Shown in pieces: positions 1 through 64,000 of a DNA stretch of 64,000 nucleotides. Each line of letters starts with the position of its first letter. Within the stretch, counting starts at the first letter, position 1. The position numbers and the translations under genes were made by a program. This DNA comes from an uncultured beta proteobacterium (GTDB taxonomy: Bacteria; Pseudomonadota; Gammaproteobacteria; Burkholderiales; Burkholderiaceae_C). The notes beneath the pieces were generated by a model. It made no database searches. It saw only the letters and a program-made list of their open reading frames with translations, and was not told where the DNA came from. The stretch spans positions 1,663,945 through 1,727,944 of the forward strand of contig CAVXMS010000003.1 in assembly GCA_963763035.1 (NCBI GenBank), read 5' to 3'.

Positions 1-105
1 GATCATTTCCGGATTGTGTTTTTACCGCACGAAGACGACTTGCGGGAGGCCATTGGCCGGGTTGCCAAATTTCTTGAAAACTACCGCAAGCGGCATAGCA
101 ACTGA
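1..105 (+). CDS. 3' end of a PLP-dependent aminotransferase (partial, runs off the window start)
   Basis: Frame 1 is open from base 1 to TGA at 103-105 (DHFRIVFLPHEDDLREAIGRVAKFLENYRKRHSN). This tail is typical of class I/II aminotransferases that precede hom-thrC in betaproteobacteria. Confidence 0.5.
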   Translation, partial: DHFRIVFLPHEDDLREAIGRVAKFLENYRKRHSN

Positions 106-177
106 TTCACCCATCTGCCTGATGGCGGCCGTTGCCTGTGGCACGGACGCGGCAGGCCAACTTAACAGCAAGACTTT

Positions 178-1521
178 ATGAAACCGATTCAAGTAGGCCT
201 TCTTGGCATAGGCGTTGTGGGCTCCGGAACGTTCAACGTGCTGCGGCGTAATCAGGAAGAAATCAAGCGCCGTGCCGGCCGTGGCATTGAAATCACCATG
301 GTCGCCGATCTTGACGTGGCACGGGCGCAAGCCCAGGTCGGTGAGGGCGTCTGGGTGGTGGACGATGCCAGAAAAGTCATTGCCAATCCGGACATCGACA
401 TCGTCATCGAACTGATTGGCGGCTACGGTATCGCCAGGACGCTGGTGCTGGAGGCAATTGCCGCCGGCAAGCACGTGGTGACCGCCAACAAGGCCTTGCT
501 GGCGGTGCACGGCACCGAGATTTTTGCCGCGGCCTCCGCCAAGGGCGTGATGGTGGCGTTCGAGGCGGCGGTGGCCGGTGGCATCCCCATCATCAAGGCG
601 CTGCGGGAAGGCCTGACGGCGAACCGCATCCAGTGGATCGCCGGCATCATCAACGGCACCACCAACTTCATACTGTCCGAGATGCGCGACAAGGGACTGG
701 ACTTTGACGTGGTGTTGAAAGAGGCCCAGCGTCTGGGCTACGCCGAAGCCGATCCGACCTTCGACATCGAGGGCGTGGACGCGGCGCACAAGGCCACCAT
801 CATGTGCGCCATCGCGTTCGGTATTCCGGTGCAGTTCGACAAAGCCTATGTCGAAGGCATCACCAAACTCGGTGCCATTGACATCAAATACGCCGAGCAA
901 CTGGGCTACCGCATCAAGCTGCTGGGCATCACCAAGCGCACCGACAAAGGCATAGAGCTGCGTGTGCACCCCAGCCTGGTGCCAGCCAAGCGCCTGATCG
1001 CCAACGTCGAAGGCGCCATGAACGCCGTCATGGTGCAGGGCGATGCGGTCGGTACCACCTTGTACTACGGCAAGGGCGCCGGCTCCGAGCCGACCGCCAG
1101 CGCCGTCATCGCCGATCTGGTGGACATTACGCGCCTGCACACCGCCGATCCGCTGAATCGGGTGCCGCACCTGGCGTTCCAGCCCAATGCCATGAGCGAC
1201 CTGCGCGTGCTGCCCATGAGCGAGGTCGTGACCAGCTACTACCTGCGTTTGCGCGTCGCCGATCAGGCCGGTGTCTTGGCCAAGGTGACAGGTATCCTGG
1301 CGTCCCTGAATATCAGCATCGACGCCATGCTGCAACGTGAGGCCGACGAAGTGGGCGGCGAGAGCCGAGCCGCCGGCGAAGCGCAAGTGGCGCAGACCGA
1401 TCTCATCATTCTCACGCACGACTGCGTCGAGGCCGAAATGAACGCCGCCCTGGCGCAGATGCAGGCGCTGCCCACCGTGTTGGCGCCCATCACCCGCATT
1501 CGCAAGGAAGAACTGGCCTGA
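178..1521 (+). CDS. hom: homoserine dehydrogenase
   Basis: 447-aa ORF with an N-terminal NAD-binding glycine loop (LLGIGVVGSG) and a C-terminal ACT-like region. It sits directly upstream of thrC. Confidence 0.95.
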   Translation: MKPIQVGLLGIGVVGSGTFNVLRRNQEEIKRRAGRGIEITMVADLDVARAQAQVGEGVWVVDDARKVIANPDIDIVIELIGGYGIARTLVLEAIAAGKHVVTANKALLAVHGTEIFAAASAKGVMVAFEAAVAGGIPIIKALREGLTANRIQWIAGIINGTTNFILSEMRDKGLDFDVVLKEAQRLGYAEADPTFDIEGVDAAHKATIMCAIAFGIPVQFDKAYVEGITKLGAIDIKYAEQLGYRIKLLGITKRTDKGIELRVHPSLVPAKRLIANVEGAMNAVMVQGDAVGTTLYYGKGAGSEPTASAVIADLVDITRLHTADPLNRVPHLAFQPNAMSDLRVLPMSEVVTSYYLRLRVADQAGVLAKVTGILASLNISIDAMLQREADEVGGESRAAGEAQVAQTDLIILTHDCVEAEMNAALAQMQALPTVLAPITRIRKEELA

Positions 1522-2984
1522 TGAAGTACCTTTCGACCCGCGCCAGCGCCAGTGATCCGAGCGCGCGCAAACGGTTTTGCGAAATCCTGCTGGAAGGCCT
1601 GGCGCCCGATGGCGGCTTGTACCTGCCCGAAAGCTACCCGCAAGTGGACCCGGCCACGCTGGCGCGCTGGCGCCAGGTGTACCAGGAGCAGGGCTACGGC
1701 GAACTGGCGTTTGAGGTGCTGTCGCTCTACATCGACGACATTCCGGCGCCGGACCTGCGCGCCCTGTGCCAAAAGACCTACACCGAGGCCGTGTTTGGTA
1801 CGCCGGCCATCGTGCCGCTGAAGAAGTTGCAGCCGGTCGCCGCCGGGTCGGTGCCGGTACCGCTTTACCTCGAAGCCCTCTCCAACGGGCCGACGCTGGC
1901 CTTCAAGGACATGGCGATGCAGTTGCTGGGCAACCTGTTCGAGTACGAGCTGGCGCGCCGTGGTGAACAGCTCAACATCCTGGGCGCCACCTCTGGTGAT
2001 ACCGGCAGCGCCGCCGAATACGCCATGCGCGGCAAAAAAGGCGTGCGCGTTTTCATGACCAGCCCGCTGGGCCGGATGAGCCCGTTTCAGCAGGCGCAGA
2101 TGTTCAGCCTGCAAGACGACAATATTCACAACATCGCGGTGGAGGGTGTTTTCGACGACTGCCAGGACATGGTCAAAGCCGTTTCCAACGACCTCGAGTT
2201 CAAGCGTAAATACAAGATCGGCACCGTCAATTCCATCAACTGGGCGCGCTTGCTGGCGCAGGTTGTCTACTACTTTGCCGGGTATTTTCAAGCCACCGAT
2301 TCGAATTCCGAACGGGTCAATTTCACCGTACCTTCAGGCAACTTCGGCAATGTCTGCGCCGGCCATGTGGCGCGCATGATGGGGCTGCCGATTGCGCAAC
2401 TGGTGGTGGCGACCAATGAGAACGACGTGCTGGACGAGTTCTTCCGCACCGGCGTCTACCGCGTGCGTGGCAGTGCCGACACTTTTGAGACTTCCAGCCC
2501 GTCGATGGACATCTCCAAGGCCAGCAACTTCGAGCGCTTCGTGTTCGATCTGCTGGGGCGCGACGGAGCGCGGGTGAAGGCGCTGTTTGGCGAGGCCCTG
2601 GCCAGCAGCGGGCGCTTCGATCTGAGCCGTGACCCGGCCTTCGGGCAGGCCGCCGCGCGCTATGGTTTTGCCAGCGGCAAGAGCAGCCACGCCGACCGCC
2701 TGGCCACCATCCGGGATACTTTCGAGCGCTTTGGCGTCATGATAGACACCCATACCGCGGACGCCCTGAAGGTGGCGCGCGAGCACCTCCAGCCAGGCGT
2801 ACCGATGATCGTGCTGGAGACTGCCTTGCCGATCAAGTTTGCCGCCACCATCGTCGAGGCCTTGGGGCGTGAGCCGGATCGTCCGGCCCAATTCGAAGGT
2901 ATCGAAGCGCTGCCGAAACGGGTCACGCGCATGGCCGCCGATGTGGCTGCGGTCAAAGCCTATATTGCGCGGCATTGTTCATGA
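1521..2984 (+). CDS. thrC: threonine synthase (long form)
   Basis: 487 aa with the PLP-lysine context SNGPTLAFKDMAMQ. The ATG abuts the hom stop. Confidence 0.95.
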   Translation: MKYLSTRASASDPSARKRFCEILLEGLAPDGGLYLPESYPQVDPATLARWRQVYQEQGYGELAFEVLSLYIDDIPAPDLRALCQKTYTEAVFGTPAIVPLKKLQPVAAGSVPVPLYLEALSNGPTLAFKDMAMQLLGNLFEYELARRGEQLNILGATSGDTGSAAEYAMRGKKGVRVFMTSPLGRMSPFQQAQMFSLQDDNIHNIAVEGVFDDCQDMVKAVSNDLEFKRKYKIGTVNSINWARLLAQVVYYFAGYFQATDSNSERVNFTVPSGNFGNVCAGHVARMMGLPIAQLVVATNENDVLDEFFRTGVYRVRGSADTFETSSPSMDISKASNFERFVFDLLGRDGARVKALFGEALASSGRFDLSRDPAFGQAAARYGFASGKSSHADRLATIRDTFERFGVMIDTHTADALKVAREHLQPGVPMIVLETALPIKFAATIVEALGREPDRPAQFEGIEALPKRVTRMAADVAAVKAYIARHCS

Positions 2985-3514
2985 AGGTGGTCGGCTTCGC
3001 GGGCTATTCGGGTTCCGGCAAGACGACGCTGGTGGAGCGGCTGATTCCGGCCTTTCGACTGCGGGGTTTGCGCGTGTCGGTGGTCAAGCATGCCCATCAC
3101 CAGTTTGATATTGACCATGTCGGCAAAGACACTTACCGGCATCGCGCAGCCGGCGCCTTCGAAGTGGTGGTGGCGTCGGATCAACGGCTAGCCTTGATGC
3201 GCGAATTCGAGCAAAAAGTGCAGCTCACGGTGCACCAGTTGATTGCCGAGCTTTACGAGGGTGTCGATTGGGTGTTGGTGGAGGGGTTCAAAGACTCCGA
3301 TTTGCTGAAAATCGAGGTCTGGCGCTCGCTCTCCAACAAACCGGCGCGTTATCTGGACGATGACTTCATCGTCGCCATCGCCACCGATTCGCCGACGCAA
3401 CTGCCGCATGCGACGCAACGCCCGGTGCTGGACCTGAATGATGTGGATGCGGTGGCGGGCTGGTTGATTGCCAACGCGGACCGGTTTGAATACCGGGCGG
3501 AGATTTTTGCATGA
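2981..3514 (+). CDS. mobB: molybdopterin-guanine dinucleotide biosynthesis adapter protein MobB
   Basis: Walker A motif GYSGSGKTT near the N-terminus. The track ORF starts at TTG 2975, but the ATG at 2981 overlaps the thrC stop (ATGA). Confidence 0.85.
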   Translation: MKVVGFAGYSGSGKTTLVERLIPAFRLRGLRVSVVKHAHHQFDIDHVGKDTYRHRAAGAFEVVVASDQRLALMREFEQKVQLTVHQLIAELYEGVDWVLVEGFKDSDLLKIEVWRSLSNKPARYLDDDFIVAIATDSPTQLPHATQRPVLDLNDVDAVAGWLIANADRFEYRAEIFA

Positions 3515-4806
3515 GCGCCGCGCCGGGCCGTCCCCAAGCAAGCTCGCACCGCAGTGCGCAGCACGAAGGTACTCCAGTGAGCGCGCCGCGCGTCCCCTTA
3601 AGGCCGCTGGAACAGGCGCTGGCCGAACTGCTGGGCTTTGCGGTGGCGCTGGACGGGGTTGAGTCGGTTTCCACCTTCGACGCCGATGGCCGGGTGCTGG
3701 CGCAGGATCTGCTGTCGGCCTTGCAGGTGCCGCCGCAGGACAACAGTTCGATGGACGGTTACGCCGTGCGCTGCGCCGATCTGTCGCCGGCGCAGAACCT
3801 GCTGTCGGTGACGCAACGCATTGCGGCCGGCGCCTTCGGCACGGCGCTGGCGCCCCTGAGCGCGGCCCGGATTTTTACCGGCGCCCCGATTCCCGCCGGT
3901 GCCGATGCGGTGGTGATGCAGGAAGACTGCGATGTGGTCGAGGGTGCCGGCGTGCGCATCAAAACCCTGCCGCTGCCGGGTCAGTGGATTCGCCGTGCCG
4001 GGGAGGACATCGGGCGCGGCGCCGTGGTGCTGCAAAAAGGAGCGCGCCTGACGCCCGCCGCGCTGGGGCTGGCGGCCAGCATTGGCATGGATGTGCTGCC
4101 GGTGGCACGGCGCCCGCGGGTGGCCTTGTTTTCGACCGGCGACGAACTGGTGATGCCGGGCCAGGTTGCGCCCGACGCCATGAAACCGGGCAGCATTTAC
4201 AACTCGAACCGTTTCTTTTTGCGCACCCTGCTGTCGCGGCTCGGCTGCCAGGTGAGCGATCTGGGCATCGTGCCGGACCGGCTGGACGCCACCGTGCAAG
4301 CGCTGCACAGCGCGGCGCAAGGCCATGATCTGATTTTGACCAGCGGCGGTGTCTCGGTCGGCGAGGAAGACCATGTCAAGCCCGCCGTGCAGGCGTTGGG
4401 CGCGCTGGACCTGTGGCAGATTGCCATCAAGCCGGGCAAGCCTTTTGCCTACGGTCGGGTGCAGAACGCCCACTTCATCGGGCTGCCGGGCAATCCGGTG
4501 TCGAGCTTCGTCACTTTCCTGTTGCTGGTGCGACCGTTCCTGCTCAAGTTGCAAGGTGTTACTCAACTGGCGCCTGAAGCGATAACCTTGCCGGCCCATT
4601 TCAACTGGGCCAGAGCCGACCGGCGGCGTGAATTTCTGCGCGTGCGACGCAACCCGGCCGGCGCTCTGGATCTGTTTGCCAACCAGAGCTCGGGTGTGTT
4701 GACTTCCGCCGTCTGGGCTGACGGCCTGCTGGACAACCCGCCCGGCCAGACCATTGCACATGGCGACCTGGTTCGCTTTATTCCTTTTTCCGAGGTGCTG
4801 GGATGA
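3511..4806 (+). CDS. moeA: molybdopterin molybdenumtransferase MoeA
   Basis: 431 aa with MoeA motifs (NSSMDGYAV, TSGGVSVGEEDH, GLPGNPVS). ATGA overlap with mobB. Confidence 0.9.
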   Translation: MSAAPGRPQASSHRSAQHEGTPVSAPRVPLRPLEQALAELLGFAVALDGVESVSTFDADGRVLAQDLLSALQVPPQDNSSMDGYAVRCADLSPAQNLLSVTQRIAAGAFGTALAPLSAARIFTGAPIPAGADAVVMQEDCDVVEGAGVRIKTLPLPGQWIRRAGEDIGRGAVVLQKGARLTPAALGLAASIGMDVLPVARRPRVALFSTGDELVMPGQVAPDAMKPGSIYNSNRFFLRTLLSRLGCQVSDLGIVPDRLDATVQALHSAAQGHDLILTSGGVSVGEEDHVKPAVQALGALDLWQIAIKPGKPFAYGRVQNAHFIGLPGNPVSSFVTFLLLVRPFLLKLQGVTQLAPEAITLPAHFNWARADRRREFLRVRRNPAGALDLFANQSSGVLTSAVWADGLLDNPPGQTIAHGDLVRFIPFSEVLG

Positions 4807-5054
4807 ACATCACAGTGAAGTATTTCGCCTCCATCCGCGAGGCCGTTGGCGTTTCCAGCGAATCGCTGCTCACCGCGGCCGCCACGCTGGCGGCGCTGCG
4901 CGACGAACTGCTGGCCCGAGGCGGCGTTTGGGCCGAATCACTGGCGCGGGGCCGGGCCGTGCGCATGGCACTCAACCAGGTGATGAGCGATGAGTCGGCA
5001 ACGCTGGTTGACGGCGCCGAAGTGGCCTTCTTCCCGCCGGTAACGGGCGGCTAA
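4803..5054 (+). CDS. moaD: molybdopterin synthase sulfur-carrier subunit MoaD
   Basis: 83 aa with a ThiS/MoaD-like fold and the diagnostic C-terminal Gly-Gly (PPVTGG). ATGA overlap with moeA. Confidence 0.85.
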   Translation: MNITVKYFASIREAVGVSSESLLTAAATLAALRDELLARGGVWAESLARGRAVRMALNQVMSDESATLVDGAEVAFFPPVTGG

Positions 5055-5060
5055 GCCGTC

Positions 5061-5942
5061 TCAGTCCTGCGCCGCAATGGCGTCGTGCAACTGAATCAGT
5101 CGCTGCGTCGGTCCCGCTGTGGCCGCCGTCATGGGGGCGCGTAATTCGTTGTGGATCAAGCCCTGGTGCGCCAGCAGCGCCTTTAGCGGACCCGGATTCG
5201 GTTCACCGAACAGCGCCGCTATCAGGGGCAATAGCGGCCGCCATTGGGCTCTGGCCCGCACCAACTCGCCCTCCCGCAGCGCCTGTAGCACGCGCACGAA
5301 ACGCTCGGTATGCAGATGGGCGCTGGCGGCAATGGCGCCGCTGCCGCCCAGCGCCACGGTGCTGAAAATCTGCGCGTCCTCTCCCGCCAGTACCTGCAGC
5401 CGGCCCTCGGCCAGCAGCGCCTGCGTTTTGCCGGCGTCGCCGCCGCAGTCCTTGACTGCGCGGATCGCCGGATGCCGGCCCAGTGCCTCCAAGGTGGCGC
5501 GCTCGATCATGACACCGGTGCGGTACGGGATGTCGTAGACGATCAGCGGTTGCGCGCTGGCATCGGCAATCGCCTGGAACCATTGCAGTACGCCACTCTG
5601 CGCCGGACGGATGTAGTGCGGCGCCGGCACCAGCAAGCCCGCCAGGGGGCGGCTGGAGAGTGTTTTGACCCAGGCTAGGGTCTTCGGCAGGTGGTAGCCC
5701 GACAAGCCCATCACGACAGGCAGATCAGCCGCTGCCTGTGTCACCGTGTCGAGCACCGCCAGCTGCTCGGCCTGGTCCAGCGCGGCGGCTTCGCCGGTGG
5801 AGCCGCAGACCACGAAGCCGGCGATGCCGGTGCCACGCAAGCGGTGGATCAAGCGGGTCAGCGCCGGGTGGTCGATGGCGCCATCGGAAAAAGGGGTGAT
5901 CAGGGGAATCCACAGACCCGAGAAATTGCCAGAAGTTTGCAC
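5061..5942 (-). CDS. dihydrodipicolinate synthase (DapA) family lyase
   Basis: DapA-family motifs (VVCGSTGEAAAL, YDIPYRTG, Schiff-base lysine context IRAVKDCGGD). The track ORF extends to 6026. A GTG at 5940-5942 preceded by AAGGAAAGA gives a family-typical N-terminus (VQTSGNFSGLWIPLITPF). Confidence 0.8.
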   Translation of the reverse strand: MQTSGNFSGLWIPLITPFSDGAIDHPALTRLIHRLRGTGIAGFVVCGSTGEAAALDQAEQLAVLDTVTQAAADLPVVMGLSGYHLPKTLAWVKTLSSRPLAGLLVPAPHYIRPAQSGVLQWFQAIADASAQPLIVYDIPYRTGVMIERATLEALGRHPAIRAVKDCGGDAGKTQALLAEGRLQVLAGEDAQIFSTVALGGSGAIAASAHLHTERFVRVLQALREGELVRARAQWRPLLPLIAALFGEPNPGPLKALLAHQGLIHNELRAPMTAATAGPTQRLIQLHDAIAAQD

Positions 5943-6202
5943 GTATCTTTCCTTGTCAAAAAATGACCGATGACCATCGTCAGATGCGCGCGGGAAAGTA
6001 AAACCGGTTGGGTCTGGCAGTTCCATCGCTCATCCGAGGACGGAACCGCAGCTCCGGTCAGATGAGCCTGGGTTTTTTCGATTTGCCGACGCGTGCGACG
6101 CCAAACGCCCCACCGGCAGGTGGAGCGGGATGGGTGTTGAACGTGTCGGCAAACATGGGCCTCATCTTACCTTGGTCTTGCCGGAGGTGCCACAATCCGG
6201 GC

Positions 6203-6724
6203 ATGGACCCCTCTCAGGTTGCCCCCTCTCGCGTTTCCATTCAGAGCGCCGATTTCGACCTCGGCCGCGAGATCGAAACCCTGCGTGCCCAGGATGCCCG
6301 GGTCGGCGCCGTGTGCAGTTTTGTCGGCACCGTGCGCGACCGGTATGTCGCCCCCACGCTGGCCAGTTCTCCGTCGACGACTGCACCGGTTTTGTCGATG
6401 GAGCTGGAGCACTACCCCGGCATGACCGAAAAAGCCATTGAAGCCATGATTGACGAGGCGCAGCGACGCTTTGACATTTTCAGTGCCCGCGTGGTTCACC
6501 GCATTGGCCTGCTGCGACCGCTGGATCAGATCGTGCTGGTGGCGGTGACCTCGGCCCACCGCGGCGAGAGCTTCCGGGCCTGCGAGTTCTTGATCGATTA
6601 CCTCAAGACCCAGGCGCCGTTCTGGAAGAAAGAACAAACACCGGACGGCGCGCGCTGGGTCGATGCCCGTGTGGCGGACGATGCGGCCCTGGCCAGATGG
6701 GGCATCCAGGCGCATAACATTTGA
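6203..6724 (+). CDS. moaE: molybdopterin synthase catalytic subunit MoaE
   Basis: MoaE-like sequence (FVGTVRD, MELEHYPGM, VAVTSAHRGESFRACEFLIDYLKTQAPFWKKE). The ATG at 6203 gives a family-typical 173 aa. The 5' extension of the track ORF (from TTG 6008) overlaps the DapA-like gene. Confidence 0.85.
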   Translation: MDPSQVAPSRVSIQSADFDLGREIETLRAQDARVGAVCSFVGTVRDRYVAPTLASSPSTTAPVLSMELEHYPGMTEKAIEAMIDEAQRRFDIFSARVVHRIGLLRPLDQIVLVAVTSAHRGESFRACEFLIDYLKTQAPFWKKEQTPDGARWVDARVADDAALARWGIQAHNI

Positions 6725-6739
6725 CGCGCAGCCAGCCTA

Positions 6740-6790
6740 GGGCCCGTTCACTCTATTTTTACATCTCGCAAGAATAGAGTGAACAGGCCC
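6740..6790. repeat. long imperfect hairpin (18-bp arms, 15-nt loop) downstream of moaE
   Basis: GGGCCCGTTCACTCTATT (6740-6757) pairs with AATAGAGTGAACAGGCCC (6773-6790), 17/18 complementary. No U-run follows. Confidence 0.5.
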
Positions 6791-6841
6791 TGGACAGAGC
6801 CCATGCCTTGACTATTCTCAAGCGGTTGGCAGGGTTGAAAC

Positions 6842-6868
6842 CTTGAAAATTCCGGCTAAGCCTCAAGT
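6842..6868 (+). promoter_or_regulatory. candidate sigma-32 (heat-shock) promoter of clpB
   Basis: CTTGAAA at 6842-6848, then CCTCAAGT at 6861-6868 about 13 nt later. Compare the CTTGAAA-N13-15-CCCCATNT consensus. It ends about 25 nt upstream of the clpB ATG. Confidence 0.3.
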
Positions 6869-6892
6869 TGTGGGGGAACTTCAAGGATTGCC

Positions 6893-9505
<2,613 letters not shown>

Positions 9506-9513
9506 GGGCTCGG

Positions 9514-10197
9514 CTAGCGCTTGCGCAGCAGATTGACGCGCATCGGCCGGACAAAGTGGGCGCCGTCTGCCGTCATGTGCGATTCAAAGCGCTCACGCAC
9601 CGCCTGCAAGGTGGCGGCATCAAGATGGTGGTCGACAAAGCTGACGCCAATCATGCGTTGCTGGAACTCGGCAAAGTCGCGCAAGTGCAGAGGCGTTTCG
9701 AAGAATATTTCGGCCTCCGGCTCCCAGGCGCCCGAGGCAATGGCCTGCTGCACCGCGCGCAAGGCCGCCGCACGCACCCGTTCCTCGTCGTGAAACAAGC
9801 GCATCACCTCGTTGAAGGCGCCGGCGAAAACCGGCTCCGAAATGTAAATCAAGCCCTTGGGCCGCAACACCCGATGCACCTCCGACAGGGCTTGGCCCAT
9901 CTGGTCCAGCGGCACATGGTGCAGCGACTTGAGCATCAACGCCAGGTCGAAACGCTCGGCTTCGAAGGGAATGGCCTGGGCTCCGGCCAGCACGAATTGC
10001 AGGCGCTGGTGCGGCTGTTGCAGGTTCCTGGCGTGCTGACGCTGGTCCACTTCCAGGCCGGTGACCCGGCAGCCGGGGCAGCGCTCCAGCAATTGGCGTG
10101 ACAACGGGGCGGCGCCGCAGCCCAATTCGATGATGTCCGGCCGCTGCGTCAGATCGACCAGCGATTGCAGCAAGGTGAATTCGTCGTTGATCAGCAC
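9514..10197 (-). CDS. class I SAM-dependent methyltransferase
   Basis: Motif I IIELGCGAAP and a post-I acidic residue (GLEVD). The track ORF to 10359 would overlap hutH. A GTG at 10195-10197 lies 10 nt below the hutH stop. Confidence 0.7.
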   Translation of the reverse strand: MLINDEFTLLQSLVDLTQRPDIIELGCGAAPLSRQLLERCPGCRVTGLEVDQRQHARNLQQPHQRLQFVLAGAQAIPFEAERFDLALMLKSLHHVPLDQMGQALSEVHRVLRPKGLIYISEPVFAGAFNEVMRLFHDEERVRAAALRAVQQAIASGAWEPEAEIFFETPLHLRDFAEFQQRMIGVSFVDHHLDAATLQAVRERFESHMTADGAHFVRPMRVNLLRKR

Positions 10198-10207
10198 GCA
10201 GAGCGCC

Positions 10208-11758
10208 TCAGGTAGGAGTCCAGAGCCGGGGCAGACCGGGCAGCGTGCGGAAAATGCGCGACAAGGAGCCGTTGCGCACCAAGCTGGTGGCGTGTGCCAT
10301 GTCGGGTGCCAGAAAGCGGTCTTGCGCCATTGCCGGTATCTGCTGGCGCAGCAGCGCATGCGCCTGCTCCAGTGCGATCGAGCTGCGCAGCGGACGCAGA
10401 AACTCGATGCCTTGCGCCGCCGCCAGCAGCTCTATGCCCAGGATGTTGGCCGTGTTGCTGATCATGGCCTGCAGGCGGCGCGCGGCAAAAGTGGCCATCG
10501 ACACATGGTCTTCCTGATTGGCGCTGGTGGGCAGGCTGTCGACACTGGCCGGGTGCGCCAGCGATTTGTTTTCCGAGGCCAGCGCGGCGGCCGTCACATG
10601 CGCGATCATGAAGCCGCTGTTGAGGCCGGCGTCGGCCGTCAGGAACGGCGGCAGGCGCGACACGCCGGCGTCGATCAGCATGGCGATGCGGCGCTCGGCA
10701 ATGGCACCGACCTCGGCGATCGCCAGCGCCATGCCATCGGCCGCCAGTGCCACCGGCTCGGCGTGGAAATTGCCGCCCGAGATCATGGCACCATCCTCGG
10801 CGAACACCAGCGGGTTGTCGGTCACTGCATTGGCTTCGCGCAGCAGCACCAGGGCGGCGTGGCGCAACTGGTCCAGACAGGCGCCCACCACTTGCGGCTG
10901 GCAACGCAAGCTGTAGGGGTCTTGCACCCGGTCGTCACCGTCCTGGTGGGAGTGGCGGATGGCGCTGCCGGCCAGCAGCGCGCGGTAATACTGGGCCACG
11001 TCGATCTGGCCGGGTTGGCCGCGCAGCGCGTGAATGCGGGGGTCGAACGGCCCATCGCTGCCGCGCGCGGCGTCCACCGTGAGGGCGCCGATCACCAGCG
11101 CCGCTTCCAGCACCGGCTCAAACGTGAGCAAGGCATGCAAGGCCAGGGCGGTGGAGGTCTGAGTGCCGTTGATCAAGGCCAGGCCTTCCTTGGCGCCCAG
11201 TGTCAGTGGTGCAATGCCGGCTCGCCGCAAGGCCGCCAGGGCCGGCACGCGCTGGCCGTCCCGCAGCATGTCGCCCTCGCCGATCAAGGCCAGTGTCATG
11301 TGCGCCAGCGGTGCCAGGTCGCCGGAGGCGCCGACCGAGCCCTGGGACGGCACATAAGGTACCAGTCCGGCGTTGTGCACCGCCAGCAGCGTGTCGACGA
11401 CGACCTCGCGTACGCCCGAATAGCCGCGCGCCAGACTGGCGGCCTTGAGCGCCAGCATCAAGCGCAGCACCGCCGGCGCCAGCGGCTCGCCGACGCCGAC
11501 GCTGTGCGAGCGGATCAAGTTGAGTTGCAGCGTGTCGAGCTGCGCCTTGCCGATGCGCTGGTTGGCCAGTTTGCCAAAGCCGGTGTTGACGCCGTAGACC
11601 GGCGCCTCGCCATCGGCGGCACGCTGCACCACTTGCTGGCTGGCGCGGATCAGCTGGCGGCTGGCTTCGGGCAGCGCCAGTTGCCGGCTTCCGGTATGAA
11701 TGGCTTGCAATTGGGTCAGTGTCAGCTGGCCTGGCGCCAGCAGTAATTGGTTTTGCAT
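10208..11758 (-). CDS. hutH: histidine ammonia-lyase
   Basis: 516 aa with the MIO-forming Ala-Ser-Gly triad in GSVGASGDLAPLAH. Confidence 0.95.
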   Translation of the reverse strand: MQNQLLLAPGQLTLTQLQAIHTGSRQLALPEASRQLIRASQQVVQRAADGEAPVYGVNTGFGKLANQRIGKAQLDTLQLNLIRSHSVGVGEPLAPAVLRLMLALKAASLARGYSGVREVVVDTLLAVHNAGLVPYVPSQGSVGASGDLAPLAHMTLALIGEGDMLRDGQRVPALAALRRAGIAPLTLGAKEGLALINGTQTSTALALHALLTFEPVLEAALVIGALTVDAARGSDGPFDPRIHALRGQPGQIDVAQYYRALLAGSAIRHSHQDGDDRVQDPYSLRCQPQVVGACLDQLRHAALVLLREANAVTDNPLVFAEDGAMISGGNFHAEPVALAADGMALAIAEVGAIAERRIAMLIDAGVSRLPPFLTADAGLNSGFMIAHVTAAALASENKSLAHPASVDSLPTSANQEDHVSMATFAARRLQAMISNTANILGIELLAAAQGIEFLRPLRSSIALEQAHALLRQQIPAMAQDRFLAPDMAHATSLVRNGSLSRIFRTLPGLPRLWTPT

Positions 11759-11759
11759 C

Positions 11760-13466
11760 TCAGGGCTTCTTCATCGGCAGCTTGAGGCCATGTTCACGGG
11801 CGCAGTCTTCGGCAATTTCATAACCGGCGTCGGCATGCCGCATGACGCCGCTGGCCGGGTCGTTCCACAACACGCGTGCAATGCGCTCGCCCGCCTCCGG
11901 CGTGCCATCGCACACCACCACCACGCCGGCGTGCTGCGAGTATCCCATGCCGACACCGCCGCCGTGGTGCAGGCTGACCCAGGTCGCGCCACTGGCGGTG
12001 TTGAGCAGCGCGTTCAACAGCGGCCAGTCGCTGACGGCATCGCTGCCGTCCTTCATGGCTTCGGTCTCGCGATTGGGCGACGCCACGGAACCGCTGTCCA
12101 GGTGGTCGCGGCCGATCACGATAGGGGCTTTCAGCTCGCCGCTGCGCACCATTTCGTTGAAGGCCAGGCCGGCCAGATGGCGCTGGCCCAGACCGATCCA
12201 GCAGATGCGTGCCGGCAGGCCCTGAAACGCGATGCGCTGCTGCGCCATGTCGAGCCAGCGGTGCAGCTGCGGGTGGTCGGGGAACAGTTCTTTCATTTTG
12301 GCGTCGGTCTTGCGGATGTCTTCCGGGTCGCCGCTCAGCGCCACCCAGCGGAACGGGCCGATGCCGCGGCAAAACAAGGGGCGCACATAGGCCGGCACAA
12401 AACCGGGGTAGTCGAAGGCGTTGGCCACGCCATGGTCCTTGGCGACCTGGCGCAGGTTGTTGCCGTAGTCGACGGTCGGCACGCCCATGGCATGAAAGGC
12501 CAGCATGGCGCGCACATGCTTGGCGCACGATTCGCCGGCGGCTTGCGTCAGTTTGGCGTGCTGCGCAGGGTCGCGCTGCGCGGCGCGCCAGCGTTCTACA
12601 CTCCAGCCGGACGGCAGGTAGCCGTTGACCAGGTCGTGCGCCGATGTCTGGTCGGTCACGATGTCGGGGCGCATGCCACCGGCCTGCGCGCGTCGGACCA
12701 GTTCCGGCAGCACCTCGGCGGCGTTGCCGCACAGGCCGATCGACACCGCCTCTTTGCGCCCGGTGTGCTGCGCAATCATCTCAAGCGCCTGCTCCAGATT
12801 CACGGCCTGCTTGTCCAGGTAGCAGGTGCGCAGCCGGAAATCAATGCTGGTTTGTTGGCATTCGATGTTGAGCGAGCAGGCGCCGGCAAAGCTGGCCGCC
12901 AGCGGCTGGGCACCGCCCATGCCGCCCAGGCCCGCGGTCAGTATCCAGCGCCCGACCAGACTGCCGCCGAAATGCTGGCGACCGGCTTCGACAAAAGTCT
13001 CGTAAGTGCCTTGCACAATGCCTTGCGAGCCGATGTAAATCCAGCTGCCGGCCGTCATCTGGCCGTACATCATCAAGCCGGCCCGGTCCAGCGCATGGAA
13101 GTGCTCCCAGGTGGCCCATTTGGGCACCAGATTGGAATTGGCGATCAGCACCCGCGGCGCGCCGGCATGGGTGCGAAATACCCCCACCGGTTTGCCACTC
13201 TGCACCAGCAGGGTTTCATCGGCTTTCAACTTGCGCAAACTGTCCAGGATGGCCTCAAAGCAAGGCCAGTTGCGCGCCGCCTTGCCGATGCCGCCGTACA
13301 CCACCAACGCATCCGGGTTCTCGGCCACTTCCGGGTCCAAGTTGTTCTGCAGCATGCGGTAGGCGGCTTCGATTTGCCAGTTGGCGCAGCTCAGGGCGCT
13401 GCCGCGGGGCGCGCGCACCGGCCGCGCCTGACTGTTGAAAAATGGGCTTGCTGAGAGGTCGGTCAT
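11760..13466 (-). CDS. hutU: urocanate hydratase
   Basis: 568 aa, urocanase family along its full length ([21 protein letters not shown]). Its stop lies 1 nt from the hutH start. Confidence 0.95.
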
Positions 13467-13507
13467 GGTGAACCCGGGTTTTGGTTAACGGTTTGCGAGT
13501 TCAGTTT

Positions 13508-13523
13508 AGTTGTCTATACAACT
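13508..13523. promoter_or_regulatory. candidate HutC/GntR-type operator in the hutU / iclR divergent region
   Basis: AGTTGTCTATACAACT: perfect 6-bp arms AGTTGT/ACAACT around CTAT. It fits the GntR-family GT-N-AC palindrome and lies about 45-60 nt upstream of the hutU start. Confidence 0.4.
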
Positions 13524-13725
13524 TGGGTTGTTCAGGGAAAACCCGTAGTCGAGAGACCTTGGCGCCATCTGGCGGATCACCATTTCTCCACTCATTTCAG
13601 AGGAGAAATGGCGCGCATCGGTGCGTTGCGGGAGCGCTTGCGGCGGTTTCAAAAAAGAGAGGTCAATTCCCAACAGATGATAATTTTTGGTTTACGGCCG
13701 AATCCAGGCATCCGATACTGAGCCC

Positions 13726-14469
13726 ATGCTGTCCGACTCCCGTCCCGTTTCCGCGGTCGATCGCGCCCTGGTGGTTCTGGCCACGCTGGCGCGGCATGGG
13801 CGTGCCATGACGGCGGCCGAGTTGATGCAGAAGACGCAACTGAGCCAAAGCACCTTGTACCGGCAACTGTCGTCTCTCAAGCGCTGGGGTTTTGTGCTGG
13901 AAGGCGAGGGCCGTTATGCGCCAGGTCCGCTGAGTCTGCAACTGGCACTGGGCTTTGACATGGCTTCGCATCTGGTGCAGCACGCGCAGGCCGATATGCA
14001 ACTGCTGGCGCAGCAATCGCAGGAGAGCGTCGGTCTGATCGTGGCCGTGAACGGCCAGGCCATTTGCCTTGACATGATTGAGAGCCGGCAGGCCTTGCGC
14101 TGCTCGTTCGAGAAGGGGCGCGGCCTGCCGCTGCAAAAAGGCGCCTCGGCGAAATGCCTGCTGGCGCACCTGCCGGTGGCGGAATTGAACGCCGCGCTGG
14201 ACGCCAACCTGGGCGACCCGGGCCGGCCGCGGGCGGAGCTTCTGGCCGAACTGGGCGCGATTCGAAAAGCCGGCTTTGTCGTCAGCAACGGGGAAGTGGA
14301 CCCCGGTGTCTGGGGCGTCAGCGTGCCTTTGCTGGGCCCCGGCAAGCGCGCCCTCGGTGCACTGACCCTGATGGCGCCCAGCATGCGTGTGCAAGGCAAG
14401 CATTCGCCCCTGATTCAGATGACGGTGCTGACCGCCGCCCGTATATCCCGAAGTTTGCGTACCCCCTAA
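13726..14469 (+). CDS. IclR family transcriptional regulator
   Basis: N-terminal wHTH (AVDRALVVLATLARHGRAMTAAELMQKTQLSQSTLYRQL) plus an IclR effector domain. The first ATG in frame is at 13726. Confidence 0.8.
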   Translation: MLSDSRPVSAVDRALVVLATLARHGRAMTAAELMQKTQLSQSTLYRQLSSLKRWGFVLEGEGRYAPGPLSLQLALGFDMASHLVQHAQADMQLLAQQSQESVGLIVAVNGQAICLDMIESRQALRCSFEKGRGLPLQKGASAKCLLAHLPVAELNAALDANLGDPGRPRAELLAELGAIRKAGFVVSNGEVDPGVWGVSVPLLGPGKRALGALTLMAPSMRVQGKHSPLIQMTVLTAARISRSLRTP

Positions 14470-14499
14470 ACCCTTCATTCAACCCCCTGGAGATCTCCC

Positions 14500-15243
14500 A
14501 TGAACCTTCGTCGCACCTTCCTTCTTTCCTGCCTGGCCGTCGCCGCCCTGGGCGCTGCCCATTCGAACGCGCAAGATGTTTTGCGTGTCGGCACCGACGC
14601 CACTTTTCCGCCCATGGAATTTGTTGAAAACGACAAACGCAGCGGTTTTGACATCGACCTGGTGGAGGCCATCGGAAAAGTGCTGAACAAGCGCGTCGAA
14701 TGGGTCGATATCGACTTCAAGGGCTTGATTCCGGGACTGGTTTCCAAGCGCTTCGACGTCGCCGTGTCGGCCATCTACATCACCGACGAGCGCAAGAAGG
14801 TGGTCGACTTCACCGACTCCTACTACGCCGGCGGACTGGTTGCCATGGTGAAGGACGGCAACGCCGCCATCAAGACGCTGAACGACTTGAACGGCAAGAA
14901 AGTCAGCGTCCAAGTGGGTACCAAGTCGGTCGGCTACCTGGGCAGCAACTACCCCAAGGTGCAATTGGTGGAGGTTGAAAAAAACCAGGAGATGTTCAAC
15001 CTGGTCGAGATCGGCCGCGCCGATGCGGCCGTCACCGGCAAGCCGGCGGCCTTCCAGTACGTGCGCACCCGCGGTGGACTGCATGTGCTGGAGCAGCAGC
15101 TCACCACCGAGGAGTACGGCATGGCCTTGCGCAAGGACACGCCGGAGCTGACCAAGGCCATCAACGGCGCCCTGGCCAAGCTCAAGGCCGACGGCAGCTA
15201 CGCCCAGATCGTCAAGAAATGGTTTAGCAACTCCGGCAAATAG
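14500..15243 (+). CDS. amino-acid ABC transporter substrate-binding protein (family 3)
   Basis: 247 aa with a signal peptide (LLSCLAVAALGAAHSNA) and a polar amino-acid SBP fold (LRVGTDATFPPMEF). Confidence 0.85.
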   Translation: MNLRRTFLLSCLAVAALGAAHSNAQDVLRVGTDATFPPMEFVENDKRSGFDIDLVEAIGKVLNKRVEWVDIDFKGLIPGLVSKRFDVAVSAIYITDERKKVVDFTDSYYAGGLVAMVKDGNAAIKTLNDLNGKKVSVQVGTKSVGYLGSNYPKVQLVEVEKNQEMFNLVEIGRADAAVTGKPAAFQYVRTRGGLHVLEQQLTTEEYGMALRKDTPELTKAINGALAKLKADGSYAQIVKKWFSNSGK

Positions 15244-15260
15244 CAGCCAAGGCGGATTTG

Positions 15261-15929
15261 ATGGGACTCGATTTCTCCCCGGTTTTTGTCGGCTGGCGCA
15301 ATCTGCTCCAGGGTGCGTTCATCACCGTCGAAATTACGGCGGTGGCCTTGCTGCTGGGCTGCATCATGGGCTTACTGGTGGGAATCGGGCGCCTGAAACC
15401 GGAGCGGCGCGTGGTTTACGCGCTGTGCACCAGCTATGTTGCGGCGATTCGCGGCACCCCTTTGCTAGTGCAGTTGTTTCTGCTGTTCTTCGGCCTGCCG
15501 CAGTTCGGCATTCTGTTGCCGGCGTTCTTTTGCGGCGTCATCGGGTTGGGTATTTATTCCGGTGCCTACGTTTCGGAAATCGTGCGCGGTGCGATCCAGT
15601 CGGTGGACCGCGGACAGATGGAGGCGGCGCGCTCGCTGGGCATGTCGTATGGCACCGCCATGCGCTCCATCATCCTGCCGCAGGCGCTGGTGCGCATGAT
15701 TCCGCCGCTGGGCAACGAATTCATTGCCCTGATCAAGAATTCGGCCCTGGTGTCGCTGCTGACCATCCACGACCTGATGCACGAGGGGCAAAAAATCATC
15801 AGCGTGACTTACCGCTCGCTGGAGGTCTACCTCGCCATTGCGGTCATGTATTTCGTGCTGACCGGGCTCACCACGCTGGCCTTGCGGCATATCGAAGAGC
15901 GTCTTAAGGCCGGAGGCATGGTGCAATGA
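15261..15929 (+). CDS. amino-acid ABC transporter permease
   Basis: HisM/HisQ-type permease with an EAA-like loop ([24 protein letters not shown]). ATG at 15261. Confidence 0.85.
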
Positions 15930-16690
15930 ACGCGCAAAAACCTATTCTCAGCATCCGTGGCTTGCGCAAGTCATTTGGCGATCATGTGGTGTTGCAGAAC
16001 ATCGATTTCGAGGTTCAGGCGTCCCAGGTGGTGGTCATCATAGGCCCCAGCGGCTCCGGCAAAAGTACTTTCTTGCGCTGCTGCAACGGGCTGGAACAAC
16101 CCGACAGTGGCCTGGTCGAGATCTGTGGCCACACCTTGTCCGACGGTGGCCAGATGCTGGGCGACCAGCCGCTGAACCATTTGCGCGAGCAGGTCGGCAT
16201 GGTGTTCCAGTCGTTCAACCTGTTTCCGCATCTGTCGGTGATCGACAACATTACCGTCGGTCCGCGCAAGGTGCGCGCTGTCTCCAGGCAGCAGGCCAAT
16301 AGCGAGGCCATGGTCTTGCTGAACAAGGTTGGACTGGCGGAAAAGGCCCACGCCATGCCGGCCAGTCTGTCGGGCGGTCAGAAGCAGCGCGTGGCCATTG
16401 CCCGTGCCCTGGCGATGCAGCCACAAGTCATGCTGTTTGACGAACCCACTTCGGCGCTGGACCCGGAACTGGTGGGCGAGGTGCTGCAAGTGATGAAGCT
16501 GTTGGCCAGCGAGGGCATGACGATGATGGTGGTGACCCATGAAATGGACTTTGCCCGTGAAGTGGGCGACATCGTGGTGGTGATGGACGGTGGCGTGCTG
16601 ATCGAGGCCGGGCCACCCGACATCATTTTCACCAACCCGACGCAGCCGCGCACGCGCGACTTTTTGCGGGCGGTCCTGAACCGCGCCTGA
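15926..16690 (+). CDS. amino-acid ABC transporter ATP-binding protein
   Basis: Walker [10 protein letters not shown], signature [15 protein letters not shown], Walker [13 protein letters not shown]. Confidence 0.9.
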
Positions 16691-16691
16691 G

Positions 16692-17402
16692 ATGTCCGAT
16701 ACCCGATTGCCGGCCTATCAGCAGGTCAAGGCCTATGTCAAGGCGCAGATCAACCTGGGGCTCTGGCGCGCCGGCGATCCGGTACCCAGCGAGGCGGTAT
16801 TGCAGCAGCAGTTCGGCGTCAGCCGCATGACGGTGAACCGGGCCGTCAAGGAGTTGGCGGTGGAGGGTCTGGTGACCCGGGTCCGGGGTTCCGGCACGGT
16901 GGTGGCGCAGTTGCACCGGATTTCCAGCACGCTGGCGGTGCGCGACATCCATGAGGAGGTGCTGGAGCGGGGCCACACGCACGCCACGAAAGTCCTGACG
17001 GTGGAGAAGGTGCGCGCCGATGCGGCGCTGGCGCAGACCCTGAAACTGCGCACCGGCAGCACCGTCTTTCATTCGGTCATGGTGCATTTTGAAGACGAGG
17101 TGCCGATCCAGTTTGAGGATCGCCATGTCAATCCGCAAGCGGCGCCGCACTATCTGAGCGTTGATTTCAGCCGCACCACACCGACCCGCTACCTGCTTGA
17201 ACAGGCACCGTTGACGGAGGCCAGTTATTCGATCAAGGCCTCCCTGCCCAGCGCGCTGGAAGCGAAACAGTTGGCGATCAAACGCAGCGAGCCCTGTCTG
17301 GTGATGACCCGGCGCACCATCAGCGGCATCCACGTGGCCAGTCTGGCGCGCCTGGTTTATCCCGGCCTGCGCTACAGCTTCAGCGGGAAATTCGAGCTGT
17401 GA
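16692..17402 (+). CDS. hutC: histidine utilisation repressor (GntR/HutC family)
   Basis: GntR wHTH (GDPVPSEAVLQQQFGVSRMTVNRAVKELAVEGLV) plus a UTRA effector domain. It sits within the hut operon. Confidence 0.85.
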   Translation: MSDTRLPAYQQVKAYVKAQINLGLWRAGDPVPSEAVLQQQFGVSRMTVNRAVKELAVEGLVTRVRGSGTVVAQLHRISSTLAVRDIHEEVLERGHTHATKVLTVEKVRADAALAQTLKLRTGSTVFHSVMVHFEDEVPIQFEDRHVNPQAAPHYLSVDFSRTTPTRYLLEQAPLTEASYSIKASLPSALEAKQLAIKRSEPCLVMTRRTISGIHVASLARLVYPGLRYSFSGKFEL

Positions 17403-17959
17403 GCTGGAACATCGTTCCGCTGGCCGAGGTCGCGCCCAGCCGCTGGCGCAATGGCGGCGGGGTGACGCGCGAGTTGCTCGCCTGGCCCGACAGCGCTGAC
17501 TGGGTTTGGCGCATGTCGGTGGCCGAGGTCGCTGCCAGCGGACCTTTTTCCCATTTCGACGGCGTGCGGCGCTGGTTTGCGGTGCTCGGCGGTGCCGGTG
17601 TGCGGCTGACCATCGATGGCCACTCGCATGAACTGACCGACAGTAGTGCGCCCCTGTGTTTTGACGGTGCCAGCGCCGTACACTGCCAGTTGCTGGACGG
17701 TGCCACGCAGGACTTCAACCTGATGCTGCGCAGTGACCGGGCTTCGGCGCAGATGCAGCGGGTTGCGGGCGTACTTGCCTTCGACGCCAGCGCGTCTTCT
17801 GTGGTCGCGGTTTACGCCATGGAGGCGGGCGCCACAGTCCATTTCAATCATGAAACGCTGACGCTTGCGGCGCACAGCCTGGCGTGGCGCAAGCTGCCGG
17901 CCAATGCGGCAGTGCGGGTCGAGAGTACCGATGCTTTGTGGATCGAGATTGCAGCATGA
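17399..17959 (+). CDS. hutD: HutD family protein
   Basis: 186 aa with HutD-like [11 protein letters not shown] near the N-terminus. The GTG start overlaps the hutC stop. The position between hutC and hutI is the usual one. Confidence 0.75.
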
Positions 17960-19170
17960 GCCTGAAACTCTGGCAAGGCTGTAGCGTGGCGACCATGCTG
18001 CCCAATCCGGCAGTACCGTATGGCTTGATCGAGGACGCGGCGCTGGTGGTTGAAGGGGCGTTGCTGCGTTGGGTCGGTGCGCGGCGTGATTTGCCGCCGG
18101 AACTGGTCCAGCGTTGTGTTCAACAGCACGACGCCGCCGGTGCCTTGATCACACCCGGGCTGATCGATTGCCATAGCCATCTGGTCTATGCCGGGGACCG
18201 TTCCGATGAATTCGAGTTGCGTTTGAACGGTGCGTCGTACCAAGAGATTGCACGCCAGGGCGGAGGGATTGCGTCCACCGTGCAAGCGACTCGCAACGCA
18301 AGCCACGATGAGTTGAAGCAGCAAAGCCGGGCGCGTCTGCGGCAACTGCTGATGGAGGGTGTGACAACGCTGGAGATCAAGTCGGGCTATGGCCTGACTT
18401 TGGAGCACGAACGCAAGATGCTGCAAGTGGCGCGCCAACTGGGGCAGGAGCATGCGGTTTCCGTTCGCACCACGTTTTTAGGGGCGCATGCGGTGCCGCC
18501 CGAGTTTGCCGCTCGCGCTGACGACTACCTGGACGAGGTGTTGCGCATGTTGCCCATGCTGCAGGCCGAAGGTCTGGTCGAAGCGGTGGATGCGTTTTGT
18601 GAGCGCATTGCCTTCAGTCCGGCACAAACGGCCCGCCTGTTCGAGGTTGCCCGGCAACTGGGCTTGCCGGTCAAGCTGCATGCGGAACAACTGAGCGACA
18701 GCGGCGGCGCGGCGCTGGCCGCAGGTTTTGGCGCTCTCAGTTGCGATCACCTGGAATGGCTGTCGGAGCCGGGCGCGGCGTCTATGGCCAGGGCCGGCAG
18801 CGTCGCCGTTTTGTTGCCCGGTGCGTTTTATTTTTTGCGTGAAACCAGGCTGCCGCCGGTCGACTTGCTGCGTCGGCATCAGGTCCCGATGGCCATTGCC
18901 ACCGACTGCAATCCGGGCAGCTCGCCGTGCAGTTCGCTGCTGCTGATGCTCAACATGGCGTGCACGCTGTTTCGGCTGACGCCGCAGGAAGCACTGGCCG
19001 GCGTGACGCGGCATGCGGCGCGGGCGCTGGGCTTGCCGGACCGCGGCGTGTTGGCGCCCGGCATGCGGGCCGACTTTGTGCTGTGGGATGTGCAGCGCCC
19101 GGCGCAACTTAGTTACGCCTTCGGTGCCAATCCCTGTATCCAAACCATTTTCAACGGTGAAGCCAGATGA
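17956..19170 (+). CDS. hutI: imidazolonepropionase
   Basis: Amidohydrolase HxH ([12 protein letters not shown]) and conserved hutI blocks. The ATG at 17956 overlaps the hutD stop. The track ORF from 17884 is a 5' over-extension. Confidence 0.9.
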
Positions 19171-19967
19171 CATTTACATTGCACAGCGGGGTGGCGCCGC
19201 TGCTGGTCAGCATGCCCCATATCGGGACCGAAATCCCGCCCGAATTGCAGGGCGCCCTGGAGCCCCGCGCGCTGGCCGTGGAAGACACCGACTGGCATCT
19301 GGACCGGCTCTACGACTTTCTGCCCGAGCTGGGCGCCAGTGTGATCAAACCGCGCTACTCGCGCTATGTGATTGACCTGAACCGCCCGCCGGACGATGCC
19401 CCCATGTACCCTGGCGCCTCCAACACGGAGCTTTGTCCGACGCGCTTCTTCAGCGGTGACGCGCTGTACCGGCCGGGCCACGAGCCGACGCCGGAGCAGC
19501 GCATGGGGCGGCGCGAGCGCTATTGGCAGCCCTACCACGCGGCGCTGGCGGCCGAGTTGCAGCGCATCAAGGCACGCCATGGCTACGCGCTGCTATGGGA
19601 CGCGCACAGCATCCGTTCGCAACTGCCGTGGTTGTTCGAGGGCACGCTGCCGGGTCTGAACCTGGGCACCGCCGACGGCGCTGCGGCCGACGCCTCGATT
19701 GCCGCCGCAGTAGTTGGTGTCTGCGCGGGCGACCAGCAGGTCAGCCATGTGCTCAACGGCAGATTCAAGGGCGGCTACATCACCCGCCATTACGGCGCTC
19801 CGCAGGCCCGGGTGCAGGCCGTGCAACTGGAGATGTGCCGCTACCTCTACATGCGTGAGGACGCGCCATTCGAATACGACGCCGCGACGGCCAGGCCGAT
19901 CCAGCCGCTGCTGAAAACCATGCTGACCGCTGCGCCGGAAGCCTGCCGGACTCTTTATGAAAAATGA
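19167..19967 (+). CDS. hutG: N-formylglutamate amidohydrolase
   Basis: 266 aa, FGase family ([28 protein letters not shown]). ATGA overlap with hutI. Confidence 0.85.
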
Positions 19968-21345
19968 TGTGAGAAACTTCTTTGCCGCCAAGGCCTGGGT
20001 CGACGGTGCCTGGGCTCCCAATGTGCTGCTGAGCGTGGACGGTGACGGCAACTGGTGCGACATTCAAACCCATGCGGCGCCAGCGGACCGAGCCGGTGCC
20101 AGCGTTCTGAAGGGGCCAGTGCTGCCGGGATTGGTGAACGCCCACAGCCATGCTTTTCAACGCGCCATGGCCGGGCTGACCGAGCGCGCGGGCGGTCCCG
20201 GCGCTGCCGGCGGCGATAACTTTTGGAGCTGGCGCGACCGCATGTACGCGGTGGCGCGGCGCATCAGGCCGGACCAGTTGGAGGCGATCGCGGCCTTCCT
20301 CTATGCCGAACTGCTGGCCGCTGGTTACACCCAGGCCTGCGAGTTTCACTACCTGCACAACGCGGCCGATGGCCAGCCCCATGCCGACCCGCTGGAGATG
20401 TCACTGGCGTTGGTGCGGGCGGCACAGACGGTGGGCATAGGCCTGACGCTGTTGCCTGCGCTTTACATGCGTTCCGGTTTTACGGCGACCGGCCTGCGCG
20501 AAGATCAGCGCCGCTTTGCCTCGACGCCCGACAGCGTGTTGCGTCTGATCGAAGGTGTGCGGGCTCAAACCGGTGCTTGCCCCGGCGTCAATGTCGGTGT
20601 GGCGCTGCACTCCTTGCGCGCCGTTGACGTGGCGGCGATTCAGGAGGTGGCTGCGGTTGCCGCAGGCCATGCTCTGCCCATCCACATCCACGTTGCCGAG
20701 CAGATGCAGGAGGTGCAGGACTGTATCGCCGCGACCGGCCAGCGCCCGATCGAGTACTTGCTGGACCATGTGCCGCTGGATGCCCGCTGGAACCTGGTCC
20801 ACGCAACGCAAGGCACGGCGGCGGAGTTGCAAGCGGTGAGCGAGAGCGGCGCGGCCATTGTGATCTGCCCCAGCACGGAAGCCAATCTGGGCGACGGTGT
20901 GTTCGATTTTTCAGGCTACGGCGGCAACTGGTCTATCGGCTCCGACAGCCATGTGACGCGCAGTTGGACCGAAGAACTGCGGCTGCTGGAGTACTCGCAG
21001 CGCCTGACGCAACGCCGGCGCAATGTGGCGGCCCAGGCCGGCTACAGCGGTAGCAGTGCCGCCGCGCTGCTACAGGCTGCTTTGGCCGGTGGCAGATCCG
21101 CCACCAGTCTGCCGCTGGGTGCGATCAAGGTCGGCCACCGAGCCGACTTCCTGCTGCTGGACGAACAGGCGCCGGCGCTGCTGGGGGTGCCGGCCGACTG
21201 CCTGCTCGATGCGCTGGTGTTTTCCAGCCCGCAGGCCCCCATTGCCGAAGTCTTTGTGGCCGGCCGACAGATGCCGTCGGGACTGGCGCAGCGGGCGCAA
21301 CTGGCACAGGATTTTGTGCGGACCATGAGGGCGCTCTGGACCTGA
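19957..21345 (+). CDS. hutF: formimidoylglutamate deiminase
   Basis: 462 aa amidohydrolase with NAHSHAFQR and HVAEQ motifs. Together with hutG it indicates the five-step hut pathway. Confidence 0.85.
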   Translation: MKNDVRNFFAAKAWVDGAWAPNVLLSVDGDGNWCDIQTHAAPADRAGASVLKGPVLPGLVNAHSHAFQRAMAGLTERAGGPGAAGGDNFWSWRDRMYAVARRIRPDQLEAIAAFLYAELLAAGYTQACEFHYLHNAADGQPHADPLEMSLALVRAAQTVGIGLTLLPALYMRSGFTATGLREDQRRFASTPDSVLRLIEGVRAQTGACPGVNVGVALHSLRAVDVAAIQEVAAVAAGHALPIHIHVAEQMQEVQDCIAATGQRPIEYLLDHVPLDARWNLVHATQGTAAELQAVSESGAAIVICPSTEANLGDGVFDFSGYGGNWSIGSDSHVTRSWTEELRLLEYSQRLTQRRRNVAAQAGYSGSSAAALLQAALAGGRSATSLPLGAIKVGHRADFLLLDEQAPALLGVPADCLLDALVFSSPQAPIAEVFVAGRQMPSGLAQRAQLAQDFVRTMRALWT

Positions 21346-21374
21346 GTGTGGCGTGAGACGCGACAATAAGGCTT

Positions 21375-21869
21375 ATGACCCACACCCCAACCCATTTCGA
21401 CGATGTTGCAGTGACCGGCGTCGACAACATTCCAGAAGGCTTCCAGCCCGTCAAACTCGGCGGCCCTTTTATTTCTCACAATGGTCCCCTGTACGCCAAG
21501 TGGAACGGCCAGCGGCTGCTGCTGGGCTTTCGCGTCGAAGAGCGGCACAGCAACCCGCTCAAGGTCTGTCACGGCGGCATGCTGGCAACCTTTGCCGACA
21601 TGCTTATTCCCTGCGCCGCCATGTACCAGGGCCAGATGGAGCGGCGTTTTCTGCCCACCATCAGCCTGCAAATCGATTACATGGGTGCCGCTCCCTTGGG
21701 CGCCTGGGTGCAGGGTGAAGCGGACGTGCTGCGCACCACGCGCAACATGCTGTTCGGCCAGGGTCTGGTGACGGCCGATGGCCAAGCCGCCTTGCGCGTC
21801 AGCGGCATTTTCAAGATGGGGCAACTGATAGGCGACGGCACCGCCACCGATCCCTTGGGGTTGAAGTAA
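21375..21869 (+). CDS. PaaI-family hotdog-fold thioesterase
   Basis: 164 aa with NPLKVCHGGMLATFADM, typical of PaaI/YdiI thioesterases. Confidence 0.75.
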   Translation: MTHTPTHFDDVAVTGVDNIPEGFQPVKLGGPFISHNGPLYAKWNGQRLLLGFRVEERHSNPLKVCHGGMLATFADMLIPCAAMYQGQMERRFLPTISLQIDYMGAAPLGAWVQGEADVLRTTRNMLFGQGLVTADGQAALRVSGIFKMGQLIGDGTATDPLGLK

Positions 21870-21950
21870 GTTGCGCAGGATGATGCCTCTGCGAATCGTT
21901 TCAAGAATAGAATGGCCGCGTTCATAGCGGAGTTTCCAAAGCGAGGATTT

Positions 21951-22274
21951 ATGTTGGCCCAACATGCCATTCTTGATGCAGCACGTCGCGCCGCGAATGC
22001 GGCGAGCAGCCCTGCGAGAGTCATGCTGTTTGGCTCCTACGCTAGGGGCGATGCTGACGAAGGCTCGGATCTGGATCTGCTGGTTATCGAGCGCCACGTG
22101 CCCGACAAGGCCGATGAGTACCTGAGACTGCACCGCGCCATTGGTGCCATCGGTGTTGGCGTCGATGTGCTGGTGATGTCCGGCGAGGAGTTCGCGCGTC
22201 GCAGCCAGGTGCCCGGAACCCTGCCCTACTGGGCGGCCAAGGAAGGAAGACTGATTCATGACGCCAGCGCGTGA
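21951..22274 (+). CDS. nucleotidyltransferase-domain protein (MNT-type antitoxin of HEPN/MNT pairs)
   Basis: Minimal nucleotidyltransferase motif LFGSYARGDADEGSDLDLLV. ATG at 21951; the track ORF begins further upstream at 21912. Confidence 0.7.
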   Translation: MLAQHAILDAARRAANAASSPARVMLFGSYARGDADEGSDLDLLVIERHVPDKADEYLRLHRAIGAIGVGVDVLVMSGEEFARRSQVPGTLPYWAAKEGRLIHDASA

Positions 22275-22415
22275 AGAGGCACGCCGACTGCTGCGCCTGG
22301 CGCGGCGCGACAGCGACACCTTCGCTCTGAAATGACGTCCTCGATGGAGCGTGAAGAACTCGATGCGTTGCTGCATGCGGTCCTGGCATGGGCCTGCACT
22401 CAGGTTGATGGCTGA
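22258..22415 (+). pseudogene. remnant of the cognate HEPN toxin gene (internal deletion/frameshift)
   Basis: An ATG at 22258 overlaps the MNT 3' end by 17 nt, as in intact MNT-HEPN pairs. It encodes only MTPAREEARRLLRLARRDSDTFALK before a stop at 22333-22335. A shifted frame (22332-22415) gives a HEPN-like C-terminal tail (EREELDALLHAVLAWACTQVDG). The total is about 52 codons versus roughly 115-135 expected. Confidence 0.45.
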
Positions 22416-22447
22416 TACGTCATCCAGCTTTTCATTTTTCTATCTTT

Positions 22448-23404
22448 TTACCTGTGTTCATGCCGATGCTCCATGTCCGGGTAGTGCGGGTGACTGTGCT
22501 GCATGTTACCGTGCCAGTGCGGGTGGCTGTGCTGCTCGGTCAGGTGCAGCCAGAGGCCCATCGCCATCAGCAAGCCGGCGCCCCAGAACAGGGGTGAAGT
22601 GTTTTCACGAAACACGCCAATGGCAATGGCGGCGCCCAGGAACGGCGCCAACCCGAAGTAAGCCCCGCTGCGTGCCGCCCCCAAGCCGCGCAGCGCCAAC
22701 ACGAACAGCGCCAGACTCACCCCATAGCCCAAAAAACCGATCAGCAAGACCGGGCCGGTGACGTGCCACGGTGGCAAGGACTGGGCCATCAGCAGCGCCA
22801 GGCCAATGTTGACAGCCGCCGCCACCAGGCCTTTCAGACCCGCAATAAACAGCGCATCCGAATTGGAGACCTGGCGCGTCAGGTTGTTGTCCAGCGCCCA
22901 GCACAGGCAGGCACCAGCAATCAGGGCCGCGCCGGCCCAACCCTCGACGGCGCTGCCCGAGGTGCCGGGCCAGGACAACAGCAGACCCCCGACCACGATC
23001 AGCAGCATGCCCAGGATGACGCGCCGGTCGGCGTTTTCCTTGAACACGACCCAGGCCAGCAAGGCGGTCAATACGCTCTCCAGATTGAGCAGCAGGGAGG
23101 CTGAGGCGGCGCTGCTGCGGGCCAGGCCCAGCATCAGCAAGGTGGGCCCGGCGATGCCGCCGCAGGCAATGGCGCCCAGCAGCCAGGGCCATTGCCCGCG
23201 CGTCAGCCCCGGTGCGCGCCAGCCGCGGTCGCGCAGCAGGCGCAAGGCCGTCAAGCCGACGCCGCTGCCCAGGTACAGCAGGCCCGCCAGCAGCATGGCT
23301 GAGAGCTCGCCAACAAACTGCTTGGCAAAAGGCGTGCTGGCCCCGAACAGGGCCGCGGCGCCCAGCGCCGCCAGCACGGCGCTCGGGGTATTGGTGATTT
23401 TCAA
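22448..23404 (-). CDS. EamA/DMT-family transporter with a histidine-rich C-terminal tail
   Basis: 318 aa with about 10 predicted TM segments and duplicated EamA halves. The C-terminus is LHLTEQHSHPHWHGNMQHSHPHYPDMEHRHEHR. Confidence 0.8.
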   Translation of the reverse strand: MKITNTPSAVLAALGAAALFGASTPFAKQFVGELSAMLLAGLLYLGSGVGLTALRLLRDRGWRAPGLTRGQWPWLLGAIACGGIAGPTLLMLGLARSSAASASLLLNLESVLTALLAWVVFKENADRRVILGMLLIVVGGLLLSWPGTSGSAVEGWAGAALIAGACLCWALDNNLTRQVSNSDALFIAGLKGLVAAAVNIGLALLMAQSLPPWHVTGPVLLIGFLGYGVSLALFVLALRGLGAARSGAYFGLAPFLGAAIAIGVFRENTSPLFWGAGLLMAMGLWLHLTEQHSHPHWHGNMQHSHPHYPDMEHRHEHR

Positions 23405-23494
23405 AATGCGCTGGCTCCGACTATGTCGATTGAAGTTAAGGTGTATTGCCTATTGTCCAACGATTGGGCTCAGGCTCTGCCTTACCATCGCTGC

Positions 23495-24706
23495 ATGACC
23501 AGCATCGCACTTCATCCGCCTCGCAGCGTGCCTCTGAAGCAGGACGCCACCATCATCGGTCTGGTCGGGTTGGCCCACGCCAGCTCCCATTTTTCCCATC
23601 TGCTGCTGCCGCTGATGTTTCCGGTGTTCATGAAAGAGTTCGGCCTGAGCTACTCGCAACTGGGCTTGTTGATGACCACTTTCTTTGTCGTCTCCGGGCT
23701 CGGGCAGGCCAGCGCCGGTTTCGTGGTGGACCGTCTGGGGGCGCGGCCGTTGCTGTTTGTGGCGCAAGGTATCTTTGTGCTGGCCTGTAGCGCGGCGTCC
23801 ATGGTCACCGGCTACAGCGGGCTGCTGCTGGTGGCGGCGCTGGCGGGTCTGGGCAATGCCACCTTCCACCCGGTTGACTTTACTATTTTGAACCAGCGGG
23901 TCTCGGCCCCGCGTTTGGGTTACGCCTTCAGTGCGCACGGCTTGACGGGTAACCTCGGCTGGGCCGTGGCACCGGTATTTTTTGCCACCATCAGCAGTCT
24001 TTCCACCTGGCGCACGGCGTATCTGGCGGCGGCGGCGATGTACGTCTGCATTTTGATCCTGCTGATCCTGCAACGCGACAAATTGAACACGCACACCGCG
24101 CTGCCCCACCCGGACACCCCGGCCGAGCACAGCATGGCGTTCATGAAGTTGCCGGTGGTGTGGTGGTGCTTCGGTTTCTTCCTGCTGTCCACCATGACGC
24201 TGGCGGTGGTACAAAGTTTTTCGGTCTCCATTTTGAAGGCCATGCATGGGGTCAGTTTTGAGGCCGCCACCCTGACGTTGACGGCTTATATGCTGTGTGG
24301 CGCAGTGGGCATGTTTGTCGGCGGTTTTGTCGCCGCACGCACCCTCAACAGTGATCGCGTGGTGGCCCTGGCCATGGGCGCCGGCGCCGTTCTGCTGGCG
24401 CTGTGCGGCACCGGTTGGCTGGGTGCCACGCTCAGCATGGTGGTGCTGGCGAGCACCGGTTTTGCGATTGGCATAGGCGGGCCGTCGCGTGACATGATGA
24501 TCAAGAAGGCCACTCCCAAAGGCGCCACCGGCCGCGTCTACGGCATGGTGTATTCGGGGCTGGACGTCGGCTTTGCCATTTCTCCCATCTTGTTCGGTCT
24601 GTTCATGGACCGCGGCAGGTACGGTGCCACCTTGGTCGGTGCGGCCGTGATGTTGTCGCTTAGCGTGGTGGCTGCCTTGGGGGTCGGGCGCCGGACCGCA
24701 AAGTAG
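23495..24706 (+). CDS. MFS transporter
   Basis: Twelve hydrophobic segments and an MFS loop motif (GFVVDRLGARP). The ATG at 23495 gives a typical N-terminus; the track ORF begins at 23423. Confidence 0.8.
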   Translation: MTSIALHPPRSVPLKQDATIIGLVGLAHASSHFSHLLLPLMFPVFMKEFGLSYSQLGLLMTTFFVVSGLGQASAGFVVDRLGARPLLFVAQGIFVLACSAASMVTGYSGLLLVAALAGLGNATFHPVDFTILNQRVSAPRLGYAFSAHGLTGNLGWAVAPVFFATISSLSTWRTAYLAAAAMYVCILILLILQRDKLNTHTALPHPDTPAEHSMAFMKLPVVWWCFGFFLLSTMTLAVVQSFSVSILKAMHGVSFEAATLTLTAYMLCGAVGMFVGGFVAARTLNSDRVVALAMGAGAVLLALCGTGWLGATLSMVVLASTGFAIGIGGPSRDMMIKKATPKGATGRVYGMVYSGLDVGFAISPILFGLFMDRGRYGATLVGAAVMLSLSVVAALGVGRRTAK

Positions 24707-24713
24707 TTGCCTT

Positions 24714-25538
24714 TTAACGCCGCACGCCTTCAAATTCAGCGCCCAGCCGGCGTTTCATGGTGCGGGCGTAACTGCCTGGCGCCAGACGGCTGAACCACCA
24801 GGCCAGGCGCGAGGTGCGGTCTGGCAGCAGGAGACGGCGATTCTCGGCCACGGCAACAAAGATGCGCTGGGCGATGTCTTCTGCCGTCGACTCGCCACCG
24901 CTGGTGATGCGCGGGCTTGACGCAGCGCAGCCATCACCACCCAATCCTGCGGCGCCGATACCGGTGCGGATGAAAGACGGGCAGACCAGCGTCACGCTGA
25001 CGCCGGCCGCTTCGACCTCGCTGCGCAGGCTGTCGAAAAATCCCAGCAGCGCATGTTTGCTGGCCGCATAGCCGGTGCGGCCTATCAGCGGTGAAAAACC
25101 GGCGACGCTGGAAATGGCGGCGATGAAACCGCGCTGCGCCGTGACGTGGGGCAGGGCGGCCTGCGTGAGATTCAAGGCGCCGAAAAAGTTGACCTCCATG
25201 ACGCGGCGTATGACGGCCGGGTCGGTGTCGCGCAGCAGACTGCGATGGCTGATGCCGGCGTTGTTGATGACGCCATCGAGCCTGCCAAAGTGGGCCAGCG
25301 TTGCCGCAACGGCCGTCTTGCAAGCCACAGGGTCGGTGATATCGCCCGGCAGGGCAAGCGCCTGTGCGCCGGATTGCGCCAACGTGCGCACCAGGGCATC
25401 GAGTCGCGTCGCGTCCAGGTCCATGGCGGCAATCAAGCTGCCGGCAGCACCGTAGCGCTGGCACAAGGCCGCGCCCAACCCGCCAGCGGCACCGCTGATG
25501 AATACCACTTGGCCCTGGAAGTTACGACGACTCATCAT
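24714..25538 (-). CDS. short-chain dehydrogenase/reductase (SDR)
   Basis: Cofactor loop ISGAAGGLG, NNAG motif, catalytic YAASKHAL. Confidence 0.85.
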   Translation of the reverse strand: MMSRRNFQGQVVFISGAAGGLGAALCQRYGAAGSLIAAMDLDATRLDALVRTLAQSGAQALALPGDITDPVACKTAVAATLAHFGRLDGVINNAGISHRSLLRDTDPAVIRRVMEVNFFGALNLTQAALPHVTAQRGFIAAISSVAGFSPLIGRTGYAASKHALLGFFDSLRSEVEAAGVSVTLVCPSFIRTGIGAAGLGGDGCAASSPRITSGGESTAEDIAQRIFVAVAENRRLLLPDRTSRLAWWFSRLAPGSYARTMKRRLGAEFEGVRR

Positions 25539-25561
25539 GTGTCAGCCAGGCGCGCAGGCGC

Positions 25562-26518
25562 TCACAAGGCCTTGGTCTGCTGCGCCGTGCGCCACAGGTC
25601 GAACACCTGGGCCGAACTGAGCTTGGGCACGTAACCGAACTCGGTCTTTAGCCGGGCGTTGTGCAACACCGGCCGGTAGCGCAGAAAGTCAAGTTGCTCC
25701 GGCCCGTATTGGGTCGCCTTGAGCTTTTTCAGCAGCCACAAAGCCGCTTTGAGCAGCCCGGCTGGCAGCACCAGACAGCGCTTGTTCAGGCGCGCGGCGA
25801 TTTCGTGGATGCTGAGTTGGCCATCGCCCGCGACGTTGAAAATTCCGGTTACTGGTGAATCTATGCCATGCAGAATCGCGCCCACCACATCCTGGTCGTG
25901 GATGAAGACGAAGGGGCTGTCCGAGCCGCGGATCGCCAGCAGGCGCGGTTTCTTGAACAGGTCGGTGATCTGGTTGTTCACCGTGGCGCCCAGGATGGTG
26001 CCTATGCGCAGCACGATCTGCTCCAGTTGCGGCTGCTGCAGGCGGTAGTCGGCCAGCATTTCTTCCACCAGGCGCTTGTGCCAGGAATAGGCGAAGCTCC
26101 GGTTGCCGCGCAGCGCGTCGCTCTCGGTAAGCCAGGGCGGGTTGTCGGGGTGGTAACCGTAGGCGGCGCCGCTGGACGAAACAATCACACGCCGCACCCC
26201 ATGCCGGACGCAGGCTTGCAGCAGATTGCGGGTGCCGCCCACGTCGACGCTGTATTCGAATTCGCGGCTGCTGTTTTTACCGGGTGTGACGATAGACGCC
26301 AGATGCACCACCACGTCGGGGTTATGGCCGGCGACGATGGATTCGACATCTCCCGAGCGGATGTCGGCCACTTCATAGACCACGCCGGCCAGACGCTGCA
26401 GCGGCTCGCGCAGGTCCAGCCCGATGGTGGTGACGTCGGCGCGCTGGGCCAGCTGCGTCACCACCTGGCTGCCCAGATAGCCCGAGCTGCCGGTGACGAG
26501 GACGCTGCGAGTCTTCAT
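25562..26518 (-). CDS. NAD-dependent epimerase/dehydratase family protein
   Basis: Rossmann loop VLVTGSSGYLGSQV. The ATG at 26516-26518 overlaps the stop of the upstream BASS gene. The longer track ORF (to 26683) is rejected. Confidence 0.8.
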   Translation of the reverse strand: MKTRSVLVTGSSGYLGSQVVTQLAQRADVTTIGLDLREPLQRLAGVVYEVADIRSGDVESIVAGHNPDVVVHLASIVTPGKNSSREFEYSVDVGGTRNLLQACVRHGVRRVIVSSSGAAYGYHPDNPPWLTESDALRGNRSFAYSWHKRLVEEMLADYRLQQPQLEQIVLRIGTILGATVNNQITDLFKKPRLLAIRGSDSPFVFIHDQDVVGAILHGIDSPVTGIFNVAGDGQLSIHEIAARLNKRCLVLPAGLLKAALWLLKKLKATQYGPEQLDFLRYRPVLHNARLKTEFGYVPKLSSAQVFDLWRTAQQTKAL

Positions 26519-27426
26519 GCGGTGAGCAGCGCGGGTGGCCGCCGGCTCCAGAAGGTGGCCAGCGAGAGCCCTGCCACGATATGCCAGATACCCCACCAGG
26601 CGGTGATGACGGCCATGCCGCCGAGGCCGTCGAAAAAGCTGAAGATCAGGATCAGGCCGAGTCCCGAATTCTGGATGCCGCACTCGATCGCCACGGCACG
26701 CCGGTCGCGCTCGGGCAGCTTGGCGGCGAAGGCCATGCCGTAGCCGGTCAGCAGGGCGCTGGCGTTGTGCACCATCACCACGCCCACCACCATGCCGACG
26801 TAGAGCTTGAAATACTGCCAGTTGGCGCCCAGCGCCGCCAGCACAAAGAGCAGGAAGAAAGCCAGCGAGAAAATCTTCATCGGTTTTTGCACCCGTGCCG
26901 TGAAGCGCGGCCAGCGGCGCGAGACAAAGAGGCCGATGGCCAGTGGCAGCCCCAGCAGTAAAAACACATGCAGGAACATCTCCAGCGGATTGACCGCCAC
27001 CTGGCGCAGCAGCGGTTGTGCCGGCGCGTACAGGCCGCCCCAGAAGGCGATGTTGAGCGGTGTCATGACGATGGCGGTGAGCGTCGACAAGGTGCTGATC
27101 GACACCGACAGCGCAGTGTTGCCGCGGGCGAAATGGGTCAGGAAGTTGGAGATGTTGCCGGCCGGGCAGGAAGAGACCAGGATCATGCCCAGCGCAATGC
27201 TGGGGCGCGGCTCCAGCAGCAGCACCAGCAGGAAGGTGAAGGCCGGAAACACCAGGTGATGCCCCAGCAAGCCGATGAGCAAGGCGCGCGGCGTGCGCAA
27301 GGCCTCCTTGAAGTCGTCGGGTTTGAGTTCCAGCGAAACGCCGAACATGACGAAGCCCAGCACCACATTGAGCAGCAACAGCGATTGCGGGCTGAAGTTG
27401 AGACGGACCAGATCAATGTCGATCAT
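26515..27426 (-). CDS. bile acid:sodium symporter (BASS) family transporter
   Basis: 303 aa polytopic membrane protein with BASS-like blocks (VSSCPAGNISNF, IECGIQNSGLG). Confidence 0.8.
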   Translation of the reverse strand: MIDIDLVRLNFSPQSLLLLNVVLGFVMFGVSLELKPDDFKEALRTPRALLIGLLGHHLVFPAFTFLLVLLLEPRPSIALGMILVSSCPAGNISNFLTHFARGNTALSVSISTLSTLTAIVMTPLNIAFWGGLYAPAQPLLRQVAVNPLEMFLHVFLLLGLPLAIGLFVSRRWPRFTARVQKPMKIFSLAFFLLFVLAALGANWQYFKLYVGMVVGVVMVHNASALLTGYGMAFAAKLPERDRRAVAIECGIQNSGLGLILIFSFFDGLGGMAVITAWWGIWHIVAGLSLATFWSRRPPALLTA

Positions 27427-27441
27427 GGCAGCTGCTCCGCG

Positions 27442-29193
27442 TTAACCTTTGGGTTCTTCGTGCATTTTCTTGAAGTGGATCAGGCCCGGCGCCCACATGT
27501 GCTTGACCGGATCCACATCGACGTGGATCACGGCGCAGCGGCCGGTGGCCAGCGCCCGCTCCAGCGCCGGTTTGAGTTGCGCCGGGTCTGACACGCGCTC
27601 GCCGTAGGCGCCCATGCTGATGCCCAGTTTGTCGAACTCGATCTCGCCCAGGTCGGCCTTGATCGTCTCGTCCGGGTCCAGGTGCTTGAAGATCATGGTC
27701 TTGAACGGCCGCAGCATGAACTGCTGGTTCATCTTCACCATGCCCCATTGCTTGTCGCACAGCACGATGTAGATCACCTGCGCCTTGTTGCGCACGGCTG
27801 TTTCGACTTCCTGCGAATGAAAGCCCATGGCGCCGTCGCCGATGATGCAGCAAACCGGCAGGCCGGGCCGCGCGATGGCGGCGCCCACCGCCTGCGCCAT
27901 GCCAGCGCCCAGCATGCCGAACTTGAAGGTCGACAGCACCGTGTTGGGAACAGTCACCTGGTGGTAGAACATGGCCCAGATGGTGGCATTGCCGCCGTCG
28001 GCCACCAGCACTGAGTCCGCTGGAAACAGTTCGCCGCAAACCGCGCCGATGTGCGCCGGGTGCATCGGTATGGCCATGTCGGCCAGGGCCTTGTCCCAAC
28101 CGGCGCGCTCCTCCTTCATGACTTTGGCATAACTCGCGACGCGCTCGCGCCGGGCATCGAGCTTGATCTCGGCCTGGCGCCGTGCCAGCTCATCGCCCAG
28201 CAACTCAAGAAAGCGTTTCACGTCGGCGACGATGGCCAGATCGACCGGCTTGTTCAGGCCAATCATGTCGGGGTCCAGATCGACCTGGATGGTCTTCTGC
28301 TCCGACGGCTTGCGCCAGTAGGGCGGTTTGCCCCACCAGTCGGTTTCACCCAGGCGCGAGCCCAGGATCAGCACCGCGTCGGCCTCGTTGCGCACCCGGT
28401 GGTTGAGCTTGACGTGCGGCATGGTGATGGCCAGCGGCGACGCTTCCGTGAGCACACCCCGTGCTGCCCAACTGGTGGTGACCGGCGCCTGCAGCAGTTC
28501 CGCCACGCGCCGCAGAGCGTCGAAGGCCAACGCATGAATGACGCCGCTGCCGGCATGAATCATCGGCGCCGCGGCGCTGATCAGCAGTTGTGCGGCGCGC
28601 GCCACTTGGTCGGCCGAGGGTGACAGCGGATCGGTCGCGCGGTACTGGCTTGGCGCCCAGTAGCCGACATCGGTCTTCACCTTGGCGTTCATGATGTTTT
28701 CCGGGACATCCAGGTGCACCACGCCGGGCCGCCCCTCGTAGCTTTTGCGCAGCGCCTTGCGCAGCAACTCGGGCACGCGACCGAAGGAGGACACCGCGCT
28801 GCTCCATTTGGCGATTTTGCCGATGACACCGCTCTGGTCGAAACACTGGTAGCTGCCGCCGCGGTCCGGGTACATGATGCTGGGTCGGCGCGCACTGGTA
28901 ATGGCCAGCACCCGGTTGCCGTCGGCCTGCTCCACCACCAGCCCCGGCAGCAGATTGGCCACGCCGGGTCCGTTGCTGGCCATGCAGACACCTAATCTGC
29001 CGGTGAGTCGCGCATAGGCGCCGGCCATGTGCGCCGCCGAGGTTTCGTGACGCGGGGTCACGATCTCGATACCGATCCGGTGCAAGGCCTCGTAAAAACC
29101 AAAGTAGGTGCCGTCGATGATGCCGAAGACTTTTTCGACACCTTCCTGCTGCAACATGCGGGCGATAACTTCGCCGCCGCTGATCTCTGCCAT
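27442..29193 (-). CDS. thiamine-pyrophosphate-dependent enzyme (acetolactate synthase-like)
   Basis: 583 aa with an N-terminal PYR domain (SNGPGVANLLPG) and a C-terminal TPP motif (IIGDGAMGFHSQEVETAVRN). Confidence 0.85.
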   Translation of the reverse strand: MAEISGGEVIARMLQQEGVEKVFGIIDGTYFGFYEALHRIGIEIVTPRHETSAAHMAGAYARLTGRLGVCMASNGPGVANLLPGLVVEQADGNRVLAITSARRPSIMYPDRGGSYQCFDQSGVIGKIAKWSSAVSSFGRVPELLRKALRKSYEGRPGVVHLDVPENIMNAKVKTDVGYWAPSQYRATDPLSPSADQVARAAQLLISAAAPMIHAGSGVIHALAFDALRRVAELLQAPVTTSWAARGVLTEASPLAITMPHVKLNHRVRNEADAVLILGSRLGETDWWGKPPYWRKPSEQKTIQVDLDPDMIGLNKPVDLAIVADVKRFLELLGDELARRQAEIKLDARRERVASYAKVMKEERAGWDKALADMAIPMHPAHIGAVCGELFPADSVLVADGGNATIWAMFYHQVTVPNTVLSTFKFGMLGAGMAQAVGAAIARPGLPVCCIIGDGAMGFHSQEVETAVRNKAQVIYIVLCDKQWGMVKMNQQFMLRPFKTMIFKHLDPDETIKADLGEIEFDKLGISMGAYGERVSDPAQLKPALERALATGRCAVIHVDVDPVKHMWAPGLIHFKKMHEEPKG

Positions 29194-29286
29194 CTTGTTG
29201 TCTCCTGTAATCGTTTTGAATCGGTCGCTGAACGGGACCTCGATTGACCGGCTGGGCTGGGCAGGTCATTATGCAATTTCGGCACA

Positions 29287-31026
29287 ATGGGGTCCATGAC
29301 AATCACACCCACACCCCAAATTGCCGGCCACCTGCTGGTTCAATGCCTTGTTGAACAAGGTGTCACGCACGCCTTTGGCGTACCCGGCGAGAGCTATCTC
29401 GCTGTGCTGGATGGCTTTCACCGCTATCGCGATCAGATCCGGTTCATCATCAATCGCCAGGAAGGCGGCGCGGCCTATATGGCGGAGGCGCATGGCAAGC
29501 TCACCGGGCGCCCGGGCGTCTGTTTTGTGACGCGCGGCCCCGGTGCCACCAATGCCTCCATCGGCGTGCACACCGCGTTTCAGGACTCGACGCCCATGGT
29601 GTTGTTTGTCGGCGACGTGGCCAGCGACACGCGGGACCGCGAAGCATTCCAGGAAGTCGACTTCCTGAGCTTCTTCGGACCCAGTACCAAAGGTTTTGCG
29701 AAACGCGTGGAACGCATCGACGATGCCCGCCGCATCCCCGAGTACGTGGCGCGCGCTTTCGCCACCGCCATGAACGGCCGACCCGGACCGGTGGTGCTGG
29801 TGCTGCCGGAAGACATGTTGACGCAGACCCTGCCGGTCGACACCGGTAGCGGGTTGCTACCGCAAGCCTTGCCGCGCGTGACCGCCGTTGAGGCCGGGTG
29901 CGACCCGGCTTCCTTGAGCCGCTTGCGTGATCTGCTGTTGCAGGCACAGCGGCCTTTTGTCATTGCCGGCGGTGGCGGCTGGACGGTGGCGGCGGCCCAG
30001 GCCTTGCAGCGCTTTGCCGAGAACTGGCAACTGCCGGTGGGCAATGCGTTTCGCTTTCAGGACACCTTCGACAACCACCATCCGCTGTATGCGGGTGACG
30101 TCGGCATTGGCATCAATCCCAAGCTGGCCGCGCGCATCAAAAGCAGCGACCTGATCCTGGCCGTCGGCGCCCGTCTGGGCGAGATGACCAGCGGTGGCTA
30201 CACCTTGCTGGAAGCGCCGCGACCGAAGCAGAAGCTGGTGCACATTCATGCCAGCGCGGAAGAACTGAACCGCGTCTACCAGGCCGACCTGGCGATCAAC
30301 GCCGGCATGGGCTCTGCGGCGCTGTCGCTGGAGACTTTGGCTGCGCCACCCATATTGGCCTGGCAAGCCTGGACGCAAGCCTGCCAGGCCGACTACCTGG
30401 CCAACCAGGTGCCGCAGACCCTGCCCGGCGCGGTCGACATGCCGATCGTCGTGGCGACGCTGCAAAAGCATTTGCCGGCGAACGCGGTATTGACCAATGG
30501 TGCCGGCAACTTTGCCAGTTGGGTGCATCGCTTTTACCGCCATCACGGTCTGGCCAAGGGCTTCAAGACGCAACTGGCGCCGACCAACGGCGCCATGGGC
30601 TACGGCGTGCCGGCCGGCATTGCAGCGGCCATCACCACCGGGCGCGTCGTCTTTACCATCGCCGGCGATGGCGACTTTTTGATGAACGGGCAGGAACTGG
30701 CGACGGCCGTGCAATACGGCGCCAAGACCATCATCGTGCTGCTCAACAACGGCATGTTCGGCACCATCCGGATGCACCAGGAGCGCGAGTTTCCGGAGCA
30801 CGTCAGTGGCTCGCAACTGAAGAACCCCGACTTTGCGGCGCTGGCACGCGCCTATGGCTACGCCGGTGTGCGCATCAGCCGCACCGACCAGTTCGGGCCC
30901 GAGTTGCTGGCGGCGCTGGCGCGACCCGAAGGCACCCTGATCGAAGTGCTGCTGGACCCGGAGGTAATCACCACCCGCGGCACCTTGTCGGCCATCACCG
31001 CGCAGGCGCTGCAAAAATCCAAATGA
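29287..31026 (+). CDS. thiamine-pyrophosphate-dependent enzyme (acetolactate synthase-like), divergent from the previous gene
   Basis: 579 aa with PYR domain TRGPGATNASIG and TPP motif IAGDGDFLMNGQELATAVQ. An alternative ATG lies at 29296. Confidence 0.85.
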   Translation: MGSMTITPTPQIAGHLLVQCLVEQGVTHAFGVPGESYLAVLDGFHRYRDQIRFIINRQEGGAAYMAEAHGKLTGRPGVCFVTRGPGATNASIGVHTAFQDSTPMVLFVGDVASDTRDREAFQEVDFLSFFGPSTKGFAKRVERIDDARRIPEYVARAFATAMNGRPGPVVLVLPEDMLTQTLPVDTGSGLLPQALPRVTAVEAGCDPASLSRLRDLLLQAQRPFVIAGGGGWTVAAAQALQRFAENWQLPVGNAFRFQDTFDNHHPLYAGDVGIGINPKLAARIKSSDLILAVGARLGEMTSGGYTLLEAPRPKQKLVHIHASAEELNRVYQADLAINAGMGSAALSLETLAAPPILAWQAWTQACQADYLANQVPQTLPGAVDMPIVVATLQKHLPANAVLTNGAGNFASWVHRFYRHHGLAKGFKTQLAPTNGAMGYGVPAGIAAAITTGRVVFTIAGDGDFLMNGQELATAVQYGAKTIIVLLNNGMFGTIRMHQEREFPEHVSGSQLKNPDFAALARAYGYAGVRISRTDQFGPELLAALARPEGTLIEVLLDPEVITTRGTLSAITAQALQKSK

Positions 31027-31041
31027 AAGCGTTTCCTCGTC

Positions 31042-32013
31042 ATGAATCTGCCTAGCCCGGAATCAGCGCTGTATCCGCCGATTGAACCCTACCGCAGCGG
31101 GCGGCTGGCGGTGGACGAACTGCATACCCTGTACTGGGAAGAATGCGGTAACCCGCAGGGTCTGCCGGTGCTGTTTTTGCATGGTGGTCCGGGCGCCGGA
31201 TTGTCGCCCCTGCACCGGCAATTTTTCGATCCGCAGCGCTACCGCATCGTGCTGTTCGACCAGCGTGGTGCCGGCCAATCGACGCCGCTGGGCGAGTACC
31301 GCAACAACACCACGCAACTGCTGATCGACGACATCGAAAAAATCCGGCAGATGATGGGTGTTGAGCAATGGCTGGTGTTCGGCGGCTCCTGGGGTTCCAC
31401 CCTGGCGCTGGCTTATGGCGAGAGCCATCCGCAGCGTTGTCTGGGCTTTGTGCTGCGCGGTATTTTTCTCTGCACTCCGGCCGAAATCGACTGGTTCATG
31501 AACGGCATCGGCTGGTTTTTCCCAAAGGAACACGCGCAGTTCATGGCGCCCATTGCGCAAGAGGAGCGTGCCGACCTGTTGCAGGCCTACGCCAGGCGCC
31601 TGTTCAGCGAAGACCAGGCAGTGTCCAGTGCGGCGGCGCGAAGCTGGAGCCGCTACGAGGGCAGTTGCCTGCACCTGCTGCCGCATCCCGAAGAGGCTGA
31701 ACAATTTGGCGCCGACCGGGTGGCCCTGGGCGTGGGCCGGCTGGAGGCGCACTATTTTCAGCACCAGGGATTTCTGAGCGAAGACCAACTGGTGCGCAAT
31801 GTGCAGCGCCTGCGGCATCTGCCGGCTGTCATTGTTCAGGGCCGCTATGACGTGGTGTGCCCGCCGGCATCCGCCTACCGCCTGCAGCAAGCCTGGCCCG
31901 AGGCTCAATTCATCCTGGTGGAAGACGCCGGCCACGCCGCCTCCGAGCCCGGTATCGCCAGGGCGCTGGTGGCGGCAACAGACCAATTCAAGACGACTGG
32001 GCGCTTTGCTTGA
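31042..32013 (+). CDS. pip: prolyl aminopeptidase (proline iminopeptidase)
   Basis: 323 aa alpha/beta hydrolase with HGGPG and nucleophile elbow GGSWGSTL. Typical pip length. Confidence 0.9.
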   Translation: MNLPSPESALYPPIEPYRSGRLAVDELHTLYWEECGNPQGLPVLFLHGGPGAGLSPLHRQFFDPQRYRIVLFDQRGAGQSTPLGEYRNNTTQLLIDDIEKIRQMMGVEQWLVFGGSWGSTLALAYGESHPQRCLGFVLRGIFLCTPAEIDWFMNGIGWFFPKEHAQFMAPIAQEERADLLQAYARRLFSEDQAVSSAAARSWSRYEGSCLHLLPHPEEAEQFGADRVALGVGRLEAHYFQHQGFLSEDQLVRNVQRLRHLPAVIVQGRYDVVCPPASAYRLQQAWPEAQFILVEDAGHAASEPGIARALVAATDQFKTTGRFA

Positions 32014-32073
32014 ACGTTCTTGGTGGCGGAAGTAATCGAGAAAATGGGCCGTCTCGCGACCCTTGCCCGCATG

Positions 32074-32433
32074 TCACGCGCGATGTTCGCGCCGCCCCAA
32101 TCCTTCCGCAACGAAAGCCAGCACCAGTGTGTTGAGAGACACACCTTCGGATTTGGCGCGCATGGCAAGTTGGGCATGAATCGTTTTCGGTACGCGGGCA
32201 ACAAACTTGCCCGACGCCACTCCGCCGCTATTGGGGGCGGGTACCGGAAAGCCCTTGTCTTTCAACGTCGCGATGGTTGACTTGAGGGCATCGGCGCCGT
32301 TGACGATGGCTTCTTCAATCGTCTCGCCATCGGAGAAGCACTCAGAAAAATCCGGGTAAGAAATAAGGTAGCCACCACCTTCCCCGGCGGACAGGGGACG
32401 AATCTCAAAAGGGTAGTCGGCCAGTTTGCTCAT
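32074..32433 (-). CDS. hicB: HicB-family antitoxin
   Basis: 119 aa with a HicB N-terminal fold (GGGYLISYPDFSECFSDGETIEEAI) and a C-terminal RHH-like DNA-binding tail (FVARVPKTIHAQLAMRAKSEGVSLNTLV). Confidence 0.8.
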   Translation of the reverse strand: MSKLADYPFEIRPLSAGEGGGYLISYPDFSECFSDGETIEEAIVNGADALKSTIATLKDKGFPVPAPNSGGVASGKFVARVPKTIHAQLAMRAKSEGVSLNTLVLAFVAEGLGRREHRA

Positions 32434-32436
32434 GTA

Positions 32437-32595
32437 TCAATCTCCGTTTATCAAACTCAGGAACTTTTTCACGTAAACCGGCTTGATCGGTCGGTGCGCC
32501 GGCACTGGCAGCATTTTGCCATCTGAACTTTTGCTTGATGAGCACAAGCGAGGTCGACATCGGAGCACTGAAGCGTTCGGGAGAATGAATGGGGC
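32437..32595 (-). pseudogene. degenerate hicA-like toxin remnant upstream of hicB
   Basis: A 52-codon open frame ends 4 nt before the hicB ATG. Its C-terminal half (GKMLPVPAHRPIKPVYVKKFLSLINGD) aligns by eye with the HicA C-terminus (E. coli ..RRSVMPRHPCDEIKEPLRKAILKQLGL). There is no ATG near the 5' end, the frame is closed by TAG at 32596-32598, and the conserved GSxH region reads CSSS. Confidence 0.3.
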
Positions 32596-32626
32596 CTATG
32601 ATGCCAAAGAATTCAGGGAGGTTGGC

Positions 32627-33589
32627 ATGAGCGAGCTTGTCAGGCTGTATCGGTACAAAAGTTTACTGAGCGATCGGCGCGCGGTATCAAGCCAGGAGCT
32701 GATGGCTGCGCTTGAAATCTCACCCGCCACCTTCAAGCGCGACCTGGCCAAGCTGCGCGACCAGTTGCATGTGCCGATCAAGTTCAACCGTGAGCTTGGC
32801 GGCTATCAAATGGAGCCGGGCCACAGCGACAGCGAGCTGCCCGGTCTCTGGTTCAGCCAGGAAGAAATTCTGGCTCTGGTCACCATCCAGCAACTGCTGG
32901 AACAACTTGAGCCCGGCCTGCTGGGCGCCAAGCTGCACCCGCTGCAAGAACGCCTGACCCAGTTGATGGACAAGCATGGTTTGGCGAGTCAGGACGTGGC
33001 CAAACGCATCCGCATCGTGCACGCCGGCAAGCGCCGGGTCATCGCCAAATCGTTTGAGGCTGTGGCCGCCGCCACGCTGGCACGCAAGCGTCTGAAGATC
33101 TGGCACTTCAGCCGGCAAAACGGAACGACAACGGAGCGCGAAGTGTCACCCCAGCGCCTGGTGCACTACCGCGACAACTGGTATCTGGACGCCTGGTGCC
33201 ATCTGCGCGATGAGCTGCGCAGTTTCAGCATTGATGCCGTGAGCCAAGTTCAACTATTGGACTGCCCGGCGCGCGACGTCAGCGATGCCAAACTGGATGC
33301 GACTTTCGGCCCCGGTTACGGTATTTTCTCTGGCGACACCGTCCGCTGGGCACGTCTGCGCTTCACGTCTGAGCGCGCCCGCTGGGTGGCGCGAGAGCAG
33401 TGGCACCCGCAGCAACAGGGAACGGTGCAAGCGGACGGCAGCTACCAGCTGCGCATCCCCTACAGCGACCACCGCGAACTGATCATGGACATCCTCAAAC
33501 ACGGCGCCCACTGCGAAGTGCTGGGGCCGCCCAGCCTGCGTCAGACCGTGGCACAGGAGGTGGGGAAGATGGCAAAGAAATATTTTTGA
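32627..33589 (+). CDS. WYL-domain transcriptional regulator (wHTH-WYL-WCX architecture)
   Basis: 320 aa from the ATG at 32627. N-terminal HTH (VSSQELMAALEISPATFKRDLAKLRDQL), central WYL domain (VHYRDNWYLDAWCHLRDELRSFSIDAV) and a C-terminal extension. It lies 83 nt upstream of cas3 on the same strand. Confidence 0.8.
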   Translation: MSELVRLYRYKSLLSDRRAVSSQELMAALEISPATFKRDLAKLRDQLHVPIKFNRELGGYQMEPGHSDSELPGLWFSQEEILALVTIQQLLEQLEPGLLGAKLHPLQERLTQLMDKHGLASQDVAKRIRIVHAGKRRVIAKSFEAVAAATLARKRLKIWHFSRQNGTTTEREVSPQRLVHYRDNWYLDAWCHLRDELRSFSIDAVSQVQLLDCPARDVSDAKLDATFGPGYGIFSGDTVRWARLRFTSERARWVAREQWHPQQQGTVQADGSYQLRIPYSDHRELIMDILKHGAHCEVLGPPSLRQTVAQEVGKMAKKYF

Positions 33590-33672
33590 GCCATGGGGGG
33601 AGTGGGTCATCTGGTGAGCCTGTGGAGGCGTAAGCTACCTGCAAATCAGAAATTCAGGGGAGAAAATCCTTC

Positions 33673-35925
33673 GTGTCAGAACCATTGGCCCATTCGGGCG
33701 GGCATTTGTTGGCAGAGCATCTGCAGTCTGTGGCGGGCATGGCTGCCGGGTTTTCTCAAACGTTTGATGCCGCTACGGTTACCCAGCGCTGGGCTTATCT
33801 GGCAGGCTTGTGGCACGACCTTGGCAAATACCGGCCCGGCTTTCAGCGCTATGTGCGGCTGGCTGACAACCCGGATGCGCACATTGAAGGCAAAGTGGGT
33901 GGGCGCGAAAAAACCCACTCTGCCGCTGGCGCACTGTGGGCAATACAGCAATTGAACCAGCCGAACCGCCCTTACGGCAACATCCTCGCTTACCTGATTG
34001 CAGGCCACCATGCAGGTCTGGACGATTGGGATGGTGGGCTGAAAGAACGACTGCAAAACGACGACGCCCAACAGGAGCTGAATGAAGCCTTGGCAGCTCA
34101 TCCCCCCGCCAACCTATTGGCGCATGGCGATTTGGTGGCACAGATTCCCGGTGGTGCAAATGGCTTTGCCTTGTGGGTGCGCATACTGTTCTCTTGTCTG
34201 GTCGATGCCGATTTTCTGGACACCGAAGCGCACTTTGATGCGGGCAAACCCGCCCGCCGCGAAGGCTTCCCCACGCTGGCGCAAATGCGGCTGGCGTTTG
34301 ATGCCCACATGGCGGCACTGCCGGTGGCTGAGACACCGGTCAACACCCTGCGGGCCGACATCCTGCGCCAGTGCCGCGCCAAGGCCGCATTACCTGCGGG
34401 TTTCTTCTCGCTCACCGTGCCCACGGGCGGTGGCAAAACCCTGTCCAGTCTGGCGTTTGCGCTGGAGCACGCACAAACGCATGGCAAACGCCGCGTTATC
34501 TACGCCATTCCCTACACCAGCATCATTGAGCAAACGGCAGACGTGTTCCGTGGCGTGTTCAAGGCACTGGGCGACGAGGTGCTGATCGAGCACCACAGCC
34601 AGGCCGATGCTGCGGAAGAAGACGAAACCGCCCGCAGTCGCCTCGCGTGCGAAAACTGGGACGCGCCGCTGGTGGTCACGACCAACGTGCAGTTGTTCGA
34701 GTCCCTGTTCGCCGCCAAAACCTCGCGCTGCCGCAAGCTGCACAACCTGGTGGGCAGCATCATCGTGCTGGACGAAGCGCAGCAACTGCCGCCCGCGTTT
34801 TTGCAGCCGATTCTGGATGTGCTCAATTTGCTGGTGGCGCACTACGGCGTGACCGTGGTGCTGTGCACCGCCACCCAACCCGCGCTCAACAGCACCACCT
34901 ATTTCGATGCCAACAAGAACCTGCGTGGCTTGGAAAATGTGCGCGAGATCATCGACAGCCCCGATGCCTTGTTTGATGCCCTCAAGCGCGTGGATGTAGA
35001 GCTTCCGCCCGACTGGACAAGCCCCACCGCCTGGGTTGACATTGCCAAGCAACTCGGTGCCGAAGACTGCGTGCTGGCCATCGTCAACACCCGCAAGGCC
35101 GCCCGAGAATTGCAGCGCCTGATGCCTGCTGACACCTTGCACCTGTCGGCCTTGATGTGCGGCGCACACCGTAAGGATGTTATTGCGCACATCAAAGAGC
35201 GCCTGAAAGCCAAACGCGAGGGGCACGACCAGCAGCCCCTGCGTGTGGTCAGCACCCAGTTGGTGGAGGCGGGGGTAGACATTGACTTCCCCGTGGTCTA
35301 CCGCGCCTTGGCCGGGCTTGACTCCATTGCCCAAGCCGCTGGCCGTTGCAACCGCGAAGGGCGCATGGCCGGCAAGGGCCGTGTGGCAGTGTTTGTGCCG
35401 CCAGAGCGGGCACCGCTGGGCCATCTGCGTAAAGGCGCTGATGCCTGTATCTCCACCTTGCACGGGCAGTCACACGACCCGCTGGCCCGTGCACTGTTTG
35501 ACCGCTACTTCAAAGAGTTCTACCACTCGGTGGAGTTGGATGCCAAAGAAGTCGTCAAGAAACTCACCATCAACGATCGCAAAACCCTGAGCGTGCAGTT
35601 CCGCACCGCTGCCGAAGCGTTTCGCCTGATTGACGATCAAGACAGCGCCACCGTGGTGGTGCGCTACGCAGAACAACGCGACGAGATTGAAAAGCTGCTT
35701 GGGATATTGGTCGCCGAAGGCCCGCAGCGTTGGCTGATGCGCAAGCTACAGCGCTACACCGTCAGCATCCACAAACGGGTGGCCGACAAAATGCTGGCAC
35801 AAGGCAGTTTGACGCTTCCCATGCCTGGACTTTATGTACAAGTGAATGCAGAAAATCTATATGACCCCATGCTCGGTTTGAAGCCCGATGATGATGTTTA
35901 CAACCCCGGTGGCTTTGCTATTTGA
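33673..35925 (+). CDS. cas3: type I-C CRISPR-associated nuclease/helicase Cas3
   Basis: 750 aa with an N-terminal HD domain (LWHDLGKYRPGFQ, AGHHAGL), helicase motif I (VPTGGGKT) and motif II (VLDEAQ). GTG start at 33673. Confidence 0.93.
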   Translation: MSEPLAHSGGHLLAEHLQSVAGMAAGFSQTFDAATVTQRWAYLAGLWHDLGKYRPGFQRYVRLADNPDAHIEGKVGGREKTHSAAGALWAIQQLNQPNRPYGNILAYLIAGHHAGLDDWDGGLKERLQNDDAQQELNEALAAHPPANLLAHGDLVAQIPGGANGFALWVRILFSCLVDADFLDTEAHFDAGKPARREGFPTLAQMRLAFDAHMAALPVAETPVNTLRADILRQCRAKAALPAGFFSLTVPTGGGKTLSSLAFALEHAQTHGKRRVIYAIPYTSIIEQTADVFRGVFKALGDEVLIEHHSQADAAEEDETARSRLACENWDAPLVVTTNVQLFESLFAAKTSRCRKLHNLVGSIIVLDEAQQLPPAFLQPILDVLNLLVAHYGVTVVLCTATQPALNSTTYFDANKNLRGLENVREIIDSPDALFDALKRVDVELPPDWTSPTAWVDIAKQLGAEDCVLAIVNTRKAARELQRLMPADTLHLSALMCGAHRKDVIAHIKERLKAKREGHDQQPLRVVSTQLVEAGVDIDFPVVYRALAGLDSIAQAAGRCNREGRMAGKGRVAVFVPPERAPLGHLRKGADACISTLHGQSHDPLARALFDRYFKEFYHSVELDAKEVVKKLTINDRKTLSVQFRTAAEAFRLIDDQDSATVVVRYAEQRDEIEKLLGILVAEGPQRWLMRKLQRYTVSIHKRVADKMLAQGSLTLPMPGLYVQVNAENLYDPMLGLKPDDDVYNPGGFAI

Positions 35926-35934
35926 AGGAATGCC

Positions 35935-36588
35935 ATGCCCAGTTTTTGCCTCGAAGTCTCAGGCCTATTCGCCTGCTTTACCCGCCCGGAAATGAAGGTG
36001 GAGCGCGTCTCTTACGACGTGATGACCCCTTCCGCTGCCCGCGCCGTGTTTGAGTCCGTGCTGTGGAAACCAGCCATCCGATGGCGGGTGCATCGCATTG
36101 ACGTGCTCAAACCCATCCGCTGGATCAACTTGCGGCGCAATGAAGTCAGCGCCGTGGTGTCCACGCGCAATGTGCAGCAGGCCATGACGGCTGGTAGCGG
36201 CACGCTGGGCCTGTACATTGAAGACGAGCGCCAGCAACGTGCGGGCTACTTCCTGCGCGATGTGGCCTACCGCATCCATGCCGATTTGTCGCTGGCACCG
36301 GGCTGCACCGAACCTTTGATGAAATACACCGAGATGTTCACCCGCCGCGCCAGTAAAGGCCAGTGCGTGAACCAGCCGTATATGGGCTGCCGCGAGTTCG
36401 CGGCGGACTTCCGCCTGGTCACGGCTGATACACCGCCCGCCACGCCCATTGGTGACACCCGTGAGCTGGGCTGGATGTTGCACGACCTGGACTTCACCCA
36501 CCCCGCTGACCCGCAGTCGCGCTTTTTCAACGCCAAGCTGGACAAAGGTGTGGTGCAGGTTCCTCCATTTGAGGAGGCACGCGGATGA
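35935..36588 (+). CDS. cas5: Cas5d (type I-C pre-crRNA endoribonuclease / Cascade subunit)
   Basis: 217 aa with the Cas5d signature N-terminus (ACFTRPEMKVERVSYDVMTPSAARAVFESVLWKP). Confidence 0.9.
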   Translation: MPSFCLEVSGLFACFTRPEMKVERVSYDVMTPSAARAVFESVLWKPAIRWRVHRIDVLKPIRWINLRRNEVSAVVSTRNVQQAMTAGSGTLGLYIEDERQQRAGYFLRDVAYRIHADLSLAPGCTEPLMKYTEMFTRRASKGQCVNQPYMGCREFAADFRLVTADTPPATPIGDTRELGWMLHDLDFTHPADPQSRFFNAKLDKGVVQVPPFEEARG

Positions 36589-38360
36589 TTTTGCAAGCCC
36601 TGAATGACTACTACCGCCGCAAGTGCGACGACCCCGATCCGGCGCAGCGCCTGCCCATGTTCGGGCTGGAGCAAAAGGAAATCCCCTTCCTTCTGGAGAT
36701 CAGCCCCGAGGGTGAATTGCTGCAGTTGCGTGACACCCGCGAGTTGAATGGGAAAAAGAAAGTGGCCCGCGTTTTTCGTGTGCCCATGGGCATCAAAAAG
36801 ACCTCTGGCGTGGCCGCCAATTTGTTGTGGGACACCTTGGAATACGTACTGGGTGTGGACACCAAGGGCAAGCCTGAGCGCGTGGCCGAACAGCATGCCG
36901 CCTTCCGCGCCCGCATCGCCGCGCTGCCCGAGACAGTCCGTGAGGATGCAGGCATTCAGGCCGTGACGCGCTTTCTGGATCACATCGACTTGGCGCAGTT
37001 GGCGCGTCAGCCCGCCTGGGCCGATGCGCTGGAAGGCAATGCGGTGCTGAGCTTTCGGCTGCACGGTGACCTTGATCTGGTGTGCCAGCGGCCAGCCGTG
37101 GTGAATGCGGCCCTGAATGTTTCCACTGGCGACGATGCACCCCAGGCGATGTGTTTGGTCACGGGTGAGTTGGCCCCGGTAGAGCGCCTGCATGCCTCCA
37201 TCAAAGGCGTGTGGGGTGCGCAAACATCGGGGGCGAATATCGTCTCGTTCAATGCGCGTGCATTCGAGTCGTATGGCAAGACGGAGCGCCAGGGTGACAA
37301 CGCCCCGGTTAGCCGTGCCGCAGCCTTTGCCTACATCACCGCGCTGAACCACCTGCTGCGCAAGGACTCGACCCAGCGGATTCAGGTGGGGGATGCGTCC
37401 ACCGTGTTTTGGGCTGAAAAGCAGGATGCATTCGAGGACATTTTTGGGGACATCTTCAAGGACAACCCGGATGACAGCACTACCGCTGTTCATGTATTGC
37501 TCAATGCGGTTCAAAGTGGAAAATGGGGTACTTCTGATGAGAACACTCGCTTTTATGTCTTGGGTCTGGCCCCCAACGCGGCGCGTATCAGCATTCGTTT
37601 CTATCACTGCGTGACCTTGCGCGAACTCGGCGCACGCATTGCCCAACACTTTGAAGACCTGTCGCTGGCGCGTGGCCCCCATGACCCCCAATACCCCTCG
37701 CTGTTTCGCCTGCTGGCAGCGGTGGCGGTGCAAAACAAGGCCGACAATATTCCGCCCAATTTGGGTGGCTCAATAATGGATGCCATCTTTGCCGGGGTGA
37801 ACACGCCTTACCCCAGCCTGTGGCTTAACGCCGCTGTGGGCCGCTGCCGGGCCGAACAAAACGTCAATTACCTGCGTGCTGCGGCCATCAAAGCCTGCAT
37901 CAACCGCCAGATGCGCAACGCCCGACCCTCATCATCCACCCCATCCCTAGAACAGGAGTTTTTGCCCATGCTTGATCTCAGCAACCCCAACCCGGCATAC
38001 CGTCTGGGACGGCTATTTTCCGTGCTGGAAAAAATCCAGGAAGAAGCCAGCCCCGGCCTCAATGCCACTATCCGTGACCGCTATTACGGCGCGGCCTCCA
38101 GCACGCCGGTGGCGGTGTTCACCACCTTGCTGCGCCTGAAAAATGCCCACCTCAAGAAGCTGACTCCAGGGCGTACTACCACGTTTGAGAAATTGCTGGG
38201 CGAAGTGCTCGGGCCTGTAACCGATTTTCCCAAACATTTGCCGCTGCCAGACCAGGGCCGCTTTGCACTGGGCTACTACCACCAGCGGCAAGACTTCTTC
38301 ACCAAAAAATCTGACGCCTCCACCAACACACCCACACCCACGGAAGGAACCCCAGCATGA
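36585..38360 (+). CDS. cas8c: Cas8c (Csd1) large subunit
   Basis: 591 aa with a Csd1-type N-terminus ([12 protein letters not shown]). It sits between cas5d and cas7. ATGA overlap with cas5. Confidence 0.88.
37968..38360 (+). CDS. cas11: candidate internally translated Cas11c small subunit (nested in the cas8c 3' end, same frame)
   Basis: In-frame ATG at 37968 (codon 462 of cas8c), preceded by AGGAG at 37954-37958 with a 9-nt spacer. It would yield a 130-aa product ([24 protein letters not shown]...). Confidence 0.5.
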
Positions 38361-39358
38361 GCCTCGATCAACAACTTGCCAACCGCTACGACTTCGTTCT
38401 CATTTTTGATGTGAAGGACGGCAACCCCAATGGCGACCCCGATGCGGGCAACATGCCGCGTCTTGACGCCGAATCCGGCCACGGCTTGGTGACCGATGTG
38501 TCGCTCAAGCGCAAGGTGCGCAACTTTGTTGGGCTGGTTAAGGATCAAGATCAAAGCGTTCCAGTGGATGGTGAGAAACGCTTTGAAATCTACGTGCGTG
38601 AGAAGGCCATTCTGAATCATCAGAACCAGCGCGCATACGCTGCATTGAACCTGGATGCGGTTGAAGCACCAGCAGAAGGTGATGTCGCTGGAGCAGCAGA
38701 AGAAGCCGACGCAAGGAAGAAAAAGCCAGCCAAAGAAAAACGCAAAGGCAGCGCCGATGAGGTCGGCCAGGCGCGCAAATGGATGTGCCAAAACTTCTTT
38801 GACGTGCGCACCTTTGGCGCTGTCATGTCCACCGGTGTGAACTGCGGCCAAGTGCGTGGCCCGGTGCAGTTCACCTTTGCCCGTTCGGTGGAGCCCATCG
38901 TGGCGCTGGAGCACTCCATTACTCGCATGGCCGTTGCCACCGAAGCCGAGGCGGAAAAGCAGCAGGGCGACAACCGCACCATGGGCCGCAAGCACACCGT
39001 GCCCTATGGCGTGTATTTGGCCCACGGCTTTGTGTCGTCGTTCCTGGCCAAGCAAACCGGGTTTGGTGAGGACGATCTGGAGTTGGTGTTCCAAGCCCTG
39101 GCGCAAATGTTCGAGCACGACCGCTCAGCCGCACGCGGCGAAATGTCCACACGCGGGCTGTATGTGTTCAAGCACGACAGCGAACTCGGCAACGCCCCGG
39201 CCCACGCTTTGTTTGACCGCCTCAAGGTTGAACCCAAAGTAGAGGGCGAAGTGGCCCGCAGCTTTGATGCGTATTCGGTGGCGTTTGACGGTCAGAGTCT
39301 GGCCGTGGGGCAATCCGTTCAGCCCGCCCCTGGCGTGACCTTGACTAGGCACTGCTGA
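38357..39358 (+). CDS. cas7: Cas7c (Csd2) backbone subunit
   Basis: 333 aa with the Csd2 signature [29 protein letters not shown] overlap with cas8c. Confidence 0.9.
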
Positions 39359-39370
39359 TCGGAGTGCCGC

Positions 39371-40216
39371 ATGAAAATCCTGCCCACCGAATTCGACGGT
39401 CAATCCATCCGCCGCGTGTACGACGAAGACACGGAAACCTGGTGGTTTTCGGTGATTGACGTGGTGCAGGTGCTGACGGACAGCAACAACGCCAGGCGTT
39501 ACTGGTCTGACCTCAAACGCAAGCTCGCGCAAGAAGCGGGTTCTGAGCAACCGTACGAAAAAATCGTACAGTTGAAATTGACAGCACCGGACGGCAAACA
39601 ACGACTGACCGACGTTGCCACCGCTGAGAGTCTGCTGCGCATCGTCCAGTCCATCCCCAGCCCCAAAGCCGAGCCCATCAAGCTCTGGCTGGCCAAGGTT
39701 GGCTATGAGCGCATGCAGGAAATGACCGACCCCGCTCTTTCGCTGGACAGGGCGCGCCAGACCTGGCAACAGCATGGACGCAGCGACAAGTGGATTGCCC
39801 AGCGCATGACCGGGCAGGAAACGCGCAACAAGCTCACCGACTACTGGAGCGAGCACGACATCAAAAAGGGCAGCGAATTTGCCATCCTCACCAACATCAT
39901 CCATCAGGAATGGGCGGGCGTGAGCGTGGTGGAGCACAAGGACATGAAGGGCCTGAGCAGCCACAATCTGCGCGACCACATGAGCGAGGCGGAACTCATT
40001 TTCACGGCGCTGGCTGAGTTATCCACCCGCCAGATTGCGCAGAGCGTAGATGCCACCGGCATGCCGCAAAACAAAACCGCCGCCAAGGCTGGTGGCCGCA
40101 TTGCCCGTCAGGCGCGCAACCAACTGGAAAGCCAGACCGGAAAATCGGTGGTGAGTGGTGCCAACTACCTGCCACCGGTTGCGAAGAAGGCCTTGAAGTC
40201 ACCGCGCAAGGCGTAG
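39371..40216 (+). CDS. Bro-N domain / DinD-like protein embedded in the cas operon (non-canonical component)
   Basis: 281-aa ORF. The GGAG at 39361-39364 lies 6 nt before the ATG. The N-terminal ~110 aa reads as a Bro-N-like domain (FDGQSIRRVYDEDTETWWFSVIDVVQVL..RYWSDLKRKL..ESLLRIVQSIPSPKAEPIKLWLAKV). The C-terminal half resembles the DNA-damage-inducible DinD family (HNLRDHMSEAELIFTALAELSTRQI..GGRIARQARNQLESQTGKSV). It starts 12 nt after cas7 and ends 26 nt before cas4. Confidence 0.75.
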   Translation: MKILPTEFDGQSIRRVYDEDTETWWFSVIDVVQVLTDSNNARRYWSDLKRKLAQEAGSEQPYEKIVQLKLTAPDGKQRLTDVATAESLLRIVQSIPSPKAEPIKLWLAKVGYERMQEMTDPALSLDRARQTWQQHGRSDKWIAQRMTGQETRNKLTDYWSEHDIKKGSEFAILTNIIHQEWAGVSVVEHKDMKGLSSHNLRDHMSEAELIFTALAELSTRQIAQSVDATGMPQNKTAAKAGGRIARQARNQLESQTGKSVVSGANYLPPVAKKALKSPRKA

Positions 40217-40242
40217 GGCGCAGCAAAAGTCAACGAATCCCC

Positions 40243-40884
40243 ATGGCAGCTGAGCTTGATCAAATCCCTCTGTCCGCCCTGCAGCACTGGCACTACTGCC
40301 CGCGCCAATGCGGACTGATTCATCTGGAGCAGGTGTTTGACGACAACGTCCACACCTTACGTGGTCAGGCAGTGCACGCCAAGGTAGACCAGCCCGGTGT
40401 TGAAACGGCCAAAGGCGTTCGCGTGGAGCGCGCATTGCCGCTGTGGCACGACGAGTTGGGTTTGGTTGGCAAGTCTGATGTGGTGGAGTTTCTGGCTGGC
40501 GGTGTGCCCTATCCAGTGGAATACAAACATGGCAGTCGCAACAAAGCAGCAGACATTGCGGCTTGTGATGATCTGCAACTGGCGGCCCAAGGCATGTGCC
40601 TGCAAGCCATGACTGGCAAGACAGTGAACGAGGGCGCCCTCTACTACGCCACCTCAAAGCGTCGTCGCGTGGTGGACATCACCGAACAACTGCGCACTGA
40701 GGTCGCGCAAACTGCGGATGCCATTCGCCAAATGCTGGCCAGCGGCGAGTTGCCCCCGCCCCTGGGGGCAGAGCAGGCCGCCAAGCGCTGCAAGGCGTGT
40801 TCGCTGCTGGAGCGCTGCCAGCCCCAAGCCACACACGCCGGTTTGGTGGCTGCTCGCGCGGCGCTGTTTGACCCCGACGCATAG
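40243..40884 (+). CDS. cas4: Cas4 (RecB-like exonuclease, Fe-S cluster)
   Basis: 213 aa with an N-terminal Cys (HYCPRQC), C-terminal CKACSLLERC, and the RecB motif DVVEF..YPVEYK. Confidence 0.9.
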   Translation: MAAELDQIPLSALQHWHYCPRQCGLIHLEQVFDDNVHTLRGQAVHAKVDQPGVETAKGVRVERALPLWHDELGLVGKSDVVEFLAGGVPYPVEYKHGSRNKAADIAACDDLQLAAQGMCLQAMTGKTVNEGALYYATSKRRRVVDITEQLRTEVAQTADAIRQMLASGELPPPLGAEQAAKRCKACSLLERCQPQATHAGLVAARAALFDPDA

Positions 40885-40896
40885 CACAGGATACGG

Positions 40897-41925
40897 ATGC
40901 AACTCCTCAACACCCTTTACGTCACCACTGCGGATACCTATCTGCGCCTGGACAATGACACCCTGCGCGTCGAGGTGGAGAAAGAGACCAGGCTGCGTGT
41001 GCCACTGCACCACTTGAGCGCGGTCGTGTGTTTTGGCCACACGGGCTTGTCGGCCCCACTCATGCACCGGCTGGCTGATGACGGTATTGCGCTGGTGCTG
41101 CTGGACGATAACGGGCGTTTCAAAGCCAGGCTAGAGGGTGCGGTCACTGGCAATGTGCTGCTGCGCCAAGCCCAGTTTCAACGCGTGGCAGATCCAGTGT
41201 TTACGCTGGACATGGCACGCGCTTGTGTGGCCGGTAAGATCAAAAACACACGTCAGGTATTGCAGCGTGGCGCCCGTGAGGCCAAGCTTGAAGACGAGGC
41301 CAAGGCGTTGACCCGCCTGGCAGACGATCTGGCTGCTGGTCTGCGTGCGCTGCCAGAGGCCACCGACCTGGATGTCTTGCGGGGTATTGAGGGTGAGGCC
41401 GCGCGCCAGTATTTCAGCGGCCTCAATCTTCTGGTGCGCTCTGACCAACGTGCAGCCTTTGCCATGGACGGGCGCACGCGCCGCCCGCCGCGTGATCGTT
41501 TCAATGCCATGTTGTCGTTCCTGTATGCCATGTGGATGAACGATTGCCGCTCTGCGCTGGAGGCTGCGGGCCTGGACCCACAGGCTGGTTTTTTGCATGC
41601 CTTGCGCCCCGGCCGCGCAGCTTTGGCGCTGGACTTGATGGAAGAATTTCGCCCATGGGCAGACCGGCTGGCGCTGACCTTGATTAACCGGGGTCAACTG
41701 GAGGCTGACGATTTTGCGCTGCGCGAAGGTGGCGGTGTGTCACTGGAGCCGGATGCCCGCAAGGCCGTGGTGGTGGCGTATCAAGAGCGCAAGCGCGACG
41801 AGATCAATCACCCATTGCTGGCGCTGTCTGTTCCCCTGGGTCTGGTGCCCTTGGTGCAGGCCCGCTTGATGGCGCGCGCCTTGCGCGATGATGGCGCACC
41901 GTATGTGCCGTTTGTGGCCAAGTAA
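40897..41925 (+). CDS. cas1: Cas1 integrase (type I-C)
   Basis: 342 aa, Cas1 family throughout (NTLYVTTADTYLRLDNDTLRV, GIEGEAARQYF, NAMLSFLYAM). Confidence 0.95.
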   Translation: MQLLNTLYVTTADTYLRLDNDTLRVEVEKETRLRVPLHHLSAVVCFGHTGLSAPLMHRLADDGIALVLLDDNGRFKARLEGAVTGNVLLRQAQFQRVADPVFTLDMARACVAGKIKNTRQVLQRGAREAKLEDEAKALTRLADDLAAGLRALPEATDLDVLRGIEGEAARQYFSGLNLLVRSDQRAAFAMDGRTRRPPRDRFNAMLSFLYAMWMNDCRSALEAAGLDPQAGFLHALRPGRAALALDLMEEFRPWADRLALTLINRGQLEADDFALREGGGVSLEPDARKAVVVAYQERKRDEINHPLLALSVPLGLVPLVQARLMARALRDDGAPYVPFVAK

Positions 41926-41934
41926 GGAAGTCTC

Positions 41935-42225
41935 ATGCTGGTGCTGGTTTGTTACGACGTGAGTACCGAAACCAAGGCCGGGCGCCGCCGCTTGCGCCGG
42001 GTTGCCAAAGTTTGCGAAAGTACCGGGCAGCGGGTTCAAAAGTCGGTGTTTGAATGTCAACTGGACCTCGCGCGGTTCGAGACGCTTGAGCGAGAATTGC
42101 TGGCCGAGATCGATGCGAAACAAGACTGCTTACGCCTGTATCGCATACCGGAGACACGCGGTTTTGAAGTTCTGGAGCACGGTGCCTTCAAGGCGGTGGA
42201 CTTTGATGGGCCGCTGGTGCTCTGA
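41935..42225 (+). CDS. cas2: Cas2
   Basis: 96 aa with the canonical [11 protein letters not shown]-terminus and QKSVFEC motif. Confidence 0.92.
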
Positions 42226-42450
42226 TTGCGTTTTGATATAGCCACGGACACCGGGTCTGTGATAAGGTCAACACCGCGAACCTCAAGTGGTGGACTTCTC
42301 GCTATAAGGTTCGCGCGCTACGCAAGCCATTGATTCACATGACCTTTCAGAATTACTTTATTGAAATTCACAGTCCGAATCTTGTTGAACAACGAGGTTC
42401 GCGCGAATGCACCAAAAATGCCTTTGCTGACAACCTTTTGGCGGCGAAGC
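42226..42450 (+). promoter_or_regulatory. CRISPR leader
   Basis: Non-coding, comparatively AT-rich 225 bp between cas2 and repeat 1. It contains three copies of an AGGTTCGCG(CG) motif: 42275-42283 inverted, and 42307-42317 and 42395-42405 direct. Confidence 0.6.
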
Positions 42451-43992
42451 GGATCGCCCGGCAGTGATGCCGGGCGCGGATTGAAACATGAGTTGTCGTC
42501 ATCGTGGGCTCCTGGGAAAAAAGGATCGCCCGGCAGTGATGCCGGGCGCGGATTGAAACCGCCGTGATGCCCTTGTAGTAACTCTCGGGCAGTTGGATCG
42601 CCCGGCAGTGATGCCGGGCGCGGATTGAAACGTACGACGCGCCTCCTTAACCTGGGCAGACTCTGGGATCGCCCGGCAGTGATGCCGGGCGCGGATTGAA
42701 ACATCCCGCCAAATCACTCCGACGTACTTCCGGTACGGATCGCCCGGCAGTGATGCCGGGCGCGGATTGAAACCAAATACCGACATTACTATCAGCATTT
42801 GATTGAGGGATCGCCCGGCAGTGATGCCGGGCGCGGATTGAAACAAATATCAGAGCAGGCAGCCGGTCCGGCACCCTAGGGATCGCCCGGCAGTGATGCC
42901 GGGCGCGGATTGAAACTAGTTAAGGGAACTGACTACGCTAACAGTCGTTTGGGATCGCCCGGCAGTGATGCCGGGCGCGGATTGAAACGATGTCCGTCGT
43001 TGTAGTGAACACGGCACCACTGGCGGATCGCCCGGCAGTGATGCCGGGCGCGGATTGAAACGTTTACGACATGCCGTTGATCTCGCTCGCCGGTGGGGAT
43101 CGCCCGGCAGTGATGCCGGGCGCGGATTGAAACACTCAGTTTTACTCAGGTGAGCGCACCAGCCAGTGGGATCGCCCGGCAGTGATGCCGGGCGCGGATT
43201 GAAACTAAATGGACCCATTCTGTAAAACTCTGGTATCCGGGGATCGCCCGGCAGTGATGCCGGGCGCGGATTGAAACAAAATCAGCCTGTTGCCAGGCTT
43301 GGCGGTATTGCGGGATCGCCCGGCAGTGATGCCGGGCGCGGATTGAAACGAATAATTAGCCACGTTACCGCCAGGAGAAACATGGATCGCCCGGCAGTGA
43401 TGCCGGGCGCGGATTGAAACAAGTGGGGGGTCCATCCTCTCACATGGTTGAGCGGATCGCCCGGCAGTGATGCCGGGCGCGGATTGAAACAAAACAAAGG
43501 TCAGAATTGCAAGAGCAATAAAAGGGGATCGCCCGGCAGTGATGCCGGGCGCGGATTGAAACGGCGAGTGCAGTAGTACATCCCACGAAGCGTACTCGGA
43601 TCGCCCGGCAGTGATGCCGGGCGCGGATTGAAACATTTCTTTTCCTTCGGCGGTACGAGTGTCACTGTGGGATCGCCCGGCAGTGATGCCGGGCGCGGAT
43701 TGAAACAAAGCAAGATTCATTGCGCCTCCGCCTCACGAGCGGATCGCCCGGCAGTGATGCCGGGCGCGGATTGAAACAGGTATCCCAGGCTGTACGACCA
43801 CGGCCCGGAGCGGGGATCGCCCGGCAGTGATGCCGGGCGCGGATTGAAACCGCGAAAAGATTGGCGCACCAGTCAGGGAAGCATGGATCGCCCGGCAGTG
43901 ATGCTGGGCGCGGATTGAAACGCGGCGATCACTGACGAGCCGCCAGAGGAAATTGGAATGGCCCGGCATTACTGCCGGGCGCAGATTAGGTC
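42451..43992 (+). CRISPR. type I-C CRISPR array: 21 intact 37-nt repeats plus 1 degenerate terminal repeat, 21 spacers of 33-36 nt
   Basis: The repeat GGATCGCCCGGCAGTGATGCCGGGCGCGGATTGAAAC recurs every 70-73 nt, starting at 42451, 42523, 42595 and so on up to 43885. It has an 8-bp stem (CGCCCGGC/GCCGGGCG), a 6-nt loop and an 11-nt 3' tail CGGATTGAAAC. Repeat 21 carries a C->T change that keeps a G-U pair. The last unit (43955-43992) is degenerate. The orientation matches the cas operon. Confidence 0.97.
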
Positions 43993-44012
43993 CGGGTTCC
44001 GACATCCGGCAG

Positions 44013-44042
44013 CCATGGATTGCGGGTCAGGCCCGCAATGAC
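44013..44042. repeat. REP-like palindromic element, copy 1 (just beyond the CRISPR array)
   Basis: CCATGGATTGCGGGTCAGGCCCGCAATGAC with 8-bp stem ATTGCGGG/CCCGCAAT. About 26/30 identical to the reverse complement of the element at 50412-50440. Confidence 0.4.
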
Positions 44043-44193
44043 AATGCGACGTTTGCTTTCGCGTGATCGAGTGGTGAATTCTGGAAGCCTTGATGGATAA
44101 GGCCTATTGCTACAGAGGTCGTCCAGAAATCGTCCAATCGTTTTTCCGCTCGGTTTGTGCCCTCGATAGACGCTGAGCGATGCGCTATTCGGG

Positions 44194-45099
44194 CTACGCC
44201 GGCTCAGGGATTTGGGCCCACACCTGGTACAGCCAGTAGCTTTCGTGGTTGATGCATCTCTTCAATTCACCAGGGCGCAGGCCGGTGACGCGGCGAAACT
44301 CGCGGCACAGGTGGGCTTGATCGGCATAGCCGCTGTCGGCGGCGATGTCCGACCAGCTCAGGGCGTTCGAGTCGAACGCCTGGCGCGCCCGAAACAGGGA
44401 CTCCTCGGCGCGCCCGATACCGCGCAGTTGGCGCAGCGCCTGGCCGGTCCAGCGCTTGATGCGGCGGTCGACTTGGCGCTCGCTGCGGCCGCCGTCCTGT
44501 TTTTCGGCACGCTGGGCGACGCTGCTGGACCAGTCCAGAAATTGCCCGGGATGGGCTGGATCAGGTGGTCGGACGGCCTGCCAGCGCGGGGTCAAAAAAT
44601 CTTCGATCAGTTGCACGCGCAAGTCATCGCTTGGCGCTTCAAGCACCGCGCGCGCCATCTGCTGCCACTGGGCATCCATGACCTCGCTGAAGGGGCTGGA
44701 CCGGTTCAAGTGCGCCGCGATGTCCAGGCCGGTCAGGGCGCGGATGGCGTCGGGATAAATGAACAGGGTAAAAAAGTGCACCGGTCCGGGGTTGTCGCTG
44801 ACCGAGGTTTGCGTGTGCGGCCCGGAGAAGATCACCGGCAGTGTCAGCGGGCCGGTTGCCGCACGCTCCAACTGGTCCAGGCGTGAGTCCCGTCCTTCGA
44901 TGATCCAGGTGATGACGCAGGTCGGGGTCGGCGGAAAATGGTTGCGCCGTTCCTCCAGGGTCAGGTCGGTGGCCAGGGTGCTGCGGGTCAGGTAGGCGCG
45001 CACACAGGCGGCCAGGGCCGGACTGGGTGCCAGCAACGCGCTATGCGTTGTGCCTTGTTTGCCGTGAACTTCTTTCACCAACCTGTGTGCCATGACCAT
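44194..45099 (-). CDS. AraC family transcriptional regulator
   Basis: 301 aa with a C-terminal double HTH (LSWSDIAADSGYADQAHLCREFRRVTGLRPGEL). Confidence 0.8.
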   Translation of the reverse strand: MVMAHRLVKEVHGKQGTTHSALLAPSPALAACVRAYLTRSTLATDLTLEERRNHFPPTPTCVITWIIEGRDSRLDQLERAATGPLTLPVIFSGPHTQTSVSDNPGPVHFFTLFIYPDAIRALTGLDIAAHLNRSSPFSEVMDAQWQQMARAVLEAPSDDLRVQLIEDFLTPRWQAVRPPDPAHPGQFLDWSSSVAQRAEKQDGGRSERQVDRRIKRWTGQALRQLRGIGRAEESLFRARQAFDSNALSWSDIAADSGYADQAHLCREFRRVTGLRPGELKRCINHESYWLYQVWAQIPEPA

Positions 45100-45178
45100 C
45101 GCCGGAGTTTATCGAAGCACCGCCCCATGTCCGAAACGTTCAAGACAACTGGCGGCGGGAGCGGGCACAGTCAAGGCC

Positions 45179-45541
45179 ATGTCAAAAAACCTCTCGTGGA
45201 TGATCTTCGCCCTGGGCATCGGTCACATTCTGTACGGCCTGATCAGCTTCCGCGCGCCGCTGGCGGCGGCCCTGTCGGACGGCCTCTTCGATCAATTCAA
45301 GGTACACCCGGGGCGGGTTGCCGCATTTTGGTTTCTGGCTTTCGGGCCGCTGCTGATGCTGGCTGGCCAGTTGTGCCTGCACGCCGTCGCTGGCGGCGAC
45401 CTGGCGACGGTCAGACTCATCGCTCGCTATCTGCTGGGCCTGGCGCTGCTGGGTGTGCTGGCCTTTCCCCGGTCACCGTTTCTGGCGGTACTCCCGATCG
45501 CCGCCTTGCTGCTGGCGCAGGGTTACGGGTTGCTGCCATGA
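45179..45541 (+). CDS. small integral membrane protein (unknown function)
   Basis: 120 aa from the ATG at 45179, with four hydrophobic segments. Its stop overlaps the next gene start (ATGA). Confidence 0.55.
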   Translation: MSKNLSWMIFALGIGHILYGLISFRAPLAAALSDGLFDQFKVHPGRVAAFWFLAFGPLLMLAGQLCLHAVAGGDLATVRLIARYLLGLALLGVLAFPRSPFLAVLPIAALLLAQGYGLLP

Positions 45542-46080
45542 GGCCTACCGTGGGTTCCGCTGAAGTGCCGCCGGGCAGCGAAATCGAGCGTCAATTGCCG
45601 GGCGCCTATTTTCACGACAGCTACCAGGCCCTGTTGCCGGCGCAGGCTGCGGGCAGTTCGGCGCTGGAGTTGAGTTTGCAGACCTTTCTCAAGACACCCC
45701 GCTGGATCGATTTCTTGATGCGCCTGCGCAACCGCGTGGTGGGCCTGGTCGGGCTGAAAAACCTGGGCTCCTTCAATCACCTTGATCCGGGCAAGCCGGC
45801 CAGCGCCTACCGCGTGGGCGATCGGGTCGGCATTTTTTCGCTGCGCTACCTGACGGACAACGAAGTCATCCTGGCCGACTCGGACAAGCACCTGGACGTG
45901 CAGGTGTCTGTTTGCAAGCTGATGCGCGACGAGGCTGTGCGGGTCAACATCTCCACCGTGGTGCATGTGCACAACCGGTTGGGCAAGCTGTACATGTTTT
46001 TCGTCGCGCCGGCGCACAAGGTGATTGCGCCGGCAACGCTGCGCGGCCTGCTGCGCCGTGGTGCTGGCAGCGGTATTTGA
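45538..46080 (+). CDS. DUF2867-like protein
   Basis: 180 aa from the ATG at 45538. Blocks typical of DUF2867: PRWIDFLMRLRNRVVGLVGLK, DKHLDVQVSV, VHVHNRLGKLYMFFVAPAHKVI. The track ORF from 44938 is a spurious 5' extension. Confidence 0.6.
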   Translation: MRPTVGSAEVPPGSEIERQLPGAYFHDSYQALLPAQAAGSSALELSLQTFLKTPRWIDFLMRLRNRVVGLVGLKNLGSFNHLDPGKPASAYRVGDRVGIFSLRYLTDNEVILADSDKHLDVQVSVCKLMRDEAVRVNISTVVHVHNRLGKLYMFFVAPAHKVIAPATLRGLLRRGAGSGI

Positions 46081-46093
46081 CAAGCTTCCTCAA

Positions 46094-46112
46094 GTATCTA
46101 CAATGTAGATAC
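46094..46112. promoter_or_regulatory. perfect palindrome, candidate MazE/MazEF operator
   Basis: GTATCTACA-A-TGTAGATAC (9-bp arms) ends 15 nt upstream of the mazE ATG, immediately before the AGGAGG RBS (46117-46122). Confidence 0.5.
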
Positions 46113-46127
46113 ATTTAGGAGGACTTC

Positions 46128-46370
46128 ATGAATACCGTCATACGCAAATGGGGCAACAGCCCCGCCGTCCGCATTCCGATGTCGGTGATGAGCCTGGCGC
46201 ACTTTGACCTTGAACAAAAAGTCAGCGTCACGGTCGAAGAGGGGAAAATAATCATTGAACCTTTGAAGCAGGTGGCGTACTCGCTGGATGAACTGGTGGC
46301 CGGCGTCACGGCTAAGAATCTGCATGCCGAAGTCGGTTTTGGTGCCCCCGTCGGCAAGGAATTGCTCTGA
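46128..46370 (+). CDS. mazE: MazE/PemI-type antitoxin (SpoVT/AbrB fold)
   Basis: 80 aa with the IRKWGNSPAVRIP swapped-hairpin motif. Confidence 0.85.
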   Translation: MNTVIRKWGNSPAVRIPMSVMSLAHFDLEQKVSVTVEEGKIIIEPLKQVAYSLDELVAGVTAKNLHAEVGFGAPVGKELL

Positions 46371-46711
46371 TGGCCACCCGCTACATACCCGATTCGGGCG
46401 ATGTTGTATGGCTCGAATTTGATCCCCAAGCGGGCCACGAACAGGCTGGCCATCGACCTGCCCTGGTCATCAGCCCGGCCAGTTACAACGGCAAGACGGG
46501 TCTCATGGTCTGCTGCCCGATGAGCACCAAGATCAAAGGTTATCCCTTTGAAGTGCTCACCTCGGTTGGTGATGTTGAGGCTGTGGTGCTTTCCGATCAA
46601 GTCAAGTCGCTTGACTGGAAAACCCGCAAGGCGAAGAAGAAAGGGAGCGTGACGGCAGAGGTGATGTTGCATGTGCGAGCCAAAATCAAAGCCCTGCTGG
46701 TGATCAGGTAA
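46370..46711 (+). CDS. mazF: MazF/PemK-type endoribonuclease toxin
   Basis: 113 aa with YIPDSGDVVWLEFDPQAGHEQAGHRPALVISP, typical of the MazF/PemK family. Its start overlaps the mazE stop. Confidence 0.88.
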   Translation: MATRYIPDSGDVVWLEFDPQAGHEQAGHRPALVISPASYNGKTGLMVCCPMSTKIKGYPFEVLTSVGDVEAVVLSDQVKSLDWKTRKAKKKGSVTAEVMLHVRAKIKALLVIR

Positions 46712-46739
46712 GCGGCCCCTTGAAGTTGCCCAACACTTG

Positions 46740-46768
46740 AAAAAAAACCGGCTTTCGCCGGTTTTTTT
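46740..46768. terminator. bidirectional rho-independent terminator between mazF and the convergent ABC operon
   Basis: A8-ACCGGC-TTTC-GCCGGT-T7: a GC stem flanked by an A-run and a T-run. Confidence 0.7.
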
Positions 46769-46785
46769 CTGCCTCAGTTCGGCGC

Positions 46786-48417
46786 CTACTCCTTGATATC
46801 GACGCCGTAGAAGCTGTGCCGGCCAAACGGGCTGAGCTTGAAGTCGATCACTTCCTTGCGTACCGGTTTGAGCTGCACCGCGTGGGCGATGGTGAACCAG
46901 GGCGCTTGCTCCTTGAAGATCACCTGGGCCTGCATGTAGAGCTTGGAGCGCTCCGCCGGGTCGCTCACGACCTTGGCTTTTTGCACCAGGTCTTCAAACG
47001 GCTTGTAGCAGAACTTGGCCACATTGCTGCCGTTCGATTTGGCGGCATCGCAACCCAGCAGAGTGTGCAGGAAGTTGTCCGGGTCGCCGTTGTCGCCGGT
47101 CCAGCCCAGCATGCCCATTTGATGTTCGCCGTTTTGCATGCGCTTGCGGTACTCACCCCACTCAAAGCTCTTGATCTCGGCCTTGATGCCGACCTTGGCC
47201 AGGTCCGCTTGCATCAGTTCGGCAATACGTCGGGCGTTGGGGTTGTAGGGGCGCTGTACCGGCATGGCCCACAGGTCGGTGCTGAAGCCATTGGGCAAGC
47301 CGGCGGCGGCCAGCAGTTTTTTAGCCGCTTCCGGGTCGAACGGATCGTCCTTGATGGCGTTGTTGTAAGACCACTGGGTCGGCGGAATCGGGTTTTTCGC
47401 CGCCACGCCGGTGCTCAGGTAAACGGCGTCGATGATGGCCTGCTTGTTGATCGCCATGTTGACCGCCTTGCGCACGCGCACATCGTCAAACGGTTTCTTG
47501 GTGGTGTTGTAGGCCAAGTAACCGACGTTCAGGCCGGCTTGTTCCAGCACCTGAACCTTGGGGTCCTTGCGCATTGCATCCAGATCGGCCGGGTTGGGGT
47601 AGGGCATCACATGGCACTCGCCTTTTTGCAGCTTGGCCCAGCGCACCGAGGCGTCGGGCGTGATGGAGAACACCAGGTCGTCGATCTTGGCCTTGCCGGC
47701 GTAGTAGTCGGGGAACGCCTTGTAGCGAATGAGGGCGTCTTTCTGGTACTGCACCAGCATGAAGGGTCCGCTGCCGATGGGTTCCTGGTCGATCTTCTCG
47801 GGCGTGCCGGCTTTCAGCATGGCATCGGCGTACTCTTTCGATTGGATGCCTGCGTATTCCATGGCCCAGCCCGACAGGAACGGCGCTTCGGGCTTGTTCA
47901 GCGTGATCTTGATGGTCAGGTCGTTGACCTTGTCGATCGACTTGATCAGCTTGTCCATGCCCATGTCGTTGAAGTAGGAGTGATTCGAGCTGGTGACCTT
48001 GAAGTAGGGGTTGCTTTCCTTCCACTGGCGTTCGATGGCAAAAATGATGTCGTCGGCGTTCATGTCGCGCGTCGGCTTGAAGTTCTTGTTGCTGTGCCAC
48101 TTGACGCCCTTGCGCAGGAAGAAGGTGTATTCCTTGCCGTCGGGGGACACCGTCCAGCGCTCGGCCAGGCCCGGCACGACCGCGGTGCCGCCGCGCTCGA
48201 AGTCGACCAGACGGCTGTAGATCTGGCTGTTGGCATCGAACGACGTACCGGTGGTGTTGATGCCAGGATAGAAGTTCTCCGGGCTGCCTTCCGAGCAGAA
48301 CACCAGCGTCTTGGCGGAAACCGGCGCCAGCGCCAGCAGCGCCGGCAGTGCCAGGGCGCACAGCAGCGAACGTTGGGTCGAGAGTTTTCGACCGCCACCT
48401 GATTTCGACTGATTCAT
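46786..48417 (-). CDS. ABC transporter substrate-binding protein, family 5 (dipeptide/oligopeptide, DppA-like)
   Basis: 543 aa from the ATG at 48415-48417, with a signal peptide (LLCALALPALLALAPVSA). DppA-like along its full length. Confidence 0.88.
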   Translation of the reverse strand: MNQSKSGGGRKLSTQRSLLCALALPALLALAPVSAKTLVFCSEGSPENFYPGINTTGTSFDANSQIYSRLVDFERGGTAVVPGLAERWTVSPDGKEYTFFLRKGVKWHSNKNFKPTRDMNADDIIFAIERQWKESNPYFKVTSSNHSYFNDMGMDKLIKSIDKVNDLTIKITLNKPEAPFLSGWAMEYAGIQSKEYADAMLKAGTPEKIDQEPIGSGPFMLVQYQKDALIRYKAFPDYYAGKAKIDDLVFSITPDASVRWAKLQKGECHVMPYPNPADLDAMRKDPKVQVLEQAGLNVGYLAYNTTKKPFDDVRVRKAVNMAINKQAIIDAVYLSTGVAAKNPIPPTQWSYNNAIKDDPFDPEAAKKLLAAAGLPNGFSTDLWAMPVQRPYNPNARRIAELMQADLAKVGIKAEIKSFEWGEYRKRMQNGEHQMGMLGWTGDNGDPDNFLHTLLGCDAAKSNGSNVAKFCYKPFEDLVQKAKVVSDPAERSKLYMQAQVIFKEQAPWFTIAHAVQLKPVRKEVIDFKLSPFGRHSFYGVDIKE

Positions 48418-48436
48418 CTTTTGGACTCCTCTTGGG

Positions 48437-49441
48437 TTAATGCTGCGACGCAGCGGGTTGGGTAAATTGTTCGGCCTCGTGGCACGCCACCTGGCGACCG
48501 GCGAGTTCGCGCAGTACCGGGCGTTCCACCTGGCAGCGCGGCGTGACGCTGGCGCAGCGGGTGGAAAAGACACAGCCGCTGGGCGGGTTCAAGGGTGACG
48601 GCAATTCGCCCTTGAGCACGATGCGTTTTCGGGTCGGGCCGCTGCCCATGATACCGGGGGTGGAGGCCAGCAGCGCCTGGGTGTAGGGATGAAGCGGTTG
48701 CGTGAACAAGGTCTTTTTCTCGCCCTGCTCGACGGCGTGCCCCAGGTACATGACCATCACTTCGTGGGCAATGTGGCGCACCACGCCAAGGTCGTGCGAG
48801 ATGAACAGATAGGCCAGGCCCAGCTCCTGTTGCAGGTCGGCCAACAGGTTCAGCACTTGCGCCTGAATCGACACGTCGAGCGCCGAGACCGGCTCGTCGG
48901 CCACGATCAGGGAGGGTTTGAGCATCAGCGCGCGTGCAATCGCGATGCGCTGGCGCTGGCCGCCCGAGAACATGTGCGGGTAACGCTCGTAGTGCTCCGG
49001 GCGCAGTCCCACCAGCGCCAGCATGGCGCGTGCCTGTTCGGTGCACTCGGGCGCTGACAGTTGGGTGTTGATCTGGAGCGGTGCTTCCAGAATGGCGCCG
49101 ATCTTCTTGCGCGGATTGAGCGAGCCGTAAGGATTCTGGAAAACCAGTTGCACGGCGCGGCGCAGCGCGTGGCGCTCGGGCGTCGGCGCGTTGACCACGT
49201 CGACGCCGTTGAGCAGCAGCTCGCCCGAGGTGGGCGTCTCGATCAGGGACACCATGCGCGCCAGCGTCGACTTGCCGCAACCCGATTCACCCACCACCGC
49301 CAGTGTCTTGCCGGGCTGCAGGGTGAAGGTAACGCCACCCACCGCCTGCAGATGTTCGGCGGCGTGAAAAAAGCCGCGGCCGATTTTGTAGACCTGGCGC
49401 AGATCGCGCGCCACCACGACGGCATGGGTGGTCGTGCTCAT
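48437..49441 (-). CDS. peptide ABC transporter ATP-binding protein (DppF-like)
   Basis: Walker [10 protein letters not shown], signature [15 protein letters not shown]. The ATG at 49439-49441 overlaps the upstream stop. Confidence 0.88.
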
Positions 49442-50406
49442 GCTTTTGAGCCCAAAGGGAATTGGCAGCGCACCATGCCTTGTTGCCAGTCGCGCAGGGC
49501 CGGGCGCTGCGCGCGGCAACTGTCCTTCGCATAGGCGCAGCGCGGCGCGAACAGGCAGCCCGGCGGGCGGTCGTACATGCCGGGCACCATGCCGGGGATG
49601 GTGGCCAGACGGGTCAGGCCGTCGCTGCGTTCCGGCAGCGCCGCCATCAGGGCTTCGGTGTAGGGGTGCTGCGGCGTCGCAAACAGGTCGTGCGCGCTGC
49701 GCTCCTCCATGATTTGCCCGGCATACATCACCGCCACCCGTTGCGCCATCTCGGACACCACGCCCATGTTGTGGGTGATCAGCACCAGCGCCATGCCACG
49801 TTCTTTTTGCAGGCTTTGCAGCAAGTCCAGAATCTGCGCCTGGATCGTGACGTCCAGCGCCGTGGTCGGCTCATCGGCGATCAGCAGCTTGGGGTTGCAG
49901 GCAATCGCCATGGCGATCATGACGCGCTGGTTCATGCCGCCCGACATCTGGTGCGGGAAGTCCTTGAGGCGGCTTTCGGGCGCCGGAATGCCGACCTGTT
50001 CCAGCAACTCGATGGAGCGTTTGTGGGCGGCACGGTTATCGAGTTTCAGATGCAGCTTCAAGGTCTCGGCCAGTTGAAAGCCGACCGTGAAGCAGGGGTT
50101 CAGGCTGGTCGTGGGGTCCTGGAAAATCATCGCCACGTCCTTGCCGGTGAGCTTGCTGCGCTCACTGCTGGAGAGGGCCAGCAGATCGTGGCCGTCAAAG
50201 CGCAGTTTGTCCGCCGTCACCCGCCCCGGGTAGGGCACCAGGCCCATCAGCGCCATCATGGTCACGCTTTTTCCCGAGCCCGACTCGCCGACGATGCCCA
50301 GCACGTCACCGACATTGAGCGACAAACTGACGCCATCGACCGCGTGCATGACCGAGTTCTTCGAGGGAAACTCGACCGACAGGTTTTCTATTTCAAGCAG
50401 AGCCAT
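49438..50406 (-). CDS. peptide ABC transporter ATP-binding protein (DppD-like)
   Basis: Walker A GESGSGKS, signature [14 protein letters not shown], and an oligopeptide C-terminal domain. Confidence 0.88.
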
Positions 50407-50411
50407 TACTT

Positions 50412-50440
50412 GTCATTGCGGACTTGATCCGCAATCCATG
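50412..50440. repeat. REP-like palindromic element, copy 2 (dppC-dppD intergenic spacer)
   Basis: GTCATTGCGGACTTGATCCGCAATCCATG with stem ATTGCGGA/TCCGCAAT. It is an inverted copy of 44013-44042, with a compensatory G:C to A:T change in the stem. Confidence 0.4.
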
Positions 50441-50488
50441 TCCCCTCACACGGGTGTTTTGAGTTTGCATTTTCCACGGGAATATTTC

Positions 50489-51418
50489 TCAACGCTTCAG
50501 TTTGGGATCGAACGCGTCGCGCAGACCGTCGCCCAGCAGGTTGAACGCCAGCACGGTGATCAGGATCGCCAGACCGGGGAAGGTCACCACCCACCAGGCG
50601 CGCATCACAAATTCGCGCGCATCGGCCAGCATGGTGCCCCACTCGGGTGACGGCGGCTGCGCCCCCAGGCCCAGAAAGCCCAAGGCCGCAGCGTCAATGA
50701 TGGCGGTCGAGATGCCCAGCGAGGTCTGCACAATCAGCGGCGCCGTGCAATTGGGCAGCACTTCATTGAACATCAGACGCAGGTGGCTGGCACCGTTCAT
50801 GCGCGCCGCCGTCACATAGTCCTTGGCCATCTCGCCGATGACCGCGGCCCGCGTGATGCGCACGTAATGCGGCAGCACCACCACCGCCACCGCCAGCATC
50901 GCGTTCATCAGACCCGGCCCCAGAATGGCCACGATCACGATCGCCAGCAGCAGGCTGGGCAGGGTCAGGATGATGTCCATCAGGCGCATCACCGCGATCT
51001 CGAAGAGGCCGCGGAAATAGCCGGCCGTCAAACCCAGAACGGTGCCCACCAGTACCGACAGCGCCACCACCGCCAGGCCAATGGCCAGTGACAGGCGGGC
51101 GCCATGGATCAGGCGCGACAGGATGTCGCGGCCGATCGCGTCGGTGCCCAGCCAGTGCGCGCTGGAGCCGCCGAGCTGCCAGGCTGGCGGTTTCAGGAAC
51201 ACGGCCGAGTCTGTCAGGTCCGGCGCATAGGGTGCAATCAGGGGCGCCAGGGCCGCCAGCAGCAGCACCAGGATCACAATCATCAGGCCGGCCACGGCAC
51301 CATGGTTGGCGCTGAAGTAGCCCCAGAACTCACGCCACGGTTGCGGCGGCTCCGGGCTCTCGTCCTGGCTTTGCAAAGCGGTCGTCTTGCTCATGGCGAG
51401 GGTCGCGCGGCCTTCCAT
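50489..51418 (-). CDS. peptide ABC transporter permease (DppC-like)
   Basis: BPD-type permease with an EAA loop (DYVTAARMNGASHLRLMFNEVLPN). A start at 51418 follows the dppB-like stop by 2 nt; an alternative ATG lies at 51394. Confidence 0.85.
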   Translation of the reverse strand: MEGRATLAMSKTTALQSQDESPEPPQPWREFWGYFSANHGAVAGLMIVILVLLLAALAPLIAPYAPDLTDSAVFLKPPAWQLGGSSAHWLGTDAIGRDILSRLIHGARLSLAIGLAVVALSVLVGTVLGLTAGYFRGLFEIAVMRLMDIILTLPSLLLAIVIVAILGPGLMNAMLAVAVVVLPHYVRITRAAVIGEMAKDYVTAARMNGASHLRLMFNEVLPNCTAPLIVQTSLGISTAIIDAAALGFLGLGAQPPSPEWGTMLADAREFVMRAWWVVTFPGLAILITVLAFNLLGDGLRDAFDPKLKR

Positions 51419-51420
51419 GG

Positions 51421-52425
51421 TCAGTGCCTTATCTTCGGGTTGATGATGCCGTAGGTCACATCCACCAGCAGGTTCACCAGCATCACGATGACGCCCAGCA
51501 GCAGCATGCCGCCTTGCAGCACCGGATAGTCGCGCCGGCCAATGGCTTCTATCATCCATTTGCCGACGCCGGGCCAGGAGAAAATGGTCTCGGTCAGGAT
51601 CGCGCCGGTGAACAGTACGCCCACTTGCAAGCCGATGACCGTTACCACCGGGATCAGCGCATTGCGCAGGGCGTGCAGCGCCACCACCCGCAGATTCGAC
51701 AGGCCCTTGGCGCGTGCCGTGCGGATGTAGTCCTCGCCCAGCACTTCCAGCATGGCCGAGCGCGTCATGCGGGCCATCACCGCCAGCGGAATGGTGCCCA
51801 GCACGATGGTCGGCAGGATCAGGTGCGTGGCGGCCGACCAGAAGGCGCCCTTGTCACCGACCAGCCAGGAGTCGATCAGCAGGAAGCCGGTGATGGGTTC
51901 AATAAAGTACTTGACCGCAATGCGGCCGGAGACCGGCGTCAGGTCCAGTTGCACCGAAAACAGTAGGATCAGCAGCAGGCCCCACCAGAAGATCGGCATC
52001 GAGTAGCCGGTCAGCGAGACCCCCATGACACCGTGGTCCAACACCGAGTTGCGCTTGACCGCGGCCAGAATGCCGGCCGGTATGCCCAGCAGCAGGGCAA
52101 ACAAAATGGCGCACACCGCCAGTTCAATGGTGGCCGGGAACAGCGCCAGGAATTCATTCAACACCGGCTCGTGGGTAATGACGGAGGTCCCCAGATCACC
52201 TTTCAGAACGCGGCCGATGTAGATGCCGTACTGCACCAGCAGTGGGCGGTCCATTCCGTATTCCTTGAGCAGGATGGCGTGCCGTGCGGCATCGATGCCG
52301 CGCTCGCCAGCCAGGGTTTCTATCGGGTCGCCCGGCACCAGGCGAATCAGGAAGAACGCCACCAGCGTCATGCCTATAAACGTTGGGACGATCAGGCTGA
52401 AGCGGGTCAATAGGAAGCGCAGCAT
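51421..52425 (-). CDS. peptide ABC transporter permease (DppB-like)
   Basis: 334 aa with the N-terminus MLRFLLTRFSLIVPTFIGMTLVAF typical of DppB/OppB, and an EAA loop (DYIRTARAKGLS). Confidence 0.88.
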   Translation of the reverse strand: MLRFLLTRFSLIVPTFIGMTLVAFFLIRLVPGDPIETLAGERGIDAARHAILLKEYGMDRPLLVQYGIYIGRVLKGDLGTSVITHEPVLNEFLALFPATIELAVCAILFALLLGIPAGILAAVKRNSVLDHGVMGVSLTGYSMPIFWWGLLLILLFSVQLDLTPVSGRIAVKYFIEPITGFLLIDSWLVGDKGAFWSAATHLILPTIVLGTIPLAVMARMTRSAMLEVLGEDYIRTARAKGLSNLRVVALHALRNALIPVVTVIGLQVGVLFTGAILTETIFSWPGVGKWMIEAIGRRDYPVLQGGMLLLGVIVMLVNLLVDVTYGIINPKIRH

Positions 52426-52470
52426 GGTTTGCAGATTTTTATCGAAACTCGGGCGCCATCATGCCAGAAC

Positions 52471-52496
52471 AAAAAAGGCCGACTTGCGCCGGCCTT
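52471..52496 (-). terminator. rho-independent terminator of the SWIB/H1-like gene
   Basis: The minus strand reads AGGCCGGCGCAAGTCGGCCTTTTTT about 25 nt after the stop at 52519. Confidence 0.6.
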
Positions 52497-52518
52497 TGTG
52501 GTAAGCAGAGAAAGTTGC

Positions 52519-52965
52519 TTACTTCAGGTGTTTGCCGATCAGGCCAGCCATCTCGAACATGGACACTTGGGCCTTGGCGAAGATTTCCTTCAGCTTGGCA
52601 TCGGCGTTGATCATGCGTTTGTTGACGGCGTCTTGCAGCTTGTTCTTCTTGATGTAAGCCCACAGCTTGCTCACGACTTCGGTGCGCGGCAGCGGGTTGG
52701 CACCCACCACGGCGGCCAGAGCGGCGCTAGGCGTCAGGGCTTTCATGAACGCCGCGTTGGGCGTGCGCTTTTTGGCGGGCGCTTTTTTCGCAGCTACCTT
52801 TTTGGCGGGAGCTGCTTTCTTGGCGGGGGCGGCCTTTTTAGCGGGGGCTGCCTTTTTCGCCGGAGCCGCTTTTTTGGCCGGAGCCTTGGCGGCTACTTTT
52901 TTGGCGGGTGCTGCCTTTTTTGCGGGTGCAGCTTTCTTTGCCGGAGCTTTGGTTGCAGTTGCCAT
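52519..52965 (-). CDS. SWIB/MDM2-domain protein with an N-terminal histone-H1-like Ala/Lys/Pro repeat region
   Basis: 148 aa. The N-terminal ~65 aa consists of (A/K/P) repeats such as AAPAKK. The C-terminal ~80 aa is SWIB-like (LTPSAALAAVVGANPLPRTEVVSKLWAYIKKNKLQD...MFEMAGLIGKHL). Confidence 0.8.
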   Translation of the reverse strand: MATATKAPAKKAAPAKKAAPAKKVAAKAPAKKAAPAKKAAPAKKAAPAKKAAPAKKVAAKKAPAKKRTPNAAFMKALTPSAALAAVVGANPLPRTEVVSKLWAYIKKNKLQDAVNKRMINADAKLKEIFAKAQVSMFEMAGLIGKHLK

Positions 52966-52999
52966 GATTTATTGTCCTTCTAGAAGTTGATTAATCACC

Positions 53000-53084
53000 A
53001 GCGAAAAACTGCTTCTTCACTGGCAATGCGGATGCTACTGGAGAATTTGTCCGTTTCCTAGCGAAAAAATGTTTATTTCACTGG
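53000..53084. repeat. pair of ~24-nt direct repeats in the SWIB / rraA divergent intergenic region
   Basis: AGCGAAAAACTGCTTCTTCACTGG (53000-53023) and AGCGAAAAAATGTTTATTTCACTGG (53060-53084), 60 nt apart. A third partial TTTCACAGG follows at about 53098. Confidence 0.35.
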
Positions 53085-53287
53085 AGCGTGTTGTTTTTTT
53101 CACAGGAGATTTGAGTGCTTTTCCCTCTGAAAACGCAATGCGGCGCGCAGCGGCCGCGGCAAATGGTTCATGCAGTGCATCAGATGCGGCCATCAAGACC
53201 GCGCCAGGACAGGCTATTTTCCGTTTCCACCGGCAGCGCCACAGGCCGGTGGCGGCCTACAATTTTGGCAACCCAAGGAACACGACC

Positions 53288-53809
53288 ATGACCCCCTCAT
53301 TTGCCACCTGCGACCTGTGCGATGCCCACAAGAACGATGCATCCGGTGACTTCCGGGTGCTGCCGCCGCTGTTTCGCGACTTTGGCGCAGTGCGTAAATT
53401 TTGCGGCCCGGTGGTCACTGTCAAGTGCTTCGAGGACAACTCGGCCGTCAAGGCGGCGCTCGATGCAAGCGGTTTTGAGGAGACGCCAGTGGGCCGGGTC
53501 GGCAAGGTGCTGGTGGTCGATGGCGGCGCCTCACTGCGGCGCGCCCTGCTGGGCGGCAACCTGGGTCTGGCGGCAGTCAGGAACGGCTGGGCCGGCGTGC
53601 TGATCGACGGCTGTGTGCGCGATGTTGCCGAGTTGGCTTTGCTGGATGTGGGTATTCGGGCTCTGGCTTGCATGCCCTTGCCGACCGAGAAGCGCAATCA
53701 AGGACAAAAAGATGTAGCAGTGCAGATCCAGGGCGTTTGGGTGCGCCCCGGCGATTGGCTGTATGCGGACGAGGACGGTATGCTGCTCAGCGCCCGGCGT
53801 CTGACTTGA
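53288..53809 (+). CDS. rraA: RraA family protein (RNase E regulator / HMG-oxaloacetate aldolase fold)
   Basis: 173 aa from the ATG at 53288, with the N-terminal TCDLCD and VLVVDGGAS blocks characteristic of RraA. Confidence 0.85.
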   Translation: MTPSFATCDLCDAHKNDASGDFRVLPPLFRDFGAVRKFCGPVVTVKCFEDNSAVKAALDASGFEETPVGRVGKVLVVDGGASLRRALLGGNLGLAAVRNGWAGVLIDGCVRDVAELALLDVGIRALACMPLPTEKRNQGQKDVAVQIQGVWVRPGDWLYADEDGMLLSARRLT

Positions 53810-54752
53810 GCCGGGCCGGGTTGGGACTGTTGCGCGCCGGCAGCGTCGCCAGCACCACGCCCAGCAAGGCGATGCCGAAGGCCAGCAGTTGCACGCCATG
53901 CAGGGTTTCGCCCAGCGCCAGCACGCCCACTGCTGCGCTGGCGAGCGGCAGCATCACGGTGAAGACACCGGCTTGCGCCGCCGGTACGGTCTTCAGGCCG
54001 GTCATCCAGAGCCAGACGGTCCAGACGCTGGCCGCCAGCGCGTAGAACACCAGCAACACCCAGGTCGATGCGGCCACCGCATGGAAATCGAATTGCAAGG
54101 CCATGTAGAGGCCCATGGGCGTCATCAGCGCGAAGCCCCACAGGTTGATCAGCGCCGTGATGCGTTTAGGCCCCAGAGCGCCGGTGAGCTTCTTGCCGAT
54201 GACGGCGTAAGAGGCCTCGCAGACGACCGCGCCAAAGACCAGCAGATTGCCCCACAAGCTGTTTTGCGGCGACACTGCGGAGGTCAGGCCAGCGCCAGAT
54301 GGCGTGATGGGCGCCGCTTTCGAGAAAGCAAACAGTCCTATGCCCAAAGCGGCGCAGGCAATCGCGGCCCAGACCCGCAGGCTGATGCGCTCGCGTAAAA
54401 AAAGCCAGCTCAGCAGCGCCACCACGGCCGGAATCGACGCCATGATGACGCCGGCCGAGATCGCGCTGGTCAGGCTGACGCCGTACAGCATGCAGATCGA
54501 GAATAAAAAATTGCCGAGGAACGACTCCAGAAAGACCAGCTTCTTGGTTGCCAACGTCATCACCGGCTCGCTGGCCGGCTTGATCAGCCAGTGTGGCATC
54601 GCCACAGCGCCTATGCCAAACCGCAGCCAGGCCAGCAGCATGACGGGCAGGGCGGCCACCAGGGGTTTGGAGAGGGCGACGTAGCTGCCGACCAGCGACA
54701 TGCTGAGGGCCAGCAGCACATAGGCCAGCGGACGGTTGGGGGTGCGTTGCAA
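53787..54752 (-). CDS. EamA/DMT-family transporter
   Basis: 321 aa with ten hydrophobic segments and two EamA repeats. It overlaps rraA convergently by 23 nt. Confidence 0.8.
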   Translation of the reverse strand: MQRTPNRPLAYVLLALSMSLVGSYVALSKPLVAALPVMLLAWLRFGIGAVAMPHWLIKPASEPVMTLATKKLVFLESFLGNFLFSICMLYGVSLTSAISAGVIMASIPAVVALLSWLFLRERISLRVWAAIACAALGIGLFAFSKAAPITPSGAGLTSAVSPQNSLWGNLLVFGAVVCEASYAVIGKKLTGALGPKRITALINLWGFALMTPMGLYMALQFDFHAVAASTWVLLVFYALAASVWTVWLWMTGLKTVPAAQAGVFTVMLPLASAAVGVLALGETLHGVQLLAFGIALLGVVLATLPARNSPNPARLKSDAGR

Positions 54753-54898
54753 GGTATTTTAAAAATTGAAGTTCCAGCCTGGCATCATGCCTGAGGACCG
54801 CCGCGACCGCAGTGGCTTCTCTGGCAAGGCCCAAATTGGCACCAATGAGTGCGGATAAGTTGAGGTACCTTCAGGCTCCACCAAAAAGAGGCATCCTG

Positions 54899-55834
54899 AT
54901 GAGCACGGGTCAATTCGCATACGCCAGCAATGGCAACCGGTTTCTGGCCGTGCCTGAACTTGCCGATCAGGCCTTTGCCCTAGTCGGCGTGCCGTTTGAC
55001 GGCGCCGTCACCAATCGACCGGGCGCCCGCTTCGGACCGCAGGAGATTCGGCGCGCCAGCCTGATGCTGTGCGATGGTTTGCATCCGTGGTTTGGCGTCT
55101 CGCCGATGGGCCATCTGGGCGACGCGCTGGACCTGCGCTTGCCCAATGCCTCGCCGCTGGCCGAAGTGCGCCGGCAGATCCAGGTCCAGGCCGCGGTGTT
55201 GATGGCCAGACACCATTGCGTTTTTCTCGGTGGCGATCATTCGGTGACCTTGCCGCTGTTGCGTGCCGCCCGGGCGCAACATGGCGAACTGGCGCTGCTG
55301 CATTTCGACGCGCACTGCGATACCTGGCCAGACCATTTTGGCGAACCGTCGGGTCATGGAACCTGGACTTACGAGGCCATCGCCGAGGGTCTGGTGAGCC
55401 CCAGCCACACGGTGCAGATCGGCCTGCGTTCCAGCGGCGAGCGCGCGGTCCGGGAGTATGTGCAGGACCGGGGCGGCCTGATTTTCACGGCCCGGCAGTT
55501 GCGCGGACTCGACGGTGCCGGCCTACAGCCGGTCGTGACGCAGATATTGAATCGCATCGGTAACCGGCCCTGTTACCTGACGCTCGATATCGACTGCCTG
55601 GACCCGGCGTTCGCGCCCGGTACCGGCACGCCGGAGCCGGGAGGGCTGAGCAGCTCGCAACTGCTGACCTTTATCGAGGAGCTGGCGTCGCTGAACCTGA
55701 TCGGCATGGACTGCGTCGAGGTGGCGCCGGCTTACGACCACGCCGAACTCACCAGCAACGTCGCCGCCACCCTGGTCTGGACTTATCTTTGCGGCCAAGT
55801 GGCCAAGGAAAGGAGAGTTGGCCATGTTGCTTGA
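54899..55834 (+). CDS. agmatinase / ureohydrolase-family guanidino-compound hydrolase
   Basis: Arginase-fold Mn motifs (GGDHSVT, HFDAHCDTW, LTLDIDCLDP). The ATG at 54899 has an AGAGG RBS; the track ORF begins earlier at 54812. Confidence 0.8.
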   Translation: MSTGQFAYASNGNRFLAVPELADQAFALVGVPFDGAVTNRPGARFGPQEIRRASLMLCDGLHPWFGVSPMGHLGDALDLRLPNASPLAEVRRQIQVQAAVLMARHHCVFLGGDHSVTLPLLRAARAQHGELALLHFDAHCDTWPDHFGEPSGHGTWTYEAIAEGLVSPSHTVQIGLRSSGERAVREYVQDRGGLIFTARQLRGLDGAGLQPVVTQILNRIGNRPCYLTLDIDCLDPAFAPGTGTPEPGGLSSSQLLTFIEELASLNLIGMDCVEVAPAYDHAELTSNVAATLVWTYLCGQVAKERRVGHVA

Positions 55835-57125
55835 CTCGGACACCCAACTGAATCAAAAAAGTTATTACGAAGCCAGCGTCACGCGTGCTGCGGCGGAGCC
55901 ACCCCTGCAAGGCGCGCTGAACGCCGATGTGCTGGTGGTAGGCGCCGGTTATGCCGGTTTGTCGGCGGCGATCGAACTCGCGCAGCAAGGCTTGAGCGTG
56001 ATCGTGCTGGAGGCGGACCGTGTTTGCAGCGGCGCCTCCGGCCGCAATGGCGGCCAGGCGATCGTCGGCTATTCCAGTGGGCAGGAGCCGTTCGAGCAAC
56101 AGCTCGGCAAGGCCGATGCGCGGCTGGCCTGGGATATGACGATCGAGGCCATTGACCTGATCGATGAGCGCATTGCGCAGTTCAAAATCGACTGCGACCG
56201 GGTCTCGGGTTACCTTTATGTTGCTGATTCGCCGCGCAAGGCGCGCGCGCTGGAGGCCGACATGAATACCTTGCAGCGCGACTACGGTTTTGCCTCCGAT
56301 TTTGCCAGCGGCGCCGACACCCAGCGCCATATCCGGTCGCAACGCTATTGCGCCGCCGCCTTCGAGCCGGTCTCCGGCCATCTGCATCCCCTGAAGTACG
56401 GCCTCGGATTGGCCGACGCGGCGCGTTCGCTGGGCGTCAGGATCTTCGAGCATTCGGCGGTGCTCGACATCCAGCGCGGTGCCCGTCTGCAAGCGCACAC
56501 GGCGACCGGTGTCGTCAGCGCCCGCTTTGGTGTGCTGGCCGGTAATTGCACCCTGGGTGAGTACGGGCCGCGCGTGGCACCCGACATCACAGCGCGCATC
56601 ATGCCGGTGGGCACCTACATGGTGGCCACGGCAGCGCTTGACCCGGCCCTGTGCCAACGCCTGATCCCCAGCAACGCCTCGGCCTGCGACAACAACTTCA
56701 TCCTGGACTACTTTCGCTTCAGCGCCGACCACCGCATGCTGTTTGGCGGCCGCGTCAGCTACACCACGATGACGCCGCGCAATCTCAAGGAACTGATGGC
56801 GCAGCGCATGCAGCAGGTGTTTCCCGAATTGAAGGAGGCTGCTATCGACTACGTGTGGGGCGGTTTTGTCGACATCAGCATGAACCGCGCGCCCGACTTC
56901 GGACGGCTGGGCGACAACCTGTATTACCTGCAGGGATTCAGCGGGCACGGCGTAGCCCTGACCGGACTGGCGGGCCGCCTGGTGGCGCAGGCGGTGGCCG
57001 GTCAGGCCGGGCGCTTTGATTTGTTTGCGCGCCTGCGGCACCGCGAGTTTCCCGGCGGTGCCTTGTTGCGCATGCCCAGCCTGGTGCTGGGGACGCTGTT
57101 CTATCGCTTGCGCGACGCCTTCTAG
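55824..57125 (+). CDS. FAD-dependent oxidoreductase (gamma-glutamylputrescine oxidase PuuB-like)
   Basis: Dinucleotide fold DVLVVGAGYAGLSAAIEL. The ATG at 55824 follows AAGGAAAGGAGAG. Confidence 0.8.
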   Translation: MLLDSDTQLNQKSYYEASVTRAAAEPPLQGALNADVLVVGAGYAGLSAAIELAQQGLSVIVLEADRVCSGASGRNGGQAIVGYSSGQEPFEQQLGKADARLAWDMTIEAIDLIDERIAQFKIDCDRVSGYLYVADSPRKARALEADMNTLQRDYGFASDFASGADTQRHIRSQRYCAAAFEPVSGHLHPLKYGLGLADAARSLGVRIFEHSAVLDIQRGARLQAHTATGVVSARFGVLAGNCTLGEYGPRVAPDITARIMPVGTYMVATAALDPALCQRLIPSNASACDNNFILDYFRFSADHRMLFGGRVSYTTMTPRNLKELMAQRMQQVFPELKEAAIDYVWGGFVDISMNRAPDFGRLGDNLYYLQGFSGHGVALTGLAGRLVAQAVAGQAGRFDLFARLRHREFPGGALLRMPSLVLGTLFYRLRDAF

Positions 57126-57136
57126 CCGGGCTCCCC

Positions 57137-58471
57137 ATGGACCAATCGATTACCCAACTCTTGAGCCAGCACCGTATCCACGAAGTGGAGTGCGTGATTC
57201 CCGACATGACCGGCATTGCGCGCGGCAAGATCCTGCCGAAGGACTTGTTCCTGAGCGCCGGCGAGATGCGCCTGCCCAAAAGCGTACTGCTCAATACCGT
57301 CAACGGCCAGCAGCCCGACAACGGACCGCATGTCGGCGACACCGACCCGGACATGCTGTGCCGGCCCGACGCCGCCACCTTCCGCGTCGTGCCCTGGGCC
57401 GCCGAGCCAGTGGCGGTGGTCATCCACGACTGCTTTGAATGGGACGGCTCGCCGGTGGCGCTGTCGCCGCGCGCCGTGCTGCGCCAAGTGCTTGACCTGT
57501 ACACCCAGCGCGGCTGGCGTCCCGTGGTGGCGCCGGAGATGGAGTTCTACCTGGTGGCGCGTCAACAAAATCCGCACGAGCCGCTGCAACCGCCGATTGG
57601 TCGCACCGGCAAACCGGAGGCCGGACGGCAGAGCTATTCGGTCGATGCGGTGAACGATTTCGACCCCTTCTTCATGGAGCTGTCGACTTTTTGCGGCGTG
57701 CACCGGCTGGGCGTCGAGACCTTGATCCACGAGGCCGGCGCCGGCCAGATGGAGATCAACTTCACGCACGGCGAGCCGCTGGAGCTGGCCGACCGCGTCT
57801 TCCTGTTCAAGCGCACGGTGCGCGAGACCGCGCTGCGCCACGGCATCTTCGCCACCTTCATGGCCAAACCGATGGAGACCGAGCCCGGCAGCGCCATGCA
57901 CATCCACCAGAGCATCGTCGATGCCGACGGCCGCAACCTCTTCGGCCAGAGCGACGGCAGCGCCAGCCCGGCCTTCTTTCACTACATCGCCGGCTTGCAG
58001 AACTACGTGCCGCAGGTGATGCCGATACTGGCCCCTTACGTCAACTCGTACCGGCGCCTGGCGCCCCACATGTCGGCGCCGACCAATGTGCGCTGGGGCT
58101 ACGACAACCGCACCTGCGGCATCCGCATTCCGAAGTCGGCGGCCCAGGCGCGGCGCGTCGAGAACCGCGTGCCAGGCGTCGATGTGAATCCCTACCTGGC
58201 GATTGCCGCGACGCTGGCCTGCGGCTATCTGGGCATGATGGAAGCGCGCCAACCGGCCGAACCGGTGGCCAGCAGCGCCTGGAACATGGCGCACGAACTG
58301 CCGCGCCATCTGGAGGACGCGATCGAGCTGCTGCGCGCCTGCACGCCCATGCGCGAGTTGCTGGGCAGTCACTTTGTCGATGCCTTCTGCGCCGTCAAGG
58401 AACTCGAATTCGGTACCTACAACCGCGTCATCAGTTCCTGGGAACGGGAGCATTTGTTATTGCTGGTTTGA
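57137..58471 (+). CDS. glutamine synthetase family protein (gamma-glutamylpolyamine synthetase PuuA-like)
   Basis: 444 aa with type I GS catalytic-domain blocks (PEMEFYLV, FMAKPM, SAMHIHQS, NRTCGIRIP). Confidence 0.85.
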   Translation: MDQSITQLLSQHRIHEVECVIPDMTGIARGKILPKDLFLSAGEMRLPKSVLLNTVNGQQPDNGPHVGDTDPDMLCRPDAATFRVVPWAAEPVAVVIHDCFEWDGSPVALSPRAVLRQVLDLYTQRGWRPVVAPEMEFYLVARQQNPHEPLQPPIGRTGKPEAGRQSYSVDAVNDFDPFFMELSTFCGVHRLGVETLIHEAGAGQMEINFTHGEPLELADRVFLFKRTVRETALRHGIFATFMAKPMETEPGSAMHIHQSIVDADGRNLFGQSDGSASPAFFHYIAGLQNYVPQVMPILAPYVNSYRRLAPHMSAPTNVRWGYDNRTCGIRIPKSAAQARRVENRVPGVDVNPYLAIAATLACGYLGMMEARQPAEPVASSAWNMAHELPRHLEDAIELLRACTPMRELLGSHFVDAFCAVKELEFGTYNRVISSWEREHLLLLV

Positions 58472-58479
58472 GCTGCGCC

Positions 58480-59859
58480 ATGGCCAACGATTCAAACCCA
58501 AACCGCAGCGGCATCGATGGCGCGCGCGCCCAGGCCCTGCTGCAAACGGAACGCGCTGCTTTCATTGCCCGCAACCCACACTCCGGCGCGCTGGCCCAGC
58601 GCGCCAGCCAGCACCTGCTGTTCGGTGTGCCCTTGCACTGGATGAACGACTGGGGCACGCCGTTTGCCTTGCAGGTGGCACAGGCGGCCGGCGCGCACCT
58701 GCTGGACGCCGACGGTCATGATCTGAGCGACTTCTGCCTGGGCGATACCGGTGCCATGTTCGGCCACTCGCCGACGCCGGTGGCACGCGCCGTGGCACGC
58801 CAGGTGGCGCACGGCATCACCGCCATGCTGGCCGGCGCGGATGCGGCGGCGGTCGGCGAGTTGCTGAGCGAGCGCTTCGGTCTGCCCTACTGGCAGTTCG
58901 CCATGACCGCGTCGGATGCCAATCGCTTCGTGCTGCGCTGGCTGCGCGCGGCTAGCGGCCGGCGCAAGTTGATTGTCTTTAGCGGCTGCTACCACGGCAC
59001 CGTGGACGATGTCTTCGTCGATCTGGAGGAGGGCAATCCGCTGCAACGGAGCAGTCTGCTGGGCCAGGTGCACGACCTCACCGCGCACACCCGGGTGATT
59101 GAGTTCAATGATCTCTCAGCGCTGGAAGCGGCGCTCAGCCAAGGCGATGTCGCCTGTGTGCTGGCCGAGCCGGCCATGACCAATATCGGCATGGTGCTGC
59201 CCGAGCCGGGCTACTGGCAGGCGGCGCAGGCGCTGATCCGGCAGTATGGCGCGGCGCTGGTGCTGGACGAGACCCACACCATCAGTTGCGGCCCCGGTGG
59301 CTACAGCGGCGCCCACGGCCTGCAACCCGATGCCCTGGTGCTGGGCAAGCCGGTGGGCGGCGGTGTGCCCTGTGCGGTGTACGGTTTCAGCGCCGAATGG
59401 GCCAGGCGCGTGGTGCAGGCCAAACGCGACGCGCCGGAGGGACACTCGGGCATAGGCACCACGCTGAGTGGCAACCTGCTGGCCATGGTGGCCATGCGCG
59501 CCACCCTCGGCGAGTTGATGACGGCGCCCGTCTATGGGGGCATGCTGACCACTGCAAGCGCGCTGGCCGAGGGTTTGCGCGAGGTCGTCGCGCGCCATCG
59601 CCTGCCCTGGTGCGTGACGCAACTGGGCGCACGCACCGAGTTCCAGTTCCGCGCCACGCCGCCGCGCAACGGCAGCGAAGCCGGCGCCGCGCTGGACCCC
59701 GAACTGGAGCACCTGATTCATCTGGCGCTGCTCAATCGCGGCGTGCTGATCACGCCGTTTCACAACATGATGCTGGTCTGCCCGGCCACCACGGCGGCCG
59801 ATGTGCAGAGACTGCTGGTTGCCTTCGACCAGGTGTTGGCCAGGATCGTTGCCGCTTGA
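58480..59859 (+). CDS. class III aminotransferase (glutamate-1-semialdehyde aminomutase-like)
   Basis: 459 aa from the ATG at 58480, with the PLP-lysine context LVLGKPVGGG and LVLDETHT. The 5' part of track ORF 57691-59859 overlaps the GS-like gene out of frame with it and is rejected. Confidence 0.8.
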   Translation: MANDSNPNRSGIDGARAQALLQTERAAFIARNPHSGALAQRASQHLLFGVPLHWMNDWGTPFALQVAQAAGAHLLDADGHDLSDFCLGDTGAMFGHSPTPVARAVARQVAHGITAMLAGADAAAVGELLSERFGLPYWQFAMTASDANRFVLRWLRAASGRRKLIVFSGCYHGTVDDVFVDLEEGNPLQRSSLLGQVHDLTAHTRVIEFNDLSALEAALSQGDVACVLAEPAMTNIGMVLPEPGYWQAAQALIRQYGAALVLDETHTISCGPGGYSGAHGLQPDALVLGKPVGGGVPCAVYGFSAEWARRVVQAKRDAPEGHSGIGTTLSGNLLAMVAMRATLGELMTAPVYGGMLTTASALAEGLREVVARHRLPWCVTQLGARTEFQFRATPPRNGSEAGAALDPELEHLIHLALLNRGVLITPFHNMMLVCPATTAADVQRLLVAFDQVLARIVAA

Positions 59860-59926
59860 CTATAGATATTTCTGTGGATCTTTCCCGAAATGATGACATG
59901 CCAAACCTCGTTGGGCACGGTGGGTG

Positions 59927-60170
59927 GATCAGGCTGGCGGGGCACTCAGCTCCGTGTCCCCCGCCCTGCGGGCTCCTCCTTTACCTGCGCTGAGCGCCCC
60001 ACCAGCCTGATCTTTCAAGCAGGGTTGGTGCGCAACCGACGCAAACCACCAAGGCTCGCCGCCGAGGGTGCTGTAGAGGGTGGCGCAGCGTGGACTTGGG
60101 GTTTTGCCAAATAAAGGAGGAGCCCAGAGGGCGGGGGACATTCGCGGAGCTACCCACTGCGGCACCCTCG
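59927..60170. repeat. block of nested long inverted repeats in a 360-bp intergenic region
   Basis: Three arm pairs: 59927-59950 with 59989-60012 (22/24 complementary), 59955-59982 with 60113-60140 (25/28), and 60063-60071 with 60162-60170 (9/9). Confidence 0.5.
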
Positions 60171-60219
60171 ACCCACACACGGCCGCATCTGAGTTCTTGA
60201 CTTGCGCAAGCAATCTGCA

Positions 60220-61701
60220 TCAGGCAGGCTTGTGTAACCGCTCCAGTGTCTCGGAGACCGCACGAGCCAGCAGCGGACCGCAGCGCTCGATATCGGCCAG
60301 CGTGGCATAGCCGTAGCCGATCACCAGACCCTTGGCATCCTTGCGCTCCAGACAGTAGGCTGAGAGGGCGCGCACCGTCAGACCCAGGCGCGCAATGCGT
60401 TCGGCCAGGGCTTTGTCATCGACCACCTCGGGCAGTCGCAAACACAGGTGCAAGCCTTGCTCGGCACCGGTGATCTGGGCATGCTGGCCCAGACACGGCT
60501 GCAGTGCCGAGAGCAGACAGCGCCGGCGCTCGGCATAGCTCTGGCGGGCCCGGCGCAGGGCGCTGGCGAAATGCCCCATCTCGATAAACTCCGCCAGCGC
60601 CGCTTGCAGCGGCATCTGGCCGGGACGATTGAGGTCGTAATGAGCTTGCTTGAAAGCCGCCACCAGCCCCTTGGGCACCACCAGATAGCCCAGCTTCAGA
60701 CCGGGGTACAGCACTTTGGAAAAAGAGCCCATGTAGAGCACCCGCTCATCGGTGTCTAGCCCCGCCAGGGACGAGATCGGCGGCCCGCTGAAGCGGAACT
60801 CGCTGTCGTAATCGTCCTCCAGAATCCAGGCCTTGTGCTGCTTGGCCAGCGACAGAATCTGATGCCGCCGGGCCAGCGACATGACAGCGCCCGTGGGGTA
60901 CTGGTGCGATGGCGTCACATAGATCAGACGCGGCGGTGCCGCTTCGTCCTGCGCCTGCGGCGCAATACCGTGCTGATCGACCGCCACCGGATGGAGCTTC
61001 AGACCGGTGGCCATGAAAGCCTTGACGGCACCCCAGTAGGCCGGATCCTCCAGCCAGACCGTATCGTTGTGATCGGCCAGCAACTGGGCGCACAAATCCA
61101 TCGACTGCTGGGTGCCGCTGGTGATGATGACCTGCTCGACCTCCAGCGGCACGCTGCGAAAGACGCGCAGGTAGTCGGCCACCGAGCGGCGCAGCGGCGC
61201 GTAGCCACCGGAGTAGCTGTAGTCGAGCATATCGGGGTAAGTCATGCGCCAGTGCTTGTTTTGCAGGCGCTGCCAGAGGGCCACCGGGAAGGCGCTGAAG
61301 TCCACGATGCCCGGCGTAAACGGGTAAATCTCCAGTTCGGCAGCGTTGAACGTCGTCAGCAGGGCCTGGCCGCGCCGGGACAATCTGGCGGTATCCTGGT
61401 TCTCTGTCGCGGGAGCCCGGCGTGCGACGGTCCTGGGAACCCTTTCCTTGACAAAAGTGCCACTGCCGACATGGCTGCTCAGGTAGCCCTCGACGGTTAA
61501 CTGGTTGAGGGCGGCGATCACGGTGTTGCGCGACAGCTTCAGATCCTGGCTCAGGTCGCGACTGGAAGGCAGACGATCACCGGCGGCCAGCTTGCCGTCC
61601 AACATGGCGCGCCGCAAGGCTTTGTACAACTGGCGTTGCAGGGGTAGCTTGTCCTGCAAACGCAGGCGCGCAATTTCGGTCAACAAGAATTCGGAGAGCA
61701 T
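60220..61701 (-). CDS. MocR-type regulator (GntR HTH fused to a PLP aminotransferase-like domain)
   Basis: 493 aa with an N-terminal GntR wHTH (LPSSRDLSQDLKLSRNTVIAALNQLTVEGYL) and a fold-type-I aminotransferase domain (SFSKVLYPGLKLGY). Confidence 0.85.
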   Translation of the reverse strand: MLSEFLLTEIARLRLQDKLPLQRQLYKALRRAMLDGKLAAGDRLPSSRDLSQDLKLSRNTVIAALNQLTVEGYLSSHVGSGTFVKERVPRTVARRAPATENQDTARLSRRGQALLTTFNAAELEIYPFTPGIVDFSAFPVALWQRLQNKHWRMTYPDMLDYSYSGGYAPLRRSVADYLRVFRSVPLEVEQVIITSGTQQSMDLCAQLLADHNDTVWLEDPAYWGAVKAFMATGLKLHPVAVDQHGIAPQAQDEAAPPRLIYVTPSHQYPTGAVMSLARRHQILSLAKQHKAWILEDDYDSEFRFSGPPISSLAGLDTDERVLYMGSFSKVLYPGLKLGYLVVPKGLVAAFKQAHYDLNRPGQMPLQAALAEFIEMGHFASALRRARQSYAERRRCLLSALQPCLGQHAQITGAEQGLHLCLRLPEVVDDKALAERIARLGLTVRALSAYCLERKDAKGLVIGYGYATLADIERCGPLLARAVSETLERLHKPA

Positions 61702-61786
61702 AAAGTGGCACTATCCAACGGGTCTAATTGGTTCCATTGTGAATCAATTGCACCAGCACAATCGGCCAAATTACATGGAGACACTT

Positions 61787-62851
61787 ATGAACCTGAAAAC
61801 CCTGAAAAACAGCCTTCATCTGGCGGCGGCGCTGACACTTGTGGCCGGCTTTCTGCCAACGGCAGTCAACGCCCAGAGCAAACAGTTATTCCTCTACAGT
61901 TGGGCCAACTACGTGCCGCCGAATCTGCTCAAGCGCTTTGAGGCCGAGACCGGCATCAAGGTCAGTATCGATGCCTACGACAGCAACGACTCGATGCTGG
62001 CCAAGCTGCAGGCCGGCGGTGGTGGCTACGACATCGTGGTTCCCAGCAACTCGGTGTTGGGTACCATGATCAAGTCCGGCTTGCTGTTGAAGGTCGAAGC
62101 TTCCAAGATGAGCAATTTCAAGAACGTGACGGCGCCGCACGATCATCCGGCAACCGATCCGAACCGCGACTACTCGGTGCCCTATCTATGGGGTTCGACC
62201 GGCTTCACCTACGATTCGGCCAAGGTCCCCGGCGGCAAGCTCAATGAGAGCTGGAAGGAATTCTTCGAGCCGCGTCCCGAGGTCGCCGGCAAGATCGCTG
62301 CCCTCAATGACCAGGGCGAAATGTTCACCGCCGCCGCGTTGTACCTTGGCATAGACACTTGCACCGAGAACCCGGCTGATGCGCAGCGCATTCTTGACGT
62401 GCTGGAAAAACAAAAACCCAGCGTGAAGATTTATTCCTCCACCGGCACCATTGGCCGCATGGCCGCTGGCGAAGTGACCATGCACCAGCAGTGGAACGGC
62501 GCTTCCTACAAGTCGCATGCCAAATTGGCGACGGCGGTTTTCGTCTACCCGCAAGAAGGCATGAACCTGTGGGGCGACAATTTTGCCGTGCCCAAGGGCG
62601 CCCCCAACCCGGAGAGCGCCAAGACCTTCATGAACTGGATGATGGAGCCGAAGAACGCGGCCGAAGCCTCCAATTTTGGTGGCTACAACAACGCCATCAA
62701 GGGGTCGGACGCGTTCATGGACACCGAGCTGCGCAACAGCCCGGCGATCAACCCGTCGGAAGCCATGAAGAGCCGCTTCCGCCCGGTCAAGGATTGCTCG
62801 GTCAAGGCGCGTGAACTGCGCGATGGCGTCTGGACGCGGCTGCGTCGCTGA
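61787..62851 (+). CDS. polyamine (spermidine/putrescine) ABC transporter substrate-binding protein, PotF/PotD-like
   Basis: Signal peptide MNLKTLKNSLHLAAALTLVAGFLPTAVNA and PotF-like blocks (LFLYSWANYVPP, YDIVVPS). An alternative ATG lies at 61775. Confidence 0.85.
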   Translation: MNLKTLKNSLHLAAALTLVAGFLPTAVNAQSKQLFLYSWANYVPPNLLKRFEAETGIKVSIDAYDSNDSMLAKLQAGGGGYDIVVPSNSVLGTMIKSGLLLKVEASKMSNFKNVTAPHDHPATDPNRDYSVPYLWGSTGFTYDSAKVPGGKLNESWKEFFEPRPEVAGKIAALNDQGEMFTAAALYLGIDTCTENPADAQRILDVLEKQKPSVKIYSSTGTIGRMAAGEVTMHQQWNGASYKSHAKLATAVFVYPQEGMNLWGDNFAVPKGAPNPESAKTFMNWMMEPKNAAEASNFGGYNNAIKGSDAFMDTELRNSPAINPSEAMKSRFRPVKDCSVKARELRDGVWTRLRR

Positions 62852-62959
62852 GCGTCACGGGAAAGCGGCCACGGGGCCGCTTCCGCGCTTCTGAGGTCCA
62901 ATTTTGAACGTTGAAATGGGCTCTTGAGCTTCGCTTCTGTTTCTATCAATAGGTTCCCG

Positions 62960-64000
62960 ATGACCGATACCGCCATTGCCATTGCGGGCGTTTGCAAGAC
63001 CTTCTCCGGTGCCAGTCAGCCTGCCTTGGCCGACTTGTCGCTGGAGATTCGGAAGAACGAGTTTTTCACGCTGCTGGGCCCCTCGGGCTGCGGCAAGACG
63101 ACGCTGCTGCGCATGATTGCCGGCTTTGAAAACCCGGACGCCGGCAGCATCGAACTCGACGGCGTCGCCATGGGCCGCACGCCGCCCAACCAGCGACCGG
63201 TCAACACCGTGTTCCAGAGCTACGCCTTGTTTCCGCACATGACGGTCAGCCAGAATATTGCGTTTGCGCTGGAGATGCTGGGCCGGCCGCGCGATGCCAT
63301 CCGCACCCGGGTCGCCGAAATGATGCGCTTGCTGCGCCTGGAGGGCATGGGCGAGCGCTATCCGGCCCAGCTTTCCGGCGGCCAGCAGCAACGCGTGGCG
63401 TTGGGAAGGGCGCTGGCGCCGGAACCCAAAGTGCTGCTGCTGGACGAGCCGCTGTCGGCGCTGGACCTGAAGCTGCGCAAGGAGATGCAGGTCGAGTTGA
63501 AGCGCTTGCAGTCCGCCACCGGCATTACTTTTGTCTTCGTCACGCATGACCAGGAAGAGGCGCTGCGGATGTCCGACCGGATCGCGGTGATGCGCGACGG
63601 CAAGGTCATGCAAATGGGACGCCCGGACGATATTTACGAGCGCCCGGCCAATCTGTTCGTCGCCGAATTCATAGGCGACGCCAATTTTCTGCCGGCCACT
63701 TGCATTGCAAGAAACGGGCCGGGTGGGCGCTTCCGTCTGAGCTGTTGTGGCGACGATGTTGTCGAGTTGGTGGTGGACGATGCCAACGACATGGCGACAG
63801 GCGCCAAGGCGTTGCTGATGCTGCGCCCGGAACGTGTCACCCTGGCGCCGCTGGCTTCCGCGCTGTTGCGCGCCGAAGTGCCGGAGGCGATCTACAGCGG
63901 CAGCGATCTGATGCTGCATGCCAAACTGGCGGACGGCACCTTGTTGCGCGTGCGATTGTCGGGACCGGTAGAGGCGGCCCTGCAGACCGGTGCCAGCGCC
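62960..64000 (+). CDS. polyamine ABC transporter ATP-binding protein PotA-like (partial, runs off the window end)
   Basis: ATG at 62960. Walker A GPSGCGKTT, signature LSGGQQQRVALGRAL, Walker B LLLDEPLSALD. The frame is open to base 64000, so it is absent from the supplied track because no stop falls in the window. Confidence 0.88.
   Translation, partial: MTDTAIAIAGVCKTFSGASQPALADLSLEIRKNEFFTLLGPSGCGKTTLLRMIAGFENPDAGSIELDGVAMGRTPPNQRPVNTVFQSYALFPHMTVSQNIAFALEMLGRPRDAIRTRVAEMMRLLRLEGMGERYPAQLSGGQQQRVALGRALAPEPKVLLLDEPLSALDLKLRKEMQVELKRLQSATGITFVFVTHDQEEALRMSDRIAVMRDGKVMQMGRPDDIYERPANLFVAEFIGDANFLPATCIARNGPGGRFRLSCCGDDVVELVVDDANDMATGAKALLMLRPERVTLAPLASALLRAEVPEAIYSGSDLMLHAKLADGTLLRVRLSGPVEAALQTGASA

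Follow-up and report, generated by a model that had tools for sequence, protein, structure and literature searches.

A gene for a 281-amino-acid protein of the DinD family is embedded where the interference module meets the adaptation module in a complete type I-C CRISPR-Cas locus of the window analysed here (64,000 nucleotides of a betaproteobacterial contig). Type I-C and type I-B systems have each acquired genes of this kind on their own. Our preferred, if tentative, reading is that the product may handle DNA breaks for immune systems built on translocating nucleases, as an optional accessory or passenger and not as a core Cas subunit.

The locus comprises a WYL-type regulator gene, cas3-cas5-cas8c-cas7, the embedded ORF, cas4-cas1-cas2 and a CRISPR array (Table 1). 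A search with the repeat core of the array returned 21 matches against 0 expected. WYL genes occupy the equivalent position in the related I-C loci L002-L005. The spacing described by the first-pass annotation was confirmed from the sequence: the ORF lies on the cas strand, its ATG 12 nt after the cas7 stop codon and preceded at 6 nt by a GGAG of its own, and a 26-nt gap separates its end from the cas4 ATG.

Table 1. Features of the type I-C locus, with positions in the window, strand and basis of the assignment.
Feature	Position	Strand	Basis or detail
WYL-WCX-HTH transcription regulator upstream of cas3	32483-33589	+	Pfam WYL E = 6e-19, WCX E = 4e-19, HTH_11
Interference module type I-C, cas3-5-8c-7	33673-39358	+	Pfam
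cas3, HD+DEAD+Cas3_C	33673-35925	+	Pfam
cas5 (Cas5d)	35935-36588	+	Pfam
cas8c/csd1	36585-38360	+	Pfam, E = 3e-180
cas7	38357-39358	+	Pfam, E = 2e-104
cas7-ORF junction	39348-39370	+	cas7 stop TGA 39356-39358; GGAG 39361-39364
DinD-family (PADLOC PDC-S13) ORF, 281 aa	39371-40216	+	ATG start; Bro-N + predicted DinD/DdrC-type helical C-terminal domain
Bro-N domain, residues 14-109	39410-39697	+	Pfam PF02498 E = 2e-9; conservation
Helical C-terminal domain, residues ~116-257	39716-40141	+	hhalign, profile, Foldseek
Adaptation module cas4-cas1-cas2	40243-42225	+	Pfam
cas4	40243-40884	+	Pfam
cas1	40897-41925	+	Pfam
cas2	41935-42225	+	Pfam
CRISPR array, 21 repeats	~42451-43921	+	TRF; unit ~GGATCGCCCGGCAGTGATGCCGGGCGCGGATTGAAAC, period ~71-72 nt

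No sigma70-like promoter or terminator-like site was found flanking the ORF, in agreement with the earlier remark that no terminator lies nearby. Together with the short gaps on either side, this is consistent with co-expression with the cas genes, as far as the sequence can indicate. A 6-bp hairpin previously reported at the cas7 junction (GGCACT 39348-39353 / AGTGCC 39363-39368) is present, with a dG of -13.5 kcal/mol, but its significance did not hold: 12 of 200 shuffled sequences folded equally well (z = -1.7), and related loci lack the hairpin at the corresponding junction. It was rejected as a regulatory element on both grounds. There was no transposase or inverted repeat at the junction, as had been noted before. 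The base composition was also as described: the GC content of the ORF (0.590) and its GC3 (0.762) were called in range when set against the cas genes (GC 0.577-0.617, GC3 0.66-0.757). A recent insertion was rejected on the basis of this cas-like composition, the lack of direct repeats or scars when filled and empty junctions were compared, and the age of the clade. No exact SOS box (CTGT-N8-ACAG) was present in the window. Boxes with one mismatch numbered 11 against 19.5 expected, with none ahead of either the ORF or cas3, and SOS control of the ORF was rejected for want of a LexA box.

Escherichia coli DinD (PcsA) is an SOS-inducible protein. The first-pass annotation had read the ORF product as a Bro-N domain followed by a DinD-like C-terminal half, and profile searches supported both halves. 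The N-terminal match to PF02498 scored 38.4 bits (cut-off 25.6), and the Bro-N residues R14, D30, Y44 and R90 are invariant across the family. The C-terminal likeness to DinD was recovered by profiles, though pairwise BLASTP was weak (21% identity over 154 aa, E = 0.002). Comparison of the window family (alignment A3) with the DinD family (alignment A5) by hhalign gave a probability of 94.7% (E = 6e-8; residues 116-257 against DinD 92-248), and 82% was obtained when DinD was used as a single sequence. Conserved C-terminal residues in the ORF family include R145, R152, K190, K193, R201-D202, E208, E216, R249 and E253.

Both proteins carry Bro-N, which E. coli DinD itself has as well, followed by a homologous helical C-terminal domain, and they are of similar length (274 aa in DinD, 281 in the ORF product); both families are highly conserved over distant taxa, and both fall under the PADLOC candidate family PDC-S13. 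They differ in sub-model: the ORF matched PDLC04920 (E = 9e-120, residues 7-273 of 281), whereas E. coli DinD matched PDLC04919 (E = 2e-121) and the window's PDLC04920 at E = 2e-16. The NCBIfam DinD model found no match in the ORF, which represents a sister subfamily to E. coli DinD, short of orthology-level similarity. The genomic settings also differ, as E. coli dinD is a stand-alone gene under LexA (PMC6590174), whereas the window ORF sits in a cas operon without a LexA box. The ORF also matched phrog_15286 (E = 1e-85). When the C-terminal half was searched alone, Pfam and NCBIfam returned nothing significant save a weak hint of DdrC (NCBIfam, E = 0.039). The C-terminal domain of the family is found fused to KilA-N as well. 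Neither a toxin or antitoxin Pfam domain nor an ANT/KilAC domain was detected in the ORF, which is a single gene and not part of a toxin-antitoxin pair.

The structure of the ORF protein was predicted with AF2 (pLDDT 92.2), and a Foldseek search of the PDB returned a sole significant match, the nick and double-strand-break sensor DdrC of Deinococcus radiodurans (PDB 7QVB, 7UDI, 8U0G). Six DdrC chains matched with probability 1.0 (E = 5e-7 to 4e-5) in alignments of 244-256 columns covering both domains, with modest TM-scores (0.29-0.52) and large rmsd; no other PDB structure was retrieved at E < 0.2. The fold of the model is thus like that of DdrC over both domains. At the profile level the likeness lies in the C-terminal domain, where the family profile (A3) found DdrC in the PDB at E = 8e-5 (positions 142-257 against 114-222). 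The N-terminal profile (A4) did not find DdrC in the PDB, and there is no detectable sequence likeness between the two N-terminal domains. Taken with the DinD comparison, the C-terminal domain of the ORF is, by profile, homologous to those of DinD and DdrC.

In the alignment of the ORF with DdrC, a number of basic residues correspond, as does one R-D pair (R145/R120, R152/R127, K190/R164, K193/R167 and R201-D202/R173-D174, the ORF residue first). R164 of DdrC is a DNA-binding residue according to mutagenesis (PMC11347143). Of the mutagenised C-terminal DdrC residues R128, R142, R164 and K170, the ORF has N153, S168, K190 and S196, so that a basic residue is kept at one of the four positions (K190). 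Across the family, position 153 is most often N (24) and next K (19), position 168 is most often R, and positions 190 and 196 are both most often K. The neighbouring R152 and K193 are conserved. In the N-terminal domain, the family-invariant R14 and R90 are candidate equivalents of R14 and R81 of DdrC, in a region where a sequence match is absent. DdrC has been described as damage-induced and restricted to Deinococcus, and as trapping pairs of DNA ends (PMC11347143).

The cas7-ORF-cas4 arrangement was found in Rhodoferax T118, in Polaromonas, in locus L010 and in 16 further metagenome loci. Listed by locus, the I-C set comprises the window, L002-L005, L010 and the 16 full copies that were present among 80 Cas7-related loci. 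The I-C cas-embedded copies form one clade, under purifying selection (dN/dS 0.07-0.26), and the association in betaproteobacterial I-C systems goes back to a single capture. Relative to the window, the ORF and Cas4/1/2 of T118 are 90-94% identical, against 31-35% for Cas7 and Cas3. Polaromonas P1-6, in which the cas genes are fragmented and the ORF is intact, was dropped as evidence, as by our own estimate chance alone would leave a 0.85-kb gene intact about half the time where disruptions are that dense.

A second clade was identified in type I-B loci of Campylobacterota (Arcobacter, Aliarcobacter, Sulfurimonas and Sulfurospirillum; L007, L170-L179), mostly in the order cas3-ORF-cas4. In Arcobacter cloacae the order is cas4-ORF-cas1, and Sulfurimonas loci have the order cas3-ORF-array with adaptation genes absent nearby. 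There were two independent captures, by I-C and by I-B systems. The ORF is 47% identical between the two clades, while the Cas proteins are 25-30% identical. The I-B capture and the clade-wide I-C association go beyond the first-pass annotation, in its favour.

Within the BRO-positive Cas7 clade the ORF has nevertheless been lost from four loci (L099, L105, L110 and L116). In three of these (L099, L105 and L116) the junction measures 22-25 nt. Decayed copies remain in L091, L098 and L106, and HicA or DUF433 cargo has replaced the ORF in L096 and L109. Close relatives that carry the I-C operon without the ORF or with a decayed copy do exist, which agrees with part of a result that the first-pass annotation had named as counting against its reading; insertion scars, another part of it, were not visible. 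Because the gene has been lost, decayed or replaced in this way, it must be dispensable for the operon. The same junction in sister I-C loci holds RelE/Xre, DUF433/DUF5615 or HicA modules, or unannotated ORFs, and a PDC-S01 ATPase occupies the slot in I-B. The unannotated ORFs were considered as diverged relatives and rejected, since the family HMM found the L106 remnant only and there were no PADLOC matches. As sister loci have the cas7-cas4 junction empty, or occupied by a decayed copy or a toxin-antitoxin module, we regard it as a cargo slot, and since toxin-antitoxin modules use it elsewhere, position by itself is no argument for a Cas-specific function.

Taken as a whole, this large family is horizontally mobile, and most of its members are not linked to cas genes. 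Tabulation of homologue neighbourhoods did not bear out an enrichment beside cas genes across the family: cas genes lay within 10 kb in 1 of 80 sampled genome loci, and the immediate neighbours (n = 122) belonged to 143 Pfam families, with Cas7 occurring once. The 79 loci without cas genes, the heterogeneous neighbours and the lack of an SOS box were counted against a break-handling role, as were the losses, decay and replacement in the I-C clade, the other cargo of the slot, the missing N-terminal sequence match to DdrC, the modest TM-scores with large rmsd, and the single basic residue kept at the four mutagenised DdrC positions. Some family copies are nested in restriction operons (type I, III or IIG), and members of the window's own subfamily were seen in our loci flanked by the mod and res genes of type III systems, or preceding the hsdR gene of type I systems. 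The N-terminus of the PADLOC type I specificity-subunit model is DinD-like. Fusions of dinD to hsdS, and dinD genes within type I operons, have been reported (PMC4996451, PMC9881135). These restriction-nested genes, such as the Bibersteinia Btr190I dinD-hsdS fusion and dinD with RhuM between hsdR/M/S, are likewise inside the operon of an ATP-dependent translocating nuclease. Their host operon is restriction-modification, whereas that of the ORF is CRISPR-Cas I-C (I-B elsewhere), where the insertion is clade-wide and long-lived.

Bro-N proteins had been described as a hallmark of phages. The full-length family is mainly cellular and rare in phage collections, with 4 small phage records and, when IMG/VR was scanned with the family alignment (A1), 324 of 2.9 million viral contigs, all at ≤66% identity. 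Viral structure matches of the ORF model were generic Bro-N/KilA-N two-domain proteins. A phage origin was rejected on these grounds. Phage Bro-N/KilA-N antirepressors share the N-terminal Bro-N fold with the ORF; they carry ANT/KilAC, whereas the ORF does so not at all and lies in a chromosomal cas operon.

The preferred reading, that the protein may be a break handler for translocating nucleases, draws on the homology to DinD and DdrC, the basic residues that align with DdrC, the conserved I-C synteny under purifying selection, the second capture in I-B, the link to the adaptation side seen in T118 and in the distances to Cas4, the restriction-operon contexts, and the tight packing without promoter or terminator. 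By analogy with DdrC, the protein would form a dimer whose C-terminal domain binds duplex DNA, and the N-terminal domain would recognise nicks or DNA ends. The gene, captured once by the betaproteobacterial I-C lineage into a permissive slot between interference and adaptation, would be transcribed with the cas genes. Its product may bind nicks and ends generated by Cas3 and by HsdR/Res, or breaks in the host chromosome, and could thereby affect RecA/RecBCD processing, self-damage or the supply of prespacers to Cas4-Cas1-Cas2. That it is a DinD/DdrC-type nick or end sensor, independently recruited as an accessory of type I systems (I-C and I-B) and acting at the hand-over from Cas3 degradation to Cas4-Cas1-Cas2 or protecting the chromosome from self-damage and self-spacers, we consider rather unlikely.

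Alternatively, the ORF could be an autonomous defence gene, a passenger with an activity independent of Cas proteins, for which cas and restriction operons are a safe, expressed landing site; this is possible, although we find it doubtful. The match to a PADLOC candidate family, the varied contexts of most family members, the repeated loss and decay, and the occurrence of one member of the cas-embedded clade (L011) in a non-cas context all speak for such a passenger, as does the greater identity of the ORF than of the Cas proteins between I-C and I-B. A slot that also hosts toxin-antitoxin modules and the PDC-S01 ATPase fits passive cargo. Like the ORF, these toxin-antitoxin passengers are optional and repeatedly lost; the ORF differs from them in being a single, much larger gene that codes for neither a toxin nor an antitoxin domain, and in its conservation across the I-C clade under purifying selection. 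The domains recognised are of DNA-binding type only, with no effector (nuclease, pore or NADase), and the long period over which gene and operon have diverged together, with purifying selection on the gene, its apparent reliance on the operon's transcription signals and the landing of both captures directly upstream of cas4 argue against a mere passenger. For PDC-S13 itself, the literature search found no paper or published phenotype.

A role as co-factor of adaptation, in which the protein hands DNA ends or Cas3 fragments to Cas4-Cas1-Cas2 or caps chromosomal breaks against the acquisition of self spacers, appears improbable. It would account for the gene directly preceding cas4 in I-C loci and in most of the I-B loci (or lying between cas4 and cas1 in A. 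cloacae) and for the gene travelling with cas4-cas1-cas2 where the interference module differs, as in T118, and the end-trapping activity of DdrC (PMC11347143) would suit it. BRO distances also track those of Cas4 best (rho ~0.6), but the advantage over the other proteins (0.35-0.47) is small. The Sulfurimonas loci, the predominantly cas-independent family and close relatives with an intact adaptation module but no copy of the gene all count against such a role.

A role as a DNA-binding transcription regulator, or as an antirepressor-like switch acting on the cas operon or on prophages, is very improbable. Annotations of Bro-N/KilA-N proteins often call them antirepressors or regulators, the NCBI name of the T118 homologue is 'prophage antirepressor', and phrog_2657 ('transcriptional regulator') matched weakly (E = 0.03). 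The ANT/KilAC domain is however absent, the loci already have a WYL regulator and the family is rare in phages; moreover, so highly conserved a protein turns up in many phyla and in operons unrelated to one another, which speaks against an operator specific to one locus. Least probable is a DinD-type antagonist that takes RecA filaments apart and thereby keeps recombination from rescuing cleaved invader DNA, or damps SOS during Cas3 or restriction activity: homology to DinD, which PMC4457935 (citing Uranga et al. 2011) lists among regulators of RecA filaments, favours it, while the identity of only 21% and the different sub-model weigh against it. This antagonist overlaps the preferred break-handling reading rather than excluding it.

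The first-pass annotation knew of no Bro-N/DinD-type gene embedded in a cas operon, and our literature search likewise found no such description, nor were Bro-N or DinD found in the surveys of CRISPR-linked genes that it covered. The role is directly testable, as cultured and sequenced hosts exist in Rhodoferax ferrireducens T118, Sulfurospirillum multivorans and Arcobacter cloacae.

Even if the ORF is a passenger, the boundary between interference and adaptation in I-C and I-B loci is a recurrent cargo slot, used by DinD-like genes, toxin-antitoxin modules, unannotated ORFs and the PDC-S01 ATPase; the DinD family is associated with immune systems of three kinds that use translocating nucleases; and DdrC has remote homologues far beyond Deinococcus. 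If the protein does handle breaks for Cas3 or for Cas4-Cas1-Cas2, it would represent a new class of accessory factor in type I CRISPR systems, one that connects damage sensing to immunity, and would provide the first functional clue for DinD, PDC-S13 and DdrC together. Should it prove to be a nick or end sensor recruited as an accessory, the same principle would explain why dinD genes occur within type I and III restriction operons or as fusions with them, and E. coli DinD and DdrC would share an ancestral role at breaks made by translocating nucleases.

The 281-aa ORF was confirmed, exact to the base, within a complete type I-C system with cas genes on both sides (see table). Its ATG lies 12 nt past the cas7 stop, its end lies 26 nt ahead of the cas4 ATG, and a GGAG is present 6 nt 5' of the ATG. 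The base composition, judged cas-like by eye in the first-pass annotation, was measured inside the cas-gene range (GC 0.590, GC3 0.762), and no promoter-like or terminator-like site was seen on either flank. The ORF is probably co-transcribed with the cas genes. The 6-bp hairpin described across the cas7 stop and the GGAG exists, but it is at chance level (z = -1.7; 12 of 200 shuffles fold equally well) and was not found in the homologous junctions of related loci. The region's strongest terminator-like site (42527-42548, minus strand) is the palindromic CRISPR repeat core CGCCCGGCA...TGCCGGGCG and no separate terminator.

Coordinates of the ORF, its operon and the homologous or comparable loci
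Locus	Feature	Coordinates	Strand	Remark
Window	WYL/WCX/HTH regulator	32483-33589	+	ahead of cas genes
Window	cas3	33673-35925	+	
Window	cas5d	35935-36588	+	
Window	cas8c/csd1	36585-38360	+	
Window	cas7	38357-39358	+	
Window	DinD-like ORF	39371-40216	+	281 aa
Window	cas4	40243-40884	+	
Window	cas1	40897-41925	+	
Window	cas2	41935-42225	+	
Window	CRISPR array	about 42451-43921		21 repeats, 3' of cas genes
L002	T118 I-C locus	3974-12859		
L003	P1-6 I-C locus	3808-12895		
L011	I-C-clade homologue	653-1489		
L173	Sulfurimonas I-B locus	8340-14663		
L180	Puia sp. homologue	7001-7831		
L007	slot ATPase	5218-6477		
L170	slot ATPase	5227-6495		
L153	187-208-aa slot ORF	6934-7497		
L154	187-208-aa slot ORF	6892-7518		
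L156	187-208-aa slot ORF	5376-5939		
L159	187-208-aa slot ORF	1266-1859		
L163	187-208-aa slot ORF	945-1550		
L167	187-208-aa slot ORF	1732-2337		
L047	homologue	6224-7045		between type III mod and res, frames overlap
L028	homologue	9977-10837		between type III mod and res, frames overlap
L016	homologue	3316-4161		type I hsdR directly downstream
L041	homologue	1-756		type I hsdR directly downstream
L037	homologue	2223-3098		after hsdS; downstream gene, GyrA/ParC-like topoisomerase subunit
L023	homologue	2426-3301		after type IIG enzyme

The proposed Bro-N domain was identified at residues 14-109 (Pfam, E = 2e-9), while no Pfam or NCBIfam family matched the C-terminal half. The whole product matched PADLOC model PDLC04920 of PDC-S13, a candidate single-gene defence system (E = 9e-120), and phrog_15286, of unknown function (E = 1e-85). 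Escherichia coli DinD likewise has a Bro-N domain (E = 1.5e-7); it matched a sister PDC-S13 model at E = 2e-121 and the window's model at E = 2e-16. The resemblance of the C-terminal half to DinD held at the profile level (94.7% probability, E = 6e-8, residues 116-257), but pairwise identity to E. coli DinD was just 21%. The ORF is a genuine DinD/PDC-S13 family gene and, given these matches at such low identity, a DinD sister subfamily member, not an orthologue.

The cas7-ORF-cas4 order recurs in Rhodoferax ferrireducens T118, Polaromonas sp. P1-6, metagenome contigs and one further genome locus (L010). Among 80 scanned metagenome I-C loci with Cas7 63-89% identical to the window's, a full copy was present in 16 (gap about 900-980 bp), a copy interrupted by the contig end in 2 and truncated remnants in 3. 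The I-C-embedded copies formed one clade in a neighbour-joining tree without bootstrap support, which indicates one capture with co-divergence thereafter. The dN/dS relative to the window copy was 0.07-0.26, compared with 0.03-0.16 for Cas7, Cas4 and Cas1, so purifying selection acts on the ORF, though slightly less tightly than on the Cas proteins. One member of the clade (L011, 80% identical) lacks surrounding cas genes, and is either an escapee from a cas locus or a sign that the gene remains mobile. In the Polaromonas locus, cas3, cas5, cas8c and cas1 are fragmented and the DinD-like gene is whole, as are cas4 and cas2. Either decay of the operon or misassembly could account for this pattern, which is statistically uninformative.

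Campylobacterota type I-B operons hold a further clade, which shares 47% identity with the window protein and branches far from it in the tree (neighbour-joining, no bootstrap support). The order is cas3-ORF-cas4-cas1-cas2 in Aliarcobacter, Sulfurospirillum multivorans and others, cas3-ATPase-cas4-ORF-cas1-cas2 in Arcobacter cloacae, and cas3-ORF then directly a large array in Sulfurimonas. The Sulfurimonas array is long, with a 30-nt repeat (CTTGAACCGATACATGTAATGTATTGAAAC), and no adaptation genes were called within 7 kb downstream of the DinD-like gene. The Cas proteins of the I-C and I-B systems are only 25-30% identical, which in combination with the tree favours two independent captures by type I cas operons. 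All eight sampled proteins at least 79% identical to a cas-embedded copy were inside cas operons. A homologue in Puia sp., sampled at 76% identity to such a copy, stands alone between polA and uvrB, in opposite orientation to both; any link to DNA-repair genes is anecdotal. Both cas insertions are long-lived, selected and adjoin cas4.

In the Cas7 tree (also neighbour-joining, no bootstrap support), ORF-bearing loci were interspersed with junctions that were empty (L099, 22 nt; L105, 25 nt; L116, 22 nt; L110, 62 nt), held remnants (L091, L098, L106) or held other inserts. Among the loci nearest to the window on Cas7 are L099, whose junction is empty, and L096, whose junction contains HicA. The accessory cas role first envisaged is thus qualified by relatives that carry the I-C operon without the ORF. 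Other cas7-cas4 inserts were RelE with an Xre/MqsA-like antitoxin, DUF433 with DUF5615, HicA and other small ORFs; the toxin-antitoxin loci were L096, L109, L114-L117, L119, L120, L125, L130, L132, L147 and L165. An unannotated ORF of 187-208 aa recurs in the slot of a different I-C subclade; two scanned members (L154, L167) had no significant Pfam and no PADLOC match, and the family HMM showed no similarity that would make it a DinD-like relative. In A. cloacae I-B loci, the equivalent cas3-cas4 gap is occupied by an ATPase (AAA_14/DUF4143) in the vicinity of the DinD-like gene; this ATPase matches PADLOC candidate PDC-S01 (E = 1e-102). In I-C operons the cas7-cas4 junction acts as a slot that repeatedly takes up cargo; the ORF, lost repeatedly, is one of several alternative, dispensable passengers where the interference and adaptation modules meet.

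The family comprises 8741 clusters at 50% identity with E <= 1e-3 (619 with E <= 1e-30), and at least 597 loci were confirmed in species-representative genomes. The 80 best-scoring of these, not a random sample, shared 56-80% identity with the window protein and came from Proteobacteria, Bacteroidota, Planctomycetota, Acidobacteriota, Nitrospirota, candidate phyla radiation lineages and methanogenic or methanotrophic archaea. This breadth at such identity points to a horizontally mobile yet strongly conserved family. An enrichment of homologues beside cas genes was not borne out in these best 80, as I-C and I-B queries detected cas genes at one locus only (L010). Their 122 immediate neighbours, called by a crude longest-ORF method, spanned 143 Pfam families. 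Full-length members were rare in phages (4 small records), in IMG/VR (324 of 2.9 million contigs, all <= 66% identity) and on plasmids (26 records, every one <60% identity). In three plasmid matches (H22, H23, H25; Hymenobacter, Planktothrix and Bacteroides), KilA-N replaces Bro-N beside the same C-terminal domain (query ~103-246), which indicates domain shuffling. Seven loci (L014, L027, L038, L051, L067, L079, L084) carry two DinD-like or Bro-N paralogues per genome, adjacent or a few genes apart; PDC-S05, another Bro-N candidate, occurs among the neighbours. A purely autonomous cargo or defence gene, with this scatter on its side and the selected cas insertions against it, is the second most likely reading, hard to tell apart from the break-handling one ranked first below.

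A dedicated adaptation co-factor, in whose favour two comparisons speak, is unlikely. The T118 proteins are only 35% (Cas3) and 31% (Cas7) identical to their window counterparts, but 90% identical for the ORF and 93-94% for Cas4/Cas1/Cas2, a contrast that indicates module exchange, with the DinD-like gene immediately downstream of the breakpoint. The T118 ORF has stayed with the adaptation module while interference modules were exchanged. Across 18 loci, ORF distances correlated best with Cas4 (rho about 0.6), a modest gap to Cas7, Cas1 and Cas8c (0.35-0.47). For a regulator, which the Bro-N domain might suggest, the probability is slight, and a DinD-like RecA antagonist is slighter still at 21% identity to DinD.

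The AlphaFold model of the ORF product (59 diverse homologues as input) was confident (pLDDT 92.2, pTM 0.79), with an N-terminal mixed alpha/beta domain and an all-helical C-terminal domain (residues 122-256). Its sole significant PDB matches (Foldseek) were six Deinococcus radiodurans DdrC chains (E = 5e-7 to 4e-5, probability 1.0, 244-256 aligned columns, modest TM-scores; entries 7QVB, 7UDI and 8U0G). At the sequence level, the family profile picked up the C-terminal domain of DdrC (E = 8e-5), whereas the N-terminal domain profile alone did not find DdrC in PDB. Family-conserved R145, R152, K190, K193 and R201-D202 align with DdrC R120, R127, R164, R167 and R173-D174, respectively. The ORF product is homologous to DdrC in fold and C-terminal sequence, and DdrC is distantly homologous to the DinD/PDC-S13 family, which is widespread. 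As a homodimer, DdrC detects nicks or double-strand ends and traps them in pairs; core DNA binding comes from the C-terminal domain (R128, R142, R164, K170), lesion recognition from the N-terminal domain (R14, R81), and the authors of the DdrC study reported no homologues outside Deinococcus (PMC11347143).

Restriction-modification components were a visible minority among the 122 neighbours, and per-locus checks showed that members of the window's subfamily (62-73% identical; positions in the table) are frequently nested in type I and III restriction operons. The N-terminal part of a PADLOC type I specificity-subunit model also matches DinD. This nesting agrees with published cases placed inside restriction operons, namely a dinD-hsdS fusion in Bibersteinia trehalosi (PMC4996451) and a dinD-type gene between type I core genes of another genome (PMC9881135). 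Already known or on record are the family itself, its standing as a defence candidate and its restriction nesting. In the literature searched, no paper tied DdrC to DinD or Bro-N, and this link, the conserved position inside I-C and I-B cas operons and the use of the interference/adaptation junction as a cargo slot appear undescribed. We tentatively rank first a break-handling accessory or passenger of translocating-nuclease systems: the protein would bind DNA, probably at breaks, and may benefit systems with ATP-dependent translocating nuclease effectors (Cas3, HsdR, Res).
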